Below are positions 1 through 64,000 of a DNA stretch of 64,000 bases, one piece after another. Under the pieces are notes generated by a model that was not told where the DNA came from, did no database searches, and saw only the letters and a program-made list of their open reading frames with translations. The stretch lies in assembly GCA_963764715.1 (NCBI GenBank), contig CAVXTP010000021.1, positions 1 to 64,000 of the forward strand, in the 5' to 3' direction. The first letter of the stretch is position 1, and the number at the start of each line of letters is the position of its first letter. Made by a program: the position numbers and the translations under genes. The stretch comes from an uncultured Acidobacteriota bacterium (GTDB lineage: Bacteria > Acidobacteriota > Thermoanaerobaculia > UBA5066 > Gp7-AA6).

Positions 1-1162
1 GCTCCCGCTTTTCGGCCGACGCCAGGCCGTTCTCCGCCGGCCGGATGTCCTCGAGGAGCCAGGTCAGGTAGTCGGGGGCCTCGTCGATCCGGCGGGCGAG
101 CGCCTCGGGGCCTTCGCGCACGAGCAGATCGTCCGGATCCTCGCCTTCGGGGAGCCGCGCGGCGCGGGCCTGGAAGCCCTGCGCCAGGAGAAGGGCCAGC
201 GCTCCGCGGGTCGCGTTGCGGCCGGCGGAGTCGCCGTCGTAGCAGACGACGGCGTTCGAGGTCAGCCGGCGCAACTTCTCGGCCTGCTCGGGGGTGAGCG
301 CCGTGCCCATCGACGCGACCGTTTCGCCGACTCCCGCGCGGAGGAGGGCGAGGTGGTCGAAATATCCCTCGACGAGGACGACGCGGTCGTGTTTGCGGAT
401 CGCCTCCCGCCCCGAGAAGAGCCCGTACAGCAGCCGCTTCTTCGAGAAGATCGGCGACTCCGGAGAGTTCAGGTACTTGGGCTCGCCCTCGGGCGAGAGC
501 GCTCGGCCGCCGAAGCCCACGGGCCGTCCCCGCTCGTCGCGCACGACGAAGAGCAGACGGTCGCGGAAGCGGTCGTAGGCGCCCTTGCCCTCGGAGCGCG
601 GCTGGAGAAGACCCGCCTCGATCAAGAGGTCTTCGGGGAACGCGGGGGAGAGGGCCTTGCCGATCGAGTCCCAGGCGTCCGGGGCGTGGCCGAGGGCGAG
701 CTCGGCCCAGAGCGGTTCCGGCACGCCGCGTTTCTCGAGGTATTTCGCGGCCGAGTTCCCGGGCTTGCCCAGCCGCTCGCGGTAGAAGCGCTCGGCCGCC
801 GACACGACTTCGTAGATCCGGTCCCGGCGGTCGTCGCGCGGGCCCCGCCGCTCCCGCCGCGGGATCGTGACGCCGAAGCGGCCGGCGAGCACCTCGACGG
901 CTTCGGGAAACTCGAGCCGGTCCATCTGCCGGACGAAGTGGATGACGTCGCCGCCGGCTCCGCAGCCGAAGCAGTGGTAGAGGCCCTTGTCTCGGTCCAC
1001 CGTGAACGAGGGAGTCCGCTCGTTGTGGAACGGGCAGAGGCCCTTCCAGGAGCGGCCGGCCTTCTTCAACGTGGTGTGGTCGCCGATGACCTCGACGATG
1101 TCGGCCGCGGACCGCAGCTCGGCGAGAACGTGATCGTTGATGTCGAGGTCGTAGGACGTCAT
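1..1162 (-). CDS. dnaG: DNA primase (3' end runs off the window)
   Basis: Manual translation from ATG at 1162 gives MTSYDLDINDHVLAELRSAADIVEVIG...KGLCPFHNERTPSF...YHCFGC (CHC2 zinc finger), then KYLNSPES and the TOPRIM motifs VEGYFD and YDGDSAG. It is not in the ORF track because it is truncated. Confidence 0.97.
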   Translation of the reverse strand, partial: MTSYDLDINDHVLAELRSAADIVEVIGDHTTLKKAGRSWKGLCPFHNERTPSFTVDRDKGLYHCFGCGAGGDVIHFVRQMDRLEFPEAVEVLAGRFGVTIPRRERRGPRDDRRDRIYEVVSAAERFYRERLGKPGNSAAKYLEKRGVPEPLWAELALGHAPDAWDSIGKALSPAFPEDLLIEAGLLQPRSEGKGAYDRFRDRLLFVVRDERGRPVGFGGRALSPEGEPKYLNSPESPIFSKKRLLYGLFSGREAIRKHDRVVLVEGYFDHLALLRAGVGETVASMGTALTPEQAEKLRRLTSNAVVCYDGDSAGRNATRGALALLLAQGFQARAARLPEGEDPDDLLVREGPEALARRIDEAPDYLTWLLEDIRPAENGLASAEKRE

Positions 1163-1211
1163 GGATATGGATCGTGGACGCGGGGCGGCGGGCCGCCGGG
1201 CGGTCCTCTTC

Positions 1212-3615
1212 TTATCTCAACTCCAGGATGGTCGCTCCGTTGCCCCCCTCGGTCCGGTCGGCCGACCGCAGGGAGGCGACGGCGCCGTGGTTGCGGAACC
1301 GCTCCCGGACGGCCTCCCGCAGCCTTCCGGTGCCGTGGCCGTGAATGACGCGCAGTCGGCCGGCGCCCGAGAGAAGGGCCTGGTCGAGCGCGCGTTCCAC
1401 GGCCTCCAGCGCCTCCTCGACGTGCTGGCCGATCAGGTTCACCTCCGGCGTCGGTCCCGCCGCGTCGCTCCGCGGCTCGGGAGCCGACGGCCGCGGCGGC
1501 GCGGATCGCGGGGCCGGACGGCGGGGGGCGCCCGGCACGGGAGCGAGCTCCGAGCGGCGGACGCGGATCCGCTTGCCCCGGGACTCGAGGTGCGCCCAGT
1601 CGCCGTCGAAGGCGACCACGCGGCCTTCGCTCCCGAGCTCGCGGATGCGGGCGAGGTCCCCGACCGCGACTTCGCGAGAGCGCTCCTCCTCGGCCTGGCG
1701 GGCCTCGCCGATCACGGCCTCCGCCTCGGCGGCCCGTTCCGCTTCCTCGAGCACCCGCGCCGCGGAGGCCCGGGCGAGCCGGGCGTTCTCGTGGCGCGCC
1801 GCCTCGAGCTCCTCGGAGACCTTGCGCGAGAGCTCGCGGCGGGCCTTCTCGAATCCGGCGAGGCCCTCGGCCAGCATGCGGGACCTCTCGTCGGCGAACC
1901 GGCGGCGCTCCTCGGCGAGCCGATCGGCCTCCGTCTTCGCCGCGTCGTTCGCGAGAGCGAGCGAGCGTTCGAGGCCGCGCAACCGTTCGAGAGTTTCCTC
2001 CGCCTCGCTCTCGGCCCGGTCGCGGTGCTCCCAGGCCTCGCCGAGAAGCTCGCGCGCCCGCTCGAGCACGCCCTCGGGGATGCCCCGCTCCCGCGCGACC
2101 GAAAGCGCGCGGCTGCGCCCGGCGAGCCCCGGGTGGAGCCGGTAGTTGGGCCGGCCCGTCTTCTCGTCGAATTCCATCGCCGCGCAGAGGGCGTCCTCGC
2201 GCCCGCCGGCGAAGCCCTTCACGGCCGAGAGATGCGTCGTCACGAGGGCGCGGCCGCCGCTCGCGAGGTACGCCTCGAGGAAGGCGACGGCCAGGGCGCT
2301 GCCCTCCTCCGGGTCGGTGGCGCCGCCGATCTCGTCAATCAGCGCGAGCGAGCCCGGTCCGGCCTCGGCGAGGAGCTCGGCGAGGGTCTCCATCGAGGAG
2401 GAGAACGTGGAGCGGTCGGAGAGGATCGCCTGCGCGTCCCCGATCTCGGTCCGGATGGAGCGAAAGACCGGCACGCGCGTGCCCGCGGCCGCGGGGATGG
2501 GAATCCCGGACTGCGCCAGGAGAGAGAAGAGCCCGGCCGTCTTCAATACGACCGTCTTGCCCCCGGCGTTCGGACCGGAGACGACGAGCAGGCGCCGGTC
2601 GGGCGGCAGCTCCATGTCGAGGGGGACCGCCTGCCGGCCTTCCCGGGTCTCGCCGAGGACGCGGCGGCGGAGCTTCTCGTAGCGCGCGTCGAGGAGCGGA
2701 TGGCGGGCGCCGACGAGAGTCCAGGCGCCGTCGTCGGAGATCTCGGGGAGGCGTCCCTCGCCCATCTCTCCGAACTCGGCCTTCGCCTCCAGCGCGTCGA
2801 GCTCTCCGAGGGCCTCGACGGCGCGCCGCAGGTCGTCGCCGTGCCCGAGGATCGCGCGGCCGAAGTCGGTCAGGAGGCGCTCGACCTCGCGCCGCTCCTC
2901 GGCCGACAGGAGCGCGAGGTCGTTGTTGGACTCGATGACCTCCATCGGCTCGACGAAGACGGTCTGGCCGGAGCCGGACCGGTCGTGCACGATGCCCGGC
3001 ACGCGCCCGCGGCTCGAGGCCTGCACGGGCAGGCAGTAGCGGTCGTTGCGGAGGACGACGACCGTGTCGCCGAGAGCGTCGCGCCGGTCGTCGAGGAGCC
3101 GTTCGAGCAGGCGCGACACCTCGCCCCGGCGGCGGCGCAGCCGCGACCGGATCGCGAGGAGCTCCGGCGAGGCGTCGTCCTTGAGCTGGCCGTCGTCGCC
3201 GAAGAGCTTCACGGCGCGCGCGATGAGGGCGTCGAACGCGGGGAGCGCATCGCGCCGGGCCGAGAGGAGCGGCGAATCGGTTTTGGAGAGCGCGCGCCGG
3301 ACGGCGTCGGACGCGCGGGCGGCGCGGACGATCGGGCGGAAGTCTTCGGGCGCGCCCGAGCCTCCGGCGCCGGCGAGGGAGTCGAGCGCGGGCGCGACCT
3401 CGTCGAGGCCGGCGAGCGGCAGCCGTCCGTGCCGGATCCGGAAGGCGGAGGCTTCCGCCGTCTCGGCGAGGAGCCGGGCGACGCCGCCTTCCTCGTGCGC
3501 GGGGGCCAGAGACAGGACCGCCGCCCGTCCGGGCGGCGTTCGAGCGAGGGCCGAAACGAGCCGAAGGACGACGCCGAACTCGAGGGACTCCCGGTCGGCG
3601 CCGCCTCCGTCCGCG
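1212..3615 (-). CDS. mutS2: MutS2 family ATPase with C-terminal Smr domain (start uncertain)
   Basis: Motifs LEF near the N-terminus, HDRSGSGQTVFVEP, P-loop GPNAGGKT, STFSS, DEIGGATDPEEG, coiled coil, and Smr domain IHGHGTGRLR...GGNGAT. Confidence 0.93.
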
Positions 3616-3619
3616 GGGA

Positions 3620-3826
3620 CTAGACCGAGGCCCGCTTCTCCTCCGACAGCTTGCGGAGCATCTTCTTTCGGGCTTGAATCATCTTGCGCTTTCTCTTCGC
3701 GCTCGGCTTCTCGTAGTGCTGGCGCTTCTTGAGCTCGGAGAGGATTCCGGATTTCTCGCACTTGCGCTTGAAACGCCGCATGGCGTTCTCGAAAGACTCG
3801 TCTTCCTTGACGTGGACCAACGGCAC
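3620..3826 (-). CDS. rpsU: 30S ribosomal protein S21
   Basis: [45 protein letters not shown] start at 3826 follows a GGGGGTGA SD-like sequence. Confidence 0.97.
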
Positions 3827-3868
3827 GGACACTCACCCCCTTACCCAGGACCTTCCAGCGAGCACGTG

Positions 3869-3897
3869 ATTCTAGAGAGGCGGGTCCGGGGTGTCAA
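3869..3897 (-). promoter_or_regulatory. sigma70 promoter of rpsU-mutS2-dnaG
   Basis: TTGACA-N17-TAGAAT on the minus strand upstream of rpsU. Confidence 0.85.
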
Positions 3898-3996
3898 CGG
3901 GAGTGGCGGTATCCCTAATCGAAAGAAAGGCTTAGAAACGGACGATTTCCGCGGAACGGCTTTACGAAAGGGGCCTCTGACCCGATAATGCCTGCA

Positions 3997-5211
3997 ATGA
4001 CCGAACCCGAGGCTCCGGACCGGGCGAAATTGCTCGAGACGGAAATCGAGCGGAGGCTGTCCGAGCGGTTCGCCGCCCTGCGCGAAGAGTTCGACCGCCT
4101 GCGGCTCGAGACCGACCGGCGCTGGTTCGGATTTCTGGAGCGCTTCAACCAGGACCTCAAGGGAGTCGTTCCGGCCGAGTTGGTCGAGCCGGGCCCGGGG
4201 CCCGCGGCCGCCGCGGCGGCGAAGCCGGGCAGCGTCGGGATCGAGACGGTCCGCGGACTCGATCAGGCGGGGACCCAGGTCGACGTGCTGCACCGTTTCC
4301 TCGACGAGTGCCGGAAGCACTGCTCGCGCGCGGCCCTCCTCGTCGCGCGCGGAGGGTCCATCGGCGCGTGGAAGGCGGTCGGCTTCTCGAGCCACGGCGG
4401 AGACGACGACGCGGTGCGGCAGATCGCGCTGCCGCTGACCGACGGCGGGCTGCTCGCGAAGCTGATGACCGGGACCGCCGTGCGGCTTCCGCCGGTCAAC
4501 GACATCTCGACGCTTCTGCGTGCGTCGAAAGTCGCGGACGCCGTCGCGATTCCGATGGTCGTGCGCGAGAAGATTTCCGGCGCCCTGTACGCGGACGCCG
4601 TGTTCGGCGAAGAGGAGAGCTTCGATCCCGACGCGCTGGCGCTCCTGACGTATCTCGCCGGGCTCGTCGTCGATCGCCTCGCGTCGAGGAAACTGAAGCC
4701 CGGGCCCGCGCTGCGGGTGCCCGAGCCGGTCAAGAAGGCGGAGCCCGCCGGCATGTGGATGAACGAGGATGCCGCGGGCGTCGAGGAGCTTCCGGCGTCG
4801 GCGGAGCTCGAGGCCGCGCCGGAGCCCGCGCCGGCGCCGCCGCCCCGCGCCGAGGAGCGGCCGCGCGAAACACCGGTCTCGTCGATCATGACCCCGGCGA
4901 TCCCCATGCCGGAGCCCTCGCGGCGGCTCGGCGGGCCGCTCGCGGCGGCCATGTCGTCGGACGAGCGCCAGGAAGAGGCGCGCCGCTTCGCGCGCCTGCT
5001 CGTCTCCGAGATCAAGCTCTACAACGAGCGCGCGGTGCTCGAGGGCCGCGAGGGCGGGAACCTCTACCAGCGCCTCAAGGACGACATCGACCGGAGCCGC
5101 CAGATGTACGACGAGCGGATCCCCGACGACGTCCGGTCGTCGACCAACTTCTTCCAGGAGGAACTCGTGCGGATCCTCGCCGATGGCCGGCCCGAGGCCC
5201 TGGGCATCTGA
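3997..5211 (+). CDS. GAF-domain protein with a C-terminal RomX-like helical domain
   Basis: N-terminal coiled coil, GAF-like region (AVAIPMVVREKISGALYAD), Pro/Ala linker, then C-terminal EEARRFARLLVSEIKLYNE...RSRQMYDERI...NFF. Confidence 0.7.
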   Translation: MTEPEAPDRAKLLETEIERRLSERFAALREEFDRLRLETDRRWFGFLERFNQDLKGVVPAELVEPGPGPAAAAAAKPGSVGIETVRGLDQAGTQVDVLHRFLDECRKHCSRAALLVARGGSIGAWKAVGFSSHGGDDDAVRQIALPLTDGGLLAKLMTGTAVRLPPVNDISTLLRASKVADAVAIPMVVREKISGALYADAVFGEEESFDPDALALLTYLAGLVVDRLASRKLKPGPALRVPEPVKKAEPAGMWMNEDAAGVEELPASAELEAAPEPAPAPPPRAEERPRETPVSSIMTPAIPMPEPSRRLGGPLAAAMSSDERQEEARRFARLLVSEIKLYNERAVLEGREGGNLYQRLKDDIDRSRQMYDERIPDDVRSSTNFFQEELVRILADGRPEALGI

Positions 5212-5251
5212 GGTCTCGCCGGCGGACTCCGTCCTCCCACGGCACCCCCCG

Positions 5252-7405
5252 GTGAAGCGCCTCGCGGTCCTCGGAAGCATCCTTCTTCTGCTCTCGGGGA
5301 CCGCGCGGGCGGATCGCGCGGCGCCGCAGGTCTCGAGCGACTTCGACGCGGAATTCGCGCGCGCGGCCGATCTCCTCGAAGAGGGAAAGCGCAGCGAGGC
5401 GGAGGCCGTCCTCGCGGAGGTCCGCCGGCGGGCGGGCCCGTCGGCGTGGGACGCGCGGACGGCGATGCTGCTCGCGTCGGACGACGCCCGGCGCCAGGAC
5501 TGGGCGGCGGCGGCCGCGGGTCTCGCCGGCGTGCGCGCAGCGCCGATCGGGCTCGAGGCCTACCGCAGCCTGCGGCGCGCGGAGGCCCTCGAGCTGTCGG
5601 GGCATCCCGACGAGGCGCTCGAAGAGGCCCGGCGCGCCTTCACCGCGGAAGGACGATTCGCCTACCGGATCCGCGCCGCGATGCTTCTCGCCCGCCTCGA
5701 GGAAAAGCGGGGACGGCCGGACGAGGGCGCGCGCGCGCTCATGGTCGCCGCCGACGCCGCGGCGTCGCCGTCCGAGAGCGCGGAGGTCGCGATCGGCCAG
5801 ATCCGGCTGGGGCTCGCGGCCAACGACCCGGCAGCGGTGAGCGCCGCGGCGCGGAGGCTCCTGCTCGACGCGCCGACGTACGACGCCCAGGCCTCTACGC
5901 CGGCGTTCGCCCGCCGCGCGGCCGCGCAGGCCGAACGCACTCTGACCGCGGCCGAGCGGGGGCGGCGCGGAAGCGCCCTCGTCGCCGCGGGCGAGGCGAA
6001 GCGCGGGGTCGCGCTTCTCTCGAAGGACAAGCCCGAGGCGTGGCCGGAAGGGGAGCGGGCGGGGAACCTTCTCGCGCTCGCCCGCGGGCAGCTCGCCACG
6101 CGAAACCTCCGGGCGGCCGAGGCGACCGCGGTCCGGGTGCCGTCCGACGGCACGCTCGCCGGGTGGGAGGCAAAGCTCTTCCGCTGCGATCTCGTCGTGA
6201 CCCGGCTCAAGTCCGGGAAGCGGCCGCTCGATCCGGCGGACCCGCGGCTCGATCCGGTGCGGGCGGGCCTCGTCGCGCTGACCGAACCCGGGGTCCCGGC
6301 GCCGGTTCGCCGCTCCGCGCGGGAGCGCCTGCTGAGGATGGACGCGGACCGCGAGGACTTCGATGCCGCGCTCGCCCGGGCGCGGGAGCTCGCGGCGGAG
6401 GCGCCGGACTCGAACGACGGGTTCGAGACCCTCTGGCGCCTGGCCTGGGCGCGGTTCCGCGCCGGGGACTTCGCCGACGCCCGCGCCAACTTCGAGGCGC
6501 TCGCCGGGCTCTACCGCGGCGTCTCGGTGTCGCGCCGCCTCGCGTACTGGCGCGCGCGGTGCCTGGAGCGCGAGGGCCGCGCGGCGGAGGCAAAGGCGCT
6601 CTTCTCGGAGCTCGCGGCGGCCTCGCCGCCCGACGTGTACGCCCGGTTCTCCCGACCCCGGACGGCCGCGCCGGCCCGGCTCGAGCGCGCCTCGCTCTCC
6701 GACCCCTCCACCGCGACGGCCGCCTTCGCCCGCGTCGACGAGCTGCTGCGGCTGCGGATGTTCGAGGAGGCCTCGGCGGAGGCGCGCATCCTCGCGCCCT
6801 CCCGGGGGCGCGAGCTGCGGATCGCCGAGTCCGACTTCGCGCTCGGCCGGTTCATGACGGCCGCGGTTTCTATCAAGCGCGCGCTTCCGGAGATCGGCAC
6901 GGCGGAGGAGGGCCGCGTCCCGGACGGGTGGAGGCGCCTCTACTACCCGATTGAGGAAGGCGGCTTCCTGCCGGAGCGCGCGAAGGAGTTCTCGCTCGAC
7001 CCCGCGGTGTTGCGGGGCCTCGTCCGGCAGGAGAGCGTCTTCGACTCGAGCGCGAAGTCGCGGGCCGGGGCGATGGGGCTGATGCAGCTCATGCCGGCGA
7101 CGGCGAAGAGCCTGTCGCGCTCGGTGTTGCGGTCCCGGTACCGCCGGGCGTTTCTCTACGATCCCGGCGTCAACGCGAGGCTCGGAGCGGCCTACCTGCG
7201 AAGTCTCCTCGACCGCTTCGACGATTCGACGATCCTCGCGCTCGCTGCCTACAACGGGGGCCCGACGCGGATCGCGCGCCTCGTGCGGGAGAACCCGGAC
7301 CTCCCGGAAGACGAGCTCTTCGAGTCGATCCCGCTCTACGAGACGCGGGACTACGTGCGCCGCGTGCTTCTGTTCGCCGAGTCCTACCGCGAGCTGTACC
7401 CGTGA
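5252..7405 (+). CDS. Soluble lytic transglycosylase (Slt70-like, TPR plus SLT domain)
   Basis: Signal peptide, helical repeats, and SLT motifs RQES, GAMGLMQLMP, AAYNGG, ETRDYVRRV. Confidence 0.93.
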   Translation: MKRLAVLGSILLLLSGTARADRAAPQVSSDFDAEFARAADLLEEGKRSEAEAVLAEVRRRAGPSAWDARTAMLLASDDARRQDWAAAAAGLAGVRAAPIGLEAYRSLRRAEALELSGHPDEALEEARRAFTAEGRFAYRIRAAMLLARLEEKRGRPDEGARALMVAADAAASPSESAEVAIGQIRLGLAANDPAAVSAAARRLLLDAPTYDAQASTPAFARRAAAQAERTLTAAERGRRGSALVAAGEAKRGVALLSKDKPEAWPEGERAGNLLALARGQLATRNLRAAEATAVRVPSDGTLAGWEAKLFRCDLVVTRLKSGKRPLDPADPRLDPVRAGLVALTEPGVPAPVRRSARERLLRMDADREDFDAALARARELAAEAPDSNDGFETLWRLAWARFRAGDFADARANFEALAGLYRGVSVSRRLAYWRARCLEREGRAAEAKALFSELAAASPPDVYARFSRPRTAAPARLERASLSDPSTATAAFARVDELLRLRMFEEASAEARILAPSRGRELRIAESDFALGRFMTAAVSIKRALPEIGTAEEGRVPDGWRRLYYPIEEGGFLPERAKEFSLDPAVLRGLVRQESVFDSSAKSRAGAMGLMQLMPATAKSLSRSVLRSRYRRAFLYDPGVNARLGAAYLRSLLDRFDDSTILALAAYNGGPTRIARLVRENPDLPEDELFESIPLYETRDYVRRVLLFAESYRELYP

Positions 7406-7467
7406 GAACCGCCGCGATCACCGGATCGGCGACTCCGGAGCAGGGGAGGGGCTTGTCCCCTCCCTCT

Positions 7468-9300
7468 TCACCAGGACCCTTCCGGCACGACGAGGATCGA
7501 GCAGCCGGCTTCCCGCAGCGCCTGGCGGGTGATGGCGCCGCCGGCGCCCACGACGAGAAGATCGTAGGGGTCGGCCCGGAGCTCCGCGAGGATTCCGCCG
7601 AGCGGCGTCTCGTCCTGGCGGACCGAGAAGCGGGACAGCACGCCGAGCTCGCGCAGCGTCGCGATGCCCCGCTCGAGGTGCGCCCGCGCGAACGGCAGGG
7701 GCGTGCGGTCGGGGTGCGTCACGTGGAGGAGCGTCACGGAGGCGCCGAGGCGCCGCGCGAGCCAGCCGCCCGCGCGCACGTCGGTCTTCCCCGGCTCGCC
7801 GATCGCCGTGCAGATGAGGATGCGCTCGATCCGGCGGGGCCGGCCACGCGCGAGCAGCAGCGGAATCGTGGTCTGCGCGGCGAGCTCCTCGGCGAAGCTC
7901 GGCGCGCTGCGCCGGCCCCGCATGGACGCGAGCTCGCCGGCCCCGGCGATCACGAAGTCGTACGGCGCCTCCCGCGTTTCGTTGGCGATCTGTTCGGCGG
8001 CGTCTCCTCGGCGGACGCGGATCGTGGCGCCGGCGAGCCCGGCCTCGGCCGCGCGGCGGGCGAGAATGTCGCGAAGCGCTTCCTGGCCGCGCGCGTCCGG
8101 CGCGATGCCGAGCACGGTCGCGACCCCGTCGAGCGCGTCGACGAGCGGGGGAGCGAGCTCGAGCGCCGCGGAGAGGCCCGAGCCCTCGTCGCAGACGAGC
8201 AGGCGCGGCGTCGGCTGGCGAAGGATGTGCCACTTGTCGAGCACGACCCAGGGCTTTCCGGGCGGCGGGTCGACGTGCGCGGGGATGTCGACGTCGAGCA
8301 GGATGCTCTCTTCGCCGTACGGCAGCGGCGGAACGACCTGGCGCACGCCGGCGAGCGCCGGCAGCCGGACGCGGATGCGCCTCCGGGGACCGGTGAACGT
8401 CGTCTCCACGATCTCTCCGCGCCCGAGGGCCTTGGTGCCCTCCGGGGGATCGTCCTCGGAGAGCACCAGCTGTTCCGGGCGGACCAGGACCCGGACCCGG
8501 TCCCCCTCGTCGTGCGGGACCTCGGACGGGATCTTCAGCGTGACCGGCCCGAGCTCCACGCGGTCCTCGCGGGAGCCGCCGACGAGGATCGCGCCCGCCC
8601 CCAGGAAGGTCGCCACGAAGAGCGACCGCGGCTTCTCGTAGAGATCGTTGGGTTCGCCGACCTCGACGAGCCGTCCGCGATCGACGACCCCGATCCGCCG
8701 GCCGAGCTCGAACGCCTCTTCCTGGTCGTGCGTGACGAGGATCGTCGTCACCCCGAGCGTCTTCTGGATGTCCTTGAGCGTCTGGCGAAGCTGCACCCGG
8801 ATCTTGACGTCGAGCGCCCCGAACGGCTCGTCGAGCAGGAGGACCTTGGGCTGGTAGGCGAGAGCGCGCGCGAGGGCCACCCGCTGCCGCTGTCCGCCCG
8901 AGATCTGGCTCTCGTAGCGGTTGCCCAGTCCCGAGAGCCCGACCAGCTCCAGGAGCTCCTCGCGGCGCTGCTCCCGCTCGGCCGGGCGAGCCTTGCGGAT
9001 GCGCAGGCCGAACTCGATGTTTTCGGCCACGGTCATGTGCCGGAAGATCGAATAGTTCTGGAAGACGAACCCGACGTCCCGCTTCTGGGGCGTCAGCCGC
9101 GTCACGTCGTGTTTGCCGAGGCGGATGACGCCCTCGTCCGGCAGGATCAGGCCGGCGATCATCCGCAGGATCGTGCTCTTTCCGCTCCCCGACGCCCCGA
9201 GCAGCACGAAGAGCTCGCGGTCCTCGACCTCGAGCGAGACGCGGTCGACGGTGACCTGGTCGGCGAAGCGCTTGCTGACGTTCTCGAGCGTGATCGACAT
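7468..9300 (-). CDS. Sulfate-type ABC transporter ATPase (CysA-like) fused to tandem universal stress protein domains
   Basis: Walker A GASGSGKS, signature SGGQRQRV, LLDEPF, TOBE-like region, then two USP-like domains (RRGDAAEQI..YDFVIAG; ERILIC..YDLLVVG..CSILVV). Confidence 0.88.
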   Translation of the reverse strand: MSITLENVSKRFADQVTVDRVSLEVEDRELFVLLGASGSGKSTILRMIAGLILPDEGVIRLGKHDVTRLTPQKRDVGFVFQNYSIFRHMTVAENIEFGLRIRKARPAEREQRREELLELVGLSGLGNRYESQISGGQRQRVALARALAYQPKVLLLDEPFGALDVKIRVQLRQTLKDIQKTLGVTTILVTHDQEEAFELGRRIGVVDRGRLVEVGEPNDLYEKPRSLFVATFLGAGAILVGGSREDRVELGPVTLKIPSEVPHDEGDRVRVLVRPEQLVLSEDDPPEGTKALGRGEIVETTFTGPRRRIRVRLPALAGVRQVVPPLPYGEESILLDVDIPAHVDPPPGKPWVVLDKWHILRQPTPRLLVCDEGSGLSAALELAPPLVDALDGVATVLGIAPDARGQEALRDILARRAAEAGLAGATIRVRRGDAAEQIANETREAPYDFVIAGAGELASMRGRRSAPSFAEELAAQTTIPLLLARGRPRRIERILICTAIGEPGKTDVRAGGWLARRLGASVTLLHVTHPDRTPLPFARAHLERGIATLRELGVLSRFSVRQDETPLGGILAELRADPYDLLVVGAGGAITRQALREAGCSILVVPEGSW

Positions 9301-10124
9301 CAGCGGCCCCGCTTGCCCGTGTAGCGCAGCAGGAAGAAGAAGATGAGGAACGACAGGAGGGCGAGGACCGCGGCCACGGCGTTGGCGGCCTCGACGTTGC
9401 CCGCCTCGAACTGGGCGAAGATGTAGAGGGGCGCCGTCTGCGTCCGCAGGCGCAGGTTGCCCGAGACGAGCACCGTGGCGCCGAACTCGCCGAGCGAATG
9501 GGCGAACGTCAGCAGCGCGCCTGCGAACAACCCGCCGCGCAGCGTCGGGAGAATGACCCAGCGGAAGGTCTGCCACGCCGAGGCGCCGATCGTGTAGGCC
9601 GCCTCTTCGTACGTCTCTTCGAGCTCGTCGAGGACCGGCTTGACCGCGCCGAGCATGTACGGGAAGGTGACGAAGAGGTGCGCGAGCAGGACGCCCGCCG
9701 GCGCGAACATCGGCTGGATGCCGAGGGGCTCGAGGAGCCGTCCGAGCAGGCCGATGGGCCCCCAGAGCAGGAGCAGCGACGTGCCCACGACGACCGTCGG
9801 GATCGCGACGGGAAGGTTGACGATGATGCCGAGCACGCGCTGGCCCCGGAAGCGGTAGCGCGACAGCACGTAGGCCGTGTACGTTCCGAGGACCGCGTTG
9901 ACGGCGGCGGTCGCGAACGCGATCAGGAGCGAGAAGCGCAGCGCGAAAATCGCCTCTCGCGAGGTGAGCGCGGCGAGGAAGGCGGCCGGGCCTCCCCGGA
10001 ACGCGAAGATGAAGACCGCCGAGAGCGGCATCAGGATGAGGGGCAGCAGCGCCAGGACGACCAGGGCGACCGGCGCCGCGGCCCGCCGGCCCGTCCGGAC
10101 GATCGCGCTCGCGGGGACGCTCAC
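9300..10124 (-). CDS. Sulfate ABC transporter permease (CysT/CysW family)
   Basis: Hydrophobic protein with LPVAIPTVVVG, the EAA motif EEAAYTIGAS and SLGEFGAT. Its GTG start overlaps the upstream stop. Confidence 0.9.
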   Translation of the reverse strand: MSVPASAIVRTGRRAAAPVALVVLALLPLILMPLSAVFIFAFRGGPAAFLAALTSREAIFALRFSLLIAFATAAVNAVLGTYTAYVLSRYRFRGQRVLGIIVNLPVAIPTVVVGTSLLLLWGPIGLLGRLLEPLGIQPMFAPAGVLLAHLFVTFPYMLGAVKPVLDELEETYEEAAYTIGASAWQTFRWVILPTLRGGLFAGALLTFAHSLGEFGATVLVSGNLRLRTQTAPLYIFAQFEAGNVEAANAVAAVLALLSFLIFFFLLRYTGKRGR

Positions 10125-11161
10125 CGCGGACTCCCGGACTTCATGACCCGATTCTTCCAGACCGCGTCGACGATGTCGCGCCTGGCCCGGCGCCAGCCTC
10201 CGAAGTCGGCGATGCGGAACGGATCCTGGATCACGCCGAACTCGGCGTGGCCGGCGTTGAGCTCGTCGTCGACGCTGCGAAAGCCGTAGCGCACGAAGAT
10301 GCGCTGGGCCTTCTCCGTCCACAGGAAGCGCGCGAAGGCATCGACGAGCGGCCGGGCGCGGGCCGGCACGTTGCGCTCGACGACGACGAGGGTGTGCTCC
10401 GACAGGATCGTGCGCGCAGGGTAGACGACGTCGGCGGCGAGCCGCCCGCGCCCCCGGTCGAAGATCGCCTCCTGCTCGTAGGTGATGAGCGCGTCGCCGA
10501 ACCCCTGCGAGAACTGGGTGCGCGCGGCGCGGGCCGAGGAGGCCTGGGCGACGACGTTCTTCCAGATGCCGGCGAGCATCGCCTCGCCCGCGCCCGGCCG
10601 GTCCGGCTCGGCCCGGGCGCCGGCACCGTACTCGGCGACGATCGCCCAGTTCGCGCCGCCCGAGGTCATCGGGTCCGGGTGCACGATGCGCGCGCGGCCG
10701 GAGGCGAGGTCGCCGAAGTCCCGGATGCCGAGGGGATTGCCGGGGCGCACGAGGACGACGAACGGCGTGAGGTTGACGACGCCTTCGTGGGGCAGGCGTT
10801 TCCAGCTTCCCGCGGACACGACGCCGGCGTCGGCCAGCCGTTCGGCGTCGCTCTCGAGAGACAGGAGGACGAGTTGCGCCGGAACGCCCAGGATGACCTG
10901 GTTCGTGACCGTGCCCGAGCCGCCGAACGACGAGATGAACTCGACGTCGCCGTGGCCGGCGTCCATCCACTCCTTCCGGAAGGCCGGGAAGATGCCGTCG
11001 TTCATCGCGTCGGCGAGGATGCTGAAGCCGTAGAAGACGATCGTCGGCGGGGTCGCCTCCGCGCGCGAAAAGGGCAGCCACGGCCACAGGGCCCAGACGA
11101 GGAGGGCCGCGAGAAAGACGAAGGGCGCCACGTCGCGCCGGCGCGGCGAAGGGGATCTCAT
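10121..11161 (-). CDS. Sulfate/thiosulfate ABC substrate-binding protein (Sbp/CysP family)
   Basis: SFGGSG, VRPGNPLGIRDFGDL, PDPMTSGGANW, GDALITYE. Confidence 0.9.
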   Translation of the reverse strand: MRSPSPRRRDVAPFVFLAALLVWALWPWLPFSRAEATPPTIVFYGFSILADAMNDGIFPAFRKEWMDAGHGDVEFISSFGGSGTVTNQVILGVPAQLVLLSLESDAERLADAGVVSAGSWKRLPHEGVVNLTPFVVLVRPGNPLGIRDFGDLASGRARIVHPDPMTSGGANWAIVAEYGAGARAEPDRPGAGEAMLAGIWKNVVAQASSARAARTQFSQGFGDALITYEQEAIFDRGRGRLAADVVYPARTILSEHTLVVVERNVPARARPLVDAFARFLWTEKAQRIFVRYGFRSVDDELNAGHAEFGVIQDPFRIADFGGWRRARRDIVDAVWKNRVMKSGSPR

Positions 11162-11214
11162 CGGGCGAGGCTCGATGCCACGGCGCGCCGAGGATATCGC
11201 CTTAGAATCCAGCC

Positions 11215-11610
11215 GTGAGCGAGGCCCGGGAGTTCCGCGTCAAGACCGCGCGCAAGATCGAACGCCTCGACATCACCAAACAGGTCGAGAGCGCCGCGAA
11301 GGCGCTCGGGCGCGACGGGGGAGCGCTGCTCGTCACGACCCCCCACACCACCGCGGCCGTGACGGTCGGGGAGGCCTGGGACCCGGACGTCACCGGCGAC
11401 ATCGAGCGGGCGCTCGACGCCTGGGTGCCGAACGTGCGGTTCGAGCACGGGGAGGGAAACGCGGCGGCGCATTTTCTTTCCGAGGCCATCGGCAACGCAC
11501 GGCTCGTGCCCCTGGAGAAGGGCCGGATCCTGCTCGGCCGCTGGCAGGGCCTCTTCCTGATCGAGCTCGACGGGCCGCGCGAGCGCACCGTGCGGGTCGC
11601 CGCGCTCTAG
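11215..11610 (+). CDS. YjbQ (UPF0047) family protein
   Basis: HTTAAVTVGE..DPDV, HGEGNAAAH, LGRWQGLFLIELDGPRER. Confidence 0.92.
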   Translation: MSEAREFRVKTARKIERLDITKQVESAAKALGRDGGALLVTTPHTTAAVTVGEAWDPDVTGDIERALDAWVPNVRFEHGEGNAAAHFLSEAIGNARLVPLEKGRILLGRWQGLFLIELDGPRERTVRVAAL

Positions 11611-12005
11611 CCGGGCGGCGCGAGCTCCCGCTCTTCCCGCGCGGTGTGCGCGTCCCAGCGGCGCGCGAGGTTGCCGAAGAGCCGTCGCGCCGCGTCGACG
11701 TCGCCTTCCTCCGCGAGCCGCCGCACGACCCCGGAGAGCTCGCGGATCTGGACGTGCTCGAGCCGCAGCTCGCGTCCCAGCCGCTCCGCCGCCGACTCGC
11801 CTTCGGCCGGCGCGAGGCCGTGGCCCGCGGGGCGGGGCAGCAGCTCCTCCTCCTCGAGCGCGGTGTGGCGGCGGAGCTCCTCGTCGAATGCGGCCATCGC
11901 TTCGCGCGCCGGCGCGAGCGCCCGCGCCTCGGCCGCGGCGAGAAACCGCCCGAGCAGCTCGTCGAGGCGCCGGTGCGCGTGCCGCATCTCCTCGAGCCGG
12001 CTCAT
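11607..12005 (-). CDS. Hemerythrin-like (HHE) domain protein
   Basis: HRRLD...HTALEEEELLP...LEHVQIR...HTAREERE pattern. Confidence 0.75.
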   Translation of the reverse strand: MSRLEEMRHAHRRLDELLGRFLAAAEARALAPAREAMAAFDEELRRHTALEEEELLPRPAGHGLAPAEGESAAERLGRELRLEHVQIRELSGVVRRLAEEGDVDAARRLFGNLARRWDAHTAREERELAPPG

Positions 12006-12033
12006 TGCCCGCAATTCTGGCACGGCGTGAACT

Positions 12034-13968
12034 GTGGCCGCGGAATACAATCGTCCGCATCGGAGGGTCAACCCCACGGTGGTACAGCCCGGCACGCTCC
12101 TCGAGGGAAAGTACGAAATCCTCGACAAGATCCGCGAGGGCGGCATGGGGTCCATCTACCGCGTGCGGCACCGCCTCCTCGAGGAAGTCCGGGTCGTCAA
12201 GGTGATGAAGCCGAGCGCCGGGGCCGACGCGGACCTGCGGCGGCGTTTCGTCGAGGAGGCGCGCACCGCGACGCGGCTCAAGCATCCCAACATCTGCACG
12301 ATTTACGATTTCGCGATCGACGACTCGGGTCTGGCGTACCTCGTCATGGAGTACATCGATGGTCCCAGCGTCGCCGACCTCCTCCGGCTCCAGGGACGGC
12401 CGGCCCTGCCCCTGGCGCTCGAGATCGCGCACCAGAGCCTGCTGGCCCTCGGATTCCTTCACCGCAAGGGAATCGTGCACCGCGACGTTGCGCCCGACAA
12501 CATCATGCTCACGCGCGACGAGCAGGGGCTGCCGCTCGTCAAGCTGATCGACCTGGGAATCGCCAAGGTCGCGGAGGGGCCGATCGAGGCGACCGCGACG
12601 GGCGTCTTCCTCGGAAAGCTCAAGTACGCCTCCCCGGAACAGTACGGCGCGCTGCCCAAGGGACAGCGCCTCGACGGGCGAAGCGACCTCTACGGACTCG
12701 GCATCGTTCTCTACGAGATCCTGACCGGGGTGCTGCCGTTCGAGGGCGACACGGTCGTCGAGCTCCTGCGCGCCCACGTCTTCGCGCCCCCGCGGCCGTT
12801 CTCGCAGTCCGACCCGGAGGGCCGGGTTCCCGCGGAGCTCCGCGGGGCGATCCTCAAGGCGCTGCAGAAGCGCCGGGAGGACCGCTACGCGACGGCCGAG
12901 GATTTCGGCCGCGAGATCCAGACGATCCGGGAGCGCCTCGTCCGCCCCGAGGACCTCGAGGCGACGCGGGCGGCCGTCGCAAAGCTCCGGCCGAGCCGGG
13001 AGATCCATGTGCTGTCGGCGACGCCGAGCGCTCAAAGCCTCCTCGATCGCCAGTTCGGCGTCTCCACGACTCCCACCCCCGCCCGCTCGACCGACAACGA
13101 TCTGACTGCGGCCGCTCCGGCGTCCGCCCCATGGCCGGGCCGCGAGGCCGACGTGCCGACCGTGCCGACCGAGCCCGGGCGGGTGCGCCGCCGGCCGGCG
13201 TGGCTCCTGCCCGCCGTTCTGCTGGTCGCGGCGGTGATCGCCGCCATCGCCGTGCTGTCGCGGTCGAAACGCGCCGAGGCGCCGCCCGTCCAGACCGCCG
13301 CCGCGCTCGCGACGCCGGCCGCCGTTCCAACGCTGCCCGAGCGGCCGACGGCCGAACCGTCCCCTCTCCCGACGGCCGAGCCGACGGCTGTGCCGCCGAC
13401 CCCTCCGCCGACCGCCGTCCCGACGAGCGGCGCACCTGCCCGATCGCGGGCGATCGTCGCGCACCCGACCGCTCCGGCGTCGCGGCCGGCCGCGGTGCCG
13501 TCCCCCGGTCTTCCCGCGTCGGTCCCGCCGCAGGCTCCGACGTCCGCGGCCGAAATCGTCCGCCTGCCGTCGCCCGTCCCCGCGGTCCCGACCGAGTCAC
13601 AGCGGGCCGCGGTCGCGGCGCCCTCGCCCTCCGCCCGGCCCGCCCCGACGGACTCGGACCGCCTGCGCGAGGCGGTCCGCCTCTACGAGACGGCGCAGAA
13701 CACGCTCAATCCGGATCTCTACGTTCGCGTCTTCCCGGGCGTCGACCGGTCGCGGGTTCAGGAGGCCTTCGGCAACTTCCGTTCGCAGACGGTCGAGTTC
13801 GAGATCCGGAAGATCGAGATCGATCCGCGCGGCCAGTCGGCGGTCGTCTCCGGGTTCGAGTCGCGCCTGGCCGTTCCCAAGGCGGGCAACGAGCAGCGCG
13901 TGAACTCGGACCGCGTCCTGCACTTCGAGAAGCGCGGCGAGACCTGGGTCATCACGTCCGTCCGCTGA
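12034..13968 (+). CDS. Membrane Ser/Thr protein kinase with Pro-rich linker and small extracytoplasmic domain
   Basis: GGMGSIY, VVK, HRDVAPDN, DLG, YASPEQ, SDLYGLG, one TM helix. Confidence 0.93.
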   Translation: MAAEYNRPHRRVNPTVVQPGTLLEGKYEILDKIREGGMGSIYRVRHRLLEEVRVVKVMKPSAGADADLRRRFVEEARTATRLKHPNICTIYDFAIDDSGLAYLVMEYIDGPSVADLLRLQGRPALPLALEIAHQSLLALGFLHRKGIVHRDVAPDNIMLTRDEQGLPLVKLIDLGIAKVAEGPIEATATGVFLGKLKYASPEQYGALPKGQRLDGRSDLYGLGIVLYEILTGVLPFEGDTVVELLRAHVFAPPRPFSQSDPEGRVPAELRGAILKALQKRREDRYATAEDFGREIQTIRERLVRPEDLEATRAAVAKLRPSREIHVLSATPSAQSLLDRQFGVSTTPTPARSTDNDLTAAAPASAPWPGREADVPTVPTEPGRVRRRPAWLLPAVLLVAAVIAAIAVLSRSKRAEAPPVQTAAALATPAAVPTLPERPTAEPSPLPTAEPTAVPPTPPPTAVPTSGAPARSRAIVAHPTAPASRPAAVPSPGLPASVPPQAPTSAAEIVRLPSPVPAVPTESQRAAVAAPSPSARPAPTDSDRLREAVRLYETAQNTLNPDLYVRVFPGVDRSRVQEAFGNFRSQTVEFEIRKIEIDPRGQSAVVSGFESRLAVPKAGNEQRVNSDRVLHFEKRGETWVITSVR

Positions 13969-13989
13969 CGTCCCGAGACCGAGAACGCC

Positions 13990-15325
13990 CTAGAAGCTGT
14001 AGTCGATCGCGACGAGCGGCGTGAACCCGTCGAGCAGGCCCTGGCTGTTGAGCGGGAAGAGCCCGTTGAGCGTCAGGAGGAAGTTGCCGAACGGATTGAT
14101 CTTGACGCCGACGGAGCCGAGGAGCTGGTTGATGTCGCCCGTCGAGGTCACGAGCCGCGGCAGCACCGCCGAGACGATGGTGGGCGGGGCGGTCGGGATC
14201 CGGGTTGGTGTTCGCCTGGAATTGCGTGTTCTCGACGTGGATGCTCTGCGTGTCGAGGAACGTGCGGCCGATCACGTCGACCGCGAGCGTGAACCGCGGA
14301 CCGATCGCCCAGTCGAAACCGCCCGTGTAGTTGAACTCGTCGGCGACCTGGGGATCGCCCGAGGACTCGATCGACCAGGTGTAGCCGACGTTCAGGTGCG
14401 GCGAGAAGGAGCCGAGGTGCGCGGAGCCGACGATGAACGGCTTGATCTGCGTGACGCCGGTGCCGAGCAGGTCCCGCTCGTCGCCGGTCGGAAGGCGGGC
14501 ATCGACCGCGAGGGCGACTCCGGCCTTCGGGCTCGAGACGAAGCGGTACTTCGCGCGCAGGACCACGTCGCCCAGGCCCGAGGCGCTGCCGCTCTGCCGG
14601 AACGTCTCCGTGCTCTCACCGTTCTGGAAGCGGTGGATGGTCGGCGCCGTCGGCCCGGTCGCGAGGCGATCGATCGCGGCGTCCGTCTGGGCGTCGATGT
14701 CCACGCTCACGATGGGGATCGCGAAGCCGACGTCGAGGTTGTCGAGGATGCCGTAGTCGAAGACGAGCGCCGCGATGTCGGTCTTGATTTTCACGCTCAA
14801 GGCCGCGGTGATCACGTCGCCCTCGACGAAGGTCTCGAGGTTCGAGCCGTCGTGGTTGACGTCCTGGTGCGTGAAAACGAGCCGCACGTCGCCGTCCGGC
14901 AGGGACAGGCCATTGATCTCGTCGAAGGTGAAGTGGCTGTAGTTGAGGCCGAGGTTGAACCGTCCCTTGCCGATCGTGTCGGCGCGCTCGGCGTAGATGG
15001 GGCCGAAGCTTTCGGTCGCGCGCGTCAACACGCCGAGCGCCGGGTCGAACTGGTAAACGAAGCCGCCGGACGAGGACGCGAGCGGGAAGGACGAGAGTTG
15101 TGTCGCGATCTGCGAGCTGAACTCCTGGAGCGCCAGGAACTGGGGCGACTCGTCGCCGATGAAGTGAGTCTCGTGGCTCGGGAAACCCTCGGGCGGCGGC
15201 GCCAGCGTGATTCCCTGGCGGAGGAAGTCCGTGAGGAGATCGCGCAGGTGGAAGCTCTGCGCGGAGAGCGGCGATGCGACGGCGGCGAACAGAAGGGCGG
15301 CAGCGGAGAGACGGGTGAAACGCAT
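13990..15325 (-). CDS. Putative outer-membrane beta-barrel/transporter protein with a frameshift near 14190
   Basis: Signal peptide MRFTRLSAAALLF, GLGDVVLRAKY and RLPTGDE motifs. Another frame continues ...GVKINPFGNFLLTLNGLFPL...PLVAIDYSF*, ending in Phe as barrels typically do. Confidence 0.75.
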
Positions 15326-15433
15326 CGGCTTCCCTCCCGAGAATGGCGTGAGCGAAAGACTATGGACGTCCGGGCGCGCGGTCAAGGCGCGATTTTGCGG
15401 ATTCCCCTTTCGCGAACGGGAGACAATGGCGGC

Positions 15434-15877
15434 ATGAGAAACGCTGGTCGAATCGCCGCCCTCGTCCTGGTCGCCGCCTTCCTCGGCTGCGCGAAGCCGG
15501 CCGACCCGGTGCAGGCCACGATCGACGCGGTCGTGAAGGCCGCCAACGCCCGCGACGCGGACGCGCTGATACAGCGGGTGGCTCCCGACTTCGAGGCGGG
15601 CGACGGGACCGGCCGGAACGAAATCGAGGCGAGACTCAAGGGCTACTTCCAGGCCTACGAGATCCTGCACGTGCAGGTCTCGAACGTCCAGATCGAGCGG
15701 AGCGAGGCCGCGGCGCGGGTCCGCCTGCGGGCGGAGATGAACGGCCAGCCCCGCTCGATCGGCGGCCTCGGGGGCCTCGTGCCCTCCGCAGCGAAGTACG
15801 ACTTCGACCTGCGGCTCGTCCGCGAGGGGAAGGAGTGGAAGCTCGCCTTCGCCGGCTGGCAGCCCGTCGCGGGCTGA
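15434..15877 (+). CDS. NTF2/SnoaL-like fold lipoprotein
   Basis: Lipobox FLGC; AANARDADAL...APDF...LVREGKEWKL. Confidence 0.7.
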   Translation: MRNAGRIAALVLVAAFLGCAKPADPVQATIDAVVKAANARDADALIQRVAPDFEAGDGTGRNEIEARLKGYFQAYEILHVQVSNVQIERSEAAARVRLRAEMNGQPRSIGGLGGLVPSAAKYDFDLRLVREGKEWKLAFAGWQPVAG

Positions 15878-15891
15878 TTCGGCGGGCCGGT

Positions 15892-15920
15892 TTGACTCCC
15901 CGGCGGAATGTCCTTATCCT
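15892..15920 (+). promoter_or_regulatory. sigma70 promoter of tRNA-Asn
   Basis: TTGACT-N17-TATCCT, 16 nt upstream of the tRNA. Confidence 0.7.
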
Positions 15921-15936
15921 TCCCGGTCCGCTCTGC

Positions 15937-16011
15937 TCCTCAGTAGCTCAATGGCAGAGCATCCGGCTGTTAACCGGAGGGTTGTAGGTTCAAATCCTAC
16001 CTGAGGAGCCA
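15937..16011 (+). tRNA. tRNA-Asn (GTT)
   Basis: Acceptor stem TCCTCAG/CTGAGGA, D-arm, anticodon arm TCCGG-CTGTTAA-CCGGA, T-loop GTTCAAAT, encoded CCA. Confidence 0.98.
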
Positions 16012-16066
16012 TTCTCCCCGCACGCTCTTCTGCGCGATGCCGGTATAAAATTCGACCAAAGATCGG

Positions 16067-18724
16067 ATGACGCTTCTGTCGGGAACACGTCTCGGCACCT
16101 ACGAGATCCTCGCGCCCCTCGGAGCGGGAGGTATGGGCGAGGTCTACCGGGCACACGACCCGAAGTTGAAGCGCGACGTTGCGGTCAAGGTCCTGCCTCA
16201 GACGGTTGCCGCGGATCCGGACGCGCTGGGGCGGTTCGAGAGGGAGGCCCTCGCGGTTGCGGCGCTCTCGCATCCGAACATCCTCGCGATCTTCGATTTC
16301 GGGATGCATGAGGGGACGGCCTACGCCGTCATGGAGCTTCTGGAAGGCGAGACGCTTCGCGGAAAGCTCGACACCGGTCCGATTGCGCAGAAGCAAGCTG
16401 TGGATTACGCGCTCCAAATCGCCAGGGGTCTTTCCGCCGCGCACGAGAAAGGCATCGTCCACCGGGACCTGAAGCCCGAGAACCTGTTCGTGTCGAAGGA
16501 CGGCCACGTCAAGATCCTGGACTTCGGACTGGCGAAAAAAGTCGAGGCGGTCGCCCCGCAGGAGCAGACGAGCGCACCGACGGGCTCGGGCCACACGGAG
16601 CCCGGGACGGTGATGGGGACGATGGGTTACATGTCGCCCGAGCAGGTGAAAGGGCTCCCCGTGGATCACCGCTCGGACATCTTCTCCTTCGGGGCGATCC
16701 TCTACGAGCTGCTCTCCGGGAAGAAGGCGTTTCGACGGGATACGAACGCCGAGACGATGGCGGCGATCCTGATGCAGGAGCCGGTGGAGCTGGCGCAGTC
16801 GGGGCGGAACATCTCGCCGGCGCTGGACCACATTGTCAAGCACTGTCTGGAGAAGGACAGGGAGAACCGCTTTCAGACGGCGAAGGATGTGGCGTTCAAC
16901 CTCTCGGAGCAGTCGTCGTCGAGCGTGGTGAGCGGCGCGAGCGGCGTGCATGTTGCCGCGCCACCCGCTCGCAAAAGCAGGGTTCTTGTCGCTGCAGCGG
17001 CCATCGTCGTTCTGGCCGCCGCGGGTGTTTTTCTCCTGCGGCGCCCGCACGGGGGCGGGGGCGGGGGCGAGGCCGGGGGCGTCAAGCGCGTGGCCGTGTT
17101 GCCGTTCGAAAACCTCGGTGCTCCCGAGGACGACTACTTCGCCGACGGCGTCGCGGACGAGATACGAGGCAAGCTGACCTCCTTGCCGGGGCTTCAGGTG
17201 ATCGCCCGAGGCAGCTCAACCCCCTACAAGAAAACGGCCAAGACACCGAAGCAGATCGCCGAGGAGTTGAACGTTTCGTACCTCCTCACGGCCACGGTGC
17301 GCTGGGAGAAGAGCCCAGGCGCGAACCGTGTCCACGTGAGTCCAGAGCTCGTGGACGTGACGCGACCGGATGCGCCCACGTCCAAGTGGCAGCGGCCGTT
17401 CGACGCGGCGATTACGGATGTGTTTTCCGTGCAGTCGGAGATCGCGACGAAGGTGGCGCAGGCGCTGGGCGGCGCGCTCGGGGCGGGCGAGGAGAAGCGG
17501 CTCTCGGAGAAGCCCACGCAGAACCTCGCCGCCTACGACGCCTTCCTGAAGGGCGAGGAGATCTCGAATCTCGCATCTGGCGATCCGCCCAGTCTGCGCA
17601 AGGAGATCGGCTTCTACGAGCAGGCCGTGGCGCTGGATCCCGGCTTTGCGCAGGCGTGGGCGGAGCTCTCGGAAGCCAATTCGCTTTTGTACGCCAATAG
17701 CACTCCCATACCCGCGCTGGCGGAACGTGCCCGGCAGGCGGGTGAGAAGGCCGTCGCCCTTGCACCGAACCGCCCGAAGGGGTACTTGGCCCTTGGCAAC
17801 TACGAGCGGTCGGTTTCCCGTGACTACACGCGGGCCCTGGAGCAGTACGAGAAGGGGCTGCGCATTGCCCCCGGCGATGCCTCCGTTCTCAGGGCAACGT
17901 CGCTTGCAGAGCAGGGCCTCGGACGGTGGGATTCATCGGTGGAGCACATCAGGCAGGCGGTGCTCCTCGATCCCCGGTCCGCCAACAGTCTGTCGGTCCT
18001 CGGCGAGGCATTCCTGCGTCTGCGGCGCTATCCCGAGGCGCGGGAGGCCTGCGACCGAGGTCTCGCGCTTGCGCCGGCCAACCCCTATCTCATCGAGCGG
18101 AAAGCCATGACTTACCTCGGCGAAGGAGACCTGACCAGTGCCCGGGCCGTGCTCAAGGCCACTCCCAGGGAGTTCGAGCCGACCGCGCTCGTGGCGTACA
18201 TGGCGAGCTACGAGGATCTCGTCTGGGTCCTCGACGAGGAGCAGAGAGAGCTTCTGCTGCGGCTGACGCCGAGCGCGTTCGACGACGACAGGGGCACCTG
18301 GGCCCTCTGCCTCCTTCAGGCTTATGCCTTGAAGGGCGATGCCGCAAACGTGCACACCTACGCCGAAGAGGCAAGGAAGGCGTTCGAGGAGCAGCTTGGA
18401 GCCGCGCCCAATGATGCGCAGCTCCACGTCGAACTCGGCCTCGCGCTGGCGTACCTCGGTCGGAAGGAGGAAGCGATCCGGGAGGGCGAGCGCGGGGTCG
18501 CGCTCGATCCTGTGACGAAGGACGCTCGGTACGGTCCCTACTACCAGCACCAGCTCGCGCGGATCTACATGCTGGTCGGCGAGCCGGAGAAGGCTCTCGA
18601 CCGGCTCGAGCCGCTGCTGAAGATCCCGTACTTCCTCTCGCCCGGCTGGCTCAAGATCGATCCCAACTTCGACCCGTTGCGCAAGAACCCACGGTTCGAG
18701 AAGGTCGTCGCTGGCGGGAAGTAG
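16067..18724 (+). CDS. Ser/Thr kinase - TM - TolB-N-like domain - TPR repeats
   Basis: GAGGMGEVY, HRDLKPEN, DFG, YMSPEQ, VAVLPFENL..DYFADG, TPRs, C-terminal DPNFDPLRKNPRF. Confidence 0.95.
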   Translation: MTLLSGTRLGTYEILAPLGAGGMGEVYRAHDPKLKRDVAVKVLPQTVAADPDALGRFEREALAVAALSHPNILAIFDFGMHEGTAYAVMELLEGETLRGKLDTGPIAQKQAVDYALQIARGLSAAHEKGIVHRDLKPENLFVSKDGHVKILDFGLAKKVEAVAPQEQTSAPTGSGHTEPGTVMGTMGYMSPEQVKGLPVDHRSDIFSFGAILYELLSGKKAFRRDTNAETMAAILMQEPVELAQSGRNISPALDHIVKHCLEKDRENRFQTAKDVAFNLSEQSSSSVVSGASGVHVAAPPARKSRVLVAAAAIVVLAAAGVFLLRRPHGGGGGGEAGGVKRVAVLPFENLGAPEDDYFADGVADEIRGKLTSLPGLQVIARGSSTPYKKTAKTPKQIAEELNVSYLLTATVRWEKSPGANRVHVSPELVDVTRPDAPTSKWQRPFDAAITDVFSVQSEIATKVAQALGGALGAGEEKRLSEKPTQNLAAYDAFLKGEEISNLASGDPPSLRKEIGFYEQAVALDPGFAQAWAELSEANSLLYANSTPIPALAERARQAGEKAVALAPNRPKGYLALGNYERSVSRDYTRALEQYEKGLRIAPGDASVLRATSLAEQGLGRWDSSVEHIRQAVLLDPRSANSLSVLGEAFLRLRRYPEAREACDRGLALAPANPYLIERKAMTYLGEGDLTSARAVLKATPREFEPTALVAYMASYEDLVWVLDEEQRELLLRLTPSAFDDDRGTWALCLLQAYALKGDAANVHTYAEEARKAFEEQLGAAPNDAQLHVELGLALAYLGRKEEAIREGERGVALDPVTKDARYGPYYQHQLARIYMLVGEPEKALDRLEPLLKIPYFLSPGWLKIDPNFDPLRKNPRFEKVVAGGK

Positions 18725-18731
18725 CCCCACC

Positions 18732-18812
18732 TCAAAGGCTGTCGCGCAGGCGCCCCAATTCTCGCAGCCAGCCCCCGAAAAGGTTCCAACTGGGAACTGT
18801 GTGGGGAGCCAT
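18732..18812. repeat. att-like repeat, copy 1 (arm plus tRNA-Asn 3' core)
   Basis: 36 bp (18763-18798) identical to 22045-22080, then 3 variable nt and TGGGGAGCCA. The antisense strand reads MAPHTVPSWNLFGGWLRELGRLRDSL*. Confidence 0.9.
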
Positions 18813-18865
18813 TACTCCCCGCTCTCATCCTCGGGAGTAACGCGGTTAGAAATTCGCCCAGTCGG

Positions 18866-18992
18866 ATTACGCTTTCAGCCGGCACCCTCCTGGGCCCATG
18901 CGAGATTCTCGCGCCTCTTGGCGCGGTGGGAGGGAGGATGTGTACCGGGCGAAGAATGAGGAGAGGTCCAGGCCGGGGCGATCAAGATCGTG
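18866..18992 (+). pseudogene. 5' relic of a kinase gene related to 16067..18724
   Basis: ATT ACG CTT TCA GCC GGC ACC CTC CTG GGC CCA TGC GAG ATT CTC GCG CCT CTT GGC reads (M)TLSAGTLLGPCEILAPLG, matching MTLLSGTRLGTYEILAPLG. Decayed VYRA and AIKI follow. Confidence 0.85.
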
Positions 18993-19116
18993 CTATCGCG
19001 TATCAACGCCTTCGCTTGAGCCACGGCCCCACCTATTGGTTGTTGGCCGGCAGGTTTTTGGCGAACCTCCGCTTTTCCCGATCATGCAGGAATAGAATCG
19101 CGATGTAGCTTGCCTC

Positions 19117-21831
19117 ATGGTCGGAAAAACCGTCTCGCACTACCGCGTGCTGGAACAGCTGGGCGGCGGGGGCATGGGGGTCGTGTACAAGGCTGAAGAC
19201 GAGAAACTCGGCCGCCTCGTGGCCCTCAAGTTCCTGCCCGAGGAGTTCTCGAAGGATCGGCAGGCGATGGAGCGCATGCGGCGCGAAGCCCGCTCGGCTT
19301 CCACCCTGAACCACCCTCACATCTGCACGATCTATGAGTTCGACGAGCACGAGGGACGGCCCTTCATCGCCATGGAGCTGCTCGAAGGCCAGACGCTGGG
19401 TCACCTTCTCGCCGGCGGGGCGCTCCCGACCGAGCGGCTGCTGGAGCTCGGCGTCCAGATCGCCGACGCCCTGGACGCGGCCCACTCGAAGGGGATTCTC
19501 CACCGCGACATAAAGCCGGCGAACATCTTCGTCACTGACAGGGGCCACGCGAAGATCCTGGACTTCGGACTGGCCAAGCACGTGCCGCGCGGGGAGCGCG
19601 CGCTCGCGGACGCGGCCTCCGCTCTCCCCACCGGTATCGCCGAAGAGCATCTGACGAGCCCCGGCGTCGCCCTCGGCACGGTCGCCTACATGGCTCCGGA
19701 GCAGGCACGCGGGGAGGAGCTCGACGCGCGCGCCGACCTCTTCTCTTTCGGTGCGGTGCTGTACGAGATGGCCACCTCCCGGCAGGCCTTCTCGGGCAAC
19801 ACCGCCGCGGTGATCCACGATGCCATCCTGAATCGCGACCCGGTCCCCCCGACCCGGTGGAACCCGGAGCTTACCGAGGATTTGGAGCGCGTCATCGCCA
19901 AGGCCCTCGAGAAAGACCGGGAGATGCGCTACCAGACGGCGGCGGAGCTGAGGGCTGACTTGAGGCGCATCAAACGCGACTCGGAATCCGCGGCGAGGGC
20001 GGCGATCGCCGGCGCCGAGGTACGCGCAGAAATCCCGGCGCGCCGCCGGTTCTCCCGCGCCGCGATCGCCGCGTCCGTAGCCGCAACACTCGCCCTCCTG
20101 TCGCTCGGCCTCTGGTTCCTCCGCTCACGAACAACCTCGGCGTCGGCGCGTTCCGAATGGACCCAACTGACCCACTTCACCGATGCGGTCACCTCGCCGG
20201 CCCTCTCCCCCGATGGCCGCATGCTCGCTTTCGTCCATGGCCCGGACACGTTCATAGGCCCCGGGGAGATCTACCTGAAGCTCCTGCCCAGCGGAGAGCC
20301 GGTCAAGCTGACAGACGACGGGCTCGAAAAGATGAGCCCAGTCTTTTCTCCCGATGGCTCTCGCATCGCCTACACGGCCACCCCCTGGGACACGTGGATC
20401 GTGCCGGTCCTAGGAGGGAAACCCCATTTTTGGCTGCCGAACGCTTCCGGCCTCACCTGGATTGATGGCGAGCACATCCTCTTTTCCGAGATCACTACGG
20501 GCACCCACATGGCCCTCGTCACGGCGACGGAAAGCCGCGCCGAATCTCGTAACGTTTACGTTCCTCCTCCGCCCTCGGGAATGGTTCACCGCTCCTACCT
20601 CTCGCCCGACCGAAAATGGGTGCTCGCCGTCGAGATGGACGCGACGAGCTGGCTTCCCTGCCGCCTGCTCCCGTTCGACGCGGGCTCCACGGGAAAACCG
20701 GTGGGGCCTCCCGGCGGCAGGTGCACCTTCGCCGCCTGGTCTCCCGACGGGCGCTGGATGTATCTCTCCGTGAATACCGGAGGCGGCTTCCATACCTGGC
20801 GCCAGCGCTTCCCGGACGGCGCGCCCGAACAGGTCACATTCGGGGCGACACAGGAGGAAGGCATCGCCATGGCGCCCGATGGCCGCTCTTTGGTCACCTC
20901 CGTCGGAATTGTCGAGAGCTCGGTCTGGATCCGCGACGAACGCGGTGAGCGGCAGGTGTCCACCGAAGGTTACGCCAGCTTCGGATCAGTCGGGAGTCCT
21001 CGTTCTTACTTCTCGGCCGACGGCAAGAAGGTGTACTACCTGATGCGCCGGGAGTCGGCCCAAGATTTCGACGATGGGGAGCTCTGGGCCGCGGACCTCG
21101 ACTCGGGGCGCACGGAGCGCCTCCTGCCGGGCTTCACGATGGGTTTTTTCGACATCTCGGCGGACGGCAAACGCGTCGCCTTCTCGGCGCACGATCGAGG
21201 TGGCAAGCTGCGCCTCTGGCTCGCCTCTCTCGAGCGCCGCTTTCCTCCACGGCGGATCTCATCCTCTGACGATTTGGGCGAACTCAGACCCGTCTTCGGG
21301 CCCGCCGGCGACTTGTTCTTCCGCGGTGATGACGGCCAGACCGTTCGGCCCTATCGGATGAAGGAGGACGGAAGCGGGCGGCAGAAGGTCGTGCCGGATG
21401 CCGTCGGGCCGCTCTTTAGCGTTTCGCCCGACGGGGAGTGGATCGCGGTGCGTTCTTCGAGCGAGTCGGGCGCAGATTGGGGTGGTGGGCGGCAAGCGCT
21501 CGCTTATCCGGTCCGTGGCGGCCCTCCCGTAAAGATCTGCGAAGGGTGCCGCCAGGTGAAGTGGTCGGCGGATGGGAAGTTCTTTTACTTCTCCTATATC
21601 GGGATGGGCACCTGGACGACGACCGGGAAGACCTTCGCGCTTCCGGTTCGTCCCGGCAGGGCCCTGCCCGACCTGCCGGCCTCCGGCGTGCGCTCGAAAG
21701 CAGAGGCCGCCGCCCTGCCCGGCGTTCGAGTGATCGAGCATGGGAACGTCTCGCCCGGTCGCGATCCCTCGGTCTATGCCTTCACCAATATCAGCGCCCA
21801 CCGCAACCTGTACCGCGTACCGGTGCCTTAA
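19117..21831 (+). CDS. Ser/Thr kinase - TM - TolB/PD40 beta-propeller
   Basis: GGGGMGVVY, HRDIKPAN, DFG, YMAPEQ, repeated SPDG motifs. Confidence 0.95.
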   Translation: MVGKTVSHYRVLEQLGGGGMGVVYKAEDEKLGRLVALKFLPEEFSKDRQAMERMRREARSASTLNHPHICTIYEFDEHEGRPFIAMELLEGQTLGHLLAGGALPTERLLELGVQIADALDAAHSKGILHRDIKPANIFVTDRGHAKILDFGLAKHVPRGERALADAASALPTGIAEEHLTSPGVALGTVAYMAPEQARGEELDARADLFSFGAVLYEMATSRQAFSGNTAAVIHDAILNRDPVPPTRWNPELTEDLERVIAKALEKDREMRYQTAAELRADLRRIKRDSESAARAAIAGAEVRAEIPARRRFSRAAIAASVAATLALLSLGLWFLRSRTTSASARSEWTQLTHFTDAVTSPALSPDGRMLAFVHGPDTFIGPGEIYLKLLPSGEPVKLTDDGLEKMSPVFSPDGSRIAYTATPWDTWIVPVLGGKPHFWLPNASGLTWIDGEHILFSEITTGTHMALVTATESRAESRNVYVPPPPSGMVHRSYLSPDRKWVLAVEMDATSWLPCRLLPFDAGSTGKPVGPPGGRCTFAAWSPDGRWMYLSVNTGGGFHTWRQRFPDGAPEQVTFGATQEEGIAMAPDGRSLVTSVGIVESSVWIRDERGERQVSTEGYASFGSVGSPRSYFSADGKKVYYLMRRESAQDFDDGELWAADLDSGRTERLLPGFTMGFFDISADGKRVAFSAHDRGGKLRLWLASLERRFPPRRISSSDDLGELRPVFGPAGDLFFRGDDGQTVRPYRMKEDGSGRQKVVPDAVGPLFSVSPDGEWIAVRSSSESGADWGGGRQALAYPVRGGPPVKICEGCRQVKWSADGKFFYFSYIGMGTWTTTGKTFALPVRPGRALPDLPASGVRSKAEAAALPGVRVIEHGNVSPGRDPSVYAFTNISAHRNLYRVPVP

Positions 21832-21931
21832 CGCGGCGTGTTCACCGAAGCGGCGATGGGGGGCCGCTCCGATAAACGGGCGGCCTAACATGCGGCGGCG
21901 TCGTCCTCGATCAATTTTCGAGAGACACCAA

Positions 21932-22007
21932 GGCTGGCTCTACCTCCAGCACCAGACCCGGTGCGCAAGAACCCGGGTTCCAGAAGCTCGTCGCGGGCGG
22001 GAGGTAA
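21932..22007 (+). pseudogene. 3' relic of a kinase gene related to 16067..18724
   Basis: GGCTGGCTC...GACCCGGTGCGCAAGAACCCGGGTTCCAGAAGCTCGTCGCGGGCGGGAGGTAA aligns with the last ~80 nt of kinase 1 (GWL...DPLRKNPRFEKVVAGGK*). Confidence 0.85.
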
Positions 22008-22013
22008 CCCGGC

Positions 22014-22094
22014 TTACGGAGCGGCGCGAAGCCCCACAAACTCCCGCAGCCAGCCCCCGAAAAGGTTCCAACTGGGAACTAGATGGGGAGCCAA
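22014..22094. repeat. att-like repeat, copy 2
   Basis: Same arm and TGGGGAGCCA core. The antisense strand reads (L/M)APHLVPSWNLFGGWLREFVGLRAAP*. Confidence 0.9.
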
Positions 22095-22383
22095 TTCCCC
22101 CCGACCCCACCGCGCGCGGAGTCCCGGGTATGTCGCGGTCCAACGAGTACGAGGCCATGACCTGCCGGAGCGGCGGGAGCCGTTGACCCGCGGGCCGGAG
22201 TCGGTCCTTCGGGTGCGGGTCATGTGGCAGTGACCGTCGTCCTGTGATTCAGTCTCATCAGGCTGCAGTTTCGGAACTGGCCGATCGTGTGGCACTTGGA
22301 GGCTCCCATGCGTCTCGGATCGGGAGCGCGCTCAACCTCGGAGGCCGCATGACCCTCGCGGAACTTGTCTGAACCCGCGCCAG

Positions 22384-25300
22384 GTGATCGGCCGTCTGCT
22401 CAGCCGCAGGGCGCTTCTCGCCGTCGGCGCCGTCCTCGCCGTGTGGGCCGTGGCCGGGTTCCTCGTGCTCCCTCACTTCCTCCGCCCGGTCGTCGAACGG
22501 AAGATCGCGGAACGACTTCACCGTCCCGCGACGCTGCGCCGACTCTCGCTGAACCCATTTGCGATGTCCGTCACGCTCGAAGGTCTCGACGTGAAGAACA
22601 AAGGAGGGGAAGGTCCCTTCTTCTCGGTCGAGCGCCTCTACGCGAACCTCGAGGCGGCCTCGATCTTTCGCGGCGGTCCCGTAGTCCGAGCGCTCACGCT
22701 GACGAAGCCGTCCGTCACGATCGTGCGGAACGAGGACAGGACGTACAGCGTCCAGGACCTTCTCGACGAAGCGTTGAAACCGAAACCCGTTCAGAGGCCG
22801 GAGAAAGCGGAGACGCCGCTGCGCTTCTCGGTGAACAACATCCGCGTCGAAGACGGGAGCGTGGACTTCGACGACCGCCCGGAGCGGACGAAACACACCG
22901 TCCGGGACCTGAAGATCGGCATCCCGTTCCTCTCGAACATCCCTTCGAAGGTCGAGATTACGACCCAGCCCGTTTTCGAAGCCAGAGTGAACGGCACGCC
23001 CTTCTCGCTGCACGGAACGACCAGGCCCTTCAGCGAGACGCGCGAGACAACCGTGGAGATCGATCTCTCGGACATGGACCTTCCACATTACTTCGCGTAT
23101 GCGCCGCCCTCGATCCCCTGGAAGCTCGCCTCCGGCCGGCTGGACGCGAAGATCCGGGTCGTCTTCACGCAGCCGCCGCGCGGCAGTCCCGCTCTCGTCC
23201 TTTCGGGCACGGCGGCCTTGCGGAGCTTCGCCGCGAAGAGCGGCGACAGGCCGCTACTCGCCTGGGACCGTTTCGAGGCCGTCGTCAACTCGGTGAACGT
23301 TTTCCAACGCAAGGTTCGGATCAGCAGCCTGAAGGCGGTCGCACCCGAGGTCTGGATTCGGCGCGAGGCGAGAGGCGAACACCGGCTCGCGGCGGCCTTC
23401 ATCGCACCGGCCACCGGGGGCGCGAAGAAGGGGGACGCGGTAGCCCCGAAGGGTCCCGCGGCCGGTCCCGTGCTCCTCGTCGAGATCGCGGAGATAGAAG
23501 TCGCTCGCGGCAAGATCCACTACGACGACACCGCCTTCGCCCGGCCGTTCCATGCTCTCATCGACGGTGTCGAGGCTTCCGTCAGGGGATTCTCGACGGC
23601 TCCGGGCCAGGTGGCCTCGCTCGAGGCGTCGGCGAAGACCGACGCCGGCGAGACCCTGAAGGATGCGGGCACGGTTTCGATGGAGCCGTTCGTTCTCGAA
23701 GGCACGTTCGAGATCGCCGGCCTTCCTCTGAAGCGCTACGCCCCGTTCTACGAGAGCCTCGTGACCTTCGACGTCGACGACGGCACTCTGGACGTGGGGA
23801 CGAGATACCGTTTCTCCACGGGGCCCGACGCCAACACGACCCTGTCGGCGCTCTCGGCTACCCTCCGATCCCCTCGGCTGAGGAGGAAAGACGCGAAGGA
23901 GCCCTTCTTCAAGGCGCCCTTCGTGAAGATGACGGGGTCCTCCCTCGACCTCGCAAAGCACGACCTCGCGCTCGGAGACATCTCGAGCGACGGAGGTCTC
24001 CTCGCGGTCGTGAGGGGAAAGGACGGCAACGCCGACCTCGCCGAGCTTATGGCCCGTCCGTCTCCCGATGCCCGTCCGGTGCCGCCGTCGGCGCCGTGGA
24101 ACGTAGCCCTGGGAAGGCTCGCGCTCGACGGATACACGGTCCGCATCGAGGATCACGCAACAGGTCGGCTCGCGCGCTACGCGCTGACGAAGACGGGCCT
24201 TTCCCTCGAGAACTTCTCGACGGCACCCGATGCGAAGGGGGCGCTGTCGGTGAGATTTGGCATCAACGGCCGGGGAACGGCTTCGGCGAAGGGCCCCGTT
24301 GGAATCCACCCGACCTACGCCGAGCTCGACGCCGAGGTCAAGAGCCTCGACCTGGTTCCCCTCGAGCCTTACGTTCTGTCGAACTTCAAGCTGTCGCTCG
24401 CCTCGGCAAAGTTGTCCGCGCGGGGCGTCCTGTCGCTTCGCGAGGGCGCGGAGGGCAAGGCGAGCGTCGGCTTCGCCGGAAGGGCGGCCGTCCAGAATCT
24501 GCTGGCCCTGGACGAGTCCACGAAGCTGGACTTCTTCAAGTGGGACGCCTTCGATCTCCAGGGGATGAAGGCGGGCTACAACCCGACCTTTCTTCAGGCG
24601 GCAAAGCTCGCCATCACGGGCCTGGCGTGCGACGTCGTGATCGGGGCGGACGGCACGGTGAACCTCCGCAGGGTCGTGGGCAAGCCCGCGCCCCCCGAGG
24701 GGGAAGAGGAGGAGGCGGCCGAGCCGACGGCGGCCGCGGGAGCTCCACCGCCGGCGGCCGCACCGGCGCCCCCCGCTCCGGAGACCAACGAAAAGGTGCC
24801 GATCCGCATCGACACGCTCACCCTCGAGGGCGGCCGGATCGGCCTCGCCGACCACTTCATCAAGCCGAACTACGCCGCGACGCTCATGGATCTCCGAGGC
24901 AGCGTGACCGGCCTCTCCACCGAGGAGGGCACGGTCGCGCAGCTCGACCTGAGCGGCCGTCTCGCTAGGAACTCGCCGCTTCGGATCGCCGGCCGGGTCA
25001 ACCCTCTTGCGGCGACGGCCTTCGCCGACGTCACGGCGAGCTTTCGAGACATCGACCTGCCGCCGTTCACCCCGTACTCCGGCAAGTACGCCGGATACGC
25101 GATCGCTCGCGGCACGCTCACGATGGAGCTCAAGTACAAGCTCGAGAACCGCAAGCTCACGGCCGAGAACAGGCTCCTCGTCGACCAGTTCGAGTTCGGG
25201 GAAAAGGTCGAAAGCAAGGACGCGACGAAGCTGCCGGTCAGGCTCGCCGTCTCGCTCCTGAGGGACAAGGACGGCCTGATCGATCTCGACCTGCCCATCG

Positions 25301-25995
25301 AGGGATCGCTGGACGACCCGAAGTTCCGCCTCGGAAAGCTCATCTGGCACGTCATCGGAAACCTGATCGGAAAGGCGGCCACCGCGCCCTTCGCGCTCCT
25401 CGGAAAGGCCCTGGGCGGCGGCAAAGGGGAGGAGTTCTCGTCCGTCGACTTCGCCGCCGGACACGACGCGCTCGACGACGCCGCCCGGAAGAAACTCGAC
25501 GCGCTCGCAAAGGCCTTGAACGACCGGCCCGCCCTGAAGTTGAAGGCGACCGGCCGCTTTTCCGGCGAAGAGGACCTGGAAGGGCTGCGGCGCCTGCGTC
25601 TCGAGCGGAAGGTCAAGGCGCAAAAGCTGGCCGACCTCGTCGACCGGGGCGAGGCGCCGGCCAGCGTGGACGCCGTCGTCATCGACGAGAAGGAATACCC
25701 GACGTACCTGAAAAAGGCCTACAAGAAGGAAAAGTTCAAGAAGCCCGGCGGCTTCCTGGGAATCGCGAAGGACATTCCGGCGCCCGAGATGGAGAGCCTC
25801 ATGCTCGCCAATCTGACTCCGACGACGGACGACCTGCGGCAGCTCGCCCTGGCCCGGGCGAATGCCGTGAAGGATTACCTCCTGGGGCCCGGAAAGGTCG
25901 AAGCGGCGCGCGTCTTCGTGATCGAGCCGGGAAGCAAGCCCTCCACCCCCGAAGGAAAGGCGAGCGCCAGCCGCGTCGACTTCGCGCTCGAATAG
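22384..25995 (+). CDS. DUF748 (AsmA-like) protein with C-terminal OmpA-like region
   Basis: N-terminal TM, LSLNPF, repeated beta-rich units, DLPPFTPYSGKYAGY, LDLPIEGSLDDPKF, LALARANAVKDYL. Confidence 0.9.
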   Translation: MIGRLLSRRALLAVGAVLAVWAVAGFLVLPHFLRPVVERKIAERLHRPATLRRLSLNPFAMSVTLEGLDVKNKGGEGPFFSVERLYANLEAASIFRGGPVVRALTLTKPSVTIVRNEDRTYSVQDLLDEALKPKPVQRPEKAETPLRFSVNNIRVEDGSVDFDDRPERTKHTVRDLKIGIPFLSNIPSKVEITTQPVFEARVNGTPFSLHGTTRPFSETRETTVEIDLSDMDLPHYFAYAPPSIPWKLASGRLDAKIRVVFTQPPRGSPALVLSGTAALRSFAAKSGDRPLLAWDRFEAVVNSVNVFQRKVRISSLKAVAPEVWIRREARGEHRLAAAFIAPATGGAKKGDAVAPKGPAAGPVLLVEIAEIEVARGKIHYDDTAFARPFHALIDGVEASVRGFSTAPGQVASLEASAKTDAGETLKDAGTVSMEPFVLEGTFEIAGLPLKRYAPFYESLVTFDVDDGTLDVGTRYRFSTGPDANTTLSALSATLRSPRLRRKDAKEPFFKAPFVKMTGSSLDLAKHDLALGDISSDGGLLAVVRGKDGNADLAELMARPSPDARPVPPSAPWNVALGRLALDGYTVRIEDHATGRLARYALTKTGLSLENFSTAPDAKGALSVRFGINGRGTASAKGPVGIHPTYAELDAEVKSLDLVPLEPYVLSNFKLSLASAKLSARGVLSLREGAEGKASVGFAGRAAVQNLLALDESTKLDFFKWDAFDLQGMKAGYNPTFLQAAKLAITGLACDVVIGADGTVNLRRVVGKPAPPEGEEEEAAEPTAAAGAPPPAAAPAPPAPETNEKVPIRIDTLTLEGGRIGLADHFIKPNYAATLMDLRGSVTGLSTEEGTVAQLDLSGRLARNSPLRIAGRVNPLAATAFADVTASFRDIDLPPFTPYSGKYAGYAIARGTLTMELKYKLENRKLTAENRLLVDQFEFGEKVESKDATKLPVRLAVSLLRDKDGLIDLDLPIEGSLDDPKFRLGKLIWHVIGNLIGKAATAPFALLGKALGGGKGEEFSSVDFAAGHDALDDAARKKLDALAKALNDRPALKLKATGRFSGEEDLEGLRRLRLERKVKAQKLADLVDRGEAPASVDAVVIDEKEYPTYLKKAYKKEKFKKPGGFLGIAKDIPAPEMESLMLANLTPTTDDLRQLALARANAVKDYLLGPGKVEAARVFVIEPGSKPSTPEGKASASRVDFALE

Positions 25996-26000
25996 CTCCG

Positions 26001-26028
26001 AGGTTCCAGAATCTCAATGGGGAGCCAA
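26001..26028. repeat. att-like repeat, copy 3 (decayed)
   Basis: AGGTTCCA-GAATCTCA-ATGGGGAGCCAAT has the same flanking blocks as copies 1 and 2 with 4 nt fewer between them, 5 nt after the DUF748 stop. Confidence 0.65.
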
Positions 26029-26054
26029 TGCTTCTCCGGCATTCGCTCCGCCTT

Positions 26055-26861
26055 CTAGGCCACCGCCACCTGAGTCATCTGCTTCAGCATCTCCTCGAGG
26101 CCGGCCTGGTCCGGTCCGACGAAGGGCCGCGCCGCGGGGGCGGCCGAGAGCGACTCCAGCACCCGGTCGGTCATGCGTCCCGGAGCCGCCGGCAGATGGC
26201 TGCTCAGGATCATCTTCGGGTCCATCCGTCGAATTCCGTCGAGCTCCTTCGCGAGCGCCCCCCGATCCACCTTGTGCAGCCACGGCGCGTCGAGCGTCGC
26301 CCAGAAGAGCTGCCCCTCCCGGAGATCCTCGTCCGAGAGCTCGGCGGCGTTCTGCGGGGGCGGCGAGGAGAAGAGCGCTCCGAAGCAGTCGGAGGTGAAG
26401 AGGACTCCCGACTTTTCGTCGTAGAAGCCCGTCGTGGAGGGGTTGTCGTACGCGGGAGGCTTGACCGCGGTGAACGTTCGGTCGCCCACGGTGATCTTCT
26501 GACCCGGATTGACGAGATAGACCCGGTCCAGCGGCAGCGGGGCGGACAGGCTCATGATGCCGACGCCGAGAAACGTCGTGATCACGCGGATCCGGGGGTT
26601 TTCGGCGAGCAGGGCGTGCAGGCTGCCGATGTGGTCGAGGTCGGTATGGGTGAGCCAGATCCACCGGAGGTCGGCCGGATCGATGACCGACCGCAGCGCC
26701 CTCATGAAGTCCGGGCTCTCCACCACGGTCCCCGTGTCGACGAGGACGGGCTCGGAGCCCTTGATGACGAACGCATTGATCGGCACCTGGCCGTAGCCCG
26801 GGATCGGGAAGTTCGACGTGAGGACCTCGATGTCCGACGCGGCCTCGTAGGAATGGACCAT
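26055..26861 (-). CDS. MBL-fold metallo-hydrolase (flavodiiron N-domain-like)
   Basis: VLVDTG, THTDLDHIG, LFTSDCFG, SSH. Confidence 0.88.
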   Translation of the reverse strand: MVHSYEAASDIEVLTSNFPIPGYGQVPINAFVIKGSEPVLVDTGTVVESPDFMRALRSVIDPADLRWIWLTHTDLDHIGSLHALLAENPRIRVITTFLGVGIMSLSAPLPLDRVYLVNPGQKITVGDRTFTAVKPPAYDNPSTTGFYDEKSGVLFTSDCFGALFSSPPPQNAAELSDEDLREGQLFWATLDAPWLHKVDRGALAKELDGIRRMDPKMILSSHLPAAPGRMTDRVLESLSAAPAARPFVGPDQAGLEEMLKQMTQVAVA

Positions 26862-26922
26862 GGCGCCTCCCCTCCGTTGAGCGGTCCGTCAGGACCGGTT
26901 TTTCGTTCCGTGGACATCCCGG

Positions 26923-26953
26923 ATGTGTAACGAGGGGCGCTGCCGTTACACAT
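26923..26953. promoter_or_regulatory. Inverted repeat in the divergent MBL/ECF intergenic region
   Basis: ATGTGTAACG-N11-CGTTACACAT, a perfect 10-bp inverted repeat. Confidence 0.6.
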
Positions 26954-26967
26954 AAGATTGTGCGTGG

Positions 26968-27513
26968 ATGGAAGTGGAACTTGGCGATGCCGAGCTGGCG
27001 CTTCGAATCGGCTCCGGCACCGACCGCGAGGCCGAGGCCGAGCTCTTCCGCCGGATGGCTCCGCGCATTCGGCTCTACGGTTTGCGTCACTTGAGAGACC
27101 CGAACGCCTCGGACGACCTGACCCAGCAGGTCATCCTGACGATGCTGGAGGCCCTGCGGGCGGGCCGCCTGCGGGAGCCGGAGAAGCTGGCCTCCTTCGT
27201 GCTGGGCACCTGCCGGATGACGGTGCTCGAGCTGCGCCGGGGCGCGCAGCGGAAACAACGCCTCCTCGAACAGTTCGGGGCCGATCTCCCGGCATCGGCG
27301 CCGTCGTCCGCGCCGCACCTCGACCGGGAAAAGCTCGCCCGCTGCGTTCAGGGCCTCAAGGAACGTGAGCGCACGGTCGTCGTGATGACCTTCTACGGCG
27401 AGCAGCGCGGCGCGGACGTGGCCGGCTTCCTGGGTGTTTCCGAATCCAACGTCCGGGTGATTCGCCACCGGGCCATCGCCCGGCTGCGCGAATGCATGGA
27501 GTTGGCGGCATGA
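26968..27513 (+). CDS. ECF sigma factor
   Basis: Region 2 (DDLTQQV) and region 4 HTH (ADVAGFLGVSESNVRVIRHRAIARLR). Confidence 0.93.
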   Translation: MEVELGDAELALRIGSGTDREAEAELFRRMAPRIRLYGLRHLRDPNASDDLTQQVILTMLEALRAGRLREPEKLASFVLGTCRMTVLELRRGAQRKQRLLEQFGADLPASAPSSAPHLDREKLARCVQGLKERERTVVVMTFYGEQRGADVAGFLGVSESNVRVIRHRAIARLRECMELAA

Positions 27514-28076
27514 GCTGCGCGAGCCCCATCGACGCGGCCGCCCTGGCCGACTACTGGCTCGCGGCTCTGCCGGGCCCCGAAGAGGAAGCCGTCGAAGAGC
27601 ATCTGCTGGGCTGCGACCGGTGCGGCGAACGGCTGCGCGAGGTGATCGCCCTCGCCGAAGGCGTCCGCGAGCTGGCGCGCGGGGGCTCGCTGAGCATGGT
27701 GGTCAGCGACGCCTACCTCCGGCGTGCGGCGGAGGACGGCCTGCGGATCCGGGAATATGCCCCGCCCCGGGGAGGCAGCGTCCAGTGCACCGTGACCGCC
27801 GAAGACGACCTTCTCATCGGACGGCTGGCCGCCGACGTGAGCGGGGCGAACCGGGTCGATCTCTGCTTCTGCGACGAGCGCGGCGTCGAGCGGTCCCGGA
27901 TGAGGGACATCCCGGTGCATGCGGCGGCGGAGAGCATCGCCTACCAGGAGTCCATCGCCGCCATGAAGGCCGCGCCGACGAACACGATGATCGCGCGTCT
28001 CGTCGCGGTCGACACGACGGGCGGCGAACGCCTGCTGGGCGAGTACACGTTCCATCACACGCGCACGCTGCCCTGA
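27510..28076 (+). CDS. Soluble zinc-finger (zf-HC2) anti-sigma factor
   Basis: HLLGCDRC (HxxxCxxC), ATGA overlap with the sigma gene, no TM helix. Confidence 0.85.
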   Translation: MSCASPIDAAALADYWLAALPGPEEEAVEEHLLGCDRCGERLREVIALAEGVRELARGGSLSMVVSDAYLRRAAEDGLRIREYAPPRGGSVQCTVTAEDDLLIGRLAADVSGANRVDLCFCDERGVERSRMRDIPVHAAAESIAYQESIAAMKAAPTNTMIARLVAVDTTGGERLLGEYTFHHTRTLP

Positions 28077-28106
28077 CGGGCGCGACCGACCGGAGAGGCC
28101 CGGCCG

Positions 28107-30557
28107 CTACTCGGCGCGCAGCGCGATCATCGGGTCGACCTTCGTCGCGCGCCGCGCCGGCAGGTAGCAGGCCAGCAGCGCGGACCCGACGAGCAGCAGC
28201 GTGACGCCGAGAAACGTCAGCGGGTCGGTCGCGGTCACGCCGAAGAGGAGCGACTCCACGGTGCGCGTGAGGGCGAGCGACGCGGCCATCCCGATCGCCA
28301 CGCCGGCGAAGATCGTCCGCAGTCCCTGGGAGAGGATCAGCCTCAGGACGTCGCGCGCGCCGGCGCCGAGAGCGAGGCGCACGCCGATCTCGCGCGTCCG
28401 CCGGCTCACCGAGTAGGCCATCACGCCGAACACTCCGGCGGTCGCGAGGAGCAGGGCGGTGATTCCGAAGAACGCGATGAGGATCACGTTGAACCGCCGG
28501 GAGCCCAGGGAGGCGGAGTAGACCTGGGACAGGGTCCGGAACTTCGCCGGAATCTCCGGGTCGAGCTCCCGCAGGATTCCCCGCGCGGTCGAGGCCACCA
28601 GGGGCGTGTCGGCGTCGCTCCGGAGGGCGAGGCTCACCGCCGGCCGCGGCCGCTGGAACAGATTGACGTAGACGGTCGGCCGCGGCGGAACGTCGAGGCC
28701 GTAGACGTGCGTGTCGCCCACGATCCCGACGATCGTCAGCAGGCGCAGGTCGCCATCCATGTTCCCGAACTGGATCGTGCGGCCGATCGGGTCCTGGTCC
28801 GGCCACCGGTCGCGCGCCAGCGAGGCGCTGATCAGGGCGACGTGCGGCGAATCGGCGCCGTCGCGTCCGTCGAACATGCGGCCCCGGACGAGCGGAATTC
28901 CGAGGGCCTGGAAATATCCGTCCGTGGCGGCGCAGAAGTCCGCCGTGCCCGTCCGTTCCTTCTGCTCGAACAGCGGGCGGAGGCCATCCGGCGTGGCGGG
29001 GACCTCGTCCCGGGTCATCTGGAGGAACATCCCGTCCGGAAGGCCGCCGTCCATCGGCAGGCCGCTCGCGGCGCCGACCTGGCGCACGCCCGGGACCTGC
29101 CGGAGGCGGTCGATCAGGCGGGAAAAGAACATCGCCTGGCCCGCCTTCGCCCCGGGATCGTCGACCCACGGAAGCGAGACGTCCATCGTGACGATGTGGT
29201 CCACGCGGAACCCGGGGTTCACGTCGAGGACCTTCATCAGGCTGCGTCCGAGGAGCCCCGCCCCGACCACGAGAACCAGCGTGATCGCGATCTGTGCCGC
29301 GACGATGACCCGGCCGACGCGCTGGGCGCCCTGCGAGCCGGCCTGTCCCCGCCCGCCTTCCCCGAGGCCCCGACGCAGGTCTGTCGACGTCGCCCGTGCG
29401 GCGGTGAACGCTCCGAGGCCGGCGGCGACCGCCGCCGACAGGAGGAATGCGAACGCGAGCACGGGAAGGTTGATGGAGACGCTCTCGATCCGCGGCAGGT
29501 TTCCCGGCGCCAGCCTCATCAATCCCGCGACGCCCCCGATCGCGGCCAGGACGCCGAGACCGCCGCCGGCGAGCGAGATCAGGGCGGCCTCGGAAAGGAA
29601 CTGGCGGATCAGCCGCCCGCGCGCGGCCCCGAGCGCGCTGCGGACGGCGAGCTCCCGCGTCCTGGCCGACGCCTGCGCGAGCAGGAGGTTCGCGACGTTC
29701 GCGCACGCCACCAGCAGGAGGAAGCCCACCGCGCCGAGGAGGATCAGGAGCGCCGGGCGCGCCCGGCCCGTGATCCACTCCTGGAGCGGAACGACGAGCC
29801 CGTCGGCGAGGAGGTAATCGCCCTTCTCGCTCGACGATTCGCGGATCCGCCGGGCGATCGCCGAGATGTCCCGGTTGGCCTGCTCGACGGTCACGCCGTC
29901 CCGCAGCCGGCCGACCGCCGCGTAGTTGTGCGACGTCCGGCTCGGGTTCTCGCCGTCGAGATCGGCCGGCAGCCACAGGTCCGAGCCTTCCGGGAACCCG
30001 AATCCGGCCGGGAGGACGCCGATCACGGAGTAGACCGCGCCATCGATCTTCAGGCGCGACTGCGACAGGTCGGTCGGCGACCCGAGATGCTCCTTCCAGT
30101 AGCCGAAGCCGACCAGCACCGTCGGGCTCGCTCCCTTTTTCGCGTCGCCGGCGACGAAGTCACGGCCGAGGATCGGCTGGATCCCGAAGACCCGGAGAAA
30201 GGCGGGCGAGACGCTCGCCACCGTCGTGCGCGTCGGCTGGGAAGCTCCCGCGATCGATGCGACGTTGTCCTGGTACTTCGCGATCGCCTGGAAGCTGCGG
30301 CTCTGATCGCGGAAGTCGTCGAAGTTCGGGTCGGCGAGGCGCGACGGACGTCCTTTCGAGGTGACCTCGGCGACGGCCATGATCCGCTTCGCCTCGGGAT
30401 AGGGCAGCGGCCGCAGCAGCACGCCGTAGACGACGCTGAAAATCGCCGTCGTCGCGCCGATGCCGAGCGCGAGCGTGAAGACCATGATCGCGGGAACGCC
30501 GGGGCTCTTGAGGACCCGCCGCGCGGCGTATCGAAAATCCTGCCAGAAGCCGCCCAT
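28107..30557 (-). CDS. ADOP-family duplicated MacB/FtsX permease
   Basis: [61 protein letters not shown]. Confidence 0.95.
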
Positions 30558-30615
30558 GTTCACCTCCGCCCTCGAAGGGAAGGGGCGGTGTCCGGTGGTC
30601 CGGGTCGCCGACGGC

Positions 30616-30846
30616 TCACGACTTCGAGAAGAATCTTCCGAGCGCCCCTCGCTGCGGCGCACGCTCGCCGATCCGCGGGGGCGAGACCCTGCCGGGGATG
30701 ACCTTTTGCGACGGGCAGCCCGCAACCCAGCACTTCAGGAGGATCGCGCCCTGCCGGCGCTCTTCCGCCGAGAGCTCGGTCGAGTTCTGATGGCCCTGGC
30801 CGCATCTCCAGAAATGAATGGAGACGGTGGTCGACCGCGTGTCCAT
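30616..30846 (-). CDS. Small hypothetical protein, possible zinc ribbon
   Basis: [19 protein letters not shown]...LKCWVAGC..., preceded by a GGAGG SD. Confidence 0.5.
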
Positions 30847-30938
30847 GCTGAAGGCCCCCTCCTGCTCCGGCATTAGATCAGAGGCGGCCGCCGGCGCCGC
30901 CGGGATTCTGCCGGCGACGACCTCCGCGCGAATCGCGC

Positions 30939-31628
30939 CTATCCGGTCTTCCGGTACAGCCCGTTGGCCGACACCCGGCGGCCCGTCTCGACCCTGGGCC
31001 GCGCGGTGCGGGTCGGCTCGACGGGCAGGAGACCGAACCGCGCCATTTCGCGGTCGAGCTGCGCGGCGTCGACGAGCACGTGGCGGCCTCCGCTGTCGAA
31101 CCCTTCGTAGACGTCGGGCTCGCCGGCGACGGACCGGGTTCCGCGGCCCGTCAGGTCGGTCTCGGGCGTGAACACCGAGACGAGCAGCCGCGCTCCCGGC
31201 TTCAGGACGCGTGCGGTCTCCGCGAGCGAGCGGTCCCACTCGGCGCGGCTCTGGGCGCAGTGGTAGAGACCGAGCGCGACGACGAGATCGAACGTCCCAT
31301 CGCCCGCCGGCGAGAGCTCGTCCATGCGCGCGACGCGCACCCGCCGTCCCGCTTCCGTGGGGCCGAGGATCGCCCCCACGCGCTCGCGGGTCTTCGCGAC
31401 CATGGCCGGCGACGCGTCGAGCGCCTCGACGTCGAATCCCTTTTCGGCGAGAAAGACGGCGTTGCGGCCCCCCGCGCACCCGAGATCGAGGACCCGCGTG
31501 ATCGAGGGATCCGGGTACTCGCGGACGAGCTCGGTCAGGCGCACGTCGGGCTCCCGCGCCGCGAAGCGCTCGACGTTCTCGGCGGAATCCCAGTAAGAGC
31601 TCGACAAGGGAGGCTTCCATCCTCCCAC
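30939..31628 (-). CDS. Class I SAM-dependent methyltransferase
   Basis: VLDLGCAGGRN, DAS, FDLVV, RVLKPG. Confidence 0.92.
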   Translation of the reverse strand: MGGWKPPLSSSYWDSAENVERFAAREPDVRLTELVREYPDPSITRVLDLGCAGGRNAVFLAEKGFDVEALDASPAMVAKTRERVGAILGPTEAGRRVRVARMDELSPAGDGTFDLVVALGLYHCAQSRAEWDRSLAETARVLKPGARLLVSVFTPETDLTGRGTRSVAGEPDVYEGFDSGGRHVLVDAAQLDREMARFGLLPVEPTRTARPRVETGRRVSANGLYRKTG

Positions 31629-31692
31629 AGGGCAGCGCCCCCCTGACGCAAGATGCCCCGGACATATAGAGTGTCGCCAGGCGCAAAGAACG

Positions 31693-33087
31693 TTGGAAGG
31701 CTCGATTCAGGATCGCCTGTCGGCGCACCGGCTGTTCGCCGGCGCGCCGCGCGAAGAGCTCGACTGGCTCGTCGCCCACGGACACATGGTCCGGCTGGAA
31801 GCGGGAGACGTTCTCACGTCGAAGGGCGGGCCGGTCCACGGCCTCTACATCGTGTTTTCCGGCCACCTGTCGATTCACATCGACCGGGGAGCGGGGCCGC
31901 ACAAGGTCATGGAATGGGGAGCGGGCGACGTGACGGGGCTGCTTCCGTACTCCCGCCTCGTCGCGCCGCCGGGCGACGTCAAGGCCGAGGTGCCGAGCGA
32001 GGCCCTTCTCGTCCCCCGCGAGGAGATCCCGGCCCTGATCCGCGACTGCCACGCCCTGACGGAGATCTTCGTGCACGTCATGCTCGATCGCGCCCGCGTC
32101 TTCACGTCGAGCGACCTCCTCGAGGAGAAGATGGCCTCTCTCGGAAAGCTCGCGGCCGGGCTCGCCCACGAGCTCAACAACCCCGCGTCGGCCGTCGCGC
32201 GCAGCGCCGAAGGGCTGACGCTCCGGCTGGCCGAGGTCGAGCGGGCCTCGCGGGCTCTCGGAGCGGCCCGGTTGTCCGAAGCCCAGCAGGCGGCGGTCGA
32301 CCGGGCGCGGGAGGTCTGCGTCACCGCGGCCGGCGCGACCTTCGGCAGCTCGCCCCTCGAGCGGGCGGACCGGCAGGACGCGATCGCCGACTGGCTCGAG
32401 CGCCACCAGGCCGACGCCGTGGCGGCGGAAGCCCTGGCCGACTCGGCGGTCACCTTCGAGGCGCTCGACGGGCTCGCCGAAGCTCTCGACGGGGAGTCGC
32501 TCCAGGCGGTGCTCGCGTGGCTGGCGGCTGGATGCTCGACTCACCAGCTCGCAACGGAGATCGAGACGGCCGCCTCGAAGATCCACAACCTCGTCGCGGC
32601 GGTCAAGGGCTTCACGTACATGGACCAGGCCACCATGCCCAGGCCCGTGGACCTCGGCCAGGGGCTCTCGGACACGCTGGCGGTGCTGAACGCCAAGGCG
32701 CGCGGGAGCTCCGTGCGCGTGAATCTCGAGGTGGAGGCCGACCTTCCGCGCATCGAGGGGTTCGGCGGCGAGCTCAATCAGGTCTGGGCGAACCTGGTCG
32801 ACAACGCCCTGGATGCGGCGAAGAGCCGCGTGACCGTTTCGGCGGGACGCGACGGCGCTTCCGTCGTCGTCCGCGTCGTGGACGATGGCGCGGGACTGCC
32901 GCCGGAGATTCGCGAGCGCATCTTCGATCCCTTCTTCACGACGAAACCGGTCGGCCAGGGCACCGGGCTCGGCCTCGACATCGCGCGGCGGCTCGTGCTC
33001 CGACACCGGGGAGAGATCGAGGTCGATTCGCGCCCCGGCCGGACGGAATTCCGCGTCACGCTGCCGATCGGCGCGGGAAGGGACTGA
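31693..33087 (+). CDS. cNMP-binding-domain sensor histidine kinase
   Basis: N-terminal cNMP-like domain, H-box AHELNNP, NLVDNA, DDGAG, FDPFFTTKPVGQGTGLGL. Confidence 0.93.
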   Translation: MEGSIQDRLSAHRLFAGAPREELDWLVAHGHMVRLEAGDVLTSKGGPVHGLYIVFSGHLSIHIDRGAGPHKVMEWGAGDVTGLLPYSRLVAPPGDVKAEVPSEALLVPREEIPALIRDCHALTEIFVHVMLDRARVFTSSDLLEEKMASLGKLAAGLAHELNNPASAVARSAEGLTLRLAEVERASRALGAARLSEAQQAAVDRAREVCVTAAGATFGSSPLERADRQDAIADWLERHQADAVAAEALADSAVTFEALDGLAEALDGESLQAVLAWLAAGCSTHQLATEIETAASKIHNLVAAVKGFTYMDQATMPRPVDLGQGLSDTLAVLNAKARGSSVRVNLEVEADLPRIEGFGGELNQVWANLVDNALDAAKSRVTVSAGRDGASVVVRVVDDGAGLPPEIRERIFDPFFTTKPVGQGTGLGLDIARRLVLRHRGEIEVDSRPGRTEFRVTLPIGAGRD

Positions 33088-33088
33088 C

Positions 33089-33130
33089 GTCGCCAGGCCG
33101 GTCGTCCTGACCGTGGACGACGATCCCGAG
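33089..33130 (+). pseudogene. 5' stub of a receiver-domain gene
   Basis: Reads VARPVVLTVDDDPE directly after the HK stop, and the similarity then ends. Confidence 0.6.
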
Positions 33131-33247
33131 TTTCCGCGATGCCCGGGGTGCCGGACCCCGCTCTCACGGTCTTTCCTGAAGGGCGTGCGACGCCCGGAGG
33201 CCGAGCTTCCGCCGAACACCCGGGTATAAAGTTCCCGTCAGACTCGA

Positions 33248-35833
33248 ATGCCACTTCCAGCCGGGACGAGCCTCGGCCCGTACGAGGTCCTATCGCCGAT
33301 CGGGGCGGGCGGCATGGGGGAGGTGTACCGCGCGCGGGATCCCCGGCTCGGGCGCGACGTCGCCGTGAAGGTGCTGCCCGAGGCCCTGGCGCAGGATCCT
33401 GCCCGGCTGTCGCGGTTCCAGCAGGAGGCACGCGCGGCGTCGGCGCTGAACCATCCCAACATCGTGACGATCCACGAAATCGGGCGTCACGGGGAGACGG
33501 CGTTCATCGCGATGGAGCTCGTGGAGGGGAAGACCCTCCGGGAGCTCACGATCTCGGGGCCAATGCCCGTGAAACGGGTATTGAACGTGGCGGCGCAGGT
33601 GGCCGACGGTCTCGCGAAGGCGCATTCCGCGGGAATCGTCCACCGGGACCTGAAGCCCGAGAACGTGATGGTGTCGAAGGACGGGTTCGTGAAGATCCTC
33701 GACTTCGGCCTGGCCAAGCTCGTCGAGCCGGAGCCCGGCGAAGCCTCGGCGATGCCGACGGTCGCGCCGCCCGAGACGTCCCCCGGGACCGTCATGGGAA
33801 CGGTCGGCTACATGTCGCCCGAGCAGGCCTCGGGGGAAGACCTGGATTTCCGGTCGGATCAGTTTTCGCTGGGCTCGATCGTGTACGAGATGACGACGGG
33901 CAAGAAGGCGTTCCAGCGGAAGACGGCCGCGGAGACGATGTCGGCCATCATCCGCGAAGAGCCGGAGCCGGTCGCGAGGCTGCGGCCCGACCTGCCGCTG
34001 CCGGTGCGGTGGATCCTGGAGCGCTGTCTGGCGAAGGACCGGGAGGAGCGGTATGCGTCGACGCGGGACCTGGCCCGGGACCTCGCCAGCGTGCGCGACC
34101 ACATCTCCGAAGTCACGAGCGGCGCGGAGTCCATGCTGGCGGCGCCCGGCAAGTCGAGGCGGCGCACCGTGCCGGCGGCCGCCGCCGTCGTTCTCGCCGC
34201 GGCGGCGCTCGTCGCCGGCGCGCTCGTCACGCGCGCGTTCGCTGCGAGAGGCTCCGTCGGCCCCGTCCTTCAAGCGGCTCACCTTCCGGGGTCTCCCGCT
34301 CGCGAATGCGCGTTTCTCTCGCGACGGGCAGATGCATCGTCTACGGCGTGAACGACGTCGACGAAGGTCGTCTGTTCGTGTCCCGCGTGCAGGGTCCCGA
34401 ATCCAAGCCGTTCGAGTTCGCGGGGGACATCCTCTCGATTTCGCGGTCGGGCGAGCTGGCCATCCTCCAGGGCGCGGGGTCCGCGCGGGTCCTGGCGACC
34501 GTTCCCATGGCGGGAGGGGCGCCGCGTCAGGTCGTGGACAACGTCATCTATGCCGGGGCCGACTGGTCCCCGGACGGCGCGAATCTCGTCGTCGCTCGCG
34601 ACGTCGGCGGAAAAGTCCGTCTCGAGTTTCCGATCGGGAAGGAGATCGCCGCCGGAAACTTCGACGTCTCCCCGATTTTCGCCCGACGGCGCCATGATCT
34701 CCTGTTGGGAGAGAACCGGGGACTCGTACTCCGTGGTCTTGATCGATCGTCTCGGGAAGTCGAAAAAGACGCTTTCGGCCGGCTGGACGGATTTCGCGGG
34801 TGTGCCGTCCTGGGCGTCGAACGGACGCGAGGTCTGGTTCACGGCGAACCGCGCGGGAGAAAGCCCCGCGCTCTGGGTTGTGGACATGTCGGGAAAGCTC
34901 CGCCTCGCGATCCGCGTTCCGGGGATTCTCGAGCTCGACGACATCTCGACCGACGGCCGTGTGTTGGTGGCCCATCACACAATGCGGCGGAGCGTCGTCG
35001 GGTTCGGACCCGGCCAGACGAAGCCGAGCGATCTGGCGTGGCTGGACGGATCATGGCCCGCCGACCTATCCTCGGACGGAACGTCGCTCCTTCTGAACGA
35101 AGAAGGCGAGGGCACCGGCCCGGTGCCGGCGATGTACCTTCGTGGCACGGACGGGAGCCCCGCGCTTCGCCTTTCCGAAGGCTGGGGCATGGCTCTCTCG
35201 GCCGATCACCAGCGGGTGCTCGGTGTCCTTTCCGGGGGTGTCGGGAAACCTTCGAGCCTCGTCCTCGTTCCGACGGGGCCGGGAGAGGTCCGGCGGCTCG
35301 AGGTCGAAGGCGTCGACCTCACGTCCGGCGTTCCGTGGGGCGGATTCACACCGGACTCGAAGCGGATCGTCTTCTCCGGCACGGAGCGGGACGGCAAGAG
35401 CCGCCTTCACGTTCTGGAGATCTCGACGGGGAAATGGCGCACGTTCGGGCCGGATGGCGCGAGGATCGTGCCTTTCTCGAGCCCCGTCTCGCCCGATGGC
35501 CGGTTCGTCGTCGGGGTTCGGGGCGGCCGGGGCTGGGTCTGGCCGATCGACGGCGGCGGGGAGGCCCGCGCCGTGCCGGGATTCGTGGCGGGTGACCGGG
35601 TGGCCCAGTGGAGCGCGGACTCGGCGGCTCTTTATGTCTACAACCCGGTCGAGCGGCCGATGTGGGTGTCTCTCCTCGATCTCGCGACGGGACAGAAGCG
35701 TCCGTGGAAGGAGATTCCCCTCTCCGACGCCACGGGGAACGTCCGGGTGCGCGTCACTCCGGACGGCCGCTCCTATTTCGTCGGTTCCGTGGTCAGCCAG
35801 TCGGAGCTCTACCTGGTCGAAGGCTTGCGCTGA
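33248..35833 (+). CDS. Ser/Thr kinase - TM - TolB-like beta-propeller with apparent frameshifts at about 34260, 34335 and 34670
   Basis: Intact kinase domain. The propeller continues across frames (PSFKRLTFRG; IVYG..ADWSPDG; SPRFSPDG..SELYLVEGLR*). Confidence 0.85.
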
Positions 35834-35930
35834 CGCTCATCCGATTTCGCCGCGCGCCGCCGTGACGATCGGACAGGGAGCGACACGAAGGGCGGAACGG
35901 TTCGCGGGATGCAGGAGCCGGAGCCGGGCC

Positions 35931-36224
35931 TCAGGCCACGAAGACGTGACCCGGACCGCGAACCTGTTCCCGACAAGCCTGGTCGCAGGATTTTCGCACC
36001 GGCCACCGCGAGCAGCTCACGACGCGCAGGCGCGGAAAGCCGAAAGTGACTCCGAGGGCCCCCGGCCGCGGATCGACGCCCACGCAGGCCTCGTCTCCCG
36101 TCTCCGGGCAGGTGACCTTCTTCTTTCGCTGGAGCTCCCCGTACTCGAGCAGGCCCACGGGCAGCACGACGACGAGCAGGCCGACCAGGGCGTAAAGAAT
36201 CGCAACGAGCGGCGACGATTCCAT
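35931..36224 (-). CDS. Small membrane-anchored Cys-rich hypothetical protein
   Basis: GGAGG SD, TM helix, VTCPETG...CSRWP...CDQAC. Confidence 0.7.
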   Translation of the reverse strand: MESSPLVAILYALVGLLVVVLPVGLLEYGELQRKKKVTCPETGDEACVGVDPRPGALGVTFGFPRLRVVSCSRWPVRKSCDQACREQVRGPGHVFVA

Positions 36225-36420
36225 CCTGCACCTCCCGCGGTCGCGGGCCCGTTCGACCCGCGCTCGGTTCTCCCCATCATGGAAGTCCACGGCGTCGGGG
36301 CCCGCCAGATCCAAACGCATCATCCCGGGCGCCGCGTTGACTCCTCGACGCGCAAGGTCAAATATCCGCTGACGGGGCGGGTCACCTCGGCCCGCAATCC
36401 CCGCGAACAAGGGAGGCCCC

Positions 36421-37728
36421 ATGCGAAGGATTCTGGCGGCCATCGTCGTCCTCGGGTCCCTGTCCGTCGCGCTTCCGGCGGAGGTCACGGCCATCCGTGC
36501 GGGCCGGCTCGTCGACCCCGAGACCGGCCGGGCGGCCTCCGACCAGGTCATTCTGGTGGAGGGCGGCAAGATCACGGCTGTGGGGCCGGGCCTGGCGGTC
36601 CCGCCGGACGCGGCCGTCATCGATCTCTCGGACCTGACCGTGCTTCCGGGGCTCGTGGACACCCACACGCACCTCGGCATCACCTACAAGGACGTTCCGG
36701 AGCACAACTACTACTACCTGACCTACGTGATGGAATCGACGCCGCTGCGCGCGATCCAGGCGGCCTCGAACGGCATCCAGCTCCTCAACTCGGGCTTCAC
36801 GGTCGTGCGGGACCTCGGCAACAACGCCCTCTATGCCGACACCGCGCACCGCCAGGCGATCGAGCAGGGATGGATCCCCGGGCCGACGCTCATCAACTCG
36901 GGTCTGATCATCGGCGGCAAGGGCGGCCAGTTCTGGCCCACGCCCGAGATGGTCAAGTACCACGACATCGTCTATCCGGAGTACCTCGACGCGGACACCC
37001 ACGACGAGATCATCAAGGCCGTGCGCGAGAACATGCTGTTCGGCGCGAAGATCATCAAGATCTGCGTCGACTGCAAGCCCTGGGGCTACTCGGTCGAGGA
37101 CATGAAGCTCTTCATCTCGGAGGCGGCCAGGGGCGGTCTCAAAGTCGCCGGCCACGTTCAGACCCCCGAAGGGGCGAGCCGCGCCATCGAGGCCGGGATC
37201 TGGTCGATCGAGCACGGCTTCGCGCTCACCGACGAGCACTACAGGCTGATGGCGCAGAAGGGAATCTTCCTCGCCTCCACCGATACGCCGTTCACGCCCT
37301 ATGCCGGGAAGAAGGAGAGCATGGACAAGGCCGCCGCGCAGCTCAAGAGCGCCTGGCAGCACGGCGTGAAGATCACCTTCTCGACCGACATGGACTACTG
37401 GGAGCAGGGCAACATGCTCACCCGCGGCGAGCGGACGATCAATTTCCTCCTGACCTGGAAGGCGTCCGGGATCCCCAACGCCGACATCCTGAAGGCGATG
37501 ACGGTGACCGGCTACCAGTGCGCGCAGGTCGAGAAGCAGCGCGGCCCGATCCGGGCCGGGCTCGCCGCCGACATCATCGCCGTGCGGGGCAATCCGCTCG
37601 AGGACATCGACGCCCTGCGCGACGTGCGTTTCGTCATGAAGGACGGCATGGTCTTCAAGCGCGACGGCGTGATGACTCCCGAGAAGTTCTTCCACTCCGG
37701 ACCGGTCTACGGATGGAACAAGCGTTAG
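36421..37728 (+). CDS. Secreted amidohydrolase (Xaa-Pro dipeptidase-like)
   Basis: Signal peptide, PGLVDTHTH, GFTVVRDLG, SIEHG, ADIIAVRGNPLEDI. Confidence 0.92.
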   Translation: MRRILAAIVVLGSLSVALPAEVTAIRAGRLVDPETGRAASDQVILVEGGKITAVGPGLAVPPDAAVIDLSDLTVLPGLVDTHTHLGITYKDVPEHNYYYLTYVMESTPLRAIQAASNGIQLLNSGFTVVRDLGNNALYADTAHRQAIEQGWIPGPTLINSGLIIGGKGGQFWPTPEMVKYHDIVYPEYLDADTHDEIIKAVRENMLFGAKIIKICVDCKPWGYSVEDMKLFISEAARGGLKVAGHVQTPEGASRAIEAGIWSIEHGFALTDEHYRLMAQKGIFLASTDTPFTPYAGKKESMDKAAAQLKSAWQHGVKITFSTDMDYWEQGNMLTRGERTINFLLTWKASGIPNADILKAMTVTGYQCAQVEKQRGPIRAGLAADIIAVRGNPLEDIDALRDVRFVMKDGMVFKRDGVMTPEKFFHSGPVYGWNKR

Positions 37729-37865
37729 CGGGAGTTTGGAGCCGGAAAGGGGGCCGCGGCGGCCCGTGGACGACACGCAGCCGATCGTGCGCCCGCACTC
37801 GTCTCGGAGAAGTTCTGTTAGACTGACCGCCGTCGACTAGCCCTATTCATCTGAGCAAGCAGGAT

Positions 37866-40802
37866 TTGTCCCGAGCCACCCCGCGACCGGATGCCGCGCT
37901 TCGCGGCCTGGTCGGCATCCTCTTTCTCGGCCTCGCGAGCGCAGTCCAGGCGGCGACGTACGCGCACGTGCCGGCGACCTACGGCTGGATCGATCCGTCC
38001 GCCCACGCGCCGGCGGTCTGGAGCAACCCCACGCTCTGCACGGCCTTCGGGGACACGATCGGCGACGACTCGATCACGGCGCCCATCGACATCGGGTTTC
38101 CGTTTGTCTTCGGCGGCAACACGTACACCCAGCTGAACATCATGACGAACGGCCGGCTGCAGTTCGGCAACACCTACTGCTATGCCGGCACGCAGAACAC
38201 GGGGCCGCCCCGCACCTACACGATCCCTTACCCGGACGGGAACCTCACGAACACCATCCGGGTGTACGGGACGGACTTCGACGCCAGCCCGAGCGGATCG
38301 GGCGGAGGGCCGGGCGCGACGACCTGCCCATCGCCGGCCTGCGCCGTCCTGTACACGGCGACCCCGCTCGGTTCGGCCCCGAACCGTCAGTTCGTCGTGA
38401 CCTGGCAGGCGGTTCCCGACTGGGGAACGACCGGAAGCTTTTTCAACGTCCAGGCGATCCTGAACGAGAACGGGACGTTCGTCTTTCAGTTCGGGCCGAA
38501 CAACAATCTCAACGGAGGCCATCCCGACGTCGGCTGGGAGCTGACCACGTCGGATTACGACAAGATCACCTACACGACCAGCGCCTCGCTGACGGGCACG
38601 GCGATCCTCTTCTATAACCCCGGGGTCACGCCGACACCGACACCCACGGCGACCTTCACCCCCACCAACACGCCGACAAATACCCCCACGAATACCCCCA
38701 CGAATACCCCGACCAACACGCCGACGTTCACGGCCACGGCGACCCCGACATTCACTCCTTCGAACACGCCGACGTTCACTCCGAGCAACACCCCGACGTT
38801 CACCCCGAGCAACACGCCGACCAACACACCGACGAATACCCCCACGAACACCCCCACCAACACGCCGACGAACACGCCGACCAATACGCCGACCAACACG
38901 CCGACGTTCACTCCCTCGAACACACCGACGTTCACGCCGAGCAACACGCCGACGTTCACGCCGAGCAATACGCCGACCAACACGCCCACGAATACGCCGA
39001 CGTTCACCCCGTCGCGGACGCCGACGTTCACGCCGAGCAACACGCCGACGTTCACGCCGAGTAATACGCCGACCAACACGCCCACGAATACGCCGACGTT
39101 CACCCCGTCGCGGACGCCGACATTCACGCCGAGCAACACACCGACGTTCACGCCGAGCAACACGCCGACGGACACCCCGACCAACACGCCGACGTTCACC
39201 CCGTCGCGGACGCCGACGTTTACGCCGAGCAACACGCCGACGTTCACGCCGAGCAACACCCCGACGAACACGCCGACCAACACGCCGACGTTCACCCCGT
39301 CGCGGACGCCGACGTTTACGCCGAGCAACACGCCGACGTTCACGCCGAGCAACACCCCGACGAACACGCCGACCAACACGCCGACGTTCACCCCGTCGCG
39401 GACGCCGACGTTTACGCCGAGCAACACGCCGACGTTCACGCCGAGCAACACGCCGACGGACACCCCGACGAACACGCCGACGTTCACCCCGTCACGGACG
39501 CCGACGTTTACGCCGAGCAACACGCCGACGTTCACGCCGAGCAACACCCCGACGTTCACTGCGAGCAACACCCCGACGAACACGCCGACGTTGACCGCGA
39601 CTCACACGCCGACGTTCACTCCCTCGAACACGCCGACATTCACGCCGACCTTCACGTCGACGCCGACTCCGACCTTCACGCCGACCTCGACTCCGACGTC
39701 CACGCCCACGCCCACGCCGACGTTCACGACGACGCCGACCCCGACCTTCACGCCGACGGCGACCCCGACGCCCACGAACACGCCGACCGCGACGGCGACG
39801 CCGACGAGCACGGCGACACCCACGGCCACGCAGACGCCGACGGTGACGCCGACTCCGGTTCCGCCGGTTCCGACAGCCCTGGCCGTCGACCTCGACGGGT
39901 CGGGGACGACCTCCAACCTGAACAAGGTGCTCGAGTCGGGCGAGACCGTGGTGGTCGAGCCCGGCTGGCTCAATCCCAACGGGTTCGCCCTGGGGATGAC
40001 GGGGACCGCCTCGAACGTGGCCGGCCCGCCGGGACCCTCGTACGGGATCGCCGATTCCTCCGCGAGCTACGGCCTGGTCGCCTCGACCGCCGTGTCGGAC
40101 TGCTGGGGCGCCACCCCGGGTCACGACTGTTACCTGATCACGGTGACGGGCGCGCGTCCGGTGCCGCACTGGGACGCGACGTTCGACGAGGCATTGAGCT
40201 TTGGTTCGACCGCGGCGCCGAAGACCTGGACGCTGCACGTCGGCGAGAGCTTCCTCGACGTCCCGACGTCGCAGCAGTTCTACGCCTTCATCGAGAACAT
40301 CTTCCACAACGGCATCACCGGGGGCTGCGGCGTCGGCGCGTACTGTCCCGGCAATTCGACGACGCGCGCGCAGATGGCGGTGTTCCTGCTGAAGTCGAAG
40401 CACGGCGCGTCGTACCTTCCGCCCGGCTGCGCGGGCGTCTTTGCCGACGTCCCGTGCCCGAGCCTGTACGCGGACTGGATCGAGGAGCTCGCGGCCGAGG
40501 GAATCACGGGAGGCTGCGGCGGAGGCAACTACTGTCCGTCCAATCCCGTGACGCGGGCCCAGATGGCCGCCTTCCTCCTCAAGGCGAAGTACGGCGCGTC
40601 GTACGTTCCGCCCGCCTGCGCGGGCCTCTTCTCCGACGTTCCTTGCCCGAGCCAGTTCGCCGACTGGATCGAGGAGCTCTACTCCGAGGGCATCACGGGC
40701 GGTTGCGGCGCCGGGATCTACTGCCCGTCGAGCCCGAACAACCGCGGACAGATGGCCGTCTTCCTGGTGAAGACCTTCGGCCTGCGACTGTACGGCCCGT
40801 AG
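37866..40802 (+). CDS. Surface protein: N-terminal globular domain, ~400-aa Thr-Pro repeat stalk, C-terminal SLH domains
   Basis: Signal peptide, NGRLQFG/QFVVTW motifs, [11 protein letters not shown] repeats, three SLH-like units (GITGGCG..YCP...TRAQMAVFL). Confidence 0.88.
38627..39860 (+). repeat. Coding tandem repeat with 12-bp units and 96-bp and 288-bp higher-order periods
   Basis: TPSR-coding units recur every 96 bp (six copies, ~39007-39487). The TPTD variant is at 39171 and 39459. Confidence 0.95.
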
Positions 40803-40814
40803 GCGAAAGCCGAG

Positions 40815-41084
40815 CTAGCGGGAGTCGGTGCGCCCGCGGACCGGGCGCGCCTCGGGCACGGGGTAGTCGGTGGGGTAAGGCTTCGACGACGCGAACTCCG
40901 TGTTGCAACCCCGGGCGCAGATCCACCACCCGTCGGGATCCATCTCGCGGCGCTCGGAGGCGACCTGCCCGCCGCAGCGCAGGCAATAGGCGCGTCGGAT
41001 CGGCTGTCCGCAACCCGGACGCTCGATCAGTCCGAGGCCGCTCCGGCGCAACTCTTCTGGACTGAGGTCCTTTGGTCCGTGCAT
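40815..41084 (-). CDS. Small hypothetical protein with Cys pairs
   Basis: YCLRCGG...WICARGC. A TACATT -10-like hexamer lies 8 nt before the ATG. Confidence 0.5.
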   Translation of the reverse strand: MHGPKDLSPEELRRSGLGLIERPGCGQPIRRAYCLRCGGQVASERREMDPDGWWICARGCNTEFASSKPYPTDYPVPEARPVRGRTDSR

Positions 41085-41160
41085 GGAACGGACAATGTAG
41101 GGCCGGACCCGGGAAATCGCGTGTGACGGGAGACACGTGCCGGTCCGCCGGACGGCCGCG

Positions 41161-41364
41161 TCAGGCTCGGGGCGGAATGTCTTGCGGACGCTTGCCGCGG
41201 TCGGCGGGGTCGCGCTGCGCATGCTTGCGCGGGTCGAAGGCCACGGCGGCGTAGCAGATCGGGCACTTCAGGCGGCCGTCCCCGGGGATCGTCGCGAACC
41301 TCGGCGACCGGCACGCCGAGCAGAACCAGCGGGCCAGCCGGCGCTCCTCCCCCTCGAATGCCAT
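41161..41364 (-). CDS. Small zinc-ribbon-like protein
   Basis: WFCSACR...LKCPICY. A TAACAT -10-like hexamer lies 8 nt before the ATG. Confidence 0.55.
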   Translation of the reverse strand: MAFEGEERRLARWFCSACRSPRFATIPGDGRLKCPICYAAVAFDPRKHAQRDPADRGKRPQDIPPRA

Positions 41365-41603
41365 TGGACGGAATGTTAGCGCGTTCGCCGCCGGATCCGC
41401 GCGTCGCCGACCGGAAAGTCGAATGCGCCGTCTTCCCGCGGCCCGACACGCGGCCCGATGCTCCGAATCGGAGACGGGACCGCGAATCGCCGGCGACGAC
41501 CGCAATTCGCAACGCCGGAACACGCTCGAGTCTCCGCCGATGTTCTCTCCGCCACGCTCGCCTCGAAGGGCCGAACGCGCGCAAGTCCCCTGATTCCAGA
41601 ACG

Positions 41604-41619
41604 TGGCACGGATTCTGCT
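41604..41619 (+). promoter_or_regulatory. sigma54 (-24/-12) promoter
   Basis: TGGCACG-GATT-CTGCT with correct GG-N10-GC spacing. Confidence 0.7.
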
Positions 41620-41674
41620 CTTTTGGAGGGGCGTGGCCGCAACAGGCGGCCACAGAAAACGAAAGGAGACAGCG

Positions 41675-42469
41675 ATGCGATCCCTGACTCGTTACCTGCT
41701 GGCAGGCGCTGCGGTGTTCGTCATCGCGGCCGGCGCGGCGAAGGCGCAGGAGCCCGACCCCGCGACCGAGGCTCCCCAGCCGACCGCCACGGCGCCCGCT
41801 GCGACGCCGACGCCGAGCGCGATGGCCCCGACGGCGATGTCGAACGACACGACTTCTTCGAGCGCTGCGCCGACCGAGACGCAGGCGCAGCCGGCGCCGC
41901 CGGTGGAGGCCGCGCCGTCCGACGTCCAGAGCGCTCCGGCCCCGGTTCCGCCGCCGCCTTCGGTCGCTGAATCGCCCAGGGTCGTCGAAGAGCCGAAGGC
42001 CGCGATCGCCGAGAAGCCGGCGAAGGTCAAGAAGTCCGCCGCCAAGGCTTCGCAGCGGAAGGCCCTCGAGGCCGCCGCCACCGAGCCGAAAAAGGACGAG
42101 CGCGAGAAGTCGGCCGAGTCCGCCGCCACCGCGGCCACGGATCCGGGCTCGACGCCGCCCTCCGACGGCGGACCCTCGGGAACGACGGCTCCCGCCCCGG
42201 CGGGCAGCGATGCGGCTCCGATGGTCCCGCCCCTGTCCTCGGACGAAACCAACGCGGCCGCCCGCACGGAGACGGTCGAGACGAAGACGGCCGACTCGGG
42301 GCGCGGCGCCGGGACGTTCATCGTCCTCGCGGCCCTCGCGCTGGGCATCGCCTTCGTGGTCGGACTGACGGTCCGGCGTCGCCGGGCCGAGAAGCTCTCG
42401 ATCTTCGATCGTTCCCTGACGGGTCCGGCGCCCCGCGCGCCTCAGCCGCCGATCGTCAACCAGTACTGA
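41675..42469 (+). CDS. Exported Ala/Pro-rich low-complexity protein with C-terminal TM anchor
   Basis: AAAGGAGA SD, signal peptide, C-terminal hydrophobic helix followed by RRRR. Confidence 0.8.
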   Translation: MRSLTRYLLAGAAVFVIAAGAAKAQEPDPATEAPQPTATAPAATPTPSAMAPTAMSNDTTSSSAAPTETQAQPAPPVEAAPSDVQSAPAPVPPPPSVAESPRVVEEPKAAIAEKPAKVKKSAAKASQRKALEAAATEPKKDEREKSAESAATAATDPGSTPPSDGGPSGTTAPAPAGSDAAPMVPPLSSDETNAAARTETVETKTADSGRGAGTFIVLAALALGIAFVVGLTVRRRRAEKLSIFDRSLTGPAPRAPQPPIVNQY

Positions 42470-42492
42470 GGCCGGGTTCCACAATTTCGCCG

Positions 42493-42523
42493 GAGGCGGG
42501 TCAAGCCCCGCCTCTTTTTTTTT
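42493..42523 (+). terminator. Rho-independent terminator
   Basis: GAGGCGGG-TCAAGC-CCCGCCTC followed by T9. Confidence 0.9.
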
Positions 42524-42544
42524 GCCCGGCGAAACGGTGGCAGC

Positions 42545-44716
42545 CTAGCGCGGACTCCAGAGATCGACTTCCGCCTTGAGGTGATCGTCGATGCCGGCGG
42601 AGGGCTTCGGGCGGCTGACCCAGTAGCCCTGCATCTCGTCGCAGCCGTAGCCCTGGAGGAGCGTGAACTGGTCCTTGCTCTCGACGCCCTCGGCGATCAC
42701 GTTGAGGCGCGAACCGTGGGCCATCTCGATGATCGCCCGCACGATGCCCGCGTCGGCGGGGTTGACGGGGAGGTCGGTGACGAACGAGCGGTCGATCTTG
42801 AGGGACGTCACGGGATAGCGCTTCAGATAGCTCATCGAGGAGTAGCCGGTGCCGAAGTCGTCGATCGCGATGCCCACGCCCATGCTCCGCAGGATGTTGA
42901 GGTTCGCCACGACGATCTCGGCGCCCTCCATCGCGGTCGATTCCGTGATCTCGACCTCCAGGTGGCGCGGCTCCAGGTTGGCGTCCCCCAGGGCCCGCTC
43001 GACGAGCGAGGTGAGGTTCCGTTCGCGGAACTGGCGGGCGGAGAAGTTGACCGAGACGCGGAGGCCGGAGATCCAGGCTTCCTGCCAGCGCCGGAGCTGC
43101 ATGCAGGCGGAGCGCAGCACCCAGTCGCCGAGCGGCAGGATCAGCCCCGTCTCCTCGGCCACCGGGATGAACGTCGTGGGGCCGACGAGGCCCTTCGTCG
43201 GATGCTGCCAGCGCACCAGCGCCTCGAGGCCCACGGTGCGGCCGGTGACGATGCTCGTGATCGGCTGGTAGTGCAGGACGAGCTCTTCCTGGTCGACCGC
43301 GAGGCGCAGCCCCTTCTGCAACGCGAGGTGCTCGGCGGCGTGCTCGGTCAGCTCCCGGGTGCAGAGCTGAAAGTTGTTGCGGCCGAGCTCCTTCGCCCGA
43401 TACATCGCCGCGTCGGCGTTGCGCAGGAGGGATTCGCCGTCGGCGCCGTCCTCCGGATAGCTCGCGATGCCGATCGACGCCGCGATCTGGACGGTGCGCC
43501 CGTCGAGAGAGAACGGCCGGGAGACCAGCGTGAGGAGCTTGGCGGCGATGCCGGCGAGGTCCTCGCTCTGCCGGAGCTCGGGCACGAGGATCACGAACTC
43601 GTCGCCGCCCATGCGGGCGACCGTGTCGGCCTCGCGCACGGAGCGTTTCAGGCGGAGCGCGAGCGACTGGAGCAGGCTGTCGCCGACGGCGTGCCCGAAG
43701 CTGTCGTTGACGTACTTGAAGAAATCGATGTCGAGGTAGACGACGGCGAGCCGGCGGCTGTGACGCTTGGCCTGGGCCACGTCGACGTCGAGGCGGTCGA
43801 GCAGGCGCGCGCGGTTGGGCAGCTTGGTCAGAGGGTCGTTGTAGGCCTGGGCGATGATCTGGGCCTCCGCGCGCCGCCGATCGCTGATGTCCGTCAGTGT
43901 CCCGATGACGGCCGGGCGGCCCTCGAACTCGACGGCCGTTTCGAGGACTTCGACCTCGACGGGCTGGCCGTTCTTGCGGATCGCGTGGAACGTGTAGGGA
44001 GCGCCGTCCTCCCCGCCCTCGAGCGTCTGCCGGACACGGGAGAAGACGAGGGCATGGTCGTCGAGCGCGACGAGGCTCGCGAACGACTCGAACGCCAGGA
44101 CCTCGGACTGCGTGTAGCCGAGCGTCGCCGCAAACTTGGGGTTGACGTAGCGGTACCGTCCGTCCTGGACGAGATACATGCCGGCGACCGACTGCTCGAC
44201 GAGTCGCTTGAACTCGGGCGCGACCGAGGTGCTGGCCTCCAGCGTGCGCCGCCGCGCGGTCACGTCCCGGACGACGCCCACGACGCCGCGGATCAGGCCG
44301 GCCGCGTCGCGGTGGGGCGAGAAGACGGCCGAGAGCCAGCGCCCGGCGGCGCCGCGGACCCCGGGCCACGAAAAGTCGTCCGACGTCACGGTGTCGCCGG
44401 CCAGCGCCCGCTCGAGGAGGGCGGCGACGTCCTTCTGGCGGGCCGGTGGAAAGACCTGGAGGATGTCCCGCCCCAGGGCGAAGCCCGGAGAGACGCCGGT
44501 CAGCTCCTCCATGCGCGGGTTCCAGAGCGTGTGCCGCAGGTCGCGGTCGTAGGCAATGAGGCCGTCGCCGGTCGAGGCGATCACCTCGTCGGGCAGGGCG
44601 TCCCCCGAAGGGTTTCCCAGGGGATGCGGGCCCTCGAGCGGAACGCCCGGAAATTCCTCGTCCGCCCGCTCGCCTCGCGGGGACATGCCGGTCTCGCTTC
44701 CCTCCGGAGGCGTCAT
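42545..44716 (-). CDS. PAS-PAS-GGDEF-EAL c-di-GMP cyclase/phosphodiesterase
   Basis: Two PAS domains, DPLTKLPNR, GGDEF, EALVRW, DDFGTGYSS. Confidence 0.96.
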   Translation of the reverse strand: MTPPEGSETGMSPRGERADEEFPGVPLEGPHPLGNPSGDALPDEVIASTGDGLIAYDRDLRHTLWNPRMEELTGVSPGFALGRDILQVFPPARQKDVAALLERALAGDTVTSDDFSWPGVRGAAGRWLSAVFSPHRDAAGLIRGVVGVVRDVTARRRTLEASTSVAPEFKRLVEQSVAGMYLVQDGRYRYVNPKFAATLGYTQSEVLAFESFASLVALDDHALVFSRVRQTLEGGEDGAPYTFHAIRKNGQPVEVEVLETAVEFEGRPAVIGTLTDISDRRRAEAQIIAQAYNDPLTKLPNRARLLDRLDVDVAQAKRHSRRLAVVYLDIDFFKYVNDSFGHAVGDSLLQSLALRLKRSVREADTVARMGGDEFVILVPELRQSEDLAGIAAKLLTLVSRPFSLDGRTVQIAASIGIASYPEDGADGESLLRNADAAMYRAKELGRNNFQLCTRELTEHAAEHLALQKGLRLAVDQEELVLHYQPITSIVTGRTVGLEALVRWQHPTKGLVGPTTFIPVAEETGLILPLGDWVLRSACMQLRRWQEAWISGLRVSVNFSARQFRERNLTSLVERALGDANLEPRHLEVEITESTAMEGAEIVVANLNILRSMGVGIAIDDFGTGYSSMSYLKRYPVTSLKIDRSFVTDLPVNPADAGIVRAIIEMAHGSRLNVIAEGVESKDQFTLLQGYGCDEMQGYWVSRPKPSAGIDDHLKAEVDLWSPR

Positions 44717-44777
44717 CGTGAAGGCGTCAGGATCTGACGCTTGATTCTAACAGGCCGGCGGCCGGCCCCGGCCGGAG

Positions 44778-45164
44778 TTACCGGGACATCTTCGCGGCGG
44801 CGCGGATCGCGGCGTCGATCCCGGACTCCGCGCGGATCGCCTTGACGCGCGCGCGCGCCTGCTTGGAGAGTCTTCGGATCGCGCCGAGGTAGCGGCCCTG
44901 GGCCTGGCGCGCGGTCCGCTGGGCGCGGGAGATGGCGCGGCGGGCCCGGGGACCTTCGCGGGCGGCCGTCTTCGCGACCGAGGTGGCGACGTCTTCGCCG
45001 AGCGCCGACAGGCGGGCGCGAAGTTCGCGGATGGTCTTCTCGCGGCGCTTCAGCGCGGCGGTCACGTCCCGGGCGGCGACCTTCCCATCCTCGAGCAGCA
45101 TCTGCAGGGCGAGTGCGGCGTGGTGCGCCGAGAGCTTCAATGCGGTCTTCGTCTTGCGTCTCAC
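44778..45164 (-). CDS. Small highly basic helical hypothetical protein
   Basis: GTG start, MRRKTKTALKLS...RQAQGRYLGAIRRL...AAAKMSR. Codon usage looks host-like. Confidence 0.7.
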   Translation of the reverse strand: MRRKTKTALKLSAHHAALALQMLLEDGKVAARDVTAALKRREKTIRELRARLSALGEDVATSVAKTAAREGPRARRAISRAQRTARQAQGRYLGAIRRLSKQARARVKAIRAESGIDAAIRAAAKMSR

Positions 45165-45308
45165 GGTTATGTATGTCCTTTCGAGGATGCATTCTATGGC
45201 CAGAAACCCGTATGGAGGGACGTTCATTTGACGAATCCAAGTCGTATGACGAGTGTAATTCGTATGTGCGTGTACTATCCGCGCTCTCTTATGGAAAGGG
45301 GTAACGGA

Positions 45309-46895
45309 ATGCGACGCCTTGCCACCCTCGTTTTCGCGCTGGTCGCGGCGACCGCCTTCGGCGCCGATCCGGCGCCCGCGCCGGTCTCGCTCACGCTCGC
45401 CGAGGCGACGCGGAGTGCCCTCGAAAAGAACAATGCGCTGTCGGTCGAGCGCCAGAACGTCGTGCAGGCGGACGCCGCGGTGACCGGGGCGCACGGCGCG
45501 TACGACCTCTTCTGGACGGCCGAGGGCCGGTACCGGGACCACACCGATCCGATCAACTCGCAGTTCTCGGGGGCCCCGGAGGGGGACCTGGCGCCGACGA
45601 TGACCGACGCCGCGATCTCGACCTCGTTCTCGCAGCTCCTGCCGACCGGCGGACGCGTCGACCTGTCGACGGGGTGGGGCCGCGACACGACCAACGCGGT
45701 CTTCACGATCCTGTCGCCGGCGTATTCGACGTTCGCGGGAATCTCGCTCCGCCAGCCGCTCCTGCGGGACCTCTCGATCGATCCCGCGCGCGAGGCGATC
45801 CGCATCGCGGTCGCGCAGCGAGGCGAGACGGAGGCCCAGCTCCGCGCGACGGTGGCCGACACCGTGACGCAGGTCGACTTCCAGTACTGGACCCTGGTGG
45901 CGGCGCGCCGCAACGTCGCCTCGATCCAGAGCTCCGTCGAGCTCGCCGGGAAGCAGCTCGAGGAGACGAAGAGCCGCGTCGAGGCGGGGGTCCTCGGCGA
46001 GACGGACATCGCGCAGCCGACGGCCGAGCGGGACCGCCGGCTCGGCAACCTCGCCCTCGCGCAGCAGGCGGTGGTGCGGGCCGAGTCGGCGTTGAAGCAG
46101 CTGATCTTGGCCGACCCCGCCGATCCGCTCTGGGCCGCGGAGATCATGCCGTCGGACAGCCCCGAGGCCGAGTTCGAGCAGCCCGACCTCGACGCGGCGC
46201 TCGCCTCCGCGCGCCTGAAGCGTCCGGAGCTCGTGGCCGCGGAGGCGCGGCGCACGGTCGCGGAGGTCGTGGTCCAGGCGCGCAAGAGCGACGTCCTTCC
46301 GCGGCTCGACCTCGTCGGAGCGTACGCCCGCAACGGGCTGGCCGGCAGCCAGAATCCCGACGCGGTCAGCTTCGACGGCCAGCCGATCGTCGTGCCGCCG
46401 CCGCTGCTCGGGGCGAGCGGCCGCTCGTACGGAACGATCGGCGAGAACCGATTCCCGGACTACTCGGTCGGCCTCGCGTTTTCCGTGCCGATCCAGAACC
46501 GGGCCGCGAAAGCCAACCTGGCGATCTCGAAATCGCAGCTCGAACAGTCGATCGTCGACCTCCAGTCCACGGGCCAGCAGGTCGAGGCCGAGGTTCGCAA
46601 CGCGTTCAGCGCCCTGGCGACCGAGCGCTCGCGCGTGGCCGCGGCGCGCTCCGGGCTCGAGGCCGCGCAGATCCAGCTCTACGCCGAACAGGAGCGATTC
46701 GCCGTCGGCCTCTCGACGAACTTCCTCGTGCTGACCCGCCAGAACGACCTGACGCAGGCCCGCGTGACGGAGACCGATGCCCTCACCGACTACCGGCGGG
46801 CGGCGACCGAGCTCCTGCGGGCGACGGGCGTCCTGCTCGAGCGGCGCAACATCACGATCGAGCCGCCGGCCGCCCCGGGGGGCGGGACGCGGTGA
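45309..46895 (+). CDS. TolC-family outer membrane protein
   Basis: LTLAEAT..ALEKN, QPLLR, LPRLDL, ERFAVGLSTNFLVL. Confidence 0.92.
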   Translation: MRRLATLVFALVAATAFGADPAPAPVSLTLAEATRSALEKNNALSVERQNVVQADAAVTGAHGAYDLFWTAEGRYRDHTDPINSQFSGAPEGDLAPTMTDAAISTSFSQLLPTGGRVDLSTGWGRDTTNAVFTILSPAYSTFAGISLRQPLLRDLSIDPAREAIRIAVAQRGETEAQLRATVADTVTQVDFQYWTLVAARRNVASIQSSVELAGKQLEETKSRVEAGVLGETDIAQPTAERDRRLGNLALAQQAVVRAESALKQLILADPADPLWAAEIMPSDSPEAEFEQPDLDAALASARLKRPELVAAEARRTVAEVVVQARKSDVLPRLDLVGAYARNGLAGSQNPDAVSFDGQPIVVPPPLLGASGRSYGTIGENRFPDYSVGLAFSVPIQNRAAKANLAISKSQLEQSIVDLQSTGQQVEAEVRNAFSALATERSRVAAARSGLEAAQIQLYAEQERFAVGLSTNFLVLTRQNDLTQARVTETDALTDYRRAATELLRATGVLLERRNITIEPPAAPGGGTR

Positions 46896-47098
46896 GCCGG
46901 CGTGCCCGCCCGCGCCCCGGCCGGGCGACGGGGTCGCGCTCGCGGCGGCGGGGAGCCTTCGGACGGGGCGGACCGAACCGGATCCCCGGGACGCGACGGC
47001 GCCCCCTCTTGCCGCACCGGCCGAACGGGCGTACCTTGTGCGCTAACCGGCGCCCGAAGCCTCGACTCGACAACTCACTGCGGACAAGGAGGATTGCG

Positions 47099-47980
47099 AT
47101 GAGATCCCGATCCACATTCCTGGCCGTTGCTACCGCCGCCCTCGCCGCCTCGACGGCGCTCGCCCAGACGGGTCTCGTCCGCGTCGCGGGCCCACCGATG
47201 ACGATCTCGCAGGCCCTGCAGCGAATGACGCCGAGCGCGGTCCTCGGTCCCGGAGTCGAGCGCAAGGTCATCCAGCTCGAGACTGCGGACAGCGCGTTCC
47301 TCATCCCGGCGGCGGGCAGCGTCCAGGGAGCGGGGAACACGTACTTCCGATCCGATTTCTCGGTCGGCAACTACCGTGCGTCGACGCAGACGATCGGGAT
47401 CGGCTGGATCGCGCAGGGCATCGACAACTCCGCTGCGCCGCTCACGTACTTCTCCATTCCTGGGAACCAGACGGTCATCCAGTCGGACGTCGTGGCGGCG
47501 GCTCTCCACAAGAGCGGCCTCGGGTCGATCATCGTCTTCGGCGAGACGGCTTCGCACAACACCGATTCATCTGCTCAGCTCCTCGGATTCTCGCGGATCT
47601 GGAGCAACCAGCCCAATGCCTCGGGCACGGTGTCGCTCCAGTTCCCGGCCGTTTCGCCGTTCGATTCGATCGGCTCGGCGCACGCCTACGCGCTGGGATT
47701 GCGGCACGACAGCCAGTATCGGACCAACGTCGGGATCGTCAATCTCGACTCCGTGCAGCACCTGTGGACCGTCCGCATCGCCGGACTGAATTCGACCGCA
47801 ACCTTCAACGTGACCGTTCTTCCCTACTCGATGAAGCAGACGCCGTTGCCCTCGGGCAACTACGGCGACCTCTTCCTCGACCTGCAGCCCAGCGGATCGG
47901 GCTTCCCGTGGAGCGCCTACGGCGCGTCGGTCGACAACATCACGGGCGACGGCTGGGTGGCGCGGGCGATCCAGCCCTAG
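47099..47980 (+). CDS. Secreted hypothetical protein
   Basis: GGAGG SD, signal peptide, IPAAGSVQGAGNTYFRSD, YRTNVGIVN, AYGASVDNITGD. Confidence 0.8.
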   Translation: MRSRSTFLAVATAALAASTALAQTGLVRVAGPPMTISQALQRMTPSAVLGPGVERKVIQLETADSAFLIPAAGSVQGAGNTYFRSDFSVGNYRASTQTIGIGWIAQGIDNSAAPLTYFSIPGNQTVIQSDVVAAALHKSGLGSIIVFGETASHNTDSSAQLLGFSRIWSNQPNASGTVSLQFPAVSPFDSIGSAHAYALGLRHDSQYRTNVGIVNLDSVQHLWTVRIAGLNSTATFNVTVLPYSMKQTPLPSGNYGDLFLDLQPSGSGFPWSAYGASVDNITGDGWVARAIQP

Positions 47981-48040
47981 CCGGGCGGCCCGGTTGAATC
48001 TTCCCCCGCCGGCCGGACGTAGTTTCCGCCGGAGGGCGAC

Positions 48041-48745
48041 ATGATCCGCATCCGGCGCGGGGAAGAGCGGGGCCACTTCGATCACGGCTGGCTCGACACC
48101 CGGCACACGTTTTCGTTCGGCGACTACCACGATCCCCGGGCCATGGGGTTCCGGGACCTGCGCGTCATCAACGAGGACCGCGTTCTTCCGGGGCAGGGTT
48201 TCGGGACGCACGGCCACCGCGACATGGAGATCGTGTCCTACGTCCTTGAGGGCGGGCTGGCGCACAAGGACAGCCTCGGGACCGGCTCCGTGATCACGCC
48301 CGGCGACGTGCAGTACATGAGCGCCGGCACCGGCGTGCGCCACAGCGAGTTCAACGCGTCGAAGACCGAGCCCGTGCACTTCATGCAGATCTGGATCATG
48401 CCGAGCGCCGAGGGCCTGGCCCCCCGTTACGACCAGAAGCGATTCGGCCCGGAGGAGAAGCGGGGGAGGCTGCGGCTGGTGGTCTCGCCGTCCGGTGAAG
48501 ACGGCTCGATCGCGATCCGGCAGGACGTCCGGATGTACGCCTCGCTTCTCGATCCCGGCCGGTCCGCCGATCTCACGCTTTCGCCGGGCCGGCACCTCTG
48601 GGTCCAGGTCCTCGAGGGATCGCTCGACGTCAACGGCAAGTCTCTCCAGGCCGGCGACGGCCTCGCCGCCTCCGACGAGACCGCGTTCCGCTTCGCGCCG
48701 GCCGGCAAGGGCCCGGCGGAGTTCCTCGTCTTCGACCTCGTGTAG
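48041..48745 (+). CDS. Pirin family protein (YhhW-like)
   Basis: HGWLDTRHTFSF, LRVINEDR, HGHRDMEI, HSEFN. Confidence 0.96.
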   Translation: MIRIRRGEERGHFDHGWLDTRHTFSFGDYHDPRAMGFRDLRVINEDRVLPGQGFGTHGHRDMEIVSYVLEGGLAHKDSLGTGSVITPGDVQYMSAGTGVRHSEFNASKTEPVHFMQIWIMPSAEGLAPRYDQKRFGPEEKRGRLRLVVSPSGEDGSIAIRQDVRMYASLLDPGRSADLTLSPGRHLWVQVLEGSLDVNGKSLQAGDGLAASDETAFRFAPAGKGPAEFLVFDLV

Positions 48746-48750
48746 CGCCC

Positions 48751-48935
48751 GGGGTCAGTCCTGAATATCTGAAACTTCGGACAGTTGGGGCCAGCCCTGA
48801 AAGTCTGAAAGTTGGGGTCAGCCCTGAAGGTCTGAAAGTTGGGCGACGTGTGAAGGTTCGACCGCCAGTTTCGAGCGGTCGAAACGTCATTCTTTCAGGT
48901 CAGGCCCCATCTTTCATTCTTTCAGGTCAGGCACC
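48751..48935. repeat. REP/MITE-like element of ~27-bp units in direct and inverted orientation
   Basis: Three GGGGTCAGCCCTGAAAGTCTGAAA-like units, a central hairpin at 48857-48883, then two inverted related units (TCATTCTTTCAGGTCAGGC). Confidence 0.8.
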
Positions 48936-48961
48936 TCGGGTCGGTGTGGCAAGCTTCGCCG

Positions 48962-50188
48962 ATGACCGCCGCCGCGGTTCCCGAATCCCCGGCGCGTTGG
49001 CGCGCTCTCGCCCTGATCGCAGTCGCGGAGCTTCTCGGGATGGCGCTGTGGTTCTCGGGCTCGGCCGTCGCGCCGGCGCTGAAGGCCGAGTGGCGGATGT
49101 CGGACGGGGCGACGTCCTGGCTGACGCTCGCCGTCCAGCTCGGCTTCGTCGCCGGAACGCTCGTGTCGGCCGTCGGCAACCTGCCGGACGTCTTCTCGGC
49201 GCGGCGTCTCTTCGCCGCGTCGGCCGTCCTCGGCGCCGCCGCCAACGCGTCCCTGGCGCTCTGGGCGAGAGGCGCGGCGAGCGCGGTCGCTCTGCGGTTC
49301 GCGGTCGGCTTCTTTCTGGCCGGCGTCTATCCGCCCGGCATGAAGATCATGGCGAGCTGGTTCCGCCACGGCCGCGGCATGGCGCTCGGGGTCCTCGTCG
49401 GCTGCATCTCGCTCGGCAAGGGGTTCCCGTACCTCGTGAACGCCGTCGGGAGCGCCGACTGGCGCATCGACGTGCTCTGCGTGTCGACGCTCGCCGTCGC
49501 GGGCGGCGCCATCGTCCTCTTCTTCGTCCATGACGGGCCGCACGCCGCGCCCGCCGCGCGCTTCGACGCCGGGCAGATCGCGAAGGTCTTCTCCAACCGC
49601 GGAGTCCGCCTCGCGGACTTCGGCTACTTCGGTCACATGTGGGAGCTCTACGCCATGTGGACCTGGTTCCCGGTGTTTCTACGCGAGAGCTTCGCCGCCC
49701 GCGGCGTGTCGCGCCCGGCGCTCGCGGAGCTGGCGGCCTTCTTCGTGATCGGCGCGGGCGCGACCGGGTGCGTCGTGGCCGGCCTCGCCGCCGATCGCCT
49801 CGGCCGAACCGCCGTGACGTCGTGGGCGATGGGACTGTCCGGCGCGTGCTGCCTCACGATCGGCCTGCTCTTCGGCGAAAGCCCGACGCTGCTGCTCGTC
49901 GTCGCCTGCGTCTGGGGCGCGTCGATCGTGGCCGACTCCGCCCAGTTCTCGGCCTGCGTCACGGAGCTCTCGGATCCGCGCTACGTGGGGACCGCGCTGA
50001 CGATCCAGACCTGCATCGGCTTCCTGATCACGATGGTCTCGATCGAGCTCGTCCCGCACTTCGCCGGGTTGGTCGGCTGGCGCTGGGCGTTCGCGTTCCT
50101 CGCGCCGGGGCCCGCGCTCGGCATTCTCGCGATGCTGCGGCTGCGCGGCCTGCCCGAAGCCGCGCAGATCGCGCACGGGAGACGCTAG
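48962..50188 (+). CDS. MFS transporter
   Basis: About 12 hydrophobic helices, ADRLGR motif, GYFGHMWELYAMW. Confidence 0.93.
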   Translation: MTAAAVPESPARWRALALIAVAELLGMALWFSGSAVAPALKAEWRMSDGATSWLTLAVQLGFVAGTLVSAVGNLPDVFSARRLFAASAVLGAAANASLALWARGAASAVALRFAVGFFLAGVYPPGMKIMASWFRHGRGMALGVLVGCISLGKGFPYLVNAVGSADWRIDVLCVSTLAVAGGAIVLFFVHDGPHAAPAARFDAGQIAKVFSNRGVRLADFGYFGHMWELYAMWTWFPVFLRESFAARGVSRPALAELAAFFVIGAGATGCVVAGLAADRLGRTAVTSWAMGLSGACCLTIGLLFGESPTLLLVVACVWGASIVADSAQFSACVTELSDPRYVGTALTIQTCIGFLITMVSIELVPHFAGLVGWRWAFAFLAPGPALGILAMLRLRGLPEAAQIAHGRR

Positions 50189-53124
50189 GGGAAGAAAGTC
50201 CGGACCAGAAACGTCGCCATCTGCTGCCTCAGGACGGTGTTGCCGGGGCAGTAGAGCAGCGGCGAGGCCGAGCAGCCTCCGGTGATGCCTCGGGTGTAGA
50301 GGTCCTCGATGAAGTCGGCCGCAAACGAGCCCACGGGCACGTCCCCGAAGATCCCCGTGGCCGGCGGGGGCGTGTAGCCCGAGCCTTCGCTCGTCTTCAG
50401 GAGGAAGACGGCCATCTGCGCGCGGGTGACGGACTGGGCGGGGCAGTAGATTCCGGTTCCGCAGCCGGAGGTGACGCCCTCGGAGGAGAGCTGCTCGATC
50501 CAGTCGGCGAAGGGCGACGGGCAGGGGACGTCGGAGAAGATGCCCGCGCAGGCGGGAGGCATGTAGGCGGAGCCGTGCTCGGCCTTGAGCAGGAAGGCGG
50601 CCATCTGGTCGCGGCGGACGGGCAAGGTCGGGCAGTAGTCGCCGCCGCCGCAGCCTCCGGTGATGCCGGCCGTGGCGATCGCGATGATGTCGTCGTGGAA
50701 GGGCGAGGAGTACCGGGACGTCGGCGAACTCGACCGAGAGGGTGGCGGCGTTGGAGGTGACCGGGTCCGCAGGAATCGGTGACGAGGACGTCGTAGGAGC
50801 CGGCGTCGGCGAAGGTGGCCGGGTCGATCGTCAGATTGCCGTCGTCGCGCCGGAGATCGGGCCGCCGTCGGACGAGCGGCACGCCGTCCTTGCGCCACTG
50901 GTACGTCAGTGGCCCGAAGCCCCCCGACAGCGCCGTCAGCTCCGCACCCGCGCCCACGATCACCGACGCGTTCGAGCACCCGCACGCCGAGCGCGCCGTT
51001 CATGAGCGTCGTGAGCGCGCCCGTGCTGCCCTCCGAATTGGTGAAGATGGCGTCGAGCTTGCCGTTGCCGTCGGCGTCACCCGCAAACGCCGCTTCCGGA
51101 GCGCCGACCGGGTACGCCAGCGGCGCTTCGAAGGTCCCGTCGCCGAGACCCCGCAGGAACAGGGCGTCTCCCGCCATGGCGAGAAGATCGAGGTTGCCGT
51201 CGCCGTCGAAATCGGCCGCGACCAGTTGACCGGCGCGGAACGCAAGCGGAGTGGAGGCCGCGAGGACGAGGGTTCCGTTCCCCTGGTTCTCGAACATCTG
51301 GAGCTCGGCGCCGTAGATGGACACCACGACGTCCTCGCGCTGCAGGTTTCGAAAGTCTCCCGCAGCGATGGCGAGCGGTCCGGGAGCCGTGTCGTATGTG
51401 ACCGGTCCGGCGAAGGTCCGGCCGGGCAGGCTGAGATACACGACGAGATCGTCCTGGAGCCGATCGATGACCGCGATGTCGGTGCGCCCGTCATCATTGA
51501 GATCGGCCGCGAACATGCCGCTGAACATCGCAGACGCCGGCGTCTCGACGGGGCCGTCGAAAGTCCCGTCCCCGCGCCCGAAGTAGACGACGATGGCGAC
51601 CCCGTTTCCGGAGTAGGAATCCTGGCGGGAGAAGGCGAAATCGGGCTTGCCGTCGGCGTCGAAGTCTCCGACGACGATGTACTCGGACCGCCCGTCGGTG
51701 ATCGGGAGCGAGACCGGCGGTTGGAACGATCCGTCGCCGTTTCCAAGACGGACATCGGCACCGTAGTAGTAGAGAGTGCTCGCGAGGTCGAGATGTCCAT
51801 CCCGGTTGAAGTCGGCCGTCGTCGATGAGTACGGGCCGGGAGGCTCCCCGACCGGGCCGGGCGTGAAGTAGCCGTGGCCCGACGCGAGGTAGGTCGCGAT
51901 CCCCGTTTGCGTTCCGACGACCACGTCCGTCCGCCCGTCCTCGTCGAAATCGCCCGCCGCGGGACCTGCGGGATAGTCCGCGATCGCCGTGAACGGGACG
52001 TCCTCGAATCGGCCGTTGCCATAGCCGCGGTAGACGCCCATGACTTCCTCGTAGACGGCGGCCGCGGCGACGTCGAGGACTCCGTCGTCGCCGAAATCGG
52101 CGAGCTCGACGCCCCCGAAGAGGAGGCTGATCAGGTAGTCGTCGCCGGGGCTCAGCGAGCCGTCGCCATCGCCGAGCAGAACGCGGAACGACGACAGGAC
52201 GTATCCGTTCGGGTACGAGGGGTTGAAGGCCACGACGTCGAGCACGCCGTCGCCGTCGAGGTCTCCGACGCGAACCGCCGAGGGCCGGCCTCCCGCCGGA
52301 TAGTCGCGGGCGGACTCGAACGTTCCGTCCCCGTTGCCGAGAAGAATTCCCACGTACTTGCCGGACGCCAGCACGACGTCGAGGTGGTCGTCCGCGTTTA
52401 TGTCGGCGAGGCGGATCGCCCCGAGCTCGATTCCCGCGACGGTGCTGAGGCCGGCTCCGAAGTGCCCGTCGCCCGTGCCGGGGAACACCGTCACGTCGTT
52501 CTGCGCGAAGATCGTCGCGACGATGTCCGGATGTCCGTCCTCGTCGACGTCCCCGATCGCGTAGGAGCTGACGTTCGCGTCGAGCGGGGTCTGAACCGGC
52601 GGCTGGAACGTCCCGTCGCCGTTCCCCAGGAGGACGTTCAACTGGCCGTCCGAGAAGCCGAAGCCCACGAGGTCGAGCTTGCCGTCGGAGTTGAGGTCGC
52701 CGGTCGCGAGCAGCCCGAGCGCCGGGCCGAGAAGCAGCGGCGCCTGGAAGGTGCCGTCGCCGACGCCCTTCATCAGGTAGAGCTCCGTGTACGAGTTCAG
52801 AACCACGTCCGGGTCGGTGTCGGCCGTGAATTGACCGACGATCGACTCGTAGGAGTAGTTCGGGAATGTCGTTGCGGTCGGCGGCCCGAACGTCCCGCCG
52901 GGCAACCCCCGTCGAACCTCGATCTTCTGGGGATAGTCCGTCGTCGTCGTCAGGTCCGCATAGCCGTCCGCATCGATGTCGGCCGCCGAGAACCCGACGA
53001 GCGAGCTCCCGATCGGATACGTCGAGCCGTCGATGAACGCGGGGTGGCAGGGGACACCCGCCTCGAGGGACGCCGCGGCGACCACGACGCCGACGAGGAT
53101 GGCGAACCCCAGGCGGTGAGTCAC
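50185..53124 (-). CDS. FG-GAP/VCBS repeat protein with Ig and SLH domains (indel patch at about 50700-50990)
   Basis: GDxDxDGxxD / GNGDGTF repeats. Part of the Ig domain (YQWRKDG, DAGSYDV) lies in other frames. SLH C-terminus. Confidence 0.88.
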   Translation of the reverse strand: MTHRLGFAILVGVVVAAASLEAGVPCHPAFIDGSTYPIGSSLVGFSAADIDADGYADLTTTTDYPQKIEVRRGLPGGTFGPPTATTFPNYSYESIVGQFTADTDPDVVLNSYTELYLMKGVGDGTFQAPLLLGPALGLLATGDLNSDGKLDLVGFGFSDGQLNVLLGNGDGTFQPPVQTPLDANVSSYAIGDVDEDGHPDIVATIFAQNDVTVFPGTGDGHFGAGLSTVAGIELGAIRLADINADDHLDVVLASGKYVGILLGNGDGTFESARDYPAGGRPSAVRVGDLDGDGVLDVVAFNPSYPNGYVLSSFRVLLGDGDGSLSPGDDYLISLLFGGVELADFGDDGVLDVAAAAVYEEVMGVYRGYGNGRFEDVPFTAIADYPAGPAAGDFDEDGRTDVVVGTQTGIATYLASGHGYFTPGPVGEPPGPYSSTTADFNRDGHLDLASTLYYYGADVRLGNGDGSFQPPVSLPITDGRSEYIVVGDFDADGKPDFAFSRQDSYSGNGVAIVVYFGRGDGTFDGPVETPASAMFSGMFAADLNDDGRTDIAVIDRLQDDLVVYLSLPGRTFAGPVTYDTAPGPLAIAAGDFRNLQREDVVVSIYGAELQMFENQGNGTLVLAASTPLAFRAGQLVAADFDGDGNLDLLAMAGDALFLRGLGDGTFEAPLAYPVGAPEAAFAGDADGNGKLDAIFTNSEGSTGALTTLMNGALGVRVLERVGDRGRGCGADGAVGGLRATDVPVAQGRRAARPTAARSPARRRQSDDRPGHLRRRRLLRRPRHRFLRTRSPPTPPPSRSSSPTSRYSSPFHDDIIAIATAGITGGCGGGDYCPTLPVRRDQMAAFLLKAEHGSAYMPPACAGIFSDVPCPSPFADWIEQLSSEGVTSGCGTGIYCPAQSVTRAQMAVFLLKTSEGSGYTPPPATGIFGDVPVGSFAADFIEDLYTRGITGGCSASPLLYCPGNTVLRQQMATFLVRTFFP

Positions 53125-56102
53125 GGAAAGAACGTCCTGACGAGGAACGTCGCCATCTGCTGGCGGAGGACGGTGCTAGCGGGGCAGTAGAGCAGCGGCG
53201 CCGCCGAGCAGCCGCCGGTGATGCCGCGGGTGTAGAGGTCCTCGATGAAGTCGGCGCCGAAGGAGCCGATCGGCACGTCCCCGAAGATGCCGGTCGCCGG
53301 CGGGGGCGTGTAGCCCGAGCCTTCGCTCGTCTTCAAGAGGAAGACGGCCATCTGCGCGCGTGTGACGGACTGGGAGGGGCAGTAGACGCCGGTCCCGCAG
53401 CCGGAGGTGACGCCCTCGGCGGAAAGCTGCTCGATCCAGTCGGCGAAAGGCGACGGGCAGGGGACGTCGGTGAAGATCCCCGCGCAGGCGGGAGGCGTGT
53501 AGGCGGAGCCGTGCTCGGCCTTGAGCAGGAAGGCGGCCATCTGGTCCCGGCGGACGGGCAAGGTGGGGCAGTAGTCGGATCCGCCGCAGCCGCCGGTGAT
53601 GCCGTCGGTGGCGATGGCGATGATGTCGTCGTGGAAGGGCGAGGAGACGGGGACGTCGGCGAACTCGACTGCGAGGGTGGCGGCGTTGGAGGTGACGGGG
53701 CCGCAGGAGTCGGTGACCACGACGTCGTAGGAGTCGGCATCGGCGAAGGTGGCCGGGTCGATCGTGAGGATCGGTGTCGTCGCGCCGGAGATCGGGCCGC
53801 CGTCGGAGAGCGGGACCCCGTTGCGGCGCCACTGGTACGTCAGAGGCCCGAACCCGCCGGTCAGCGCCTGCAGCTCGCCCGCGCTCCCCACCACCACCGA
53901 CGCGTCCGGGACACGCGCCCCCAGCGCGCCGTTCATCAACGCCGCCAGAAATCCCTGGTAGGGATCGGAATCGGAGAAGACCGCGTCCGGGAATCCGTCG
54001 CCGTCGAAGTCGCCCGTGACGACCCACAGGGGTGAGCCGAGGAAGTATTCCCGGGGCGCGAGGAAGGCTCCGTTTCCGAGCCCGTAGAGGACCGTGGCGT
54101 TGGTCGACGCGTAGTTGGCCGTGATGAAGTCCACGTTCCCGTCGTCATCGAAATCGGCGGCCGCGATCTGGTTCGCGGACCAGCCGATTCCGATGAGCGT
54201 CGGTGCGCCGAAGGTCCCGTCGCCGGCGCCCGGGAAAAGGGCCAGTGTCCCGTTGGCGCCGGTCACGACGACGTCGAGGTGGCCGCTGTTTCTCACGTCG
54301 GCGGCGGCGAGCCCGGTCGTCCCGGCGGGCGTCGCGTAGCCGACCGGCGGCGCGAACGTTCCGTCACCCTGGCTGAGGAGGATGCCGAGATCGTCGCCCG
54401 GGTACTGGTAGATCACCGCGAGATCGGTCCGGCCGTCGCCCGAGAACTCGCCGGCGAGCAGCTGAAGGACCGGCAGCGTCGTGGCGGTGGAGATGCCCGC
54501 GTCGAATGTCCCGTCGCCGTGCCCGAGGAACGTCCAGACGGCGCTGCTGCCGGAGTTCTCGACCTCGCCGGCCGCGAGGTCCGCGTGGCCGTCGCCGTCG
54601 AAGTCCCCGGCGGCGAGCGACTGCCCCTGGGGGAAGTTGGGCGCATCGAGGTCGACGAACGTGGGGTCGGCGAACGTGCCGTCGCCGTGGCCGAGGAAGA
54701 CGGCGATTCGGTTCACGTACCGCATGAGCGCGGCGACATCGGCGTGGCCATCCCCGTCGAAGTCGGCCGTGACCAGGGACGCGATCGTGCTCAGGAAGTA
54801 TGGGTCCCCGGCGCTCGTGAAAGCGCCGCCGCCGCTTGCGAGAAAGACCTGAATCGAGCTGTCGAAGGCAACCAGGACGTCGGTGCGGCCGTCCTCGTCG
54901 AAGTCCGCGGCCGCGAGCCGCAGGGGCGTCTCGGTCGTCGGCGTCGTGATCACCGCCTGGAAGGTCCCGTCGCCGTTGCTGCGGAGGATCGAGACGAAAT
55001 GGTCGGCGTTGCTTCCGACGATCAGGTCGGCTTTGCCGTCGTTGCCGAAGTCCGCCGCCTCGAGACTGGTCGTGTAGACCGAGCCGAGGTAGGAGGGGCC
55101 GGAATCGAATGTGCCGTCGCCCCGGTTTCGCAACGTACGAATCGTGGTCGGCGCGTAGGAGTAGCCGCTCGCGGCGGCCACGTCGAGATCCCCGTCTCCG
55201 TCGAAGTCCCCCGCGGCCACGGCGGACGGGCTCGTGCCGGCCGGGTAGTCGTTGGCCGCTTCGAAGGTCCCGTCGCCGTTGCCCTTGAGGACGGCCACGA
55301 AGTTTCCCTGTGCGAGGAGAACGTCGAGGTCGCCTTCGCCCGTCAGATCGACGAGCCGGATCGCTCGCTGCTCGCCGCCCGCCGTCACGCTCGACGGCGG
55401 CGCGAAGCTGCCGTTGCCGAGGCTGAGGTAGATCTGAAGGAGAACGCCATCCCCGGTCGCGACGAGATCGGAGGAGCCGTCGCCGTCGAGGTCTCCGGCG
55501 GCGAGGTGGGTCGGGAACTCCTTCGGGAACGTCTGGACCGGCGCCTGAAAGGTTCCGTTTCCGTTTCCGAGGAGAACCACGAGCGCCGCGCTCGGAGGTC
55601 CCGTCGAAACGCCGGCGAGATCGAGCTTCCCATCGTCGTTGAAATCGCCGGCCGTGAGGGCGTCGATCGGCGAAGGGCTGATCGAAACGCCGGACTGAAA
55701 CGTGCCGTCGCCGTCTCCGGCGAAGAAATAGACCCCGGAGCTCGTACTCATCACGGCGTCGGGGTTCGAGTCGTTCGTGAAGTTCCCGACGACGGAGGAC
55801 TGGCTGTTCATCGCGAGGGTCGGGGTGGTGCGGTTGATCTGCGATCCGAAAGAACCGTCAGCCTGTCCGAGACGGACCGAGATGCCGAACGCGAAGTTGC
55901 CCGTGAAGTCGACGATGTCCGGGAATCCGTCCACGTTGACGTCGGCCGTGGAGAGGCTTTGCGTCGTCCCCGCGACGGCGACACGCGGGGCCGACACGAA
56001 GTCGGGCCGGCACGCGGAGCCGGCGGCCACGGGGCGGGACACCGTCATGCAAAGAATCGACGCGAGCACGCCGACGAAGAAGCGGTTCATCTGCCCTCCC
56101 AT
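53121..56102 (-). CDS. FG-GAP/VCBS repeat protein with Ig and SLH domains
   Basis: Signal peptide, FG-GAP repeats, YQWRRNG Ig domain, three SLH units. Confidence 0.92.
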   Translation of the reverse strand: MGGQMNRFFVGVLASILCMTVSRPVAAGSACRPDFVSAPRVAVAGTTQSLSTADVNVDGFPDIVDFTGNFAFGISVRLGQADGSFGSQINRTTPTLAMNSQSSVVGNFTNDSNPDAVMSTSSGVYFFAGDGDGTFQSGVSISPSPIDALTAGDFNDDGKLDLAGVSTGPPSAALVVLLGNGNGTFQAPVQTFPKEFPTHLAAGDLDGDGSSDLVATGDGVLLQIYLSLGNGSFAPPSSVTAGGEQRAIRLVDLTGEGDLDVLLAQGNFVAVLKGNGDGTFEAANDYPAGTSPSAVAAGDFDGDGDLDVAAASGYSYAPTTIRTLRNRGDGTFDSGPSYLGSVYTTSLEAADFGNDGKADLIVGSNADHFVSILRSNGDGTFQAVITTPTTETPLRLAAADFDEDGRTDVLVAFDSSIQVFLASGGGAFTSAGDPYFLSTIASLVTADFDGDGHADVAALMRYVNRIAVFLGHGDGTFADPTFVDLDAPNFPQGQSLAAGDFDGDGHADLAAGEVENSGSSAVWTFLGHGDGTFDAGISTATTLPVLQLLAGEFSGDGRTDLAVIYQYPGDDLGILLSQGDGTFAPPVGYATPAGTTGLAAADVRNSGHLDVVVTGANGTLALFPGAGDGTFGAPTLIGIGWSANQIAAADFDDDGNVDFITANYASTNATVLYGLGNGAFLAPREYFLGSPLWVVTGDFDGDGFPDAVFSDSDPYQGFLAALMNGALGARVPDASVVVGSAGELQALTGGFGPLTYQWRRNGVPLSDGGPISGATTPILTIDPATFADADSYDVVVTDSCGPVTSNAATLAVEFADVPVSSPFHDDIIAIATDGITGGCGGSDYCPTLPVRRDQMAAFLLKAEHGSAYTPPACAGIFTDVPCPSPFADWIEQLSAEGVTSGCGTGVYCPSQSVTRAQMAVFLLKTSEGSGYTPPPATGIFGDVPIGSFGADFIEDLYTRGITGGCSAAPLLYCPASTVLRQQMATFLVRTFFP

Positions 56103-56121
56103 CGGAGATGGTCCCGGTGGC

Positions 56122-59046
56122 TCAGAAAAACGTCCTGACCAAAAAGGTCGCCATCTGCTGGCGCAGGACGGTGTTGCCCGGGCAGTAGAGCAGCGGCGAT
56201 GCGGAGCAGCCTCCGGTGATGCCGCGAGTGTAGAGGTCCTCGATCCAGTCGGCGGCGAACGATCCCACCGGCACGTCCCCGAAGATCCCCGTGGCCGGCG
56301 GGGGCGTGTAGCCCGAGCCTTCGCTCGTCTTCAAGAGGAAGACGGCCATCTGCGCGCGTGTGACGGACTGGGAGGGGCAGTAGATCCCGGTCCCGCAGCC
56401 GGAGGTGACGCCCTCGGCGGAAAGCTGCTCGATCCAGTCGGCGAAGGGCGACGGGCAGGGGACGTCGGTGAAGATCCCCGCGCAGGCCGGAGGCGTGTAG
56501 GCGGAGCCGTGCTCGGCCTTGAGCAGGAAGGCGGCCATCTGGTCCCGGCGGACGGGCAAGGTGGGGCAGTAGTCGGATCCGCTGCAGCCGCCGGTGATGC
56601 CGTCGGTGGCGATGGCGATGATGTCGTCGTGGAAGGGCGAGGACACGGGGACGTCGGCGAACTCGACTGCGAGGGTGGCGGCGTTGGAGGTGACGGGGCC
56701 GCAGGAGTCGGTGACGACGACGTCGTAGGAGTCGGCATCGGCGAAGGTGGCCGGGTCGATCGTGAGGATCGGTGTCGTCGCGCCGGAGATCGGGCCGCCG
56801 TCGGAGAGCGGGACCCCGTTGCGGCGCCACTGGTACGTCAGAGGCCCGAACCCGCCGGTCAGCGCCTGCAGCTCGCCCGCGCTCCCCACCACCACCGACA
56901 CGTCGCGTACTCGCGCACCCAGCGCGCCGTTGAGCAGCGTGCCAAGCCCACCGCCGATGCGGACGTCGACGAGCGCGACGTCGGTGAATCCGTTCCCGTC
57001 GAAATCGCCCGAAGCCATCCCGCGGGTTCCCGAGACCAGGTAGGAGACGGGCGAGCGGAATGCGCCGCCTCCGACTCCATAGAGCACCACCTCGGGGCCG
57101 CCGCCTGCGGCGATGTCCTCGAAGCCGTCCTGATCGAAGTCGGCGACGGCGATGGCGTAAGGAGGTGCGCCGAGGCCGAGAATCTGCGCGGAGGCGAACG
57201 TACCGCCACCGACGGACGGGAGCAGGGCCAGGGTGGCGTCGTCCGTCCGGCCGACGAGGATGTCCGGGTGGCCGGTCTGATGAAAGTCTCCGAAGCCGAG
57301 GGACGTCGGGTACGGCCCGACTTCGTAGTCGGCCGGCGGGCCGAAAGTCCCGTCGGGGTTGGACAGAAAGACCGTCAGCGCTTCGGTCGGAGAGTTGAGC
57401 AGAACGGCCACGTCGGACCGGCCGTTGTTTCGAAGATCGGAAGTCCCGATGGCGAGTGCGAGGGTCGGCAGATCGAGGGTCGAAGAAAGCGCGAGCCCGT
57501 CCGGGGTGCCGAGGAGAATCGCCATCCGACCCTCGTCGCCATCTCGATAAGCGGCGGCGACGTCGCTGCGTCCATCGCCGTTGAAGTCCCCGGCGGCGAG
57601 GCCCGCAAAGTAGTGTCCCGTGGGAGAAAGCGGAATCTCCACGGGCGACTGGAACGTCGCGTCGCCGTTGCCCCGCGCCACGAAGAGCGAAGGCGTCTCG
57701 TCCACGAGGAACGCGAGGTCGAGATGACCGTCGCCGTCGAAGTCCCGCGAGACGATTCCGGACACGTGGGAGTAGGCCTCGGTCTGGGCCTCGGAGAACC
57801 GGCCTTCGCCGATGCTGCGCTCGACGACGAGCCCGGGCTCCTCGGAGATCGCGAGGTCGGTCCGGCCGTCCTCGTCGAAGTCTCCGGCCGCCGAGGCGTC
57901 GAAGGGATACAGACGCTCGGTGGGAGTGTAGGGGATCGCGTCGAAGCTGCCGTCGCCGCGTCCCCGCAGGACCGCAGCGCCGTAAGCGTCGTAATAGTGA
58001 GCGTAGCCCGTCAGCAGGTCGAGGATTCCGTCGAGGTCGAGGTCGGCGGATGCGAGAAGGTAGGACGACGGCGCGAGCACGTACCTCCGGTCCACGGCAA
58101 AGCGGGCGTCGCCCGGATTACGCAGCAGGATCGCGATGTTGTCGTTGAGACCCGCGATGTCGACGGTCCCATCGCCGTCGAAGTCGCCCGTCACCAACGA
58201 ATGCGCCCCTTCGGCGGGATACTCGACCGCGGCCTGAAACGTCGCGTCGCCGTTGTTGATCAGCACGCCGAGGAACGGGTAAACGGACAGGGCGATGTCG
58301 GGGTGTCCGTCCCCGGTGAAGTCGGCGACGACCGGGCTCGAAAGCGAGGTCCCGACGGGAATCTCCGTGGCGGGCCCGAACGTGCCGTCCCCCAGCCCGG
58401 GCAGCCACGCCAGAACGTTGTCTCCCGTCAGAACAGCGTCCAGGTCGCCGTCCTCGTTCAGATCGGCGAAGGCCATGCCGAAGAAGGGAACCTTGACCGT
58501 CGTCGATCGGACCGGCTGGAACGTCCCGTCCCCGTTGCCGAGGTAGACGAAGAGGATCGATCCCGCGCCGTACCGGATTCCCACCAGGTCCAGATGTGAA
58601 TCACCGTCGAGATCGACGGCCGTCAGCGTATTGAGAGCCGGGCCTACGATCGGCACGCCGGCCTGGAAGGTCCCGTCGCCGTTGCCCGCTTGATAGAAGA
58701 GCCCGCTCGACTGAGTCGCCACGACAACCGCCGGATAGGGGCTCGAGGAAAAGCGCCCGACGGCGGCGGCCACGGGATAGTCCTCGGCGGCGCTGAAGAT
58801 CTGCGGGCCGAAGACTCCCGCCGGCCCGGCGAGGCGCGCGGAGATCCCGGTCGACAGAGTGAAGAAGGTGGAAACGAGGTCGGGCAGGCCGTCGTCATTC
58901 ACGTCCTCCGCGGCGACCATCTGGGGAGCCTGGAGGGTCGGATAGTTCGTCGCCGCCACGAAGCCGGGGCGACAGGCGGCCAGTTCATCGGCCGGCAGGT
59001 CATGGGGCGGGATCGCGAAAAAAAGAGTCGCGAGCGTACGGAGCAC
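56122..59046 (-). CDS. FG-GAP/VCBS repeat protein with Ig and SLH domains (start approximate)
   Basis: Same architecture. The track ORF's extension to 60819 is antisense to real plus-strand genes. Confidence 0.9.
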   Translation of the reverse strand: MLRTLATLFFAIPPHDLPADELAACRPGFVAATNYPTLQAPQMVAAEDVNDDGLPDLVSTFFTLSTGISARLAGPAGVFGPQIFSAAEDYPVAAAVGRFSSSPYPAVVVATQSSGLFYQAGNGDGTFQAGVPIVGPALNTLTAVDLDGDSHLDLVGIRYGAGSILFVYLGNGDGTFQPVRSTTVKVPFFGMAFADLNEDGDLDAVLTGDNVLAWLPGLGDGTFGPATEIPVGTSLSSPVVADFTGDGHPDIALSVYPFLGVLINNGDATFQAAVEYPAEGAHSLVTGDFDGDGTVDIAGLNDNIAILLRNPGDARFAVDRRYVLAPSSYLLASADLDLDGILDLLTGYAHYYDAYGAAVLRGRGDGSFDAIPYTPTERLYPFDASAAGDFDEDGRTDLAISEEPGLVVERSIGEGRFSEAQTEAYSHVSGIVSRDFDGDGHLDLAFLVDETPSLFVARGNGDATFQSPVEIPLSPTGHYFAGLAAGDFNGDGRSDVAAAYRDGDEGRMAILLGTPDGLALSSTLDLPTLALAIGTSDLRNNGRSDVAVLLNSPTEALTVFLSNPDGTFGPPADYEVGPYPTSLGFGDFHQTGHPDILVGRTDDATLALLPSVGGGTFASAQILGLGAPPYAIAVADFDQDGFEDIAAGGGPEVVLYGVGGGAFRSPVSYLVSGTRGMASGDFDGNGFTDVALVDVRIGGGLGTLLNGALGARVRDVSVVVGSAGELQALTGGFGPLTYQWRRNGVPLSDGGPISGATTPILTIDPATFADADSYDVVVTDSCGPVTSNAATLAVEFADVPVSSPFHDDIIAIATDGITGGCSGSDYCPTLPVRRDQMAAFLLKAEHGSAYTPPACAGIFTDVPCPSPFADWIEQLSAEGVTSGCGTGIYCPSQSVTRAQMAVFLLKTSEGSGYTPPPATGIFGDVPVGSFAADWIEDLYTRGITGGCSASPLLYCPGNTVLRQQMATFLVRTFF

Positions 59047-59211
59047 GACCCGCCCGCCCCCGCGCGTGCACAACTGCTGAGAAAGCAATCGCCCCCTGCA
59101 CTGGAACGTATTGACGGTTGGCTCCGCTGCAGGCAAGCGTATCACCGCGGCAGGTTCCGCCGAGGATCGGCGGCGGTTGCGTGCGCGACTCGGCTGGACG
59201 AGACTGGGCCG

Positions 59212-59865
59212 GTGTTTCTCGGCCACTTCGGCCTCTCGTTCGCCGGCAAGCGGCTCGCCCCGGCCGTTTCGCTCGGCACCCTCTTTCTCGCGACCCAGTG
59301 GGCCGATCTGCTCTTCTGGATCCTTTCGCTCGTCGGGATCGAGCACTTCCGCATCGCGCCGGGGGCGACGCGCGTGACGCCGATGGACTTCTACGACTAT
59401 CCCTGGAGCCACAGCCTCGCCGGTCTCGCGGGTTGGGGCGTGCTCCTGGGAGGCCTCTACTTCCTGTTTCGCAAGAGCCGAGCCGGCCTGTGGGTGCTCG
59501 CCGCGGGCGTCGCGAGCCACTGGGCGCTCGACGCGCTCGTTCATCGGCCGGACGTGCCGATCGGCTTCTCCGGTCCCTACGTCGGCCTGTCGATCTGGAA
59601 CTCCGTTGCGCTGACGGTCCTCGCCGAGGCGATCCTCTTCGGCGGAGGCGTCATTCTGTATCTGCGCACGACCTCGGCGAAGGATCGGACGGGCGTCTGG
59701 GCCTTCCGGGCGCTCGTGGCGTTTCTCGTCGTCACGTGGGTCGCGTCGATCGCGGGGCCGCCGCCGCCGTCCGAGCGGGCCGTCGAATACACCGGCCTCG
59801 CGATGTGGCTCTTCGTCCCGTGGGGCTGGTGGATCGACCGGCACCGCATTATCGTTCGCGCATGA
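59212..59865 (+). CDS. Membrane protein, putative metal-dependent hydrolase
   Basis: MFLGHF, DLL, YPWSHSL, SHWALDALVHRPD. Confidence 0.85.
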   Translation: MFLGHFGLSFAGKRLAPAVSLGTLFLATQWADLLFWILSLVGIEHFRIAPGATRVTPMDFYDYPWSHSLAGLAGWGVLLGGLYFLFRKSRAGLWVLAAGVASHWALDALVHRPDVPIGFSGPYVGLSIWNSVALTVLAEAILFGGGVILYLRTTSAKDRTGVWAFRALVAFLVVTWVASIAGPPPPSERAVEYTGLAMWLFVPWGWWIDRHRIIVRA

Positions 59866-59868
59866 GAA

Positions 59869-60363
59869 ATGGTTCTCTTCGTCCTCGCGGCGCTGGCCCT
59901 GCCGGCTCTCGGTCGCGCGCAGGCCCCGGCGCCCGCGCCGTCGCGCGCCGTGCTCTCCGACCTCTCGTGGATGGCGGGTCGCTGGATCGACGATTCGGGT
60001 GGCAACCTGTCCGAGGAGATCTGGACCGCCCCCGAGGGCGACTCGATGATGGGGATGTGGCGGTACGTCGTCGGCGGCAGGACCCGGATCTACGAGCTCC
60101 TGGCGATCACGCTCGAGCCGACCGGCATCGTGATGCGCCTGCGGCACTTCGATCCGAAGCTCGTCGGGCGCGAGGACAAGGACCGGTCCGTCGAGCTGCG
60201 CCTCGTCGCCTGGAAGCCCGGAGAGGTGTCCTTCGAGGGCCCGGCCCTGGGGTCGCCGGGGCTCGTCCGGCTGACGTACCGGCAGCCGACCGACGACACG
60301 CTTTCGACGACGCTCGAAAAAGAGGGCAGGTCCCAGGACTTCCACTTCCGCAGGGCGAAGTAG
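59869..60363 (+). CDS. Exported protein, DUF6265-like
   Basis: LSWMAGRW, EEIW...GDSMMG, RLRHF. Confidence 0.75.
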   Translation: MVLFVLAALALPALGRAQAPAPAPSRAVLSDLSWMAGRWIDDSGGNLSEEIWTAPEGDSMMGMWRYVVGGRTRIYELLAITLEPTGIVMRLRHFDPKLVGREDKDRSVELRLVAWKPGEVSFEGPALGSPGLVRLTYRQPTDDTLSTTLEKEGRSQDFHFRRAK

Positions 60364-60762
60364 GTGAGGCTCTCGGTCGAGGTGCCCTACGGCGACATCG
60401 ACGCCATGGGCCACCTCAACAACGTCGCGTACCTGCGGTATCTCGAGTGGGCCCGCCAGAAGTACTGGCTCGCGATGCGCGGCTCGATGGAGTTCCTCGA
60501 CATCGACTTCGTGGTCGCCCGGTGCGAGATCGACTACCGCTCCTCGTCCTACATGGGCGAGGTGCTCGAGATCGAGATCCACGTCTCGCGCATGGGCACC
60601 TCGTCCTTCGACTTCGCGTACCGCGTCACCGGGGCCGACGGGCGGCTCGTCGCCGAGGCGACGACGACCCAGGTCTGCTTCGACTGGCGGTCGAAGCGCA
60701 AGACGCCGCTCTCGACCGAGCGCCGCCGCGAGATCGAGGCGTTCGAGGCCGGGCCGCAGTAA
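60364..60762 (+). CDS. Acyl-CoA thioesterase (YbgC/4HBT family)
   Basis: DIDAMGHLNNVAYLRYLEWAR. Confidence 0.93.
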   Translation: MRLSVEVPYGDIDAMGHLNNVAYLRYLEWARQKYWLAMRGSMEFLDIDFVVARCEIDYRSSSYMGEVLEIEIHVSRMGTSSFDFAYRVTGADGRLVAEATTTQVCFDWRSKRKTPLSTERRREIEAFEAGPQ

Positions 60763-60787
60763 GATCCGGCGCAACCTCGGAGGTCGC

Positions 60788-62479
60788 ATGCGCCGTCTCC
60801 TCCTCTGCGCCCTGGCCATGTCCGTTTCCGCCGCCGGCGCGACGCCGGCCGACGCGCCCGACGCCCGGTCCCGGATCGACGAGCTCTTCCGCGAATACGA
60901 CCGGTCGGATTCGCCGGGCTGCGCCCTCGGGGTCTTCCGCGACGGGAAGATCGAGTACGCCCGCGGCTACGGGATGGCGAACCTCGAGCTCGGCGTCGCG
61001 AACACGCCGCAGACGGTCTTCGACATCGGCTCGACCTCCAAGCAGTTCACCGCCTTTTCGATCCAGCTCCTGGCGAGGGACGGAAAGCTCTCGCTCGACG
61101 ACGACGTGCGCAAGTGGGTGCCGGAGATCCCGTCCTACGGCAAGACCGTCACGATCCGCCACCTCCTGCACCACACCGGGGGCCTGCGGGACTACATCGA
61201 GCTGATGAGCCTCCAGGGCGTGATGACCGAGGACGTCACCGTCGACGCCGACGTCCTCGACATCATGGCGCGCCAGAAGGCCCCCAACTTCGCGCCCGGC
61301 GAGGAGCACCTCTACTGCAACACCGGGTACTTCCTCCTCTCGGTGATCGTCAAGCGCGCGAGCGGCCAGTCGCTGCGGGACTTTTCGGCCGAGCGGATCT
61401 TCGGCCCGCTCGGAATGCGCCACACGCAGTTCAACGATTCGCACACCCGGATCATCCCCAACCGCGCGACGGGGTACAGCAAGGGCAAGGACGGAAAATT
61501 CGGGATCGACATGTCCGACTGGGAGCAGACCGGCGACGGCGCGGTCGCGACGACGGTCGAGGACCTGCTGCGCTGGGACCAGAACTTCTACGACCCGAAG
61601 GTCGGCGACGCGAAGGTCCTCGAGGCCATGCACGAGGTCGGCGTCCTCAACAGCGGAAAGAAGCTCGAGTACGCCTCGGCGATCTACGTCAGCACCTACC
61701 GGGGATTGCCGGCCGTCAGCCACGGCGGCTCCTGGGCGGGCTACCGCGCGCAGCTCATGCGGTTTCCGAAGCAGAAGCTGTCGGTCGCGTGCCTCTGCAA
61801 CAACGGAGGGGCGGCCAACCCGAGCCGGCTCGCGCAGAAAGTGGCCGAGGTGTACCTCGGAGACCTCATGACGCCGGCGGTCGAGCCGGGGTCGAAGTCG
61901 GAGGAGCCGGCGGCCGCGGCGCCGGCCGGGTCGCAAGCCCTGGTCGGCGCGTACCGCAACCCCGCCAGCGGCGAGCTCGTCACAATCTCGCTCGAGAGCG
62001 GCGTCCTCGTGGCTCAGCTCGGCGCCAAGCCCTACAACCTCTCGCCCTCCGGGCCGAACGCCTTTCGGCTCGTGAAGGGTCCGCGTGGAGCCCGGAGCGA
62101 GTTCGTGTTCACTCCCGGCGAGCGGGGGGCGCGGCCGCGGATGAGGGTCACGACGACCGAGGAAGACGGGGACGTCGAGACCGAGGTCTACGAACCGGCG
62201 GAGCGATGGTCGCCCGGCCCGGCGGACCTCGCAGGGCTCGCCGGGACGTACGCCGCCCAGGAGCTCGACACCTCGTGGCGGCTCGTCGTGGAGGGGGGCC
62301 GGCTTTTCATCCGACACCGGGGCCTGCCGGAGACGCCGCTGACGCCGACGGTCCGGGATGCTTTCACGATCGAGGGGATGAACCTGGTCTTCCGCCGGGG
62401 CGCGGGCAGGAAGGCGGTCGGATTCACGCTCGACGCCGGCCGGGTGCGGGGCGTGGTTTTCACCCGGGTCGCGGGCTAG
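60788..62479 (+). CDS. Serine hydrolase, beta-lactamase class C-like
   Basis: SxxK (STSK), LLHHTGG, YCN, HGG. Confidence 0.93.
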   Translation: MRRLLLCALAMSVSAAGATPADAPDARSRIDELFREYDRSDSPGCALGVFRDGKIEYARGYGMANLELGVANTPQTVFDIGSTSKQFTAFSIQLLARDGKLSLDDDVRKWVPEIPSYGKTVTIRHLLHHTGGLRDYIELMSLQGVMTEDVTVDADVLDIMARQKAPNFAPGEEHLYCNTGYFLLSVIVKRASGQSLRDFSAERIFGPLGMRHTQFNDSHTRIIPNRATGYSKGKDGKFGIDMSDWEQTGDGAVATTVEDLLRWDQNFYDPKVGDAKVLEAMHEVGVLNSGKKLEYASAIYVSTYRGLPAVSHGGSWAGYRAQLMRFPKQKLSVACLCNNGGAANPSRLAQKVAEVYLGDLMTPAVEPGSKSEEPAAAAPAGSQALVGAYRNPASGELVTISLESGVLVAQLGAKPYNLSPSGPNAFRLVKGPRGARSEFVFTPGERGARPRMRVTTTEEDGDVETEVYEPAERWSPGPADLAGLAGTYAAQELDTSWRLVVEGGRLFIRHRGLPETPLTPTVRDAFTIEGMNLVFRRGAGRKAVGFTLDAGRVRGVVFTRVAG

Positions 62480-62539
62480 CCGCCGCGGGCGGCGCGCGAT
62501 TTGCAAAGGTCCCCCGACGGGGGGACAATCGCCTTGGTC

Positions 62540-62857
62540 GTGGCCGAGCGACGCAGCTTCGCGCGAAAGAAGCGGCGGTTCCTCGTCGAGTACGTTCTTC
62601 AGGGAGCCCCGTGCAACGGCTTTACCTACGACGTGTCGCCGACGGGCATTTTCGTGCGCTCCGTCCGGCTGCCCAGTCCCGGAACGTTCCTGACAGCGAA
62701 CCTGCACCTGCCCGAGGGAAAGCGCATCCCCGTGCGGGGGAGGGTCGTCCGGTCGTTTCGCGTTCCGCCGGCGCTGTCCCGCCTGATCCCGAGCGGGTTC
62801 TCGATGCGGCTGTCCGATACGCCCGAAGATTATTTTCAGCTGCTCGCGACGCTCTAG
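62540..62857 (+). CDS. PilZ domain protein
   Basis: ERRSFAR (RxxxR) and DVSPTG (DxSxxG). Confidence 0.85.
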   Translation: MAERRSFARKKRRFLVEYVLQGAPCNGFTYDVSPTGIFVRSVRLPSPGTFLTANLHLPEGKRIPVRGRVVRSFRVPPALSRLIPSGFSMRLSDTPEDYFQLLATL

Positions 62858-62878
62858 GCGGCGCGGCCGCCGCGGAGA

Positions 62879-63424
62879 TCAGAGCCCGTAGGCTTCGCGC
62901 ACGGCCGCGTCGATCGTGGGCGCCGAAGGCTCGCGCGAAACCAGCGTGATCGCGTCGCCGGCGCCCACCTCGCCCTCCTCGAGGACCCTCAGGTAGAAGC
63001 CGGTGCGGCGGCTCGTGAGAAAGGCCTTCGGGAAATCCGGCCGCTCCATCTTCATCGCGAGCTTGAAGCAGGGGCTCCGCGGCGAGGCGACCCGGAGCAG
63101 CGCGGTGCCGGCGCGGTAGACGTCGTTGAGGCGGACCTCGGTCTCCGGCATGCCGTCGACCGTCAGGTTCTCTCCGAACTGTCCGTGGGGCAGGTCCTTT
63201 CCGAGCGCGCTCCTCCAGTGGGCATAGCCCGAGAGGTCGTATGCGTACACGGCCTTCTCCGGCCCGCCGTGGACGCGCGGGTCGGCCTGGACGTCGCCCT
63301 CGAGGCCGAGGCGGCCGACGCGGACGCGAAAGAGGACGGGGTCCTTGAAGATCCCGGTCCGCACGCTGCGGCCGCGATGCTCCACGGTCCGCGCCTTTCC
63401 GACCTGGACGGAAACGATGTTCAT
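62879..63424 (-). CDS. MOSC domain protein (YiiM-like)
   Basis: HGGPEKAV, FGENL, PRSPCFKL, GFYLRVLEEG. Confidence 0.93.
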   Translation of the reverse strand: MNIVSVQVGKARTVEHRGRSVRTGIFKDPVLFRVRVGRLGLEGDVQADPRVHGGPEKAVYAYDLSGYAHWRSALGKDLPHGQFGENLTVDGMPETEVRLNDVYRAGTALLRVASPRSPCFKLAMKMERPDFPKAFLTSRRTGFYLRVLEEGEVGAGDAITLVSREPSAPTIDAAVREAYGL

Positions 63425-63564
63425 GGGCCTCTCAACACTAACCGTCATAGTTAGGTTGCAGAGGTTACACGATCGAAAGAGTCAATGGTCAGGGTCAGGG
63501 CCCCCACAAGTCAGGAAATGCAGGGCTGACCCCAATTAGTAAATTAGTGGTAAGTTATTTATAT

Positions 63565-64000
63565 ATGGGGCGGACGGCGCGCGTGACGCGGGAGCAGGTG
63601 CTGGCGGCGGCGCGGGAGACGTTCGTCGAGCGGGGCTACGAGGGAGCGACGCTCGCCGACATCGGCGCGAGGCTCTCGGTCTCGCCCGCGGCCCTGCTGC
63701 GCCACGCGGCGAACAAACGCGAGCTCTTCCTCGCGAGCATGACCCCCGCCGAGCCGGACATGACGCCGCTCGTCTTCCTCGAGGAGCTCGACGGCTCGGA
63801 GGATCCGCGGAAGGTCCTGCGGCGCGTCGCGGAGACGATGGTCCCGTTCCTCGAGGCGCGGATCCGGCAGATCGTCGCCCGCTGGGTGTACTTCAAGACG
63901 ATCCCCGGCATCGGGCGCGTGCCGCTCCCGTTCGATCCGTCGGCGCGCCCCACGCCGCCCCAAAAGAACCTGCGCTTCCTGGAGGACTACATGCGCCGCG
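63565..64000 (+). CDS. TetR/AcrR family regulator (3' end runs off the window)
   Basis: Manual translation gives MGRTARVTREQVLAAARETFVERGYEGATLADIGARLSVSPAALLRH..NKRELF. Confidence 0.9.
   Translation, partial: MGRTARVTREQVLAAARETFVERGYEGATLADIGARLSVSPAALLRHAANKRELFLASMTPAEPDMTPLVFLEELDGSEDPRKVLRRVAETMVPFLEARIRQIVARWVYFKTIPGIGRVPLPFDPSARPTPPQKNLRFLEDYMRR

What the first reader, a model, noticed from the sequence alone, without database searches (positions are those of the whole stretch)
15937..26028. tRNA-Asn-anchored stack of recombinase-less one-gene cassettes (integron-like array)
Seen: the tRNA 3' end GGAGCCA recurs at 18805, 22087 and 26021. Copies 1 and 2 share an identical 36-bp arm (CGCAGCCAGCCCCCGAAAAGGTTCCAACTGGGAACT, containing a GTTCC-N5-GGAAC inverted repeat) that is not tRNA-derived. 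Copy 3 is a decayed version. The sites delimit units of about 2.8, 3.3 and 3.9 kb. Each unit has one intact plus-strand gene (kinase-TPR, kinase-propeller, DUF748), and a gene or gene-relic stop codon lies 5-7 nt from the arm. No integrase or transposase occurs in the window. The most distal site is the most decayed, as expected if new units insert next to the tRNA. Inference: minimal non-autonomous cassettes are serially integrated by a recombinase acting in trans, giving a way to collect and swap signalling kinases.
Basis: partly seen in the sequence, partly recalled or inferred. Interest (0 to 1): 0.88.

Follow-up and report, generated by a model that had tools for sequence, protein, structure and literature searches.

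The report
Integrase-less gene cassette array at tRNA-Asn
Downstream of a tRNA-Asn gene in this uncultured soil Acidobacteriota genome lies a stack of small gene cassettes that carry no recombinase, each ending in the same 60-base site, and related species hold the same kind of stack with different, exchanged cassettes.

Summary
tRNA-Asn(GTT) (15937-16011) is followed by three units (2.8, 3.3 and 3.9 kb). Each ends in GGGGAGCCA, a copy of the tRNA 3' end. In units 1 and 2 an identical 36-nt hairpin arm precedes it.

The same site forms arrays of up to 11 copies. I found it in 22 of 44 species of the genus, and every mapped array with its proximal end in view starts at this tRNA-Asn.

Arrays turn over at the core. 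A sister species shares both flanks and cassette 1, then carries 6 unrelated cassettes where this genome has 2. One 1.2-kb cassette is 90-98% identical among five species whose xerD locus is 74-77% identical. It sits at ranks 1, 1, 2, 4 and 11, and its specific sequence starts right after CCA.

No recombinase lies in the arrays. However, C-terminal stubs of one tyrosine-integrase family abut the core in three genus genomes, and intact relatives sit next to tRNA-Asn in two other genera.

Best reading: non-autonomous cassettes accreted at a tRNA att site and moved in trans, like CIMEs or satellite elements. This is not an IntI/attC integron. No intact cognate integrase was found in the 44 genomes, and no excised circles were seen.

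The parts
15892..15920 (+). sigma-70-like promoter of the anchor tRNA (TTGACT-17-TATCCT)
   Evidence: It is the only promoter-like match in 15800-26200. The element is conserved upstream of the tRNA in 10 of 10 aligned genomes, although the upstream gene differs between them.
15937..16011 (+). anchor tRNA-Asn(GTT), 75 nt; its last bases GAGGAGCCA (16003-16011) act as the attB-type core
   Evidence: ARAGORN and Rfam tRNA at 73 bits. It differs from the genome's two other tRNA-Asn genes. Cassette-specific sequence starts right after CCA in every genome examined.
16012..18811 (+). cassette 1: 55-nt leader, Ser/Thr kinase-TPR gene (16067-18724), 3' site (about 18750-18811; hairpin arm 18763-18798; core 18803-18811)
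   Evidence: Pfam and exact arm match. It is orthologous to cassette 1 of sister species G023: 86.6% identity, with homology ending 11 nt after the core.
18812..22093 (+). cassette 2: shell of an older kinase-TPR cassette (N-terminal relic 18866-18951, C-terminal relic 21955-22008) around a kinase-PD40 propeller gene (19117-21831); 3' site about 22032-22093, core 22085-22093
   Evidence: blastn relics, Pfam and exact arm match. The cargo is 89% identical to a gene in G018 that is not next to a site. Homology runs from 1 nt before the ATG to 4 nt after the stop.
22094..26027 (+). cassette 3: leader, DUF748/AsmA-like gene (22384-25995), decayed 3' site (26002-26027)
   Evidence: Pfam. The terminal core and the flank after it are orthologous to the last site of G023. 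The cargo is 90% identical in G017, G006 and G046, in inverted orientation in G017 and G006.
26055..26861 (-). conserved distal flank (metallo-beta-lactamase-fold gene), outside the array
   Evidence: Pfam. Homology to G023 resumes here at 90% after the arrays.

Best explanation
The region is a tandem array of non-autonomous gene cassettes accreted by site-specific recombination at the 3' end of one particular tRNA-Asn gene.

Each cassette has three parts:
- a short leader, often about 55 nt before the start codon;
- a cargo of usually one gene, often a Ser/Thr kinase;
- a conserved 3' element of about 60 nt, made of an imperfect hairpin (GGTTCC-AACTG-GGAACT), 8 further bases, and the core GGAGCCA that copies the tRNA end.

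Exchange takes place in or at the core. As a result, everything to the right of CCA belongs to the next cassette, and everything to the left belongs either to the tRNA or to the previous cassette's arm.

The cassettes encode no recombinase. The enzyme is most likely a tyrosine integrase of a family that sits next to this tRNA-Asn in related genera. In this genus only degraded stubs of it remain, so it would have to be supplied in trans by an autonomous relative, possibly a transient one.

Shown here: the anatomy, the genus-wide arrays, turnover at the core, inter-species spread of a cassette, and the physical adjacency of integrase and core.

Inferred: catalysis by that integrase, insertion mainly next to the tRNA, and current activity.
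For: 1. Census. The site (up to 2 mismatches) occurs in 22 of 44 genus genomes, and in 12 of 20 of high quality. Up to 11 copies occur per genome, and the reversed control gave 0 everywhere. In the family it occurs in 28 of 105 genomes at up to 3 mismatches. It was found in 0 of 16 genomes of two other families.

2. Anchoring. The tRNA-Asn lies at the head of the arrays in G019, G023, G006, G011, G021, G016, G013, G018, G002, G041 and G058:C12, and in 3 of 14 metagenome contigs.

3. Conservation profile. Among 76 sites, conservation is at least 90% from -36 to 0 and drops to 50-60% at +1.

4. Sister-species comparison. G000 and G023 are 88.5% identical at the xerD locus. They share the upstream flank, the tRNA and cassette 1. 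Homology stops 11 nt after the first core and resumes just after the last core. In between lie 2 versus 6 unrelated cassettes.

5. Cassette X, an epimerase-like gene:
- It is 90-98% identical among five species whose xerD locus is 74-77% identical.
- It sits next to the tRNA in G002 and G006, at rank 2 in G021, rank 4 in G023 and last in G019.
- Its specific sequence starts immediately after CCA in both the tRNA context and the arm context.

6. Order. Cassette X and kinase K896 lie in opposite order in G023 and G019.

7. Integrase adjacency:
- An integrase C-terminal stub abuts a site core inside the G058 array.
- Homologous stubs lie 42-77 nt after the anchor tRNA in G052 and G057.
- Intact integrases of 378 and 388 aa (PF00589, phrog_1) lie 30-48 nt from tRNA-Asn in G370 and G294.
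- Stubs lie beside tRNA-Asn in G305, G249 and G317.

8. Classical att signatures. A partial tRNA-Asn 3' fragment precedes, in G058:C7, a cassette that a hairpin site precedes in G019. Hybrid cores such as hairpin plus TACCTGAGGAGCCA occur inside arrays.

9. No recombinase in the arrays. None of 192 array and flank ORFs matched G000's integrases. None of the 58 ORFs scanned with Pfam gave a recombinase or transposase family.
Against: - No intact cognate integrase was found in any of the 44 genus genomes. There are only three stubs covering about residues 287-386, and none in G000. G424, which has 5 sites, also has none.
- No genome examined shows an intact integrase together with hairpin sites.
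- No circle or empty-site junction was seen. The only runs holding this organism are low-depth short contigs.
- The 3' element is mosaic. Between G002 and G021, cassette X is 98.8% identical over its first 1096 nt but 88.8% over its last 80 nt. Homologous exchange or gene conversion between sites therefore also occurs and could account for part of the shuffling.
- The identity shared by the tRNA and the sites is short: 7 nt exact, 12 of 15 over the wider stretch.
- Cargo genes of cassettes 2 and 3 were exchanged with ORF-precise ends inside older shells. Integration at the core does not explain this.
Confidence: 0.75

Rival explanations
1. No dedicated recombinase is involved. The conserved junctions of about 180 nt act as portable homology. 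Cassettes are lost, gained and shuffled by RecA-type recombination after uptake of foreign DNA, as with the 'minimal mobile elements' of Neisseria (recalled, not searched).
For: No intact cognate integrase was found in 44 genus genomes. The 3' element of cassette X is mosaic. Junctions are 80-95% alike within and between genomes.
Against: - Cassettes lie next to the tRNA with only 7-15 nt of shared sequence at the joint, in many genomes and with different first cassettes.
- Conservation drops exactly at CCA.
- Integrase stubs abut the core.
- A partial tRNA copy stands in place of an arm in G058:C7.
Confidence: 0.14
2. The array is an ordinary tandem duplication of a kinase gene with its flanks, followed by divergence. 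The repeated site is a conserved regulatory or RNA-processing element, for example a tRNA-like 3' end that punctuates a transcript started at the tRNA promoter. It is not a recombination site.
For: - Unit 2 carries both ends of a kinase-TPR gene.
- The kinase family is greatly expanded in tandem arrays elsewhere in the genome.
- The only promoter-like match in the region is the tRNA promoter.
- The site can fold and ends in NCCA.
Against: - Cargo is very diverse: P-type ATPases, GNAT, radical SAM, cytochromes, epimerase and others.
- About one third of cassette ORFs lie on the opposite strand while the site orientation stays fixed (59 plus, 31 minus).
- Cassette X is far more similar between species than a housekeeping locus.
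- Kinase paralogues outside the array lack the site.
- There is no Rfam match other than the tRNA, and no covariation because the pairs are nearly invariant.

An added RNA role is not excluded.
Confidence: 0.06
3. It is a classical integron cassette array without its integrase (a CALIN), acted on by IntI.
For: The genome has an IntI-like gene and many genus members have an integrase of about 400 aa of that class. The array consists of directly oriented sites separating mostly single genes.
Against: - The genome's own integron, on another contig, has canonical attC sites (GCCTAAC...GTTAGGC) that are unlike this site.
- Its intI is frameshifted.
- The site has no R''/R' boxes, and the cassette boundary is at CCA|, not at G|TT.
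- Presence of the IntI class does not track presence of arrays.
Confidence: 0.02

Closest known systems
CIMEs and tandem accretion of integrative elements at tRNA genes (ICESt1-type; definition read in passages of PMC5704250)
   Same: The elements keep att sites but have no integration or transfer genes. They lie in tandem at the 3' end of a target gene. Related integrase-bearing elements share the site, so mobilisation by an integrase supplied from outside is expected.
   Different: CIMEs are described as one or two decayed ICEs or IMEs beside a functional one. Here there are up to 11 minimal units per array (median 2.8 kb, mostly one gene), each with a conserved 60-nt arm. Turnover across a genus is high. 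No conjugation genes occur and no functional partner was found in the same genomes.
Tycheposons of Prochlorococcus (bioRxiv 10.1101/2020.12.28.424599; passages read)
   Same: They target tRNA genes. Successive integrations push older elements further into the island. Partial tRNA copies and fragmented integrases are left behind.
   Different: Per the passages read, tycheposons are defined as integrase-carrying elements, on average 1-2 per genome. Here the units carry no integrase or replication genes at all and share a long non-tRNA arm. I did not test whether the integrase belongs to the tycheposon family.
Chromosomal integrons (IntI, attI, attC cassettes)
   Same: Both are arrays of mostly single-gene, directly oriented cassettes, each with a structured 3' recombination element. 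Both start at one fixed site beside a promoter. In both, cassettes are shared and reordered between species and the recombinase is not in the cassettes.
   Different: There is no adjacent integrase gene. The site has no attC architecture. The anchor is a tRNA 3' end. The candidate enzyme is an ordinary phage/island-type tyrosine integrase. The cassettes are larger and about a third of their ORFs are reversed.
Dehalococcoides ssrA-specific genomic islands (PMC3146451; only the search listing and the start of the abstract seen)
   Same: Islands integrate site-specifically at the end of a small RNA gene.
   Different: I did not read their anatomy. From recall, each island carries its own recombinase.
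IMEX elements and pdif modules that use host XerCD (recalled, no paper read)
   Same: They are recombinase-less modules that are moved or integrated by an enzyme encoded elsewhere.
   Different: This genome's dif is canonical (GCGTCCGATAA-GATATA-TTATGTAAAAT at C22:348060) and unlike the array site. The anchor is a tRNA, not dif.

Membership tests
Integron (IntI/attC) | intI gene adjacent to the array, with attI | tested here: not met
   There is no PF00589 hit in the window or on contig C21. The only IntI-like gene is a frameshifted one on contig C17.
Integron (IntI/attC) | attC sites with R''/L''...L'/R' boxes (RYYYAAC...GTTRRRY, consensus recalled) and cassette boundary at G|TT | tested here: not met
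   The site consensus has no such boxes and the boundary is at CCA|. Canonical attC sites of the same genome look different.
Integron (IntI/attC) | array of directly oriented cassettes that vary between relatives | tested here: met
CIME-type non-autonomous integrative elements (tandem accretion) | [quoted passage not shown] | tested here: met
   GGAGCCA occurs at every boundary, 12 of 15 nt are shared with the tRNA end, and a partial tRNA copy occurs in G058:C7.
CIME-type non-autonomous integrative elements (tandem accretion) | no integrase or transfer genes inside the element | tested here: met
   0 of 192 ORFs matched integrases. 0 of the 58 ORFs scanned gave a recombinase or transposase Pfam family.
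CIME-type non-autonomous integrative elements (tandem accretion) | a related autonomous element with an integrase uses the same att site | tested here: inconclusive
   Stubs abut the core or the tRNA in G058, G057 and G052. Intact integrases lie beside tRNA-Asn in G370 and G294. No intact integrase was seen together with a hairpin site.
CIME-type non-autonomous integrative elements (tandem accretion) | origin by decay of an ICE or IME | tested here: inconclusive
   Integrase stubs show decay in 3 genomes. Most cassettes instead carry relics of kinase genes. No conjugation genes were seen.
Tycheposons | tycheposon-type tyrosine (or large serine) recombinase with a replication module inside the element | not tested
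   The cassettes carry none. The relation of the G370/G294 integrase to the tycheposon integrases was not examined.
Xer-dependent elements (IMEX, pdif modules) | dif-like 11-6-11 site at the boundaries | tested here: not met
   The single canonical dif, at C22:348060, is unlike the site.
Tyrosine integrase (PF00589) for the stub and its relatives | catalytic C-terminal motifs and a full-length domain match | tested here: met
   G370 scores 72.7 bits and G294 81.3 bits to PF00589, and both match phrog_1 at E of 1e-49 or lower. The stub itself is sub-threshold (22.8-25.4 bits) but shows HDLRH...RYGH.

The most novel reading that the evidence does not exclude
This is a working functional analogue of an integron, built on different parts.
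- A tRNA gene's 3' end serves as the fixed capture site.
- The tRNA promoter may serve as the array promoter.
- Minimal cassettes carry a structured 60-nt 3' element.
- A phage/island-type tyrosine integrase visits only transiently.

The system would pool sensor kinases and other accessory genes across a genus. It may also hold a second, unknown process that swaps cargo inside existing cassette shells with ORF-precise ends.
Probability: 0.3. Interest if true: 0.85.

Novelty: new variant of a known kind. Interest (0 to 1): 0.68.

Why it matters
Tandem islands at tRNA genes are well known. They are usually a few large, decaying elements, each of which once carried its own integrase. Here a whole genus of uncultured soil Acidobacteriota keeps arrays of up to 11 minimal cassettes. 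Most hold one gene, none holds an integrase, and each ends in a conserved structured site. The cassettes are exchanged between species that are only about 75% identical at a housekeeping locus.

This is integron-like population genetics reached with a classical tRNA att site. It suggests that gene-capture platforms have arisen more than once.

The system is also tractable for studying how non-autonomous cassettes persist when the helper integrase is rare. The kinase relics and the ORF-precise cargo swaps bear on how new cargo enters a cassette, a question that, from recall, is also open for integrons.

The cargo is rich in Ser/Thr sensor kinases. Signalling repertoire may therefore be a traded commodity in these bacteria.

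Tried and rejected
Rfam. A scan of 15500-26500 at E up to 1 gave only the tRNA and one sub-threshold antisense match.

RNA structure. RNAalifold on 77 distinct sites gave one 6-pair helix in which all pairs are nearly invariant. Covariation can therefore neither support nor reject a structure.

Terminators. None lies at the sites.

Integron reading. Rejected; see Membership tests.

Xer reading. Not supported, because dif is canonical.

Serine recombinases. PF00239 and PF07508 gave 0 hits in G000.

HUH enzymes. There are five Y1_Tnp hits, none on the window's contig. I considered an IS200/IS605- or IS91-like hairpin-guided mechanism. I set it aside because the arrays are tied to one tRNA rather than to a 4-5-nt target.

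DDE transposases. PF00665 and PF01609 gave 0 hits in G000.

Integrases near arrays. In the 31 genus genomes searched for PF00589, I compared coordinates with the arrays for 11 array-bearing genomes, and none had a hit in its array. Five further genomes gave the one sub-threshold hit that led to the stub.

Viral contigs. 26 loci carried the 16-mer and 0 carried the full site.

Genome-contig scan. 13 of the 146 loci fetched carried the full site. The 10 whose titles I saw are Acidobacteriota or Thermoanaerobaculia MAGs.

Sequencing runs. The best runs hold only 0.30 and 0.22 of the sampled words. Laying 4 runs gave short low-depth contigs. Two contigs bridge the cassette 1/2 junction as assembled. 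The listed joints are kinase-paralogue artefacts. No circle or deletion joint was seen. This is no evidence either way.

G017 as an 'empty site'. Rejected. A DUF748 gene lies between the tRNA and a second GAGGAGCCA.

'up572' label. My early name for a minus-strand ORF (13952-15670) was a shadow ORF. By third-position GC the real upstream gene is 14021-15877 on the + strand.

Literature. Searches found no description of such arrays in Thermoanaerobaculia or Acidobacteriota. The library holds only open-access papers and preprints. Supplements were closed and not consulted; those of the tycheposon paper may bear on integrase-less units.

Recalled without reading: Williams 2002 on tRNA sublocations, the 17-bp asn-tRNA repeat of the Yersinia HPI, and Neisseria minimal mobile elements.

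Full report
**1. What is in the window**

ARAGORN finds one tRNA, tRNA-Asn(GTT), at 15937-16011 on the + strand. Its last bases are GAGGAGCCA.

GGAGCCA recurs at 18805, 22087 and 26021. None of 100 shuffles reached two matches. The hairpin core of the arm occurs nowhere else in the 4.36-Mb, 26-contig genome at up to 2 mismatches.

The three intervals hold a kinase-TPR gene, a kinase-PD40 gene and a DUF748/AsmA-like gene.

blastn shows that the repeat is wider than reported:
- 18671-18821 matches 21955-22103 at 79.5% over 151 nt. This covers the end of a kinase-TPR gene, the arm and the core.
- 16002-16152 matches 18802-18950 at 68.6% over 153 nt. This covers the tRNA end, the leader and the start of a kinase.

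Unit 2 is therefore the shell of an older kinase-TPR unit around a different kinase.

**2. The same site in relatives**

A 151-nt query across site 1 matched 19 of 24 other genomes of the genus and 0 of 16 genomes from two other families of the order. Many copies clustered per genome.

After fetching these clusters, tRNA-Asn(GTT) was found at the head of each array whose proximal end was in view.

A pattern census (up to 2 mismatches) gave 22 of 44 genus genomes with at least one site, and 12 of 20 among high-quality genomes. The maxima are 11 copies (G058) and 10 (G019). The reversed control gave 0 everywhere.

At up to 3 mismatches, 28 of 105 genomes of the family have the site. These include one genome of genus g134 (5 sites) and two of genus g12.

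Fourteen metagenome contigs carry further arrays, 3 of them with the tRNA. No viral contig carries the full site.

The record titles I saw name these genomes as uncultured Acidobacteriota or Thermoanaerobaculia MAGs.

**3. Anatomy of the site and of the cassettes**

Counts and sizes:
- 76 sites with full flanks and 58 cassettes bounded on both sides were collected.
- Cassette size has a median of 2.8 kb and ranges from 0.42 to 10.7 kb.
- 37 cassettes hold one ORF of at least 100 aa, 17 hold more, and 4 hold none.
- 24 carry a kinase domain.
- ORFs run 59 on the array strand and 31 on the other.

Anchored at the core, conservation is at least 90% from -36 to 0 (CGAAAAGGTTCCAACTGGGAACTATGTGGGGAGCCA). 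It is still high back to about -62. It falls to 50-60% at +1. The conserved element therefore belongs to the 3' end of each cassette and ends exactly where the tRNA ends.

When the cargo is a kinase, the start codon lies 53-57 nt after the core in 16 of 40 measurable cases.

Cargo is diverse: kinases, P-type ATPases, a GNAT acetyltransferase, a BNR/sortilin-like protein, MOSC, radical SAM, DUF4197, an F420-type oxidoreductase, an epimerase-like protein, an M61 peptidase, a Vgb-lyase-like protein, and a 10.7-kb block with FGE-sulfatase-like, cytochrome c and cytochrome b genes.

**4. Evidence that cassettes are discrete and mobile**

*Sister-species comparison.* G023 is 88.5% identical to G000 at the xerD locus. 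The two genomes align at 86.6% from the upstream flank through the tRNA and cassette 1. The alignment stops 11 nt after the first core. It resumes at 90% just after the last core. In between, G000 has 2 cassettes and G023 has 6 unrelated ones.

*Cassette X.* This 1.2-kb cassette carries an epimerase-like gene.
- It is 98.1% identical between G002 and G021 and 90-97% identical among G006, G023 and G019. The xerD loci of these five genomes are 74-77% identical.
- It lies next to the tRNA in G002 and G006, second in G021, fourth in G023 and last in G019.
- Its specific sequence begins right after CCA in both contexts: ...CCTACCTGAGGAGCCA|CTAGTCTC... after the tRNA and ...ACTATGTGGGGAGCCA|CTACTCTC... 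after an arm.
- In the G002-G021 pair the homology also ends exactly at the right-hand core.

*Order.* Cassette X lies before kinase K896 in G023 and after it in G019. One ancestral order with losses cannot explain this.

*First cassettes.* The first cassette differs among genomes, and so do the bases after CCA.

*Site variants.*
- Hybrid cores occur inside arrays, for example hairpin plus TACCTGAGGAGCCA in G023.
- In G058:C7 a 29-nt partial tRNA-Asn 3' copy precedes a cassette that a hairpin site precedes in G019.
- Distal sites tend to be the most altered. Examples are G000 site 3, the last sites of G019, and the truncated relic after cassette X in G019.

**5. The recombinase**

No recombinase was found in the arrays:
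- 0 of 192 ORFs matched G000's integrases.
- None of the 58 ORFs scanned with Pfam gave a recombinase or transposase family.

G000's own recombinases are few:
- two Xer-like genes;
- two island integrases, next to tRNA-Leu and tRNA-Pro;
- a frameshifted IntI-like gene.

G000 has no serine recombinase, rve or DDE_Tnp_1 hits.

The lead came from a sub-threshold PF00589 hit 2 kb from sites in G058. Reading it shows the last 88 residues of a tyrosine integrase (HDLRHTF...MGWS...RYGH). The stub is antisense to the array and runs into a shortened site (…GTAGCCAGCTGAAACTATGTGGGGAGCCA). The 2.4-kb unit that carries it ends in a hairpin site.

Related sequences in other genomes:
- Homologous stubs lie 77 and 42 nt after the anchor tRNA in G057 and G052.
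- A class-wide search gave matches in 17 of 401 genomes. One of the 17 is the unpublished G063, on which nothing here rests.
- Intact genes of 388 and 378 aa lie 30 and 48 nt from tRNA-Asn(GTT) in G370 (genus g12, same family) and G294 (another family). They have the same convergent layout.
- Further stubs lie beside tRNA-Asn in G305, G249 and G317.
- The two intact proteins match PF00589 and phrog_1.

This family therefore targets the 3' end of this tRNA-Asn. At least one member was bounded by the array's own sites.

Against this reading:
- The full-length query finds only the three stubs in the 44 genus genomes, and nothing in G000.
- G424, with 5 sites, has none.
- G370 has the intact gene but no hairpin site, and its contig ends at the gene.

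**6. What this adds up to**

The best reading is serial site-specific integration at the tRNA-Asn end. The units are non-autonomous and share att arms with integrase-bearing relatives. This matches the logic described for CIME accretion (PMC5704250, passage) and for successive tycheposon insertions (bioRxiv 10.1101/2020.12.28.424599, passages).

It differs in degree and in form. The arrays are long, the units are minimal, each has a long conserved non-tRNA arm, no helper was found in the same genomes, and exchange across the genus is frequent.

Homologous exchange between the repeated junctions also happens. The 3' element of cassette X is 88.8% identical between G002 and G021, while the rest of the cassette is 98.8% identical.

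The array is not an integron. The genome has its own canonical one on another contig.

**7. Unexplained**

The cargo genes of G000's cassettes 2 and 3 have close homologues elsewhere:
- The kinase-PD40 gene is 89% identical to a gene in G018 that is not next to a site.
- The DUF748 gene is 90% identical in G017, G006 and G046, and is found in only 4 of 44 genus genomes.

In both cases the homology is limited to the ORF. It starts 1 nt before the ATG, or at the second base of the ATG. It ends 4 nt or 1 nt after the stop.

In G017 the DUF748 gene lies inverted between the tRNA and a second GAGGAGCCA, without a hairpin arm. G015 has a similar second core 1.2 kb from the tRNA.

How cargo is replaced inside a shell is not explained by integration at the core.

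**8. Limits**

- All genomes are MAGs of 55-98% completeness, and mobile elements are often left unbinned.
- Read data were too thin to test excision.
- No RNA data were examined.

Noticed in passing
outside the window: G000 contig C17:590-10630 (locus L179): This is a canonical chromosomal integron. An IntI-like gene with several frameshifts lies at 9404-10630 on the minus strand. At least 11 attC sites (GCCTAAC...GTTAGGC) lie at 590-8905, on the 3' side of intI.
   Followed up: partly
outside the window: G000 C17:16365-17181 and C17:109950-110010: REP-like palindromes (GTAGGGGCGGGGCTCGTCCCCGCCCTC) flank a Y1_Tnp (HUH) gene at C17:16536-16853, which looks like a REP/RAYT unit. The genome has five Y1_Tnp hits.
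   Followed up: no
window 19116-21835 and 22370-25996: The cargo genes of cassettes 2 and 3 match genes in other species at 89-90% identity, with homology ending within 0-4 nt of the start and stop codons. The DUF748 gene has lost its ATG (now CTG), and the next start is GTG at 22384.
   Followed up: partly
outside the window: G000 C5:24828-24903 and C25:12998-13073: Two further tRNA-Asn(GTT) genes are identical to each other and clearly different from the anchor tRNA, with a different acceptor stem and a length of 76 nt. Only the 75-nt type anchors arrays.
   Followed up: partly
outside the window: G000 C22:348060-348087: A single canonical dif-like site, GCGTCCGATAAGATATATTATGTAAAAT, lies 36 kb from the XerD-like gene.
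   Followed up: no
window 12034-13968 and about 33223-33949; G000 C21:180000-230000, C1:38000-55000, C23:21000-40000: The Ser/Thr kinase family is greatly expanded, with long tandem runs at about 2.6-kb spacing elsewhere on the same contig. These copies lack the array site.
   Followed up: partly
L189 (G017) 2826-6600 and L191 (G015) 2776-3997: These units have a second kind of boundary. GAGGAGCCA is repeated 3.8 and 1.2 kb after the tRNA, preceded by GATTC(GA)TC instead of the hairpin arm. In G015 the repeat forms the last codons of a FAD-monooxygenase-like gene.
   Followed up: partly
L023 (G021:C5) about 10645 and L024 (G016:C13) about 9793: Two single copies of the site lie away from any tRNA (none within 10 kb), both inside clusters of kinase genes.
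   Followed up: partly
stubs in L219, L225, L226, L229, L231, L233: All integrase remnants keep only about the last 60-100 residues, from near residue 290-310 of 388. This holds in genomes of three genera, which suggests a recurrent break point or retention of that piece as part of the att arm.
   Followed up: no
window 14021-15877 versus G000 C17:108829-109919: The anchor tRNA with its promoter follows a SnoaL-like gene in G000, G023, G011, G013 and G002. It follows msrA-msrB in G019, G006, G021 and G016. In G000, msrB is followed by REP-like repeats and no tRNA. The tRNA plus its array has therefore changed chromosomal place within the genus.
   Followed up: partly

What the first reader, a model, noticed from the sequence alone, without database searches (positions are those of the whole stretch)
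18732..22094. The att arms carry a conserved antisense 26-aa peptide, a candidate swappable recombinase C-terminal tail
Seen: on the minus strand, starting inside the tRNA-like core, copy 1 (18812-18732) reads MAPHTVPSWNLFGGWLRELGRLRDSL* and copy 2 (22094-22014) reads (TTG)APHLVPSWNLFGGWLREFVGLRAAP*. Both are exactly 27 codons, with stops at the same position (TGA and TAA), synonymous changes in H, R, E and L codons, and a conserved LR inside DNA that has otherwise diverged. This pattern suggests selection on the protein. The same register on the tRNA reads MAPQVGFEPTTLRLTA. From recollection, not verified here, some serine recombinases end in either a tRNA-antisense xxPxGFEP tail or an SWN..WLR tail. 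Inference: attP lies within the recombinase 3' end, so integration or excision swaps the C-terminus and may control directionality. The orphan tails could also be expressed as peptides.
Basis: partly seen in the sequence, partly recalled or inferred. Interest (0 to 1): 0.8.

Follow-up and report, generated by a model that had tools for sequence, protein, structure and literature searches.

The report
Tiny antisense gene in cassette junctions
The two repeats are junctions of a tRNA-anchored array of swappable gene cassettes in a soil Acidobacteriota lineage, and each carries a genuinely conserved 26-codon antisense mini-gene that shows no link to any recombinase.

Summary
Observation confirmed and extended. 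Both 27-codon minus-strand ORFs are present as described. The same ORF occurs in 88 distinct copies in related Acidobacteriota (Thermoanaerobaculia) genomes and metagenomes. Of these, 79 start with GTG/ATG/TTG and 48 stop exactly at codon 27, using all three stop codons. Changes are biased to synonymous ones in this frame only. The bias also holds between orthologous cassettes: 36 synonymous vs 31 non-synonymous changes, p=1.7e-6. Diverged versions occur in other Acidobacteriota families.

The context is new. The repeats bound gene cassettes in arrays headed by tRNA-Asn. Cargo is diverse, and neighbours are shuffled between genomes with breakpoints exactly at ...GGAGCCA.

The recombinase-tail reading is not supported. 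No copy is fused to a longer real gene. A profile search of 1.84 billion proteins found no recombinase. There is no integrase in or beside the arrays, and no serine recombinase in six array genomes.

Best reading: a free-standing, selected micro-ORF built into the cassette recombination site. Its function is unknown. Its C-terminus resembles SecM-type arrest motifs, which is a lead only.

The parts
15937..16011 (+). tRNA-Asn(GTT), canonical; head of the cassette array (attB/attL-like end). Its 3' end ...CCTACCTGAGGAGCCA is copied imperfectly at each junction.
   Evidence: ARAGORN; Rfam tRNA 73 bits. The same tRNA heads the array in 6 of 8 array stretches examined.
16012..16066 (+). Left arm of cassette 1, with a promoter-like TATAAA box. 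It is homologous to the sequence that follows copy 1.
   Evidence: A conserved GGTGTAGAGTT box lies about 13 nt before the cargo ATG in the consensus of 64 junctions.
16067..18724 (+). Cargo of cassette 1: Ser/Thr protein kinase with C-terminal TPR repeats (885 aa).
   Evidence: Pfam Pkinase 6e-53 plus TPR families. Orthologues at 78-84% aa identity sit at other array positions in G001, G025 and G029.
18732..18812 (-). Micro-ORF copy 1: 26 codons plus TGA, with ATG formed from the CCA end. Its stop lies 7 nt from the convergent kinase stop.
   Evidence: open frame 30 aa.
18783..18811 (+). Junction core 1: T-arm-like hairpin GTTCC/GGAAC (18783-18797), then the tRNA-3'-like TGGGGAGCCA ending at CCA 18809-18811. 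The crossover point is inferred at GGAGCCA.
18812..19116 (+). Left arm of cassette 2. It includes a decayed kinase 5' end (ATG->ATT, indels).
   Evidence: Alignment with 16005-16210.
19117..21831 (+). Cargo of cassette 2: Ser/Thr kinase with PD40/WD40-like propeller repeats (904 aa).
   Evidence: Pfam.
21933..22006 (+). Decayed remnant of an STK-TPR C-terminus. It is part of the homology block shared with 18645-18724.
22014..22094 (-). Micro-ORF copy 2: 26 codons plus TAA, with TTG start. It matches the family consensus ...WLREFVGLRAAP.
22065..22093 (+). Junction core 2: hairpin GTTCC/GGAAC (22065-22079), then TGGGGAGCCA ending at CCA 22091-22093. This is the last junction of the array.
22384..25995 (+). 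Flanking chromosomal gene beyond the array (DUF748/AsmA-like, 1203 aa).
   Evidence: Pfam DUF748. An orthologue lies near the array end in G025 in the opposite orientation.

Best explanation
The two 'att arms' are junction modules of an integrase-less gene-cassette array anchored at tRNA-Asn(GTT). Each cassette is a left arm of about 90 nt with its own promoter-like box, then 1-3 cargo genes, then a right end of about 80 nt that finishes in an imperfect copy of the tRNA-Asn 3' end. Cassettes have been exchanged by site-specific recombination within ...GGAGCCA.

The right end carries, on the bottom strand, a 26-codon ORF. Its start codon (NTG) is made from the CCA end plus the first base of whatever lies next. 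Its stop is conserved in position.

I read this ORF as a real, independently translated micro-gene that belongs to the cassette on its left and is kept by selection on its amino-acid sequence. I do not read it as the detachable tail of a recombinase.

Shown: the anatomy, the array context, the breakpoints, the codon-level selection and the lack of any fused form.

Inferred: that it is translated on its own. What the peptide does is unknown. The 5' half of the ORF (codons 6-13) is also frozen at the DNA level and probably doubles as the recombinase-binding, T-arm-mimic part of the site. The protein-level signal lies mainly in codons 14-25 (G-W-L-R-E-h-x-x-L-R-A-A).
For: Array and junction nature:
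- The element is found in 30 of 105 genomes of the family, in clusters at about 1-4 kb spacing (the count includes unpublished G078, see the full report).
- tRNA-Asn heads the array in 6 of 8 stretches.
- Cargo is diverse: kinases, P-type ATPases, GNAT, BNR/sortilin, radical SAM, SLH, F420 oxidoreductase, NAD-epimerase, amidohydrolase and M61 peptidase.
- Between genomes, junction pairs with a flank at 85% identity or more number 13 left-only, 19 right-only and 0 both. At a laxer cut they number 20, 57 and 1.
- Breakpoints fall at the CCA. G001_5740 and G030_20245 are identical up to ...GAGCCA and unrelated after it. G025's real tRNA and G029_7885 are unrelated before it and 90-97% alike after it.

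Protein-level selection:
- pN/pS is 0.40 against 0.82-3.09 in the other frames.
- Recurrent synonymous variant types are 14 of 38 possible; non-synonymous are 8 of 124 possible; p=1.5e-5.
- Six independent orthologous cassette pairs give 36 synonymous and 31 non-synonymous changes in this frame, against 10-27 and 39-53 in the other five frames. Binomial p=1.7e-6 against an expected share of 0.263.
- Differences by codon position are 19, 15 and 33.
- The stop is at codon 27 in 48 of 88 copies, using TGA, TAG and TAA. The start is canonical in 79 of 88.
- There is no concerted evolution. Tails differ as much within genomes (21.6 of 81 nt) as between them (21.3). The nearest neighbour lies in another genome for 45 of 48.
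- Off-array copies are decayed by frameshift or W->G changes.
- Diverged homologues occur in other Acidobacteriota families. They keep W9, W15, L16 and L22 with up to 4-5 synonymous Leu codons and CGN/AGR Arg codons. The nine printed have open frames of 30-84 aa.

Not a tail; no recombinase nearby.
Against: - There is no direct evidence of transcription or translation of the minus strand.
- No sigma-70-like promoter was found for it.
- The GGAG upstream of the start lies only 2-4 nt away, which is a short spacing. It may be there for a hairpin or core inverted repeat rather than as a ribosome-binding site.
- NTG is partly forced by the CCA end.
- Codons 6-13 are invariant even at third positions, so part of the 'peptide conservation' is a DNA-level constraint.
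- 40 of 88 copies do not have the 26-aa length. Of these, 21 run on beyond 46 codons.
- Copies are related, so the p-values overstate independence.
- Gene callers almost never predict this ORF. Only 3 junction-derived proteins appear among 1.84 billion representatives.
- No function can be assigned. A peptide repeated 2-10 times per genome, and not detected in about 70% of the family's genomes, has no obvious cellular role.
Confidence: 0.5

Rival explanations
1. First reader's model, generalised. The tail is the orphaned 3' exon of a gene (integrase or repressor) that spans attP in an autonomous helper element. Integration leaves the tail at attR and gives the gene a tRNA-antisense ending at attL. 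The cassettes are captured remnants, or are mobilised in trans.
For: - The geometry fits. The ORF starts exactly at the crossover point and reads away from it, so a gene on the right could be joined to it.
- Such designs are known: SSV-family integrases carry attP inside their ORF (abstract of PMC7253208), and some phage repressors lose a C-terminal tag on integration (PMC3694055, section 4).
- In the integrated state a fused form would never be seen, which would explain the blank searches.
- The window's genome holds an integrase that reads towards a tRNA-Pro and stops 11 nt from it.
- The profile search was built from one family and could miss diverged fused forms. Diverged tails score only 20-30 bits.
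Against: - 0 of 88 copies is fused, and no int(N)-like ORF lies next to tRNA-Asn in 6 of 6 array heads.
- No recombinase appears among the hits in 1.84 billion representatives, in viral contigs or in 16 metagenome loci.
- G044, with the largest array, has only two Xer-like recombinases plus fragments.
- The synonymous bias persists between orthologous cassettes that lack any such gene.
- The tail does not resemble the C-termini of the genome's own five integrase frames.
- The conventional tRNA-Pro island has no tail at its attR.
Confidence: 0.17
2. The ORF is not translated. The conservation reflects only DNA-level needs of the recombination site (recombinase-binding sites, T-arm mimic) or an RNA structure, and the codon-like pattern is incidental.
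For: - Codons 6-13 and the core are invariant at all three codon positions.
- The 12-nt block CTGGTTCCAACT is unchanged in 7 of the 9 diverged copies printed.
- The block resembles a tRNA T-loop, and a 5-6 bp hairpin is always present.
- The start 'codon' is forced by CCA.
Against: - Variation in codons 14-26 is concentrated at synonymous sites in one frame only.
- Leu and Arg positions switch between codon families (CTN/TTG, CGN/AGR) while the residue stays the same.
- All three stop codons alternate at one position.
- RNAalifold finds only the invariant hairpin. The covariation term is 0.07, and 0 of 8 pairs have compensatory changes.
- Single-sequence folds are no better than shuffles, with z from -0.9 to +0.1. 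There is no Rfam match.
Confidence: 0.15
3. Ordinary tandem duplication of paralogous kinase genes together with their 3' flanks. On this view there is no site-specific recombination and the repeat is just a shared 3' UTR.
For: - In the window both repeats follow kinase-type sequence, and the homology extends into the kinase C-terminus.
- Most cassettes hold kinases.
Against: - Unrelated cargo families carry the same ends.
- The same cassette sits directly after the real tRNA in one genome and after junctions in others.
- Homology breaks exactly at CCA.
- Neighbours are almost never conserved between genomes.
Confidence: 0.03

Closest known systems
Integron cassette arrays (IntI, attI, attC)
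   Same: A one-directional array of small, mostly single-gene cassettes of diverse function. Each ends in a recombination site at its 3' end. Cassette order is shuffled between genomes, with breakpoints at the site.
   Different: - No IntI or any integrase lies beside the array.
- The anchor is a tRNA gene, not attI.
- The site is conserved in sequence rather than as an imperfect palindrome.
- Cassettes carry their own promoter-like box.
- The site encodes a selected antisense micro-ORF.
Tandem accretion of integrative elements / cis-mobilisable elements at tRNA 3' ends (genomic-island arrays; recalled from general knowledge, and phage-ICE tandems in the abstract of PMC13651849)
   Same: An intact tRNA sits at one end. 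Each unit is followed by a partial copy of the tRNA 3' end. The same unit can lie next to the tRNA or further out.
   Different: - Units are 0.4-5 kb with 1-3 ordinary genes.
- They hold no integrase and no phage or conjugation genes.
- Beyond the core, the ends form a conserved module of about 190 nt shared by all units across a bacterial family.
SSV-family 'suicidal' integrases with attP inside the int ORF (abstract of PMC7253208)
   Same: A coding sequence overlaps a tRNA-derived att core, so integration would separate a short coding piece from the rest.
   Different: Here no integrase body exists on either side. The short piece is a complete ORF with its own start and stop, and it is under selection where it stands.
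Integration-dependent immunity of mycobacteriophages (attP inside rep; integration removes a C-terminal degradation tag; PMC3694055, section 4)
   Same: The idea that integration at a tRNA swaps a protein's C-terminus. Many tails here end in ...LRAA(P/L/A).
   Different: No gene upstream of the tail was found in any copy, and no phage context.
SecM / RAPP-like ribosome arrest peptides (FSTPVWISQAQGIRAGP in the abstract of PMC10192921; RAPP, RGPP, RAGP, RAPG class in passages of PMC12992588)
   Same: A short ORF conserved as a peptide. The consensus C-terminus W-L-x4-G-L-R-A-A-P-stop has the same spacing as SecM's W-I-x4-G-I-R-A-G-P. Such motifs tend to sit at the C-terminus of small proteins.
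   Different: - RAAP is not among the motifs named in that paper (0 occurrences of the term).
- Among the 48 intact ORFs, P26 is present in only 22 and G21 in only 27.
- Window copy 1 lacks most of the motif.
- Nothing lies downstream on the same strand to be regulated except the antisense of the cargo gene.

Membership tests
   0 of 88 distinct copies. No recombinase among 7 hits in 1.84 billion representatives. No relative in viral contigs. Excised forms could not be sampled.
   In 5 of the 6 heads the first gene after tRNA-Asn is a cassette cargo gene on the + strand, starting about 55-165 nt after the tRNA. In G029 the arm differs and the first long + ORF starts about 450 nt on. No PF00589 or PF00239 match lies on the array contigs near the arrays.
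   No likeness by eye to the C-terminal 110 residues of the five integrase frames of the genome. Database hits are only junction-derived small ORFs.
Integron | IntI-type tyrosine recombinase adjacent to the array | tested here: not met
Integron | attC: imperfect inverted repeats conserved in structure, not in sequence | tested here: not met
   The site is conserved in sequence (36-nt invariant block in the window). Only one 5-6 bp hairpin is predicted.
Integron | Cassettes exchanged as units at the recombination site | tested here: met
Tandem site-specific insertions at a tRNA 3' end | Intact tRNA at one end and a repeat of its 3' end after each unit, all in the same orientation | tested here: met
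   The identity to the tRNA is short: GGAGCCA always, and up to about 15 nt in some copies such as CTACCTGAGGAGCCA in G030.
Tandem site-specific insertions at a tRNA 3' end | Element-encoded integrase in each (or the proximal) unit | tested here: not met
tRNA / tRNA-like RNA gene | Cloverleaf or a curated RNA family match | tested here: not met
   ARAGORN finds only the real tRNA-Asn. Rfam at E<=1 finds nothing at the repeats. No covariation.
Ribosome arrest peptide (SecM / RAPP-like) | Conserved C-terminal R-A-x-P-type core near the end of a short ORF | tested here: inconclusive
   Among the 48 intact ORFs: R23 in 40, A24 in 40, A25 in 33, P26 in 22. The motif is as in the abstract of PMC10192921. 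RAAP itself is not named in PMC12992588.
Ribosome arrest peptide (SecM / RAPP-like) | Stalling demonstrated; a regulated gene downstream on the same transcript | not testable with these tools
   No RNA data. Downstream on the minus strand lies only the antisense of the cargo gene.
Protein-coding micro-ORF | Synonymous bias, conserved start and stop, conservation at protein level beyond DNA level | tested here: met

The most novel reading that the evidence does not exclude
Acidobacteriota possess an integron-like but integrase-less gene-capture platform anchored at tRNA-Asn. Its recombination sites each encode a selected micro-peptide. That peptide (W-L-x4-G-L-R-A-A-P-stop) acts in cis as a SecM/RAPP-type ribosome-arrest sensor. 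On this reading it couples translation of antisense transcripts to silencing, or to recombination, of the adjacent cassette. This would be a recombination site that is at the same time a regulatory gene.
Probability: 0.1. Interest if true: 0.85.

Novelty: new variant of a known kind. Interest (0 to 1): 0.62.

Why it matters
If the reading holds, three things follow.

1. A soil-bacterial lineage keeps an array of exchangeable single-gene cassettes (mostly sensor kinases, plus transporters and enzymes) at a tRNA gene, with no resident integrase. That is a gene-shuffling platform unlike integrons or classical islands, and it raises the question of which enzyme moves the cassettes.

2. The recombination site itself carries a 26-codon gene under purifying selection. 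This is a clear case of one short DNA segment serving both as a DNA site and as a coding sequence.

3. Diverged relatives of the micro-ORF across Acidobacteriota suggest an unannotated small-protein family that gene callers miss.

It also gives a concrete negative. The attractive 'swappable recombinase tail' idea has no support in about 15 billion predicted proteins (clustered to 1.84 billion representatives).

Tried and rejected
- RNA structure. Single-sequence folds of both strands were no better than shuffles. The alignment fold of 47 copies gave only the invariant hairpin, with no covariation. Rfam found nothing at the repeats.
- Promoter and terminator scan. It found only the tRNA's own promoter-like site and nothing for the minus-strand ORF.
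- Expression. No RNA holder was listed. Laying four DNA runs gave only short soil contigs and joints between paralogous kinases, with no usable evidence on excision or variants.
- Word-index protein searches for longer proteins found nothing. A near-length search with P0007 found only itself.
- Viral contigs held no relative.
- ESM Atlas with the diverged 37-aa tail gave a best score of 0.85 to unnamed clusters, which is not informative.
- Integrase adjacent to tRNA-Asn. Pfam scans of 10 upstream ORFs found none. Many of my ORF picks in this GC-rich DNA are probably not genes.
- Idea that diverged tails end in the 3' ends of other tRNAs. They do end in ...NCCA. In G215, however, no tRNA lies within 20 kb to the left. 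A 14-nt pattern search gave fewer hits than its reversed control, and the three loci checked of those best by pattern hold no tRNA. This is unverified.
- Peptide as a partner of the kinases' TPR domains. Non-kinase cassettes carry intact tails as well, so I ran no further search on it.
- Type I toxin. The peptide is not hydrophobic enough for a membrane helix. This is a judgement from the sequence, not a test.
- P4-type integrase C-terminus likeness. This was recalled only. The genome's own integrases show no such likeness.
Supplementary files of papers were not consulted.

Full report
**What is in the window**

- Copy 1 (18812-18732) reads MAPHTVPSWNLFGGWLRELGRLRDSL*.
- Copy 2 (22094-22014) reads (TTG)APHLVPSWNLFGGWLREFVGLRAAP*.

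The DNA repeat is 79 nt at 84% identity. A 33-nt block is identical in both copies and never appears twice in 100 shuffles. These are the only two copies in the 4.36-Mb genome.

The window has one tRNA, tRNA-Asn(GTT) at 15937-16011. Its 3' end and the bases after it (...CTGAGGAGCCATTCTCCCCGC) resemble the end of the repeats (...TGGGGAGCCATTACTCCCCGC).

The order of features is:
- the tRNA;
- a Ser/Thr kinase with TPR repeats (16067-18724);
- copy 1;
- a Ser/Thr kinase with PD40 repeats (19117-21831);
- a decayed TPR-kinase C-terminus (21933-22006);
- copy 2;
- a DUF748/AsmA-like gene.

After copy 1 there is also a decayed kinase 5' end.

**The repeats are junctions of cassette arrays**

A 131-nt query found the element in 30 of 105 genomes of the same family (24 of 43 in the genus). 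The hits are clustered at spacings of about 1-4 kb, with up to 8 scored matches per genome. One of the 30, G078, is an unpublished genome. Its match covers only the first 25 bases, which are kinase C-terminus, and nothing else here rests on it.

Record titles of exact matches name only uncultured Acidobacteriota genomes, one of them Thermoanaerobaculia.

I fetched eight array stretches. In six of them (G044, G030, G029, G025, G031, G000) the same canonical tRNA-Asn lies at the head, in the same orientation as all elements. In G001 the contig ends first. In G021 no tRNA lay in the 33 kb fetched.

A kinase ORF usually starts about 90 nt after each element. Other intervals hold other genes: P-type ATPases, a GNAT, a BNR/sortilin-like protein, a radical-SAM enzyme, an SLH protein, an F420 oxidoreductase, a 312-aa NAD-epimerase, an amidohydrolase and an M61 peptidase. 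None is an integrase.

**Cassettes have been exchanged at the CCA end**

I compared junctions between genomes. With flanks of at least 400 nt at 85% identity or more, 13 junction pairs share only the left flank, 19 share only the right flank, and 0 share both. At 72% identity the numbers are 20, 57 and 1.
- Where the left flank is shared, identity runs through the tail up to ...GGAGCCA and then stops. G001_5740 and G030_20245 are 100% identical and then unrelated.
- Where the right flank is shared, identity begins right after CCA.
- The epimerase cassette follows the real tRNA in G025 and follows junctions in G029 and G030, with 90-97% identity from the first base after CCA.

So a cassette is a left arm, then cargo, then a tail ending in the core. 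The tail travels with the cargo on its left.

The window's TPR-kinase cassette is first in G000. Its orthologues (78-84% aa identity) lie behind other cassettes in G025, G029 and G001.

Tails are not homogenised within genomes. They differ by 21.6 of 81 nt within genomes and 21.3 between genomes. The nearest neighbour lies in another genome for 45 of 48.

**The ORF is selected as a protein**

There are 88 distinct copies, counting 16 metagenome loci that again form arrays; of the 13 of these loci scanned, two hold tRNA-Asn.
- Start codons are GTG 57, TTG 12, ATG 10, CTG 3 and other 6.
- The first stop is at codon 27 in 48 copies, as TGA 27, TAG 16 and TAA 5. In 21 copies the frame runs beyond 46 codons.

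Against the consensus, pN/pS is 0.40 in the peptide frame and 0.82-3.09 in the other five frames. This used 27 intact ORFs of 51, chosen for intactness.

A first count of variant types over all 64 regions was saturated by misaligned decayed copies and showed nothing. After dropping 12 regions with more than 8 mismatches in the first 57 nt, the counts were as follows.
- Variant types seen in at least 3 copies were synonymous 14 of 38 possible against non-synonymous 8 of 124 possible (p=1.5e-5).
- There was no signal in four other frames.
- There was a weaker signal (p=0.008) in the plus frame whose wobble positions coincide, as expected.

The strongest test uses six independent pairs of orthologous cassettes, none of which has a recombinase.
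- In the peptide frame there are 36 synonymous and 31 non-synonymous changes. The other frames give 10-27 and 39-53.
- The binomial p is 1.7e-6 against an expected synonymous share of 0.263.
- The rows are related and the counting is approximate, so the p-values are indicative only.

Codons 6-13 (V-P-S-W-N-L-F-G) hardly vary at any position. That part is also under a DNA-level constraint. It holds a T-arm-like hairpin, GTTCC-N5-GGAAC. The protein-level signal comes mainly from codons 14-25.

Two off-array copies are decayed: one by a frameshift and one by W to G changes.

**Diverged relatives**

A profile of 30 tails matched 21 of 401 sampled Acidobacteriota genomes at E<=0.01 per genome. Four of these belong to the window's family. 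About 4 false matches are expected at that cut, and five genomes outside the family have E<1e-4.

The matches read x-A/V-x-x-x-x-P-S-W-N-Q-(I/L)-x-x-W-L-(R/K)-(E/Q)-h-x-x-L-(R/K). Seven of the nine printed begin at an NTG made from an ...NCCA end; L082 does not, and in L083 the frame runs on upstream. The nine printed have open frames of 30-84 aa; all 22 matches outside the window's family lie in frames of 25-181 aa.

Across eight families L16 and L22 stay Leu with four codons each. R23 uses CGC, CGG, AGA and AGG. One row there, L083, was mis-registered, and one row was a typed consensus (see Tried and rejected).

These copies are solitary. I could not tie them to tRNA genes.

**Is it a recombinase tail?**

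I found no support.
- No copy continues into a recognisable gene. The longest frames are antisense to kinase genes or have no Pfam match (protein 6).
- The profile search of 1.84 billion representatives gave 7 hits. Three were junction-derived calls of 66, 79 and 277 aa. Three were repetitive proteins with GWLRE repeats. One was a 57-aa diverged tail.
- Searches for longer proteins were blank, which is weak evidence. Viral contigs were blank.
- PF00239 gave 0 matches in G000 and in five array genomes.
- PF00589 matches lie far from the arrays. G044, with 9 junctions within 30 kb, has only two Xer-like genes and fragments.
- Ten ORFs upstream of tRNA-Asn hold no recombinase domain.
- A conventional island in the same genome serves as a control. 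It has a tRNA-Pro, an integrase that stops 11 nt from the tRNA, a 57-nt direct repeat and a length of 14.5 kb. It has no tail-like ORF at its far end.

What cannot be excluded is a helper element that was not assembled, whose gene would join the tail only when excised or when integrated next to a junction.

**What the peptide might do**

Nothing was shown. No RNA data exist, and no promoter was predicted for the minus strand.

One lead concerns the C-terminus. The consensus W-L-R-E-L-A-G-L-R-A-A-P-stop has the spacing of SecM's arrest sequence W-I-x4-G-I-R-A-G-P. That motif was first recalled from memory. It was then seen in the abstract of PMC10192921 and as a term in 14 papers. It also belongs to the R-A-x-P type described for RAPP-like arrest peptides (passages of PMC12992588).

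Against this lead:
- RAAP is not named in that paper.
- Among the 48 intact ORFs, P26 is present in 22 and G21 in 27.
- Window copy 1 lacks most of the motif.
- Downstream on that strand lies only the antisense of the cargo gene.

I keep it as the novel case, not as the explanation.

**Literature**

Three searches for tRNA-anchored cassette arrays or attP inside integrase genes returned integron reviews and unrelated papers. None described this system (listings only). I therefore found no report of this system in the library searched, which is not proof that none exists.

For comparison I saw the abstract of PMC7253208 (SSV-family integrases with attP in their ORF) and passages of section 4 of PMC3694055 (attP inside rep, with loss of a C-terminal degradation tag).

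**Verdict**

The att-site reading is right. The recombinase-tail mechanism is not supported. The best reading is a selected, free-standing micro-ORF built into the junction of a previously undescribed tRNA-Asn cassette array.

Noticed in passing
window 18812-19000 and 21933-22006: Cassette 2 is a chimera. A decayed kinase 5' end (ATG->ATT, indels) follows copy 1, and a decayed TPR-kinase C-terminus precedes copy 2. The intact PD40 kinase gene sits between them. This suggests the interior of an older kinase cassette was replaced.
   Followed up: partly
G000 contigs C5:24828-24903 and C25:12998-13073 (outside the window), versus window 15937-16011: The genome has three tRNA-Asn(GTT) genes. One is the canonical gene at the array head. 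The other two are near-identical 76-nt genes with a quite different acceptor stem and identical upstream sequence.
   Followed up: no
G000 contig C22:40744-55291 (outside the window): A conventional 14.5-kb island. It has a tRNA-Pro, a tyrosine integrase reading towards the tRNA and stopping 11 nt from it, and a 57-nt direct repeat at the far end.
   Followed up: partly
window 16040-16066; consensus of 64 junctions: Cassette left arms carry a conserved GGTGTAGAGTT (TATAAA in the window) only about 13 nt before the cargo start codon. This suggests near-leaderless cargo mRNAs, each with its own promoter.
   Followed up: no
L105 (G029:C5) and L106 (G023:C13): Solitary, decayed copies of the junction lie away from the arrays, with no tRNA within about 8 kb. 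One has a frameshift and one has W to G changes.
   Followed up: partly
L077 (G215) and L080 (G199): Orthologous diverged tails (about 50-aa ORFs with ATG start) in two species of another Acidobacteriota family. Different genes lie right after the CCA end: a response-regulator/histidine-kinase pair in one and a HepT/MntA-type pair in the other. Both gene sets are on the tail's strand and end about 20 nt before its start.
   Followed up: partly
G025, G029, G030: A third tyrosine recombinase of about 400 aa (PF00589 E about 1e-34 to 1e-37) is shared by three array genomes, far from the arrays. It was not seen at that score in G044 or G021. It is a candidate trans-acting enzyme but is untested.
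   Followed up: no
window 11175-15877: Upstream of the tRNA lie a 949-aa ORF with a kinase-like part and a 618-aa ORF with a weak SnoaL-like domain. The latter is conserved upstream of the array in G030 (83% aa) and partly in G044 and G029.
   Followed up: no
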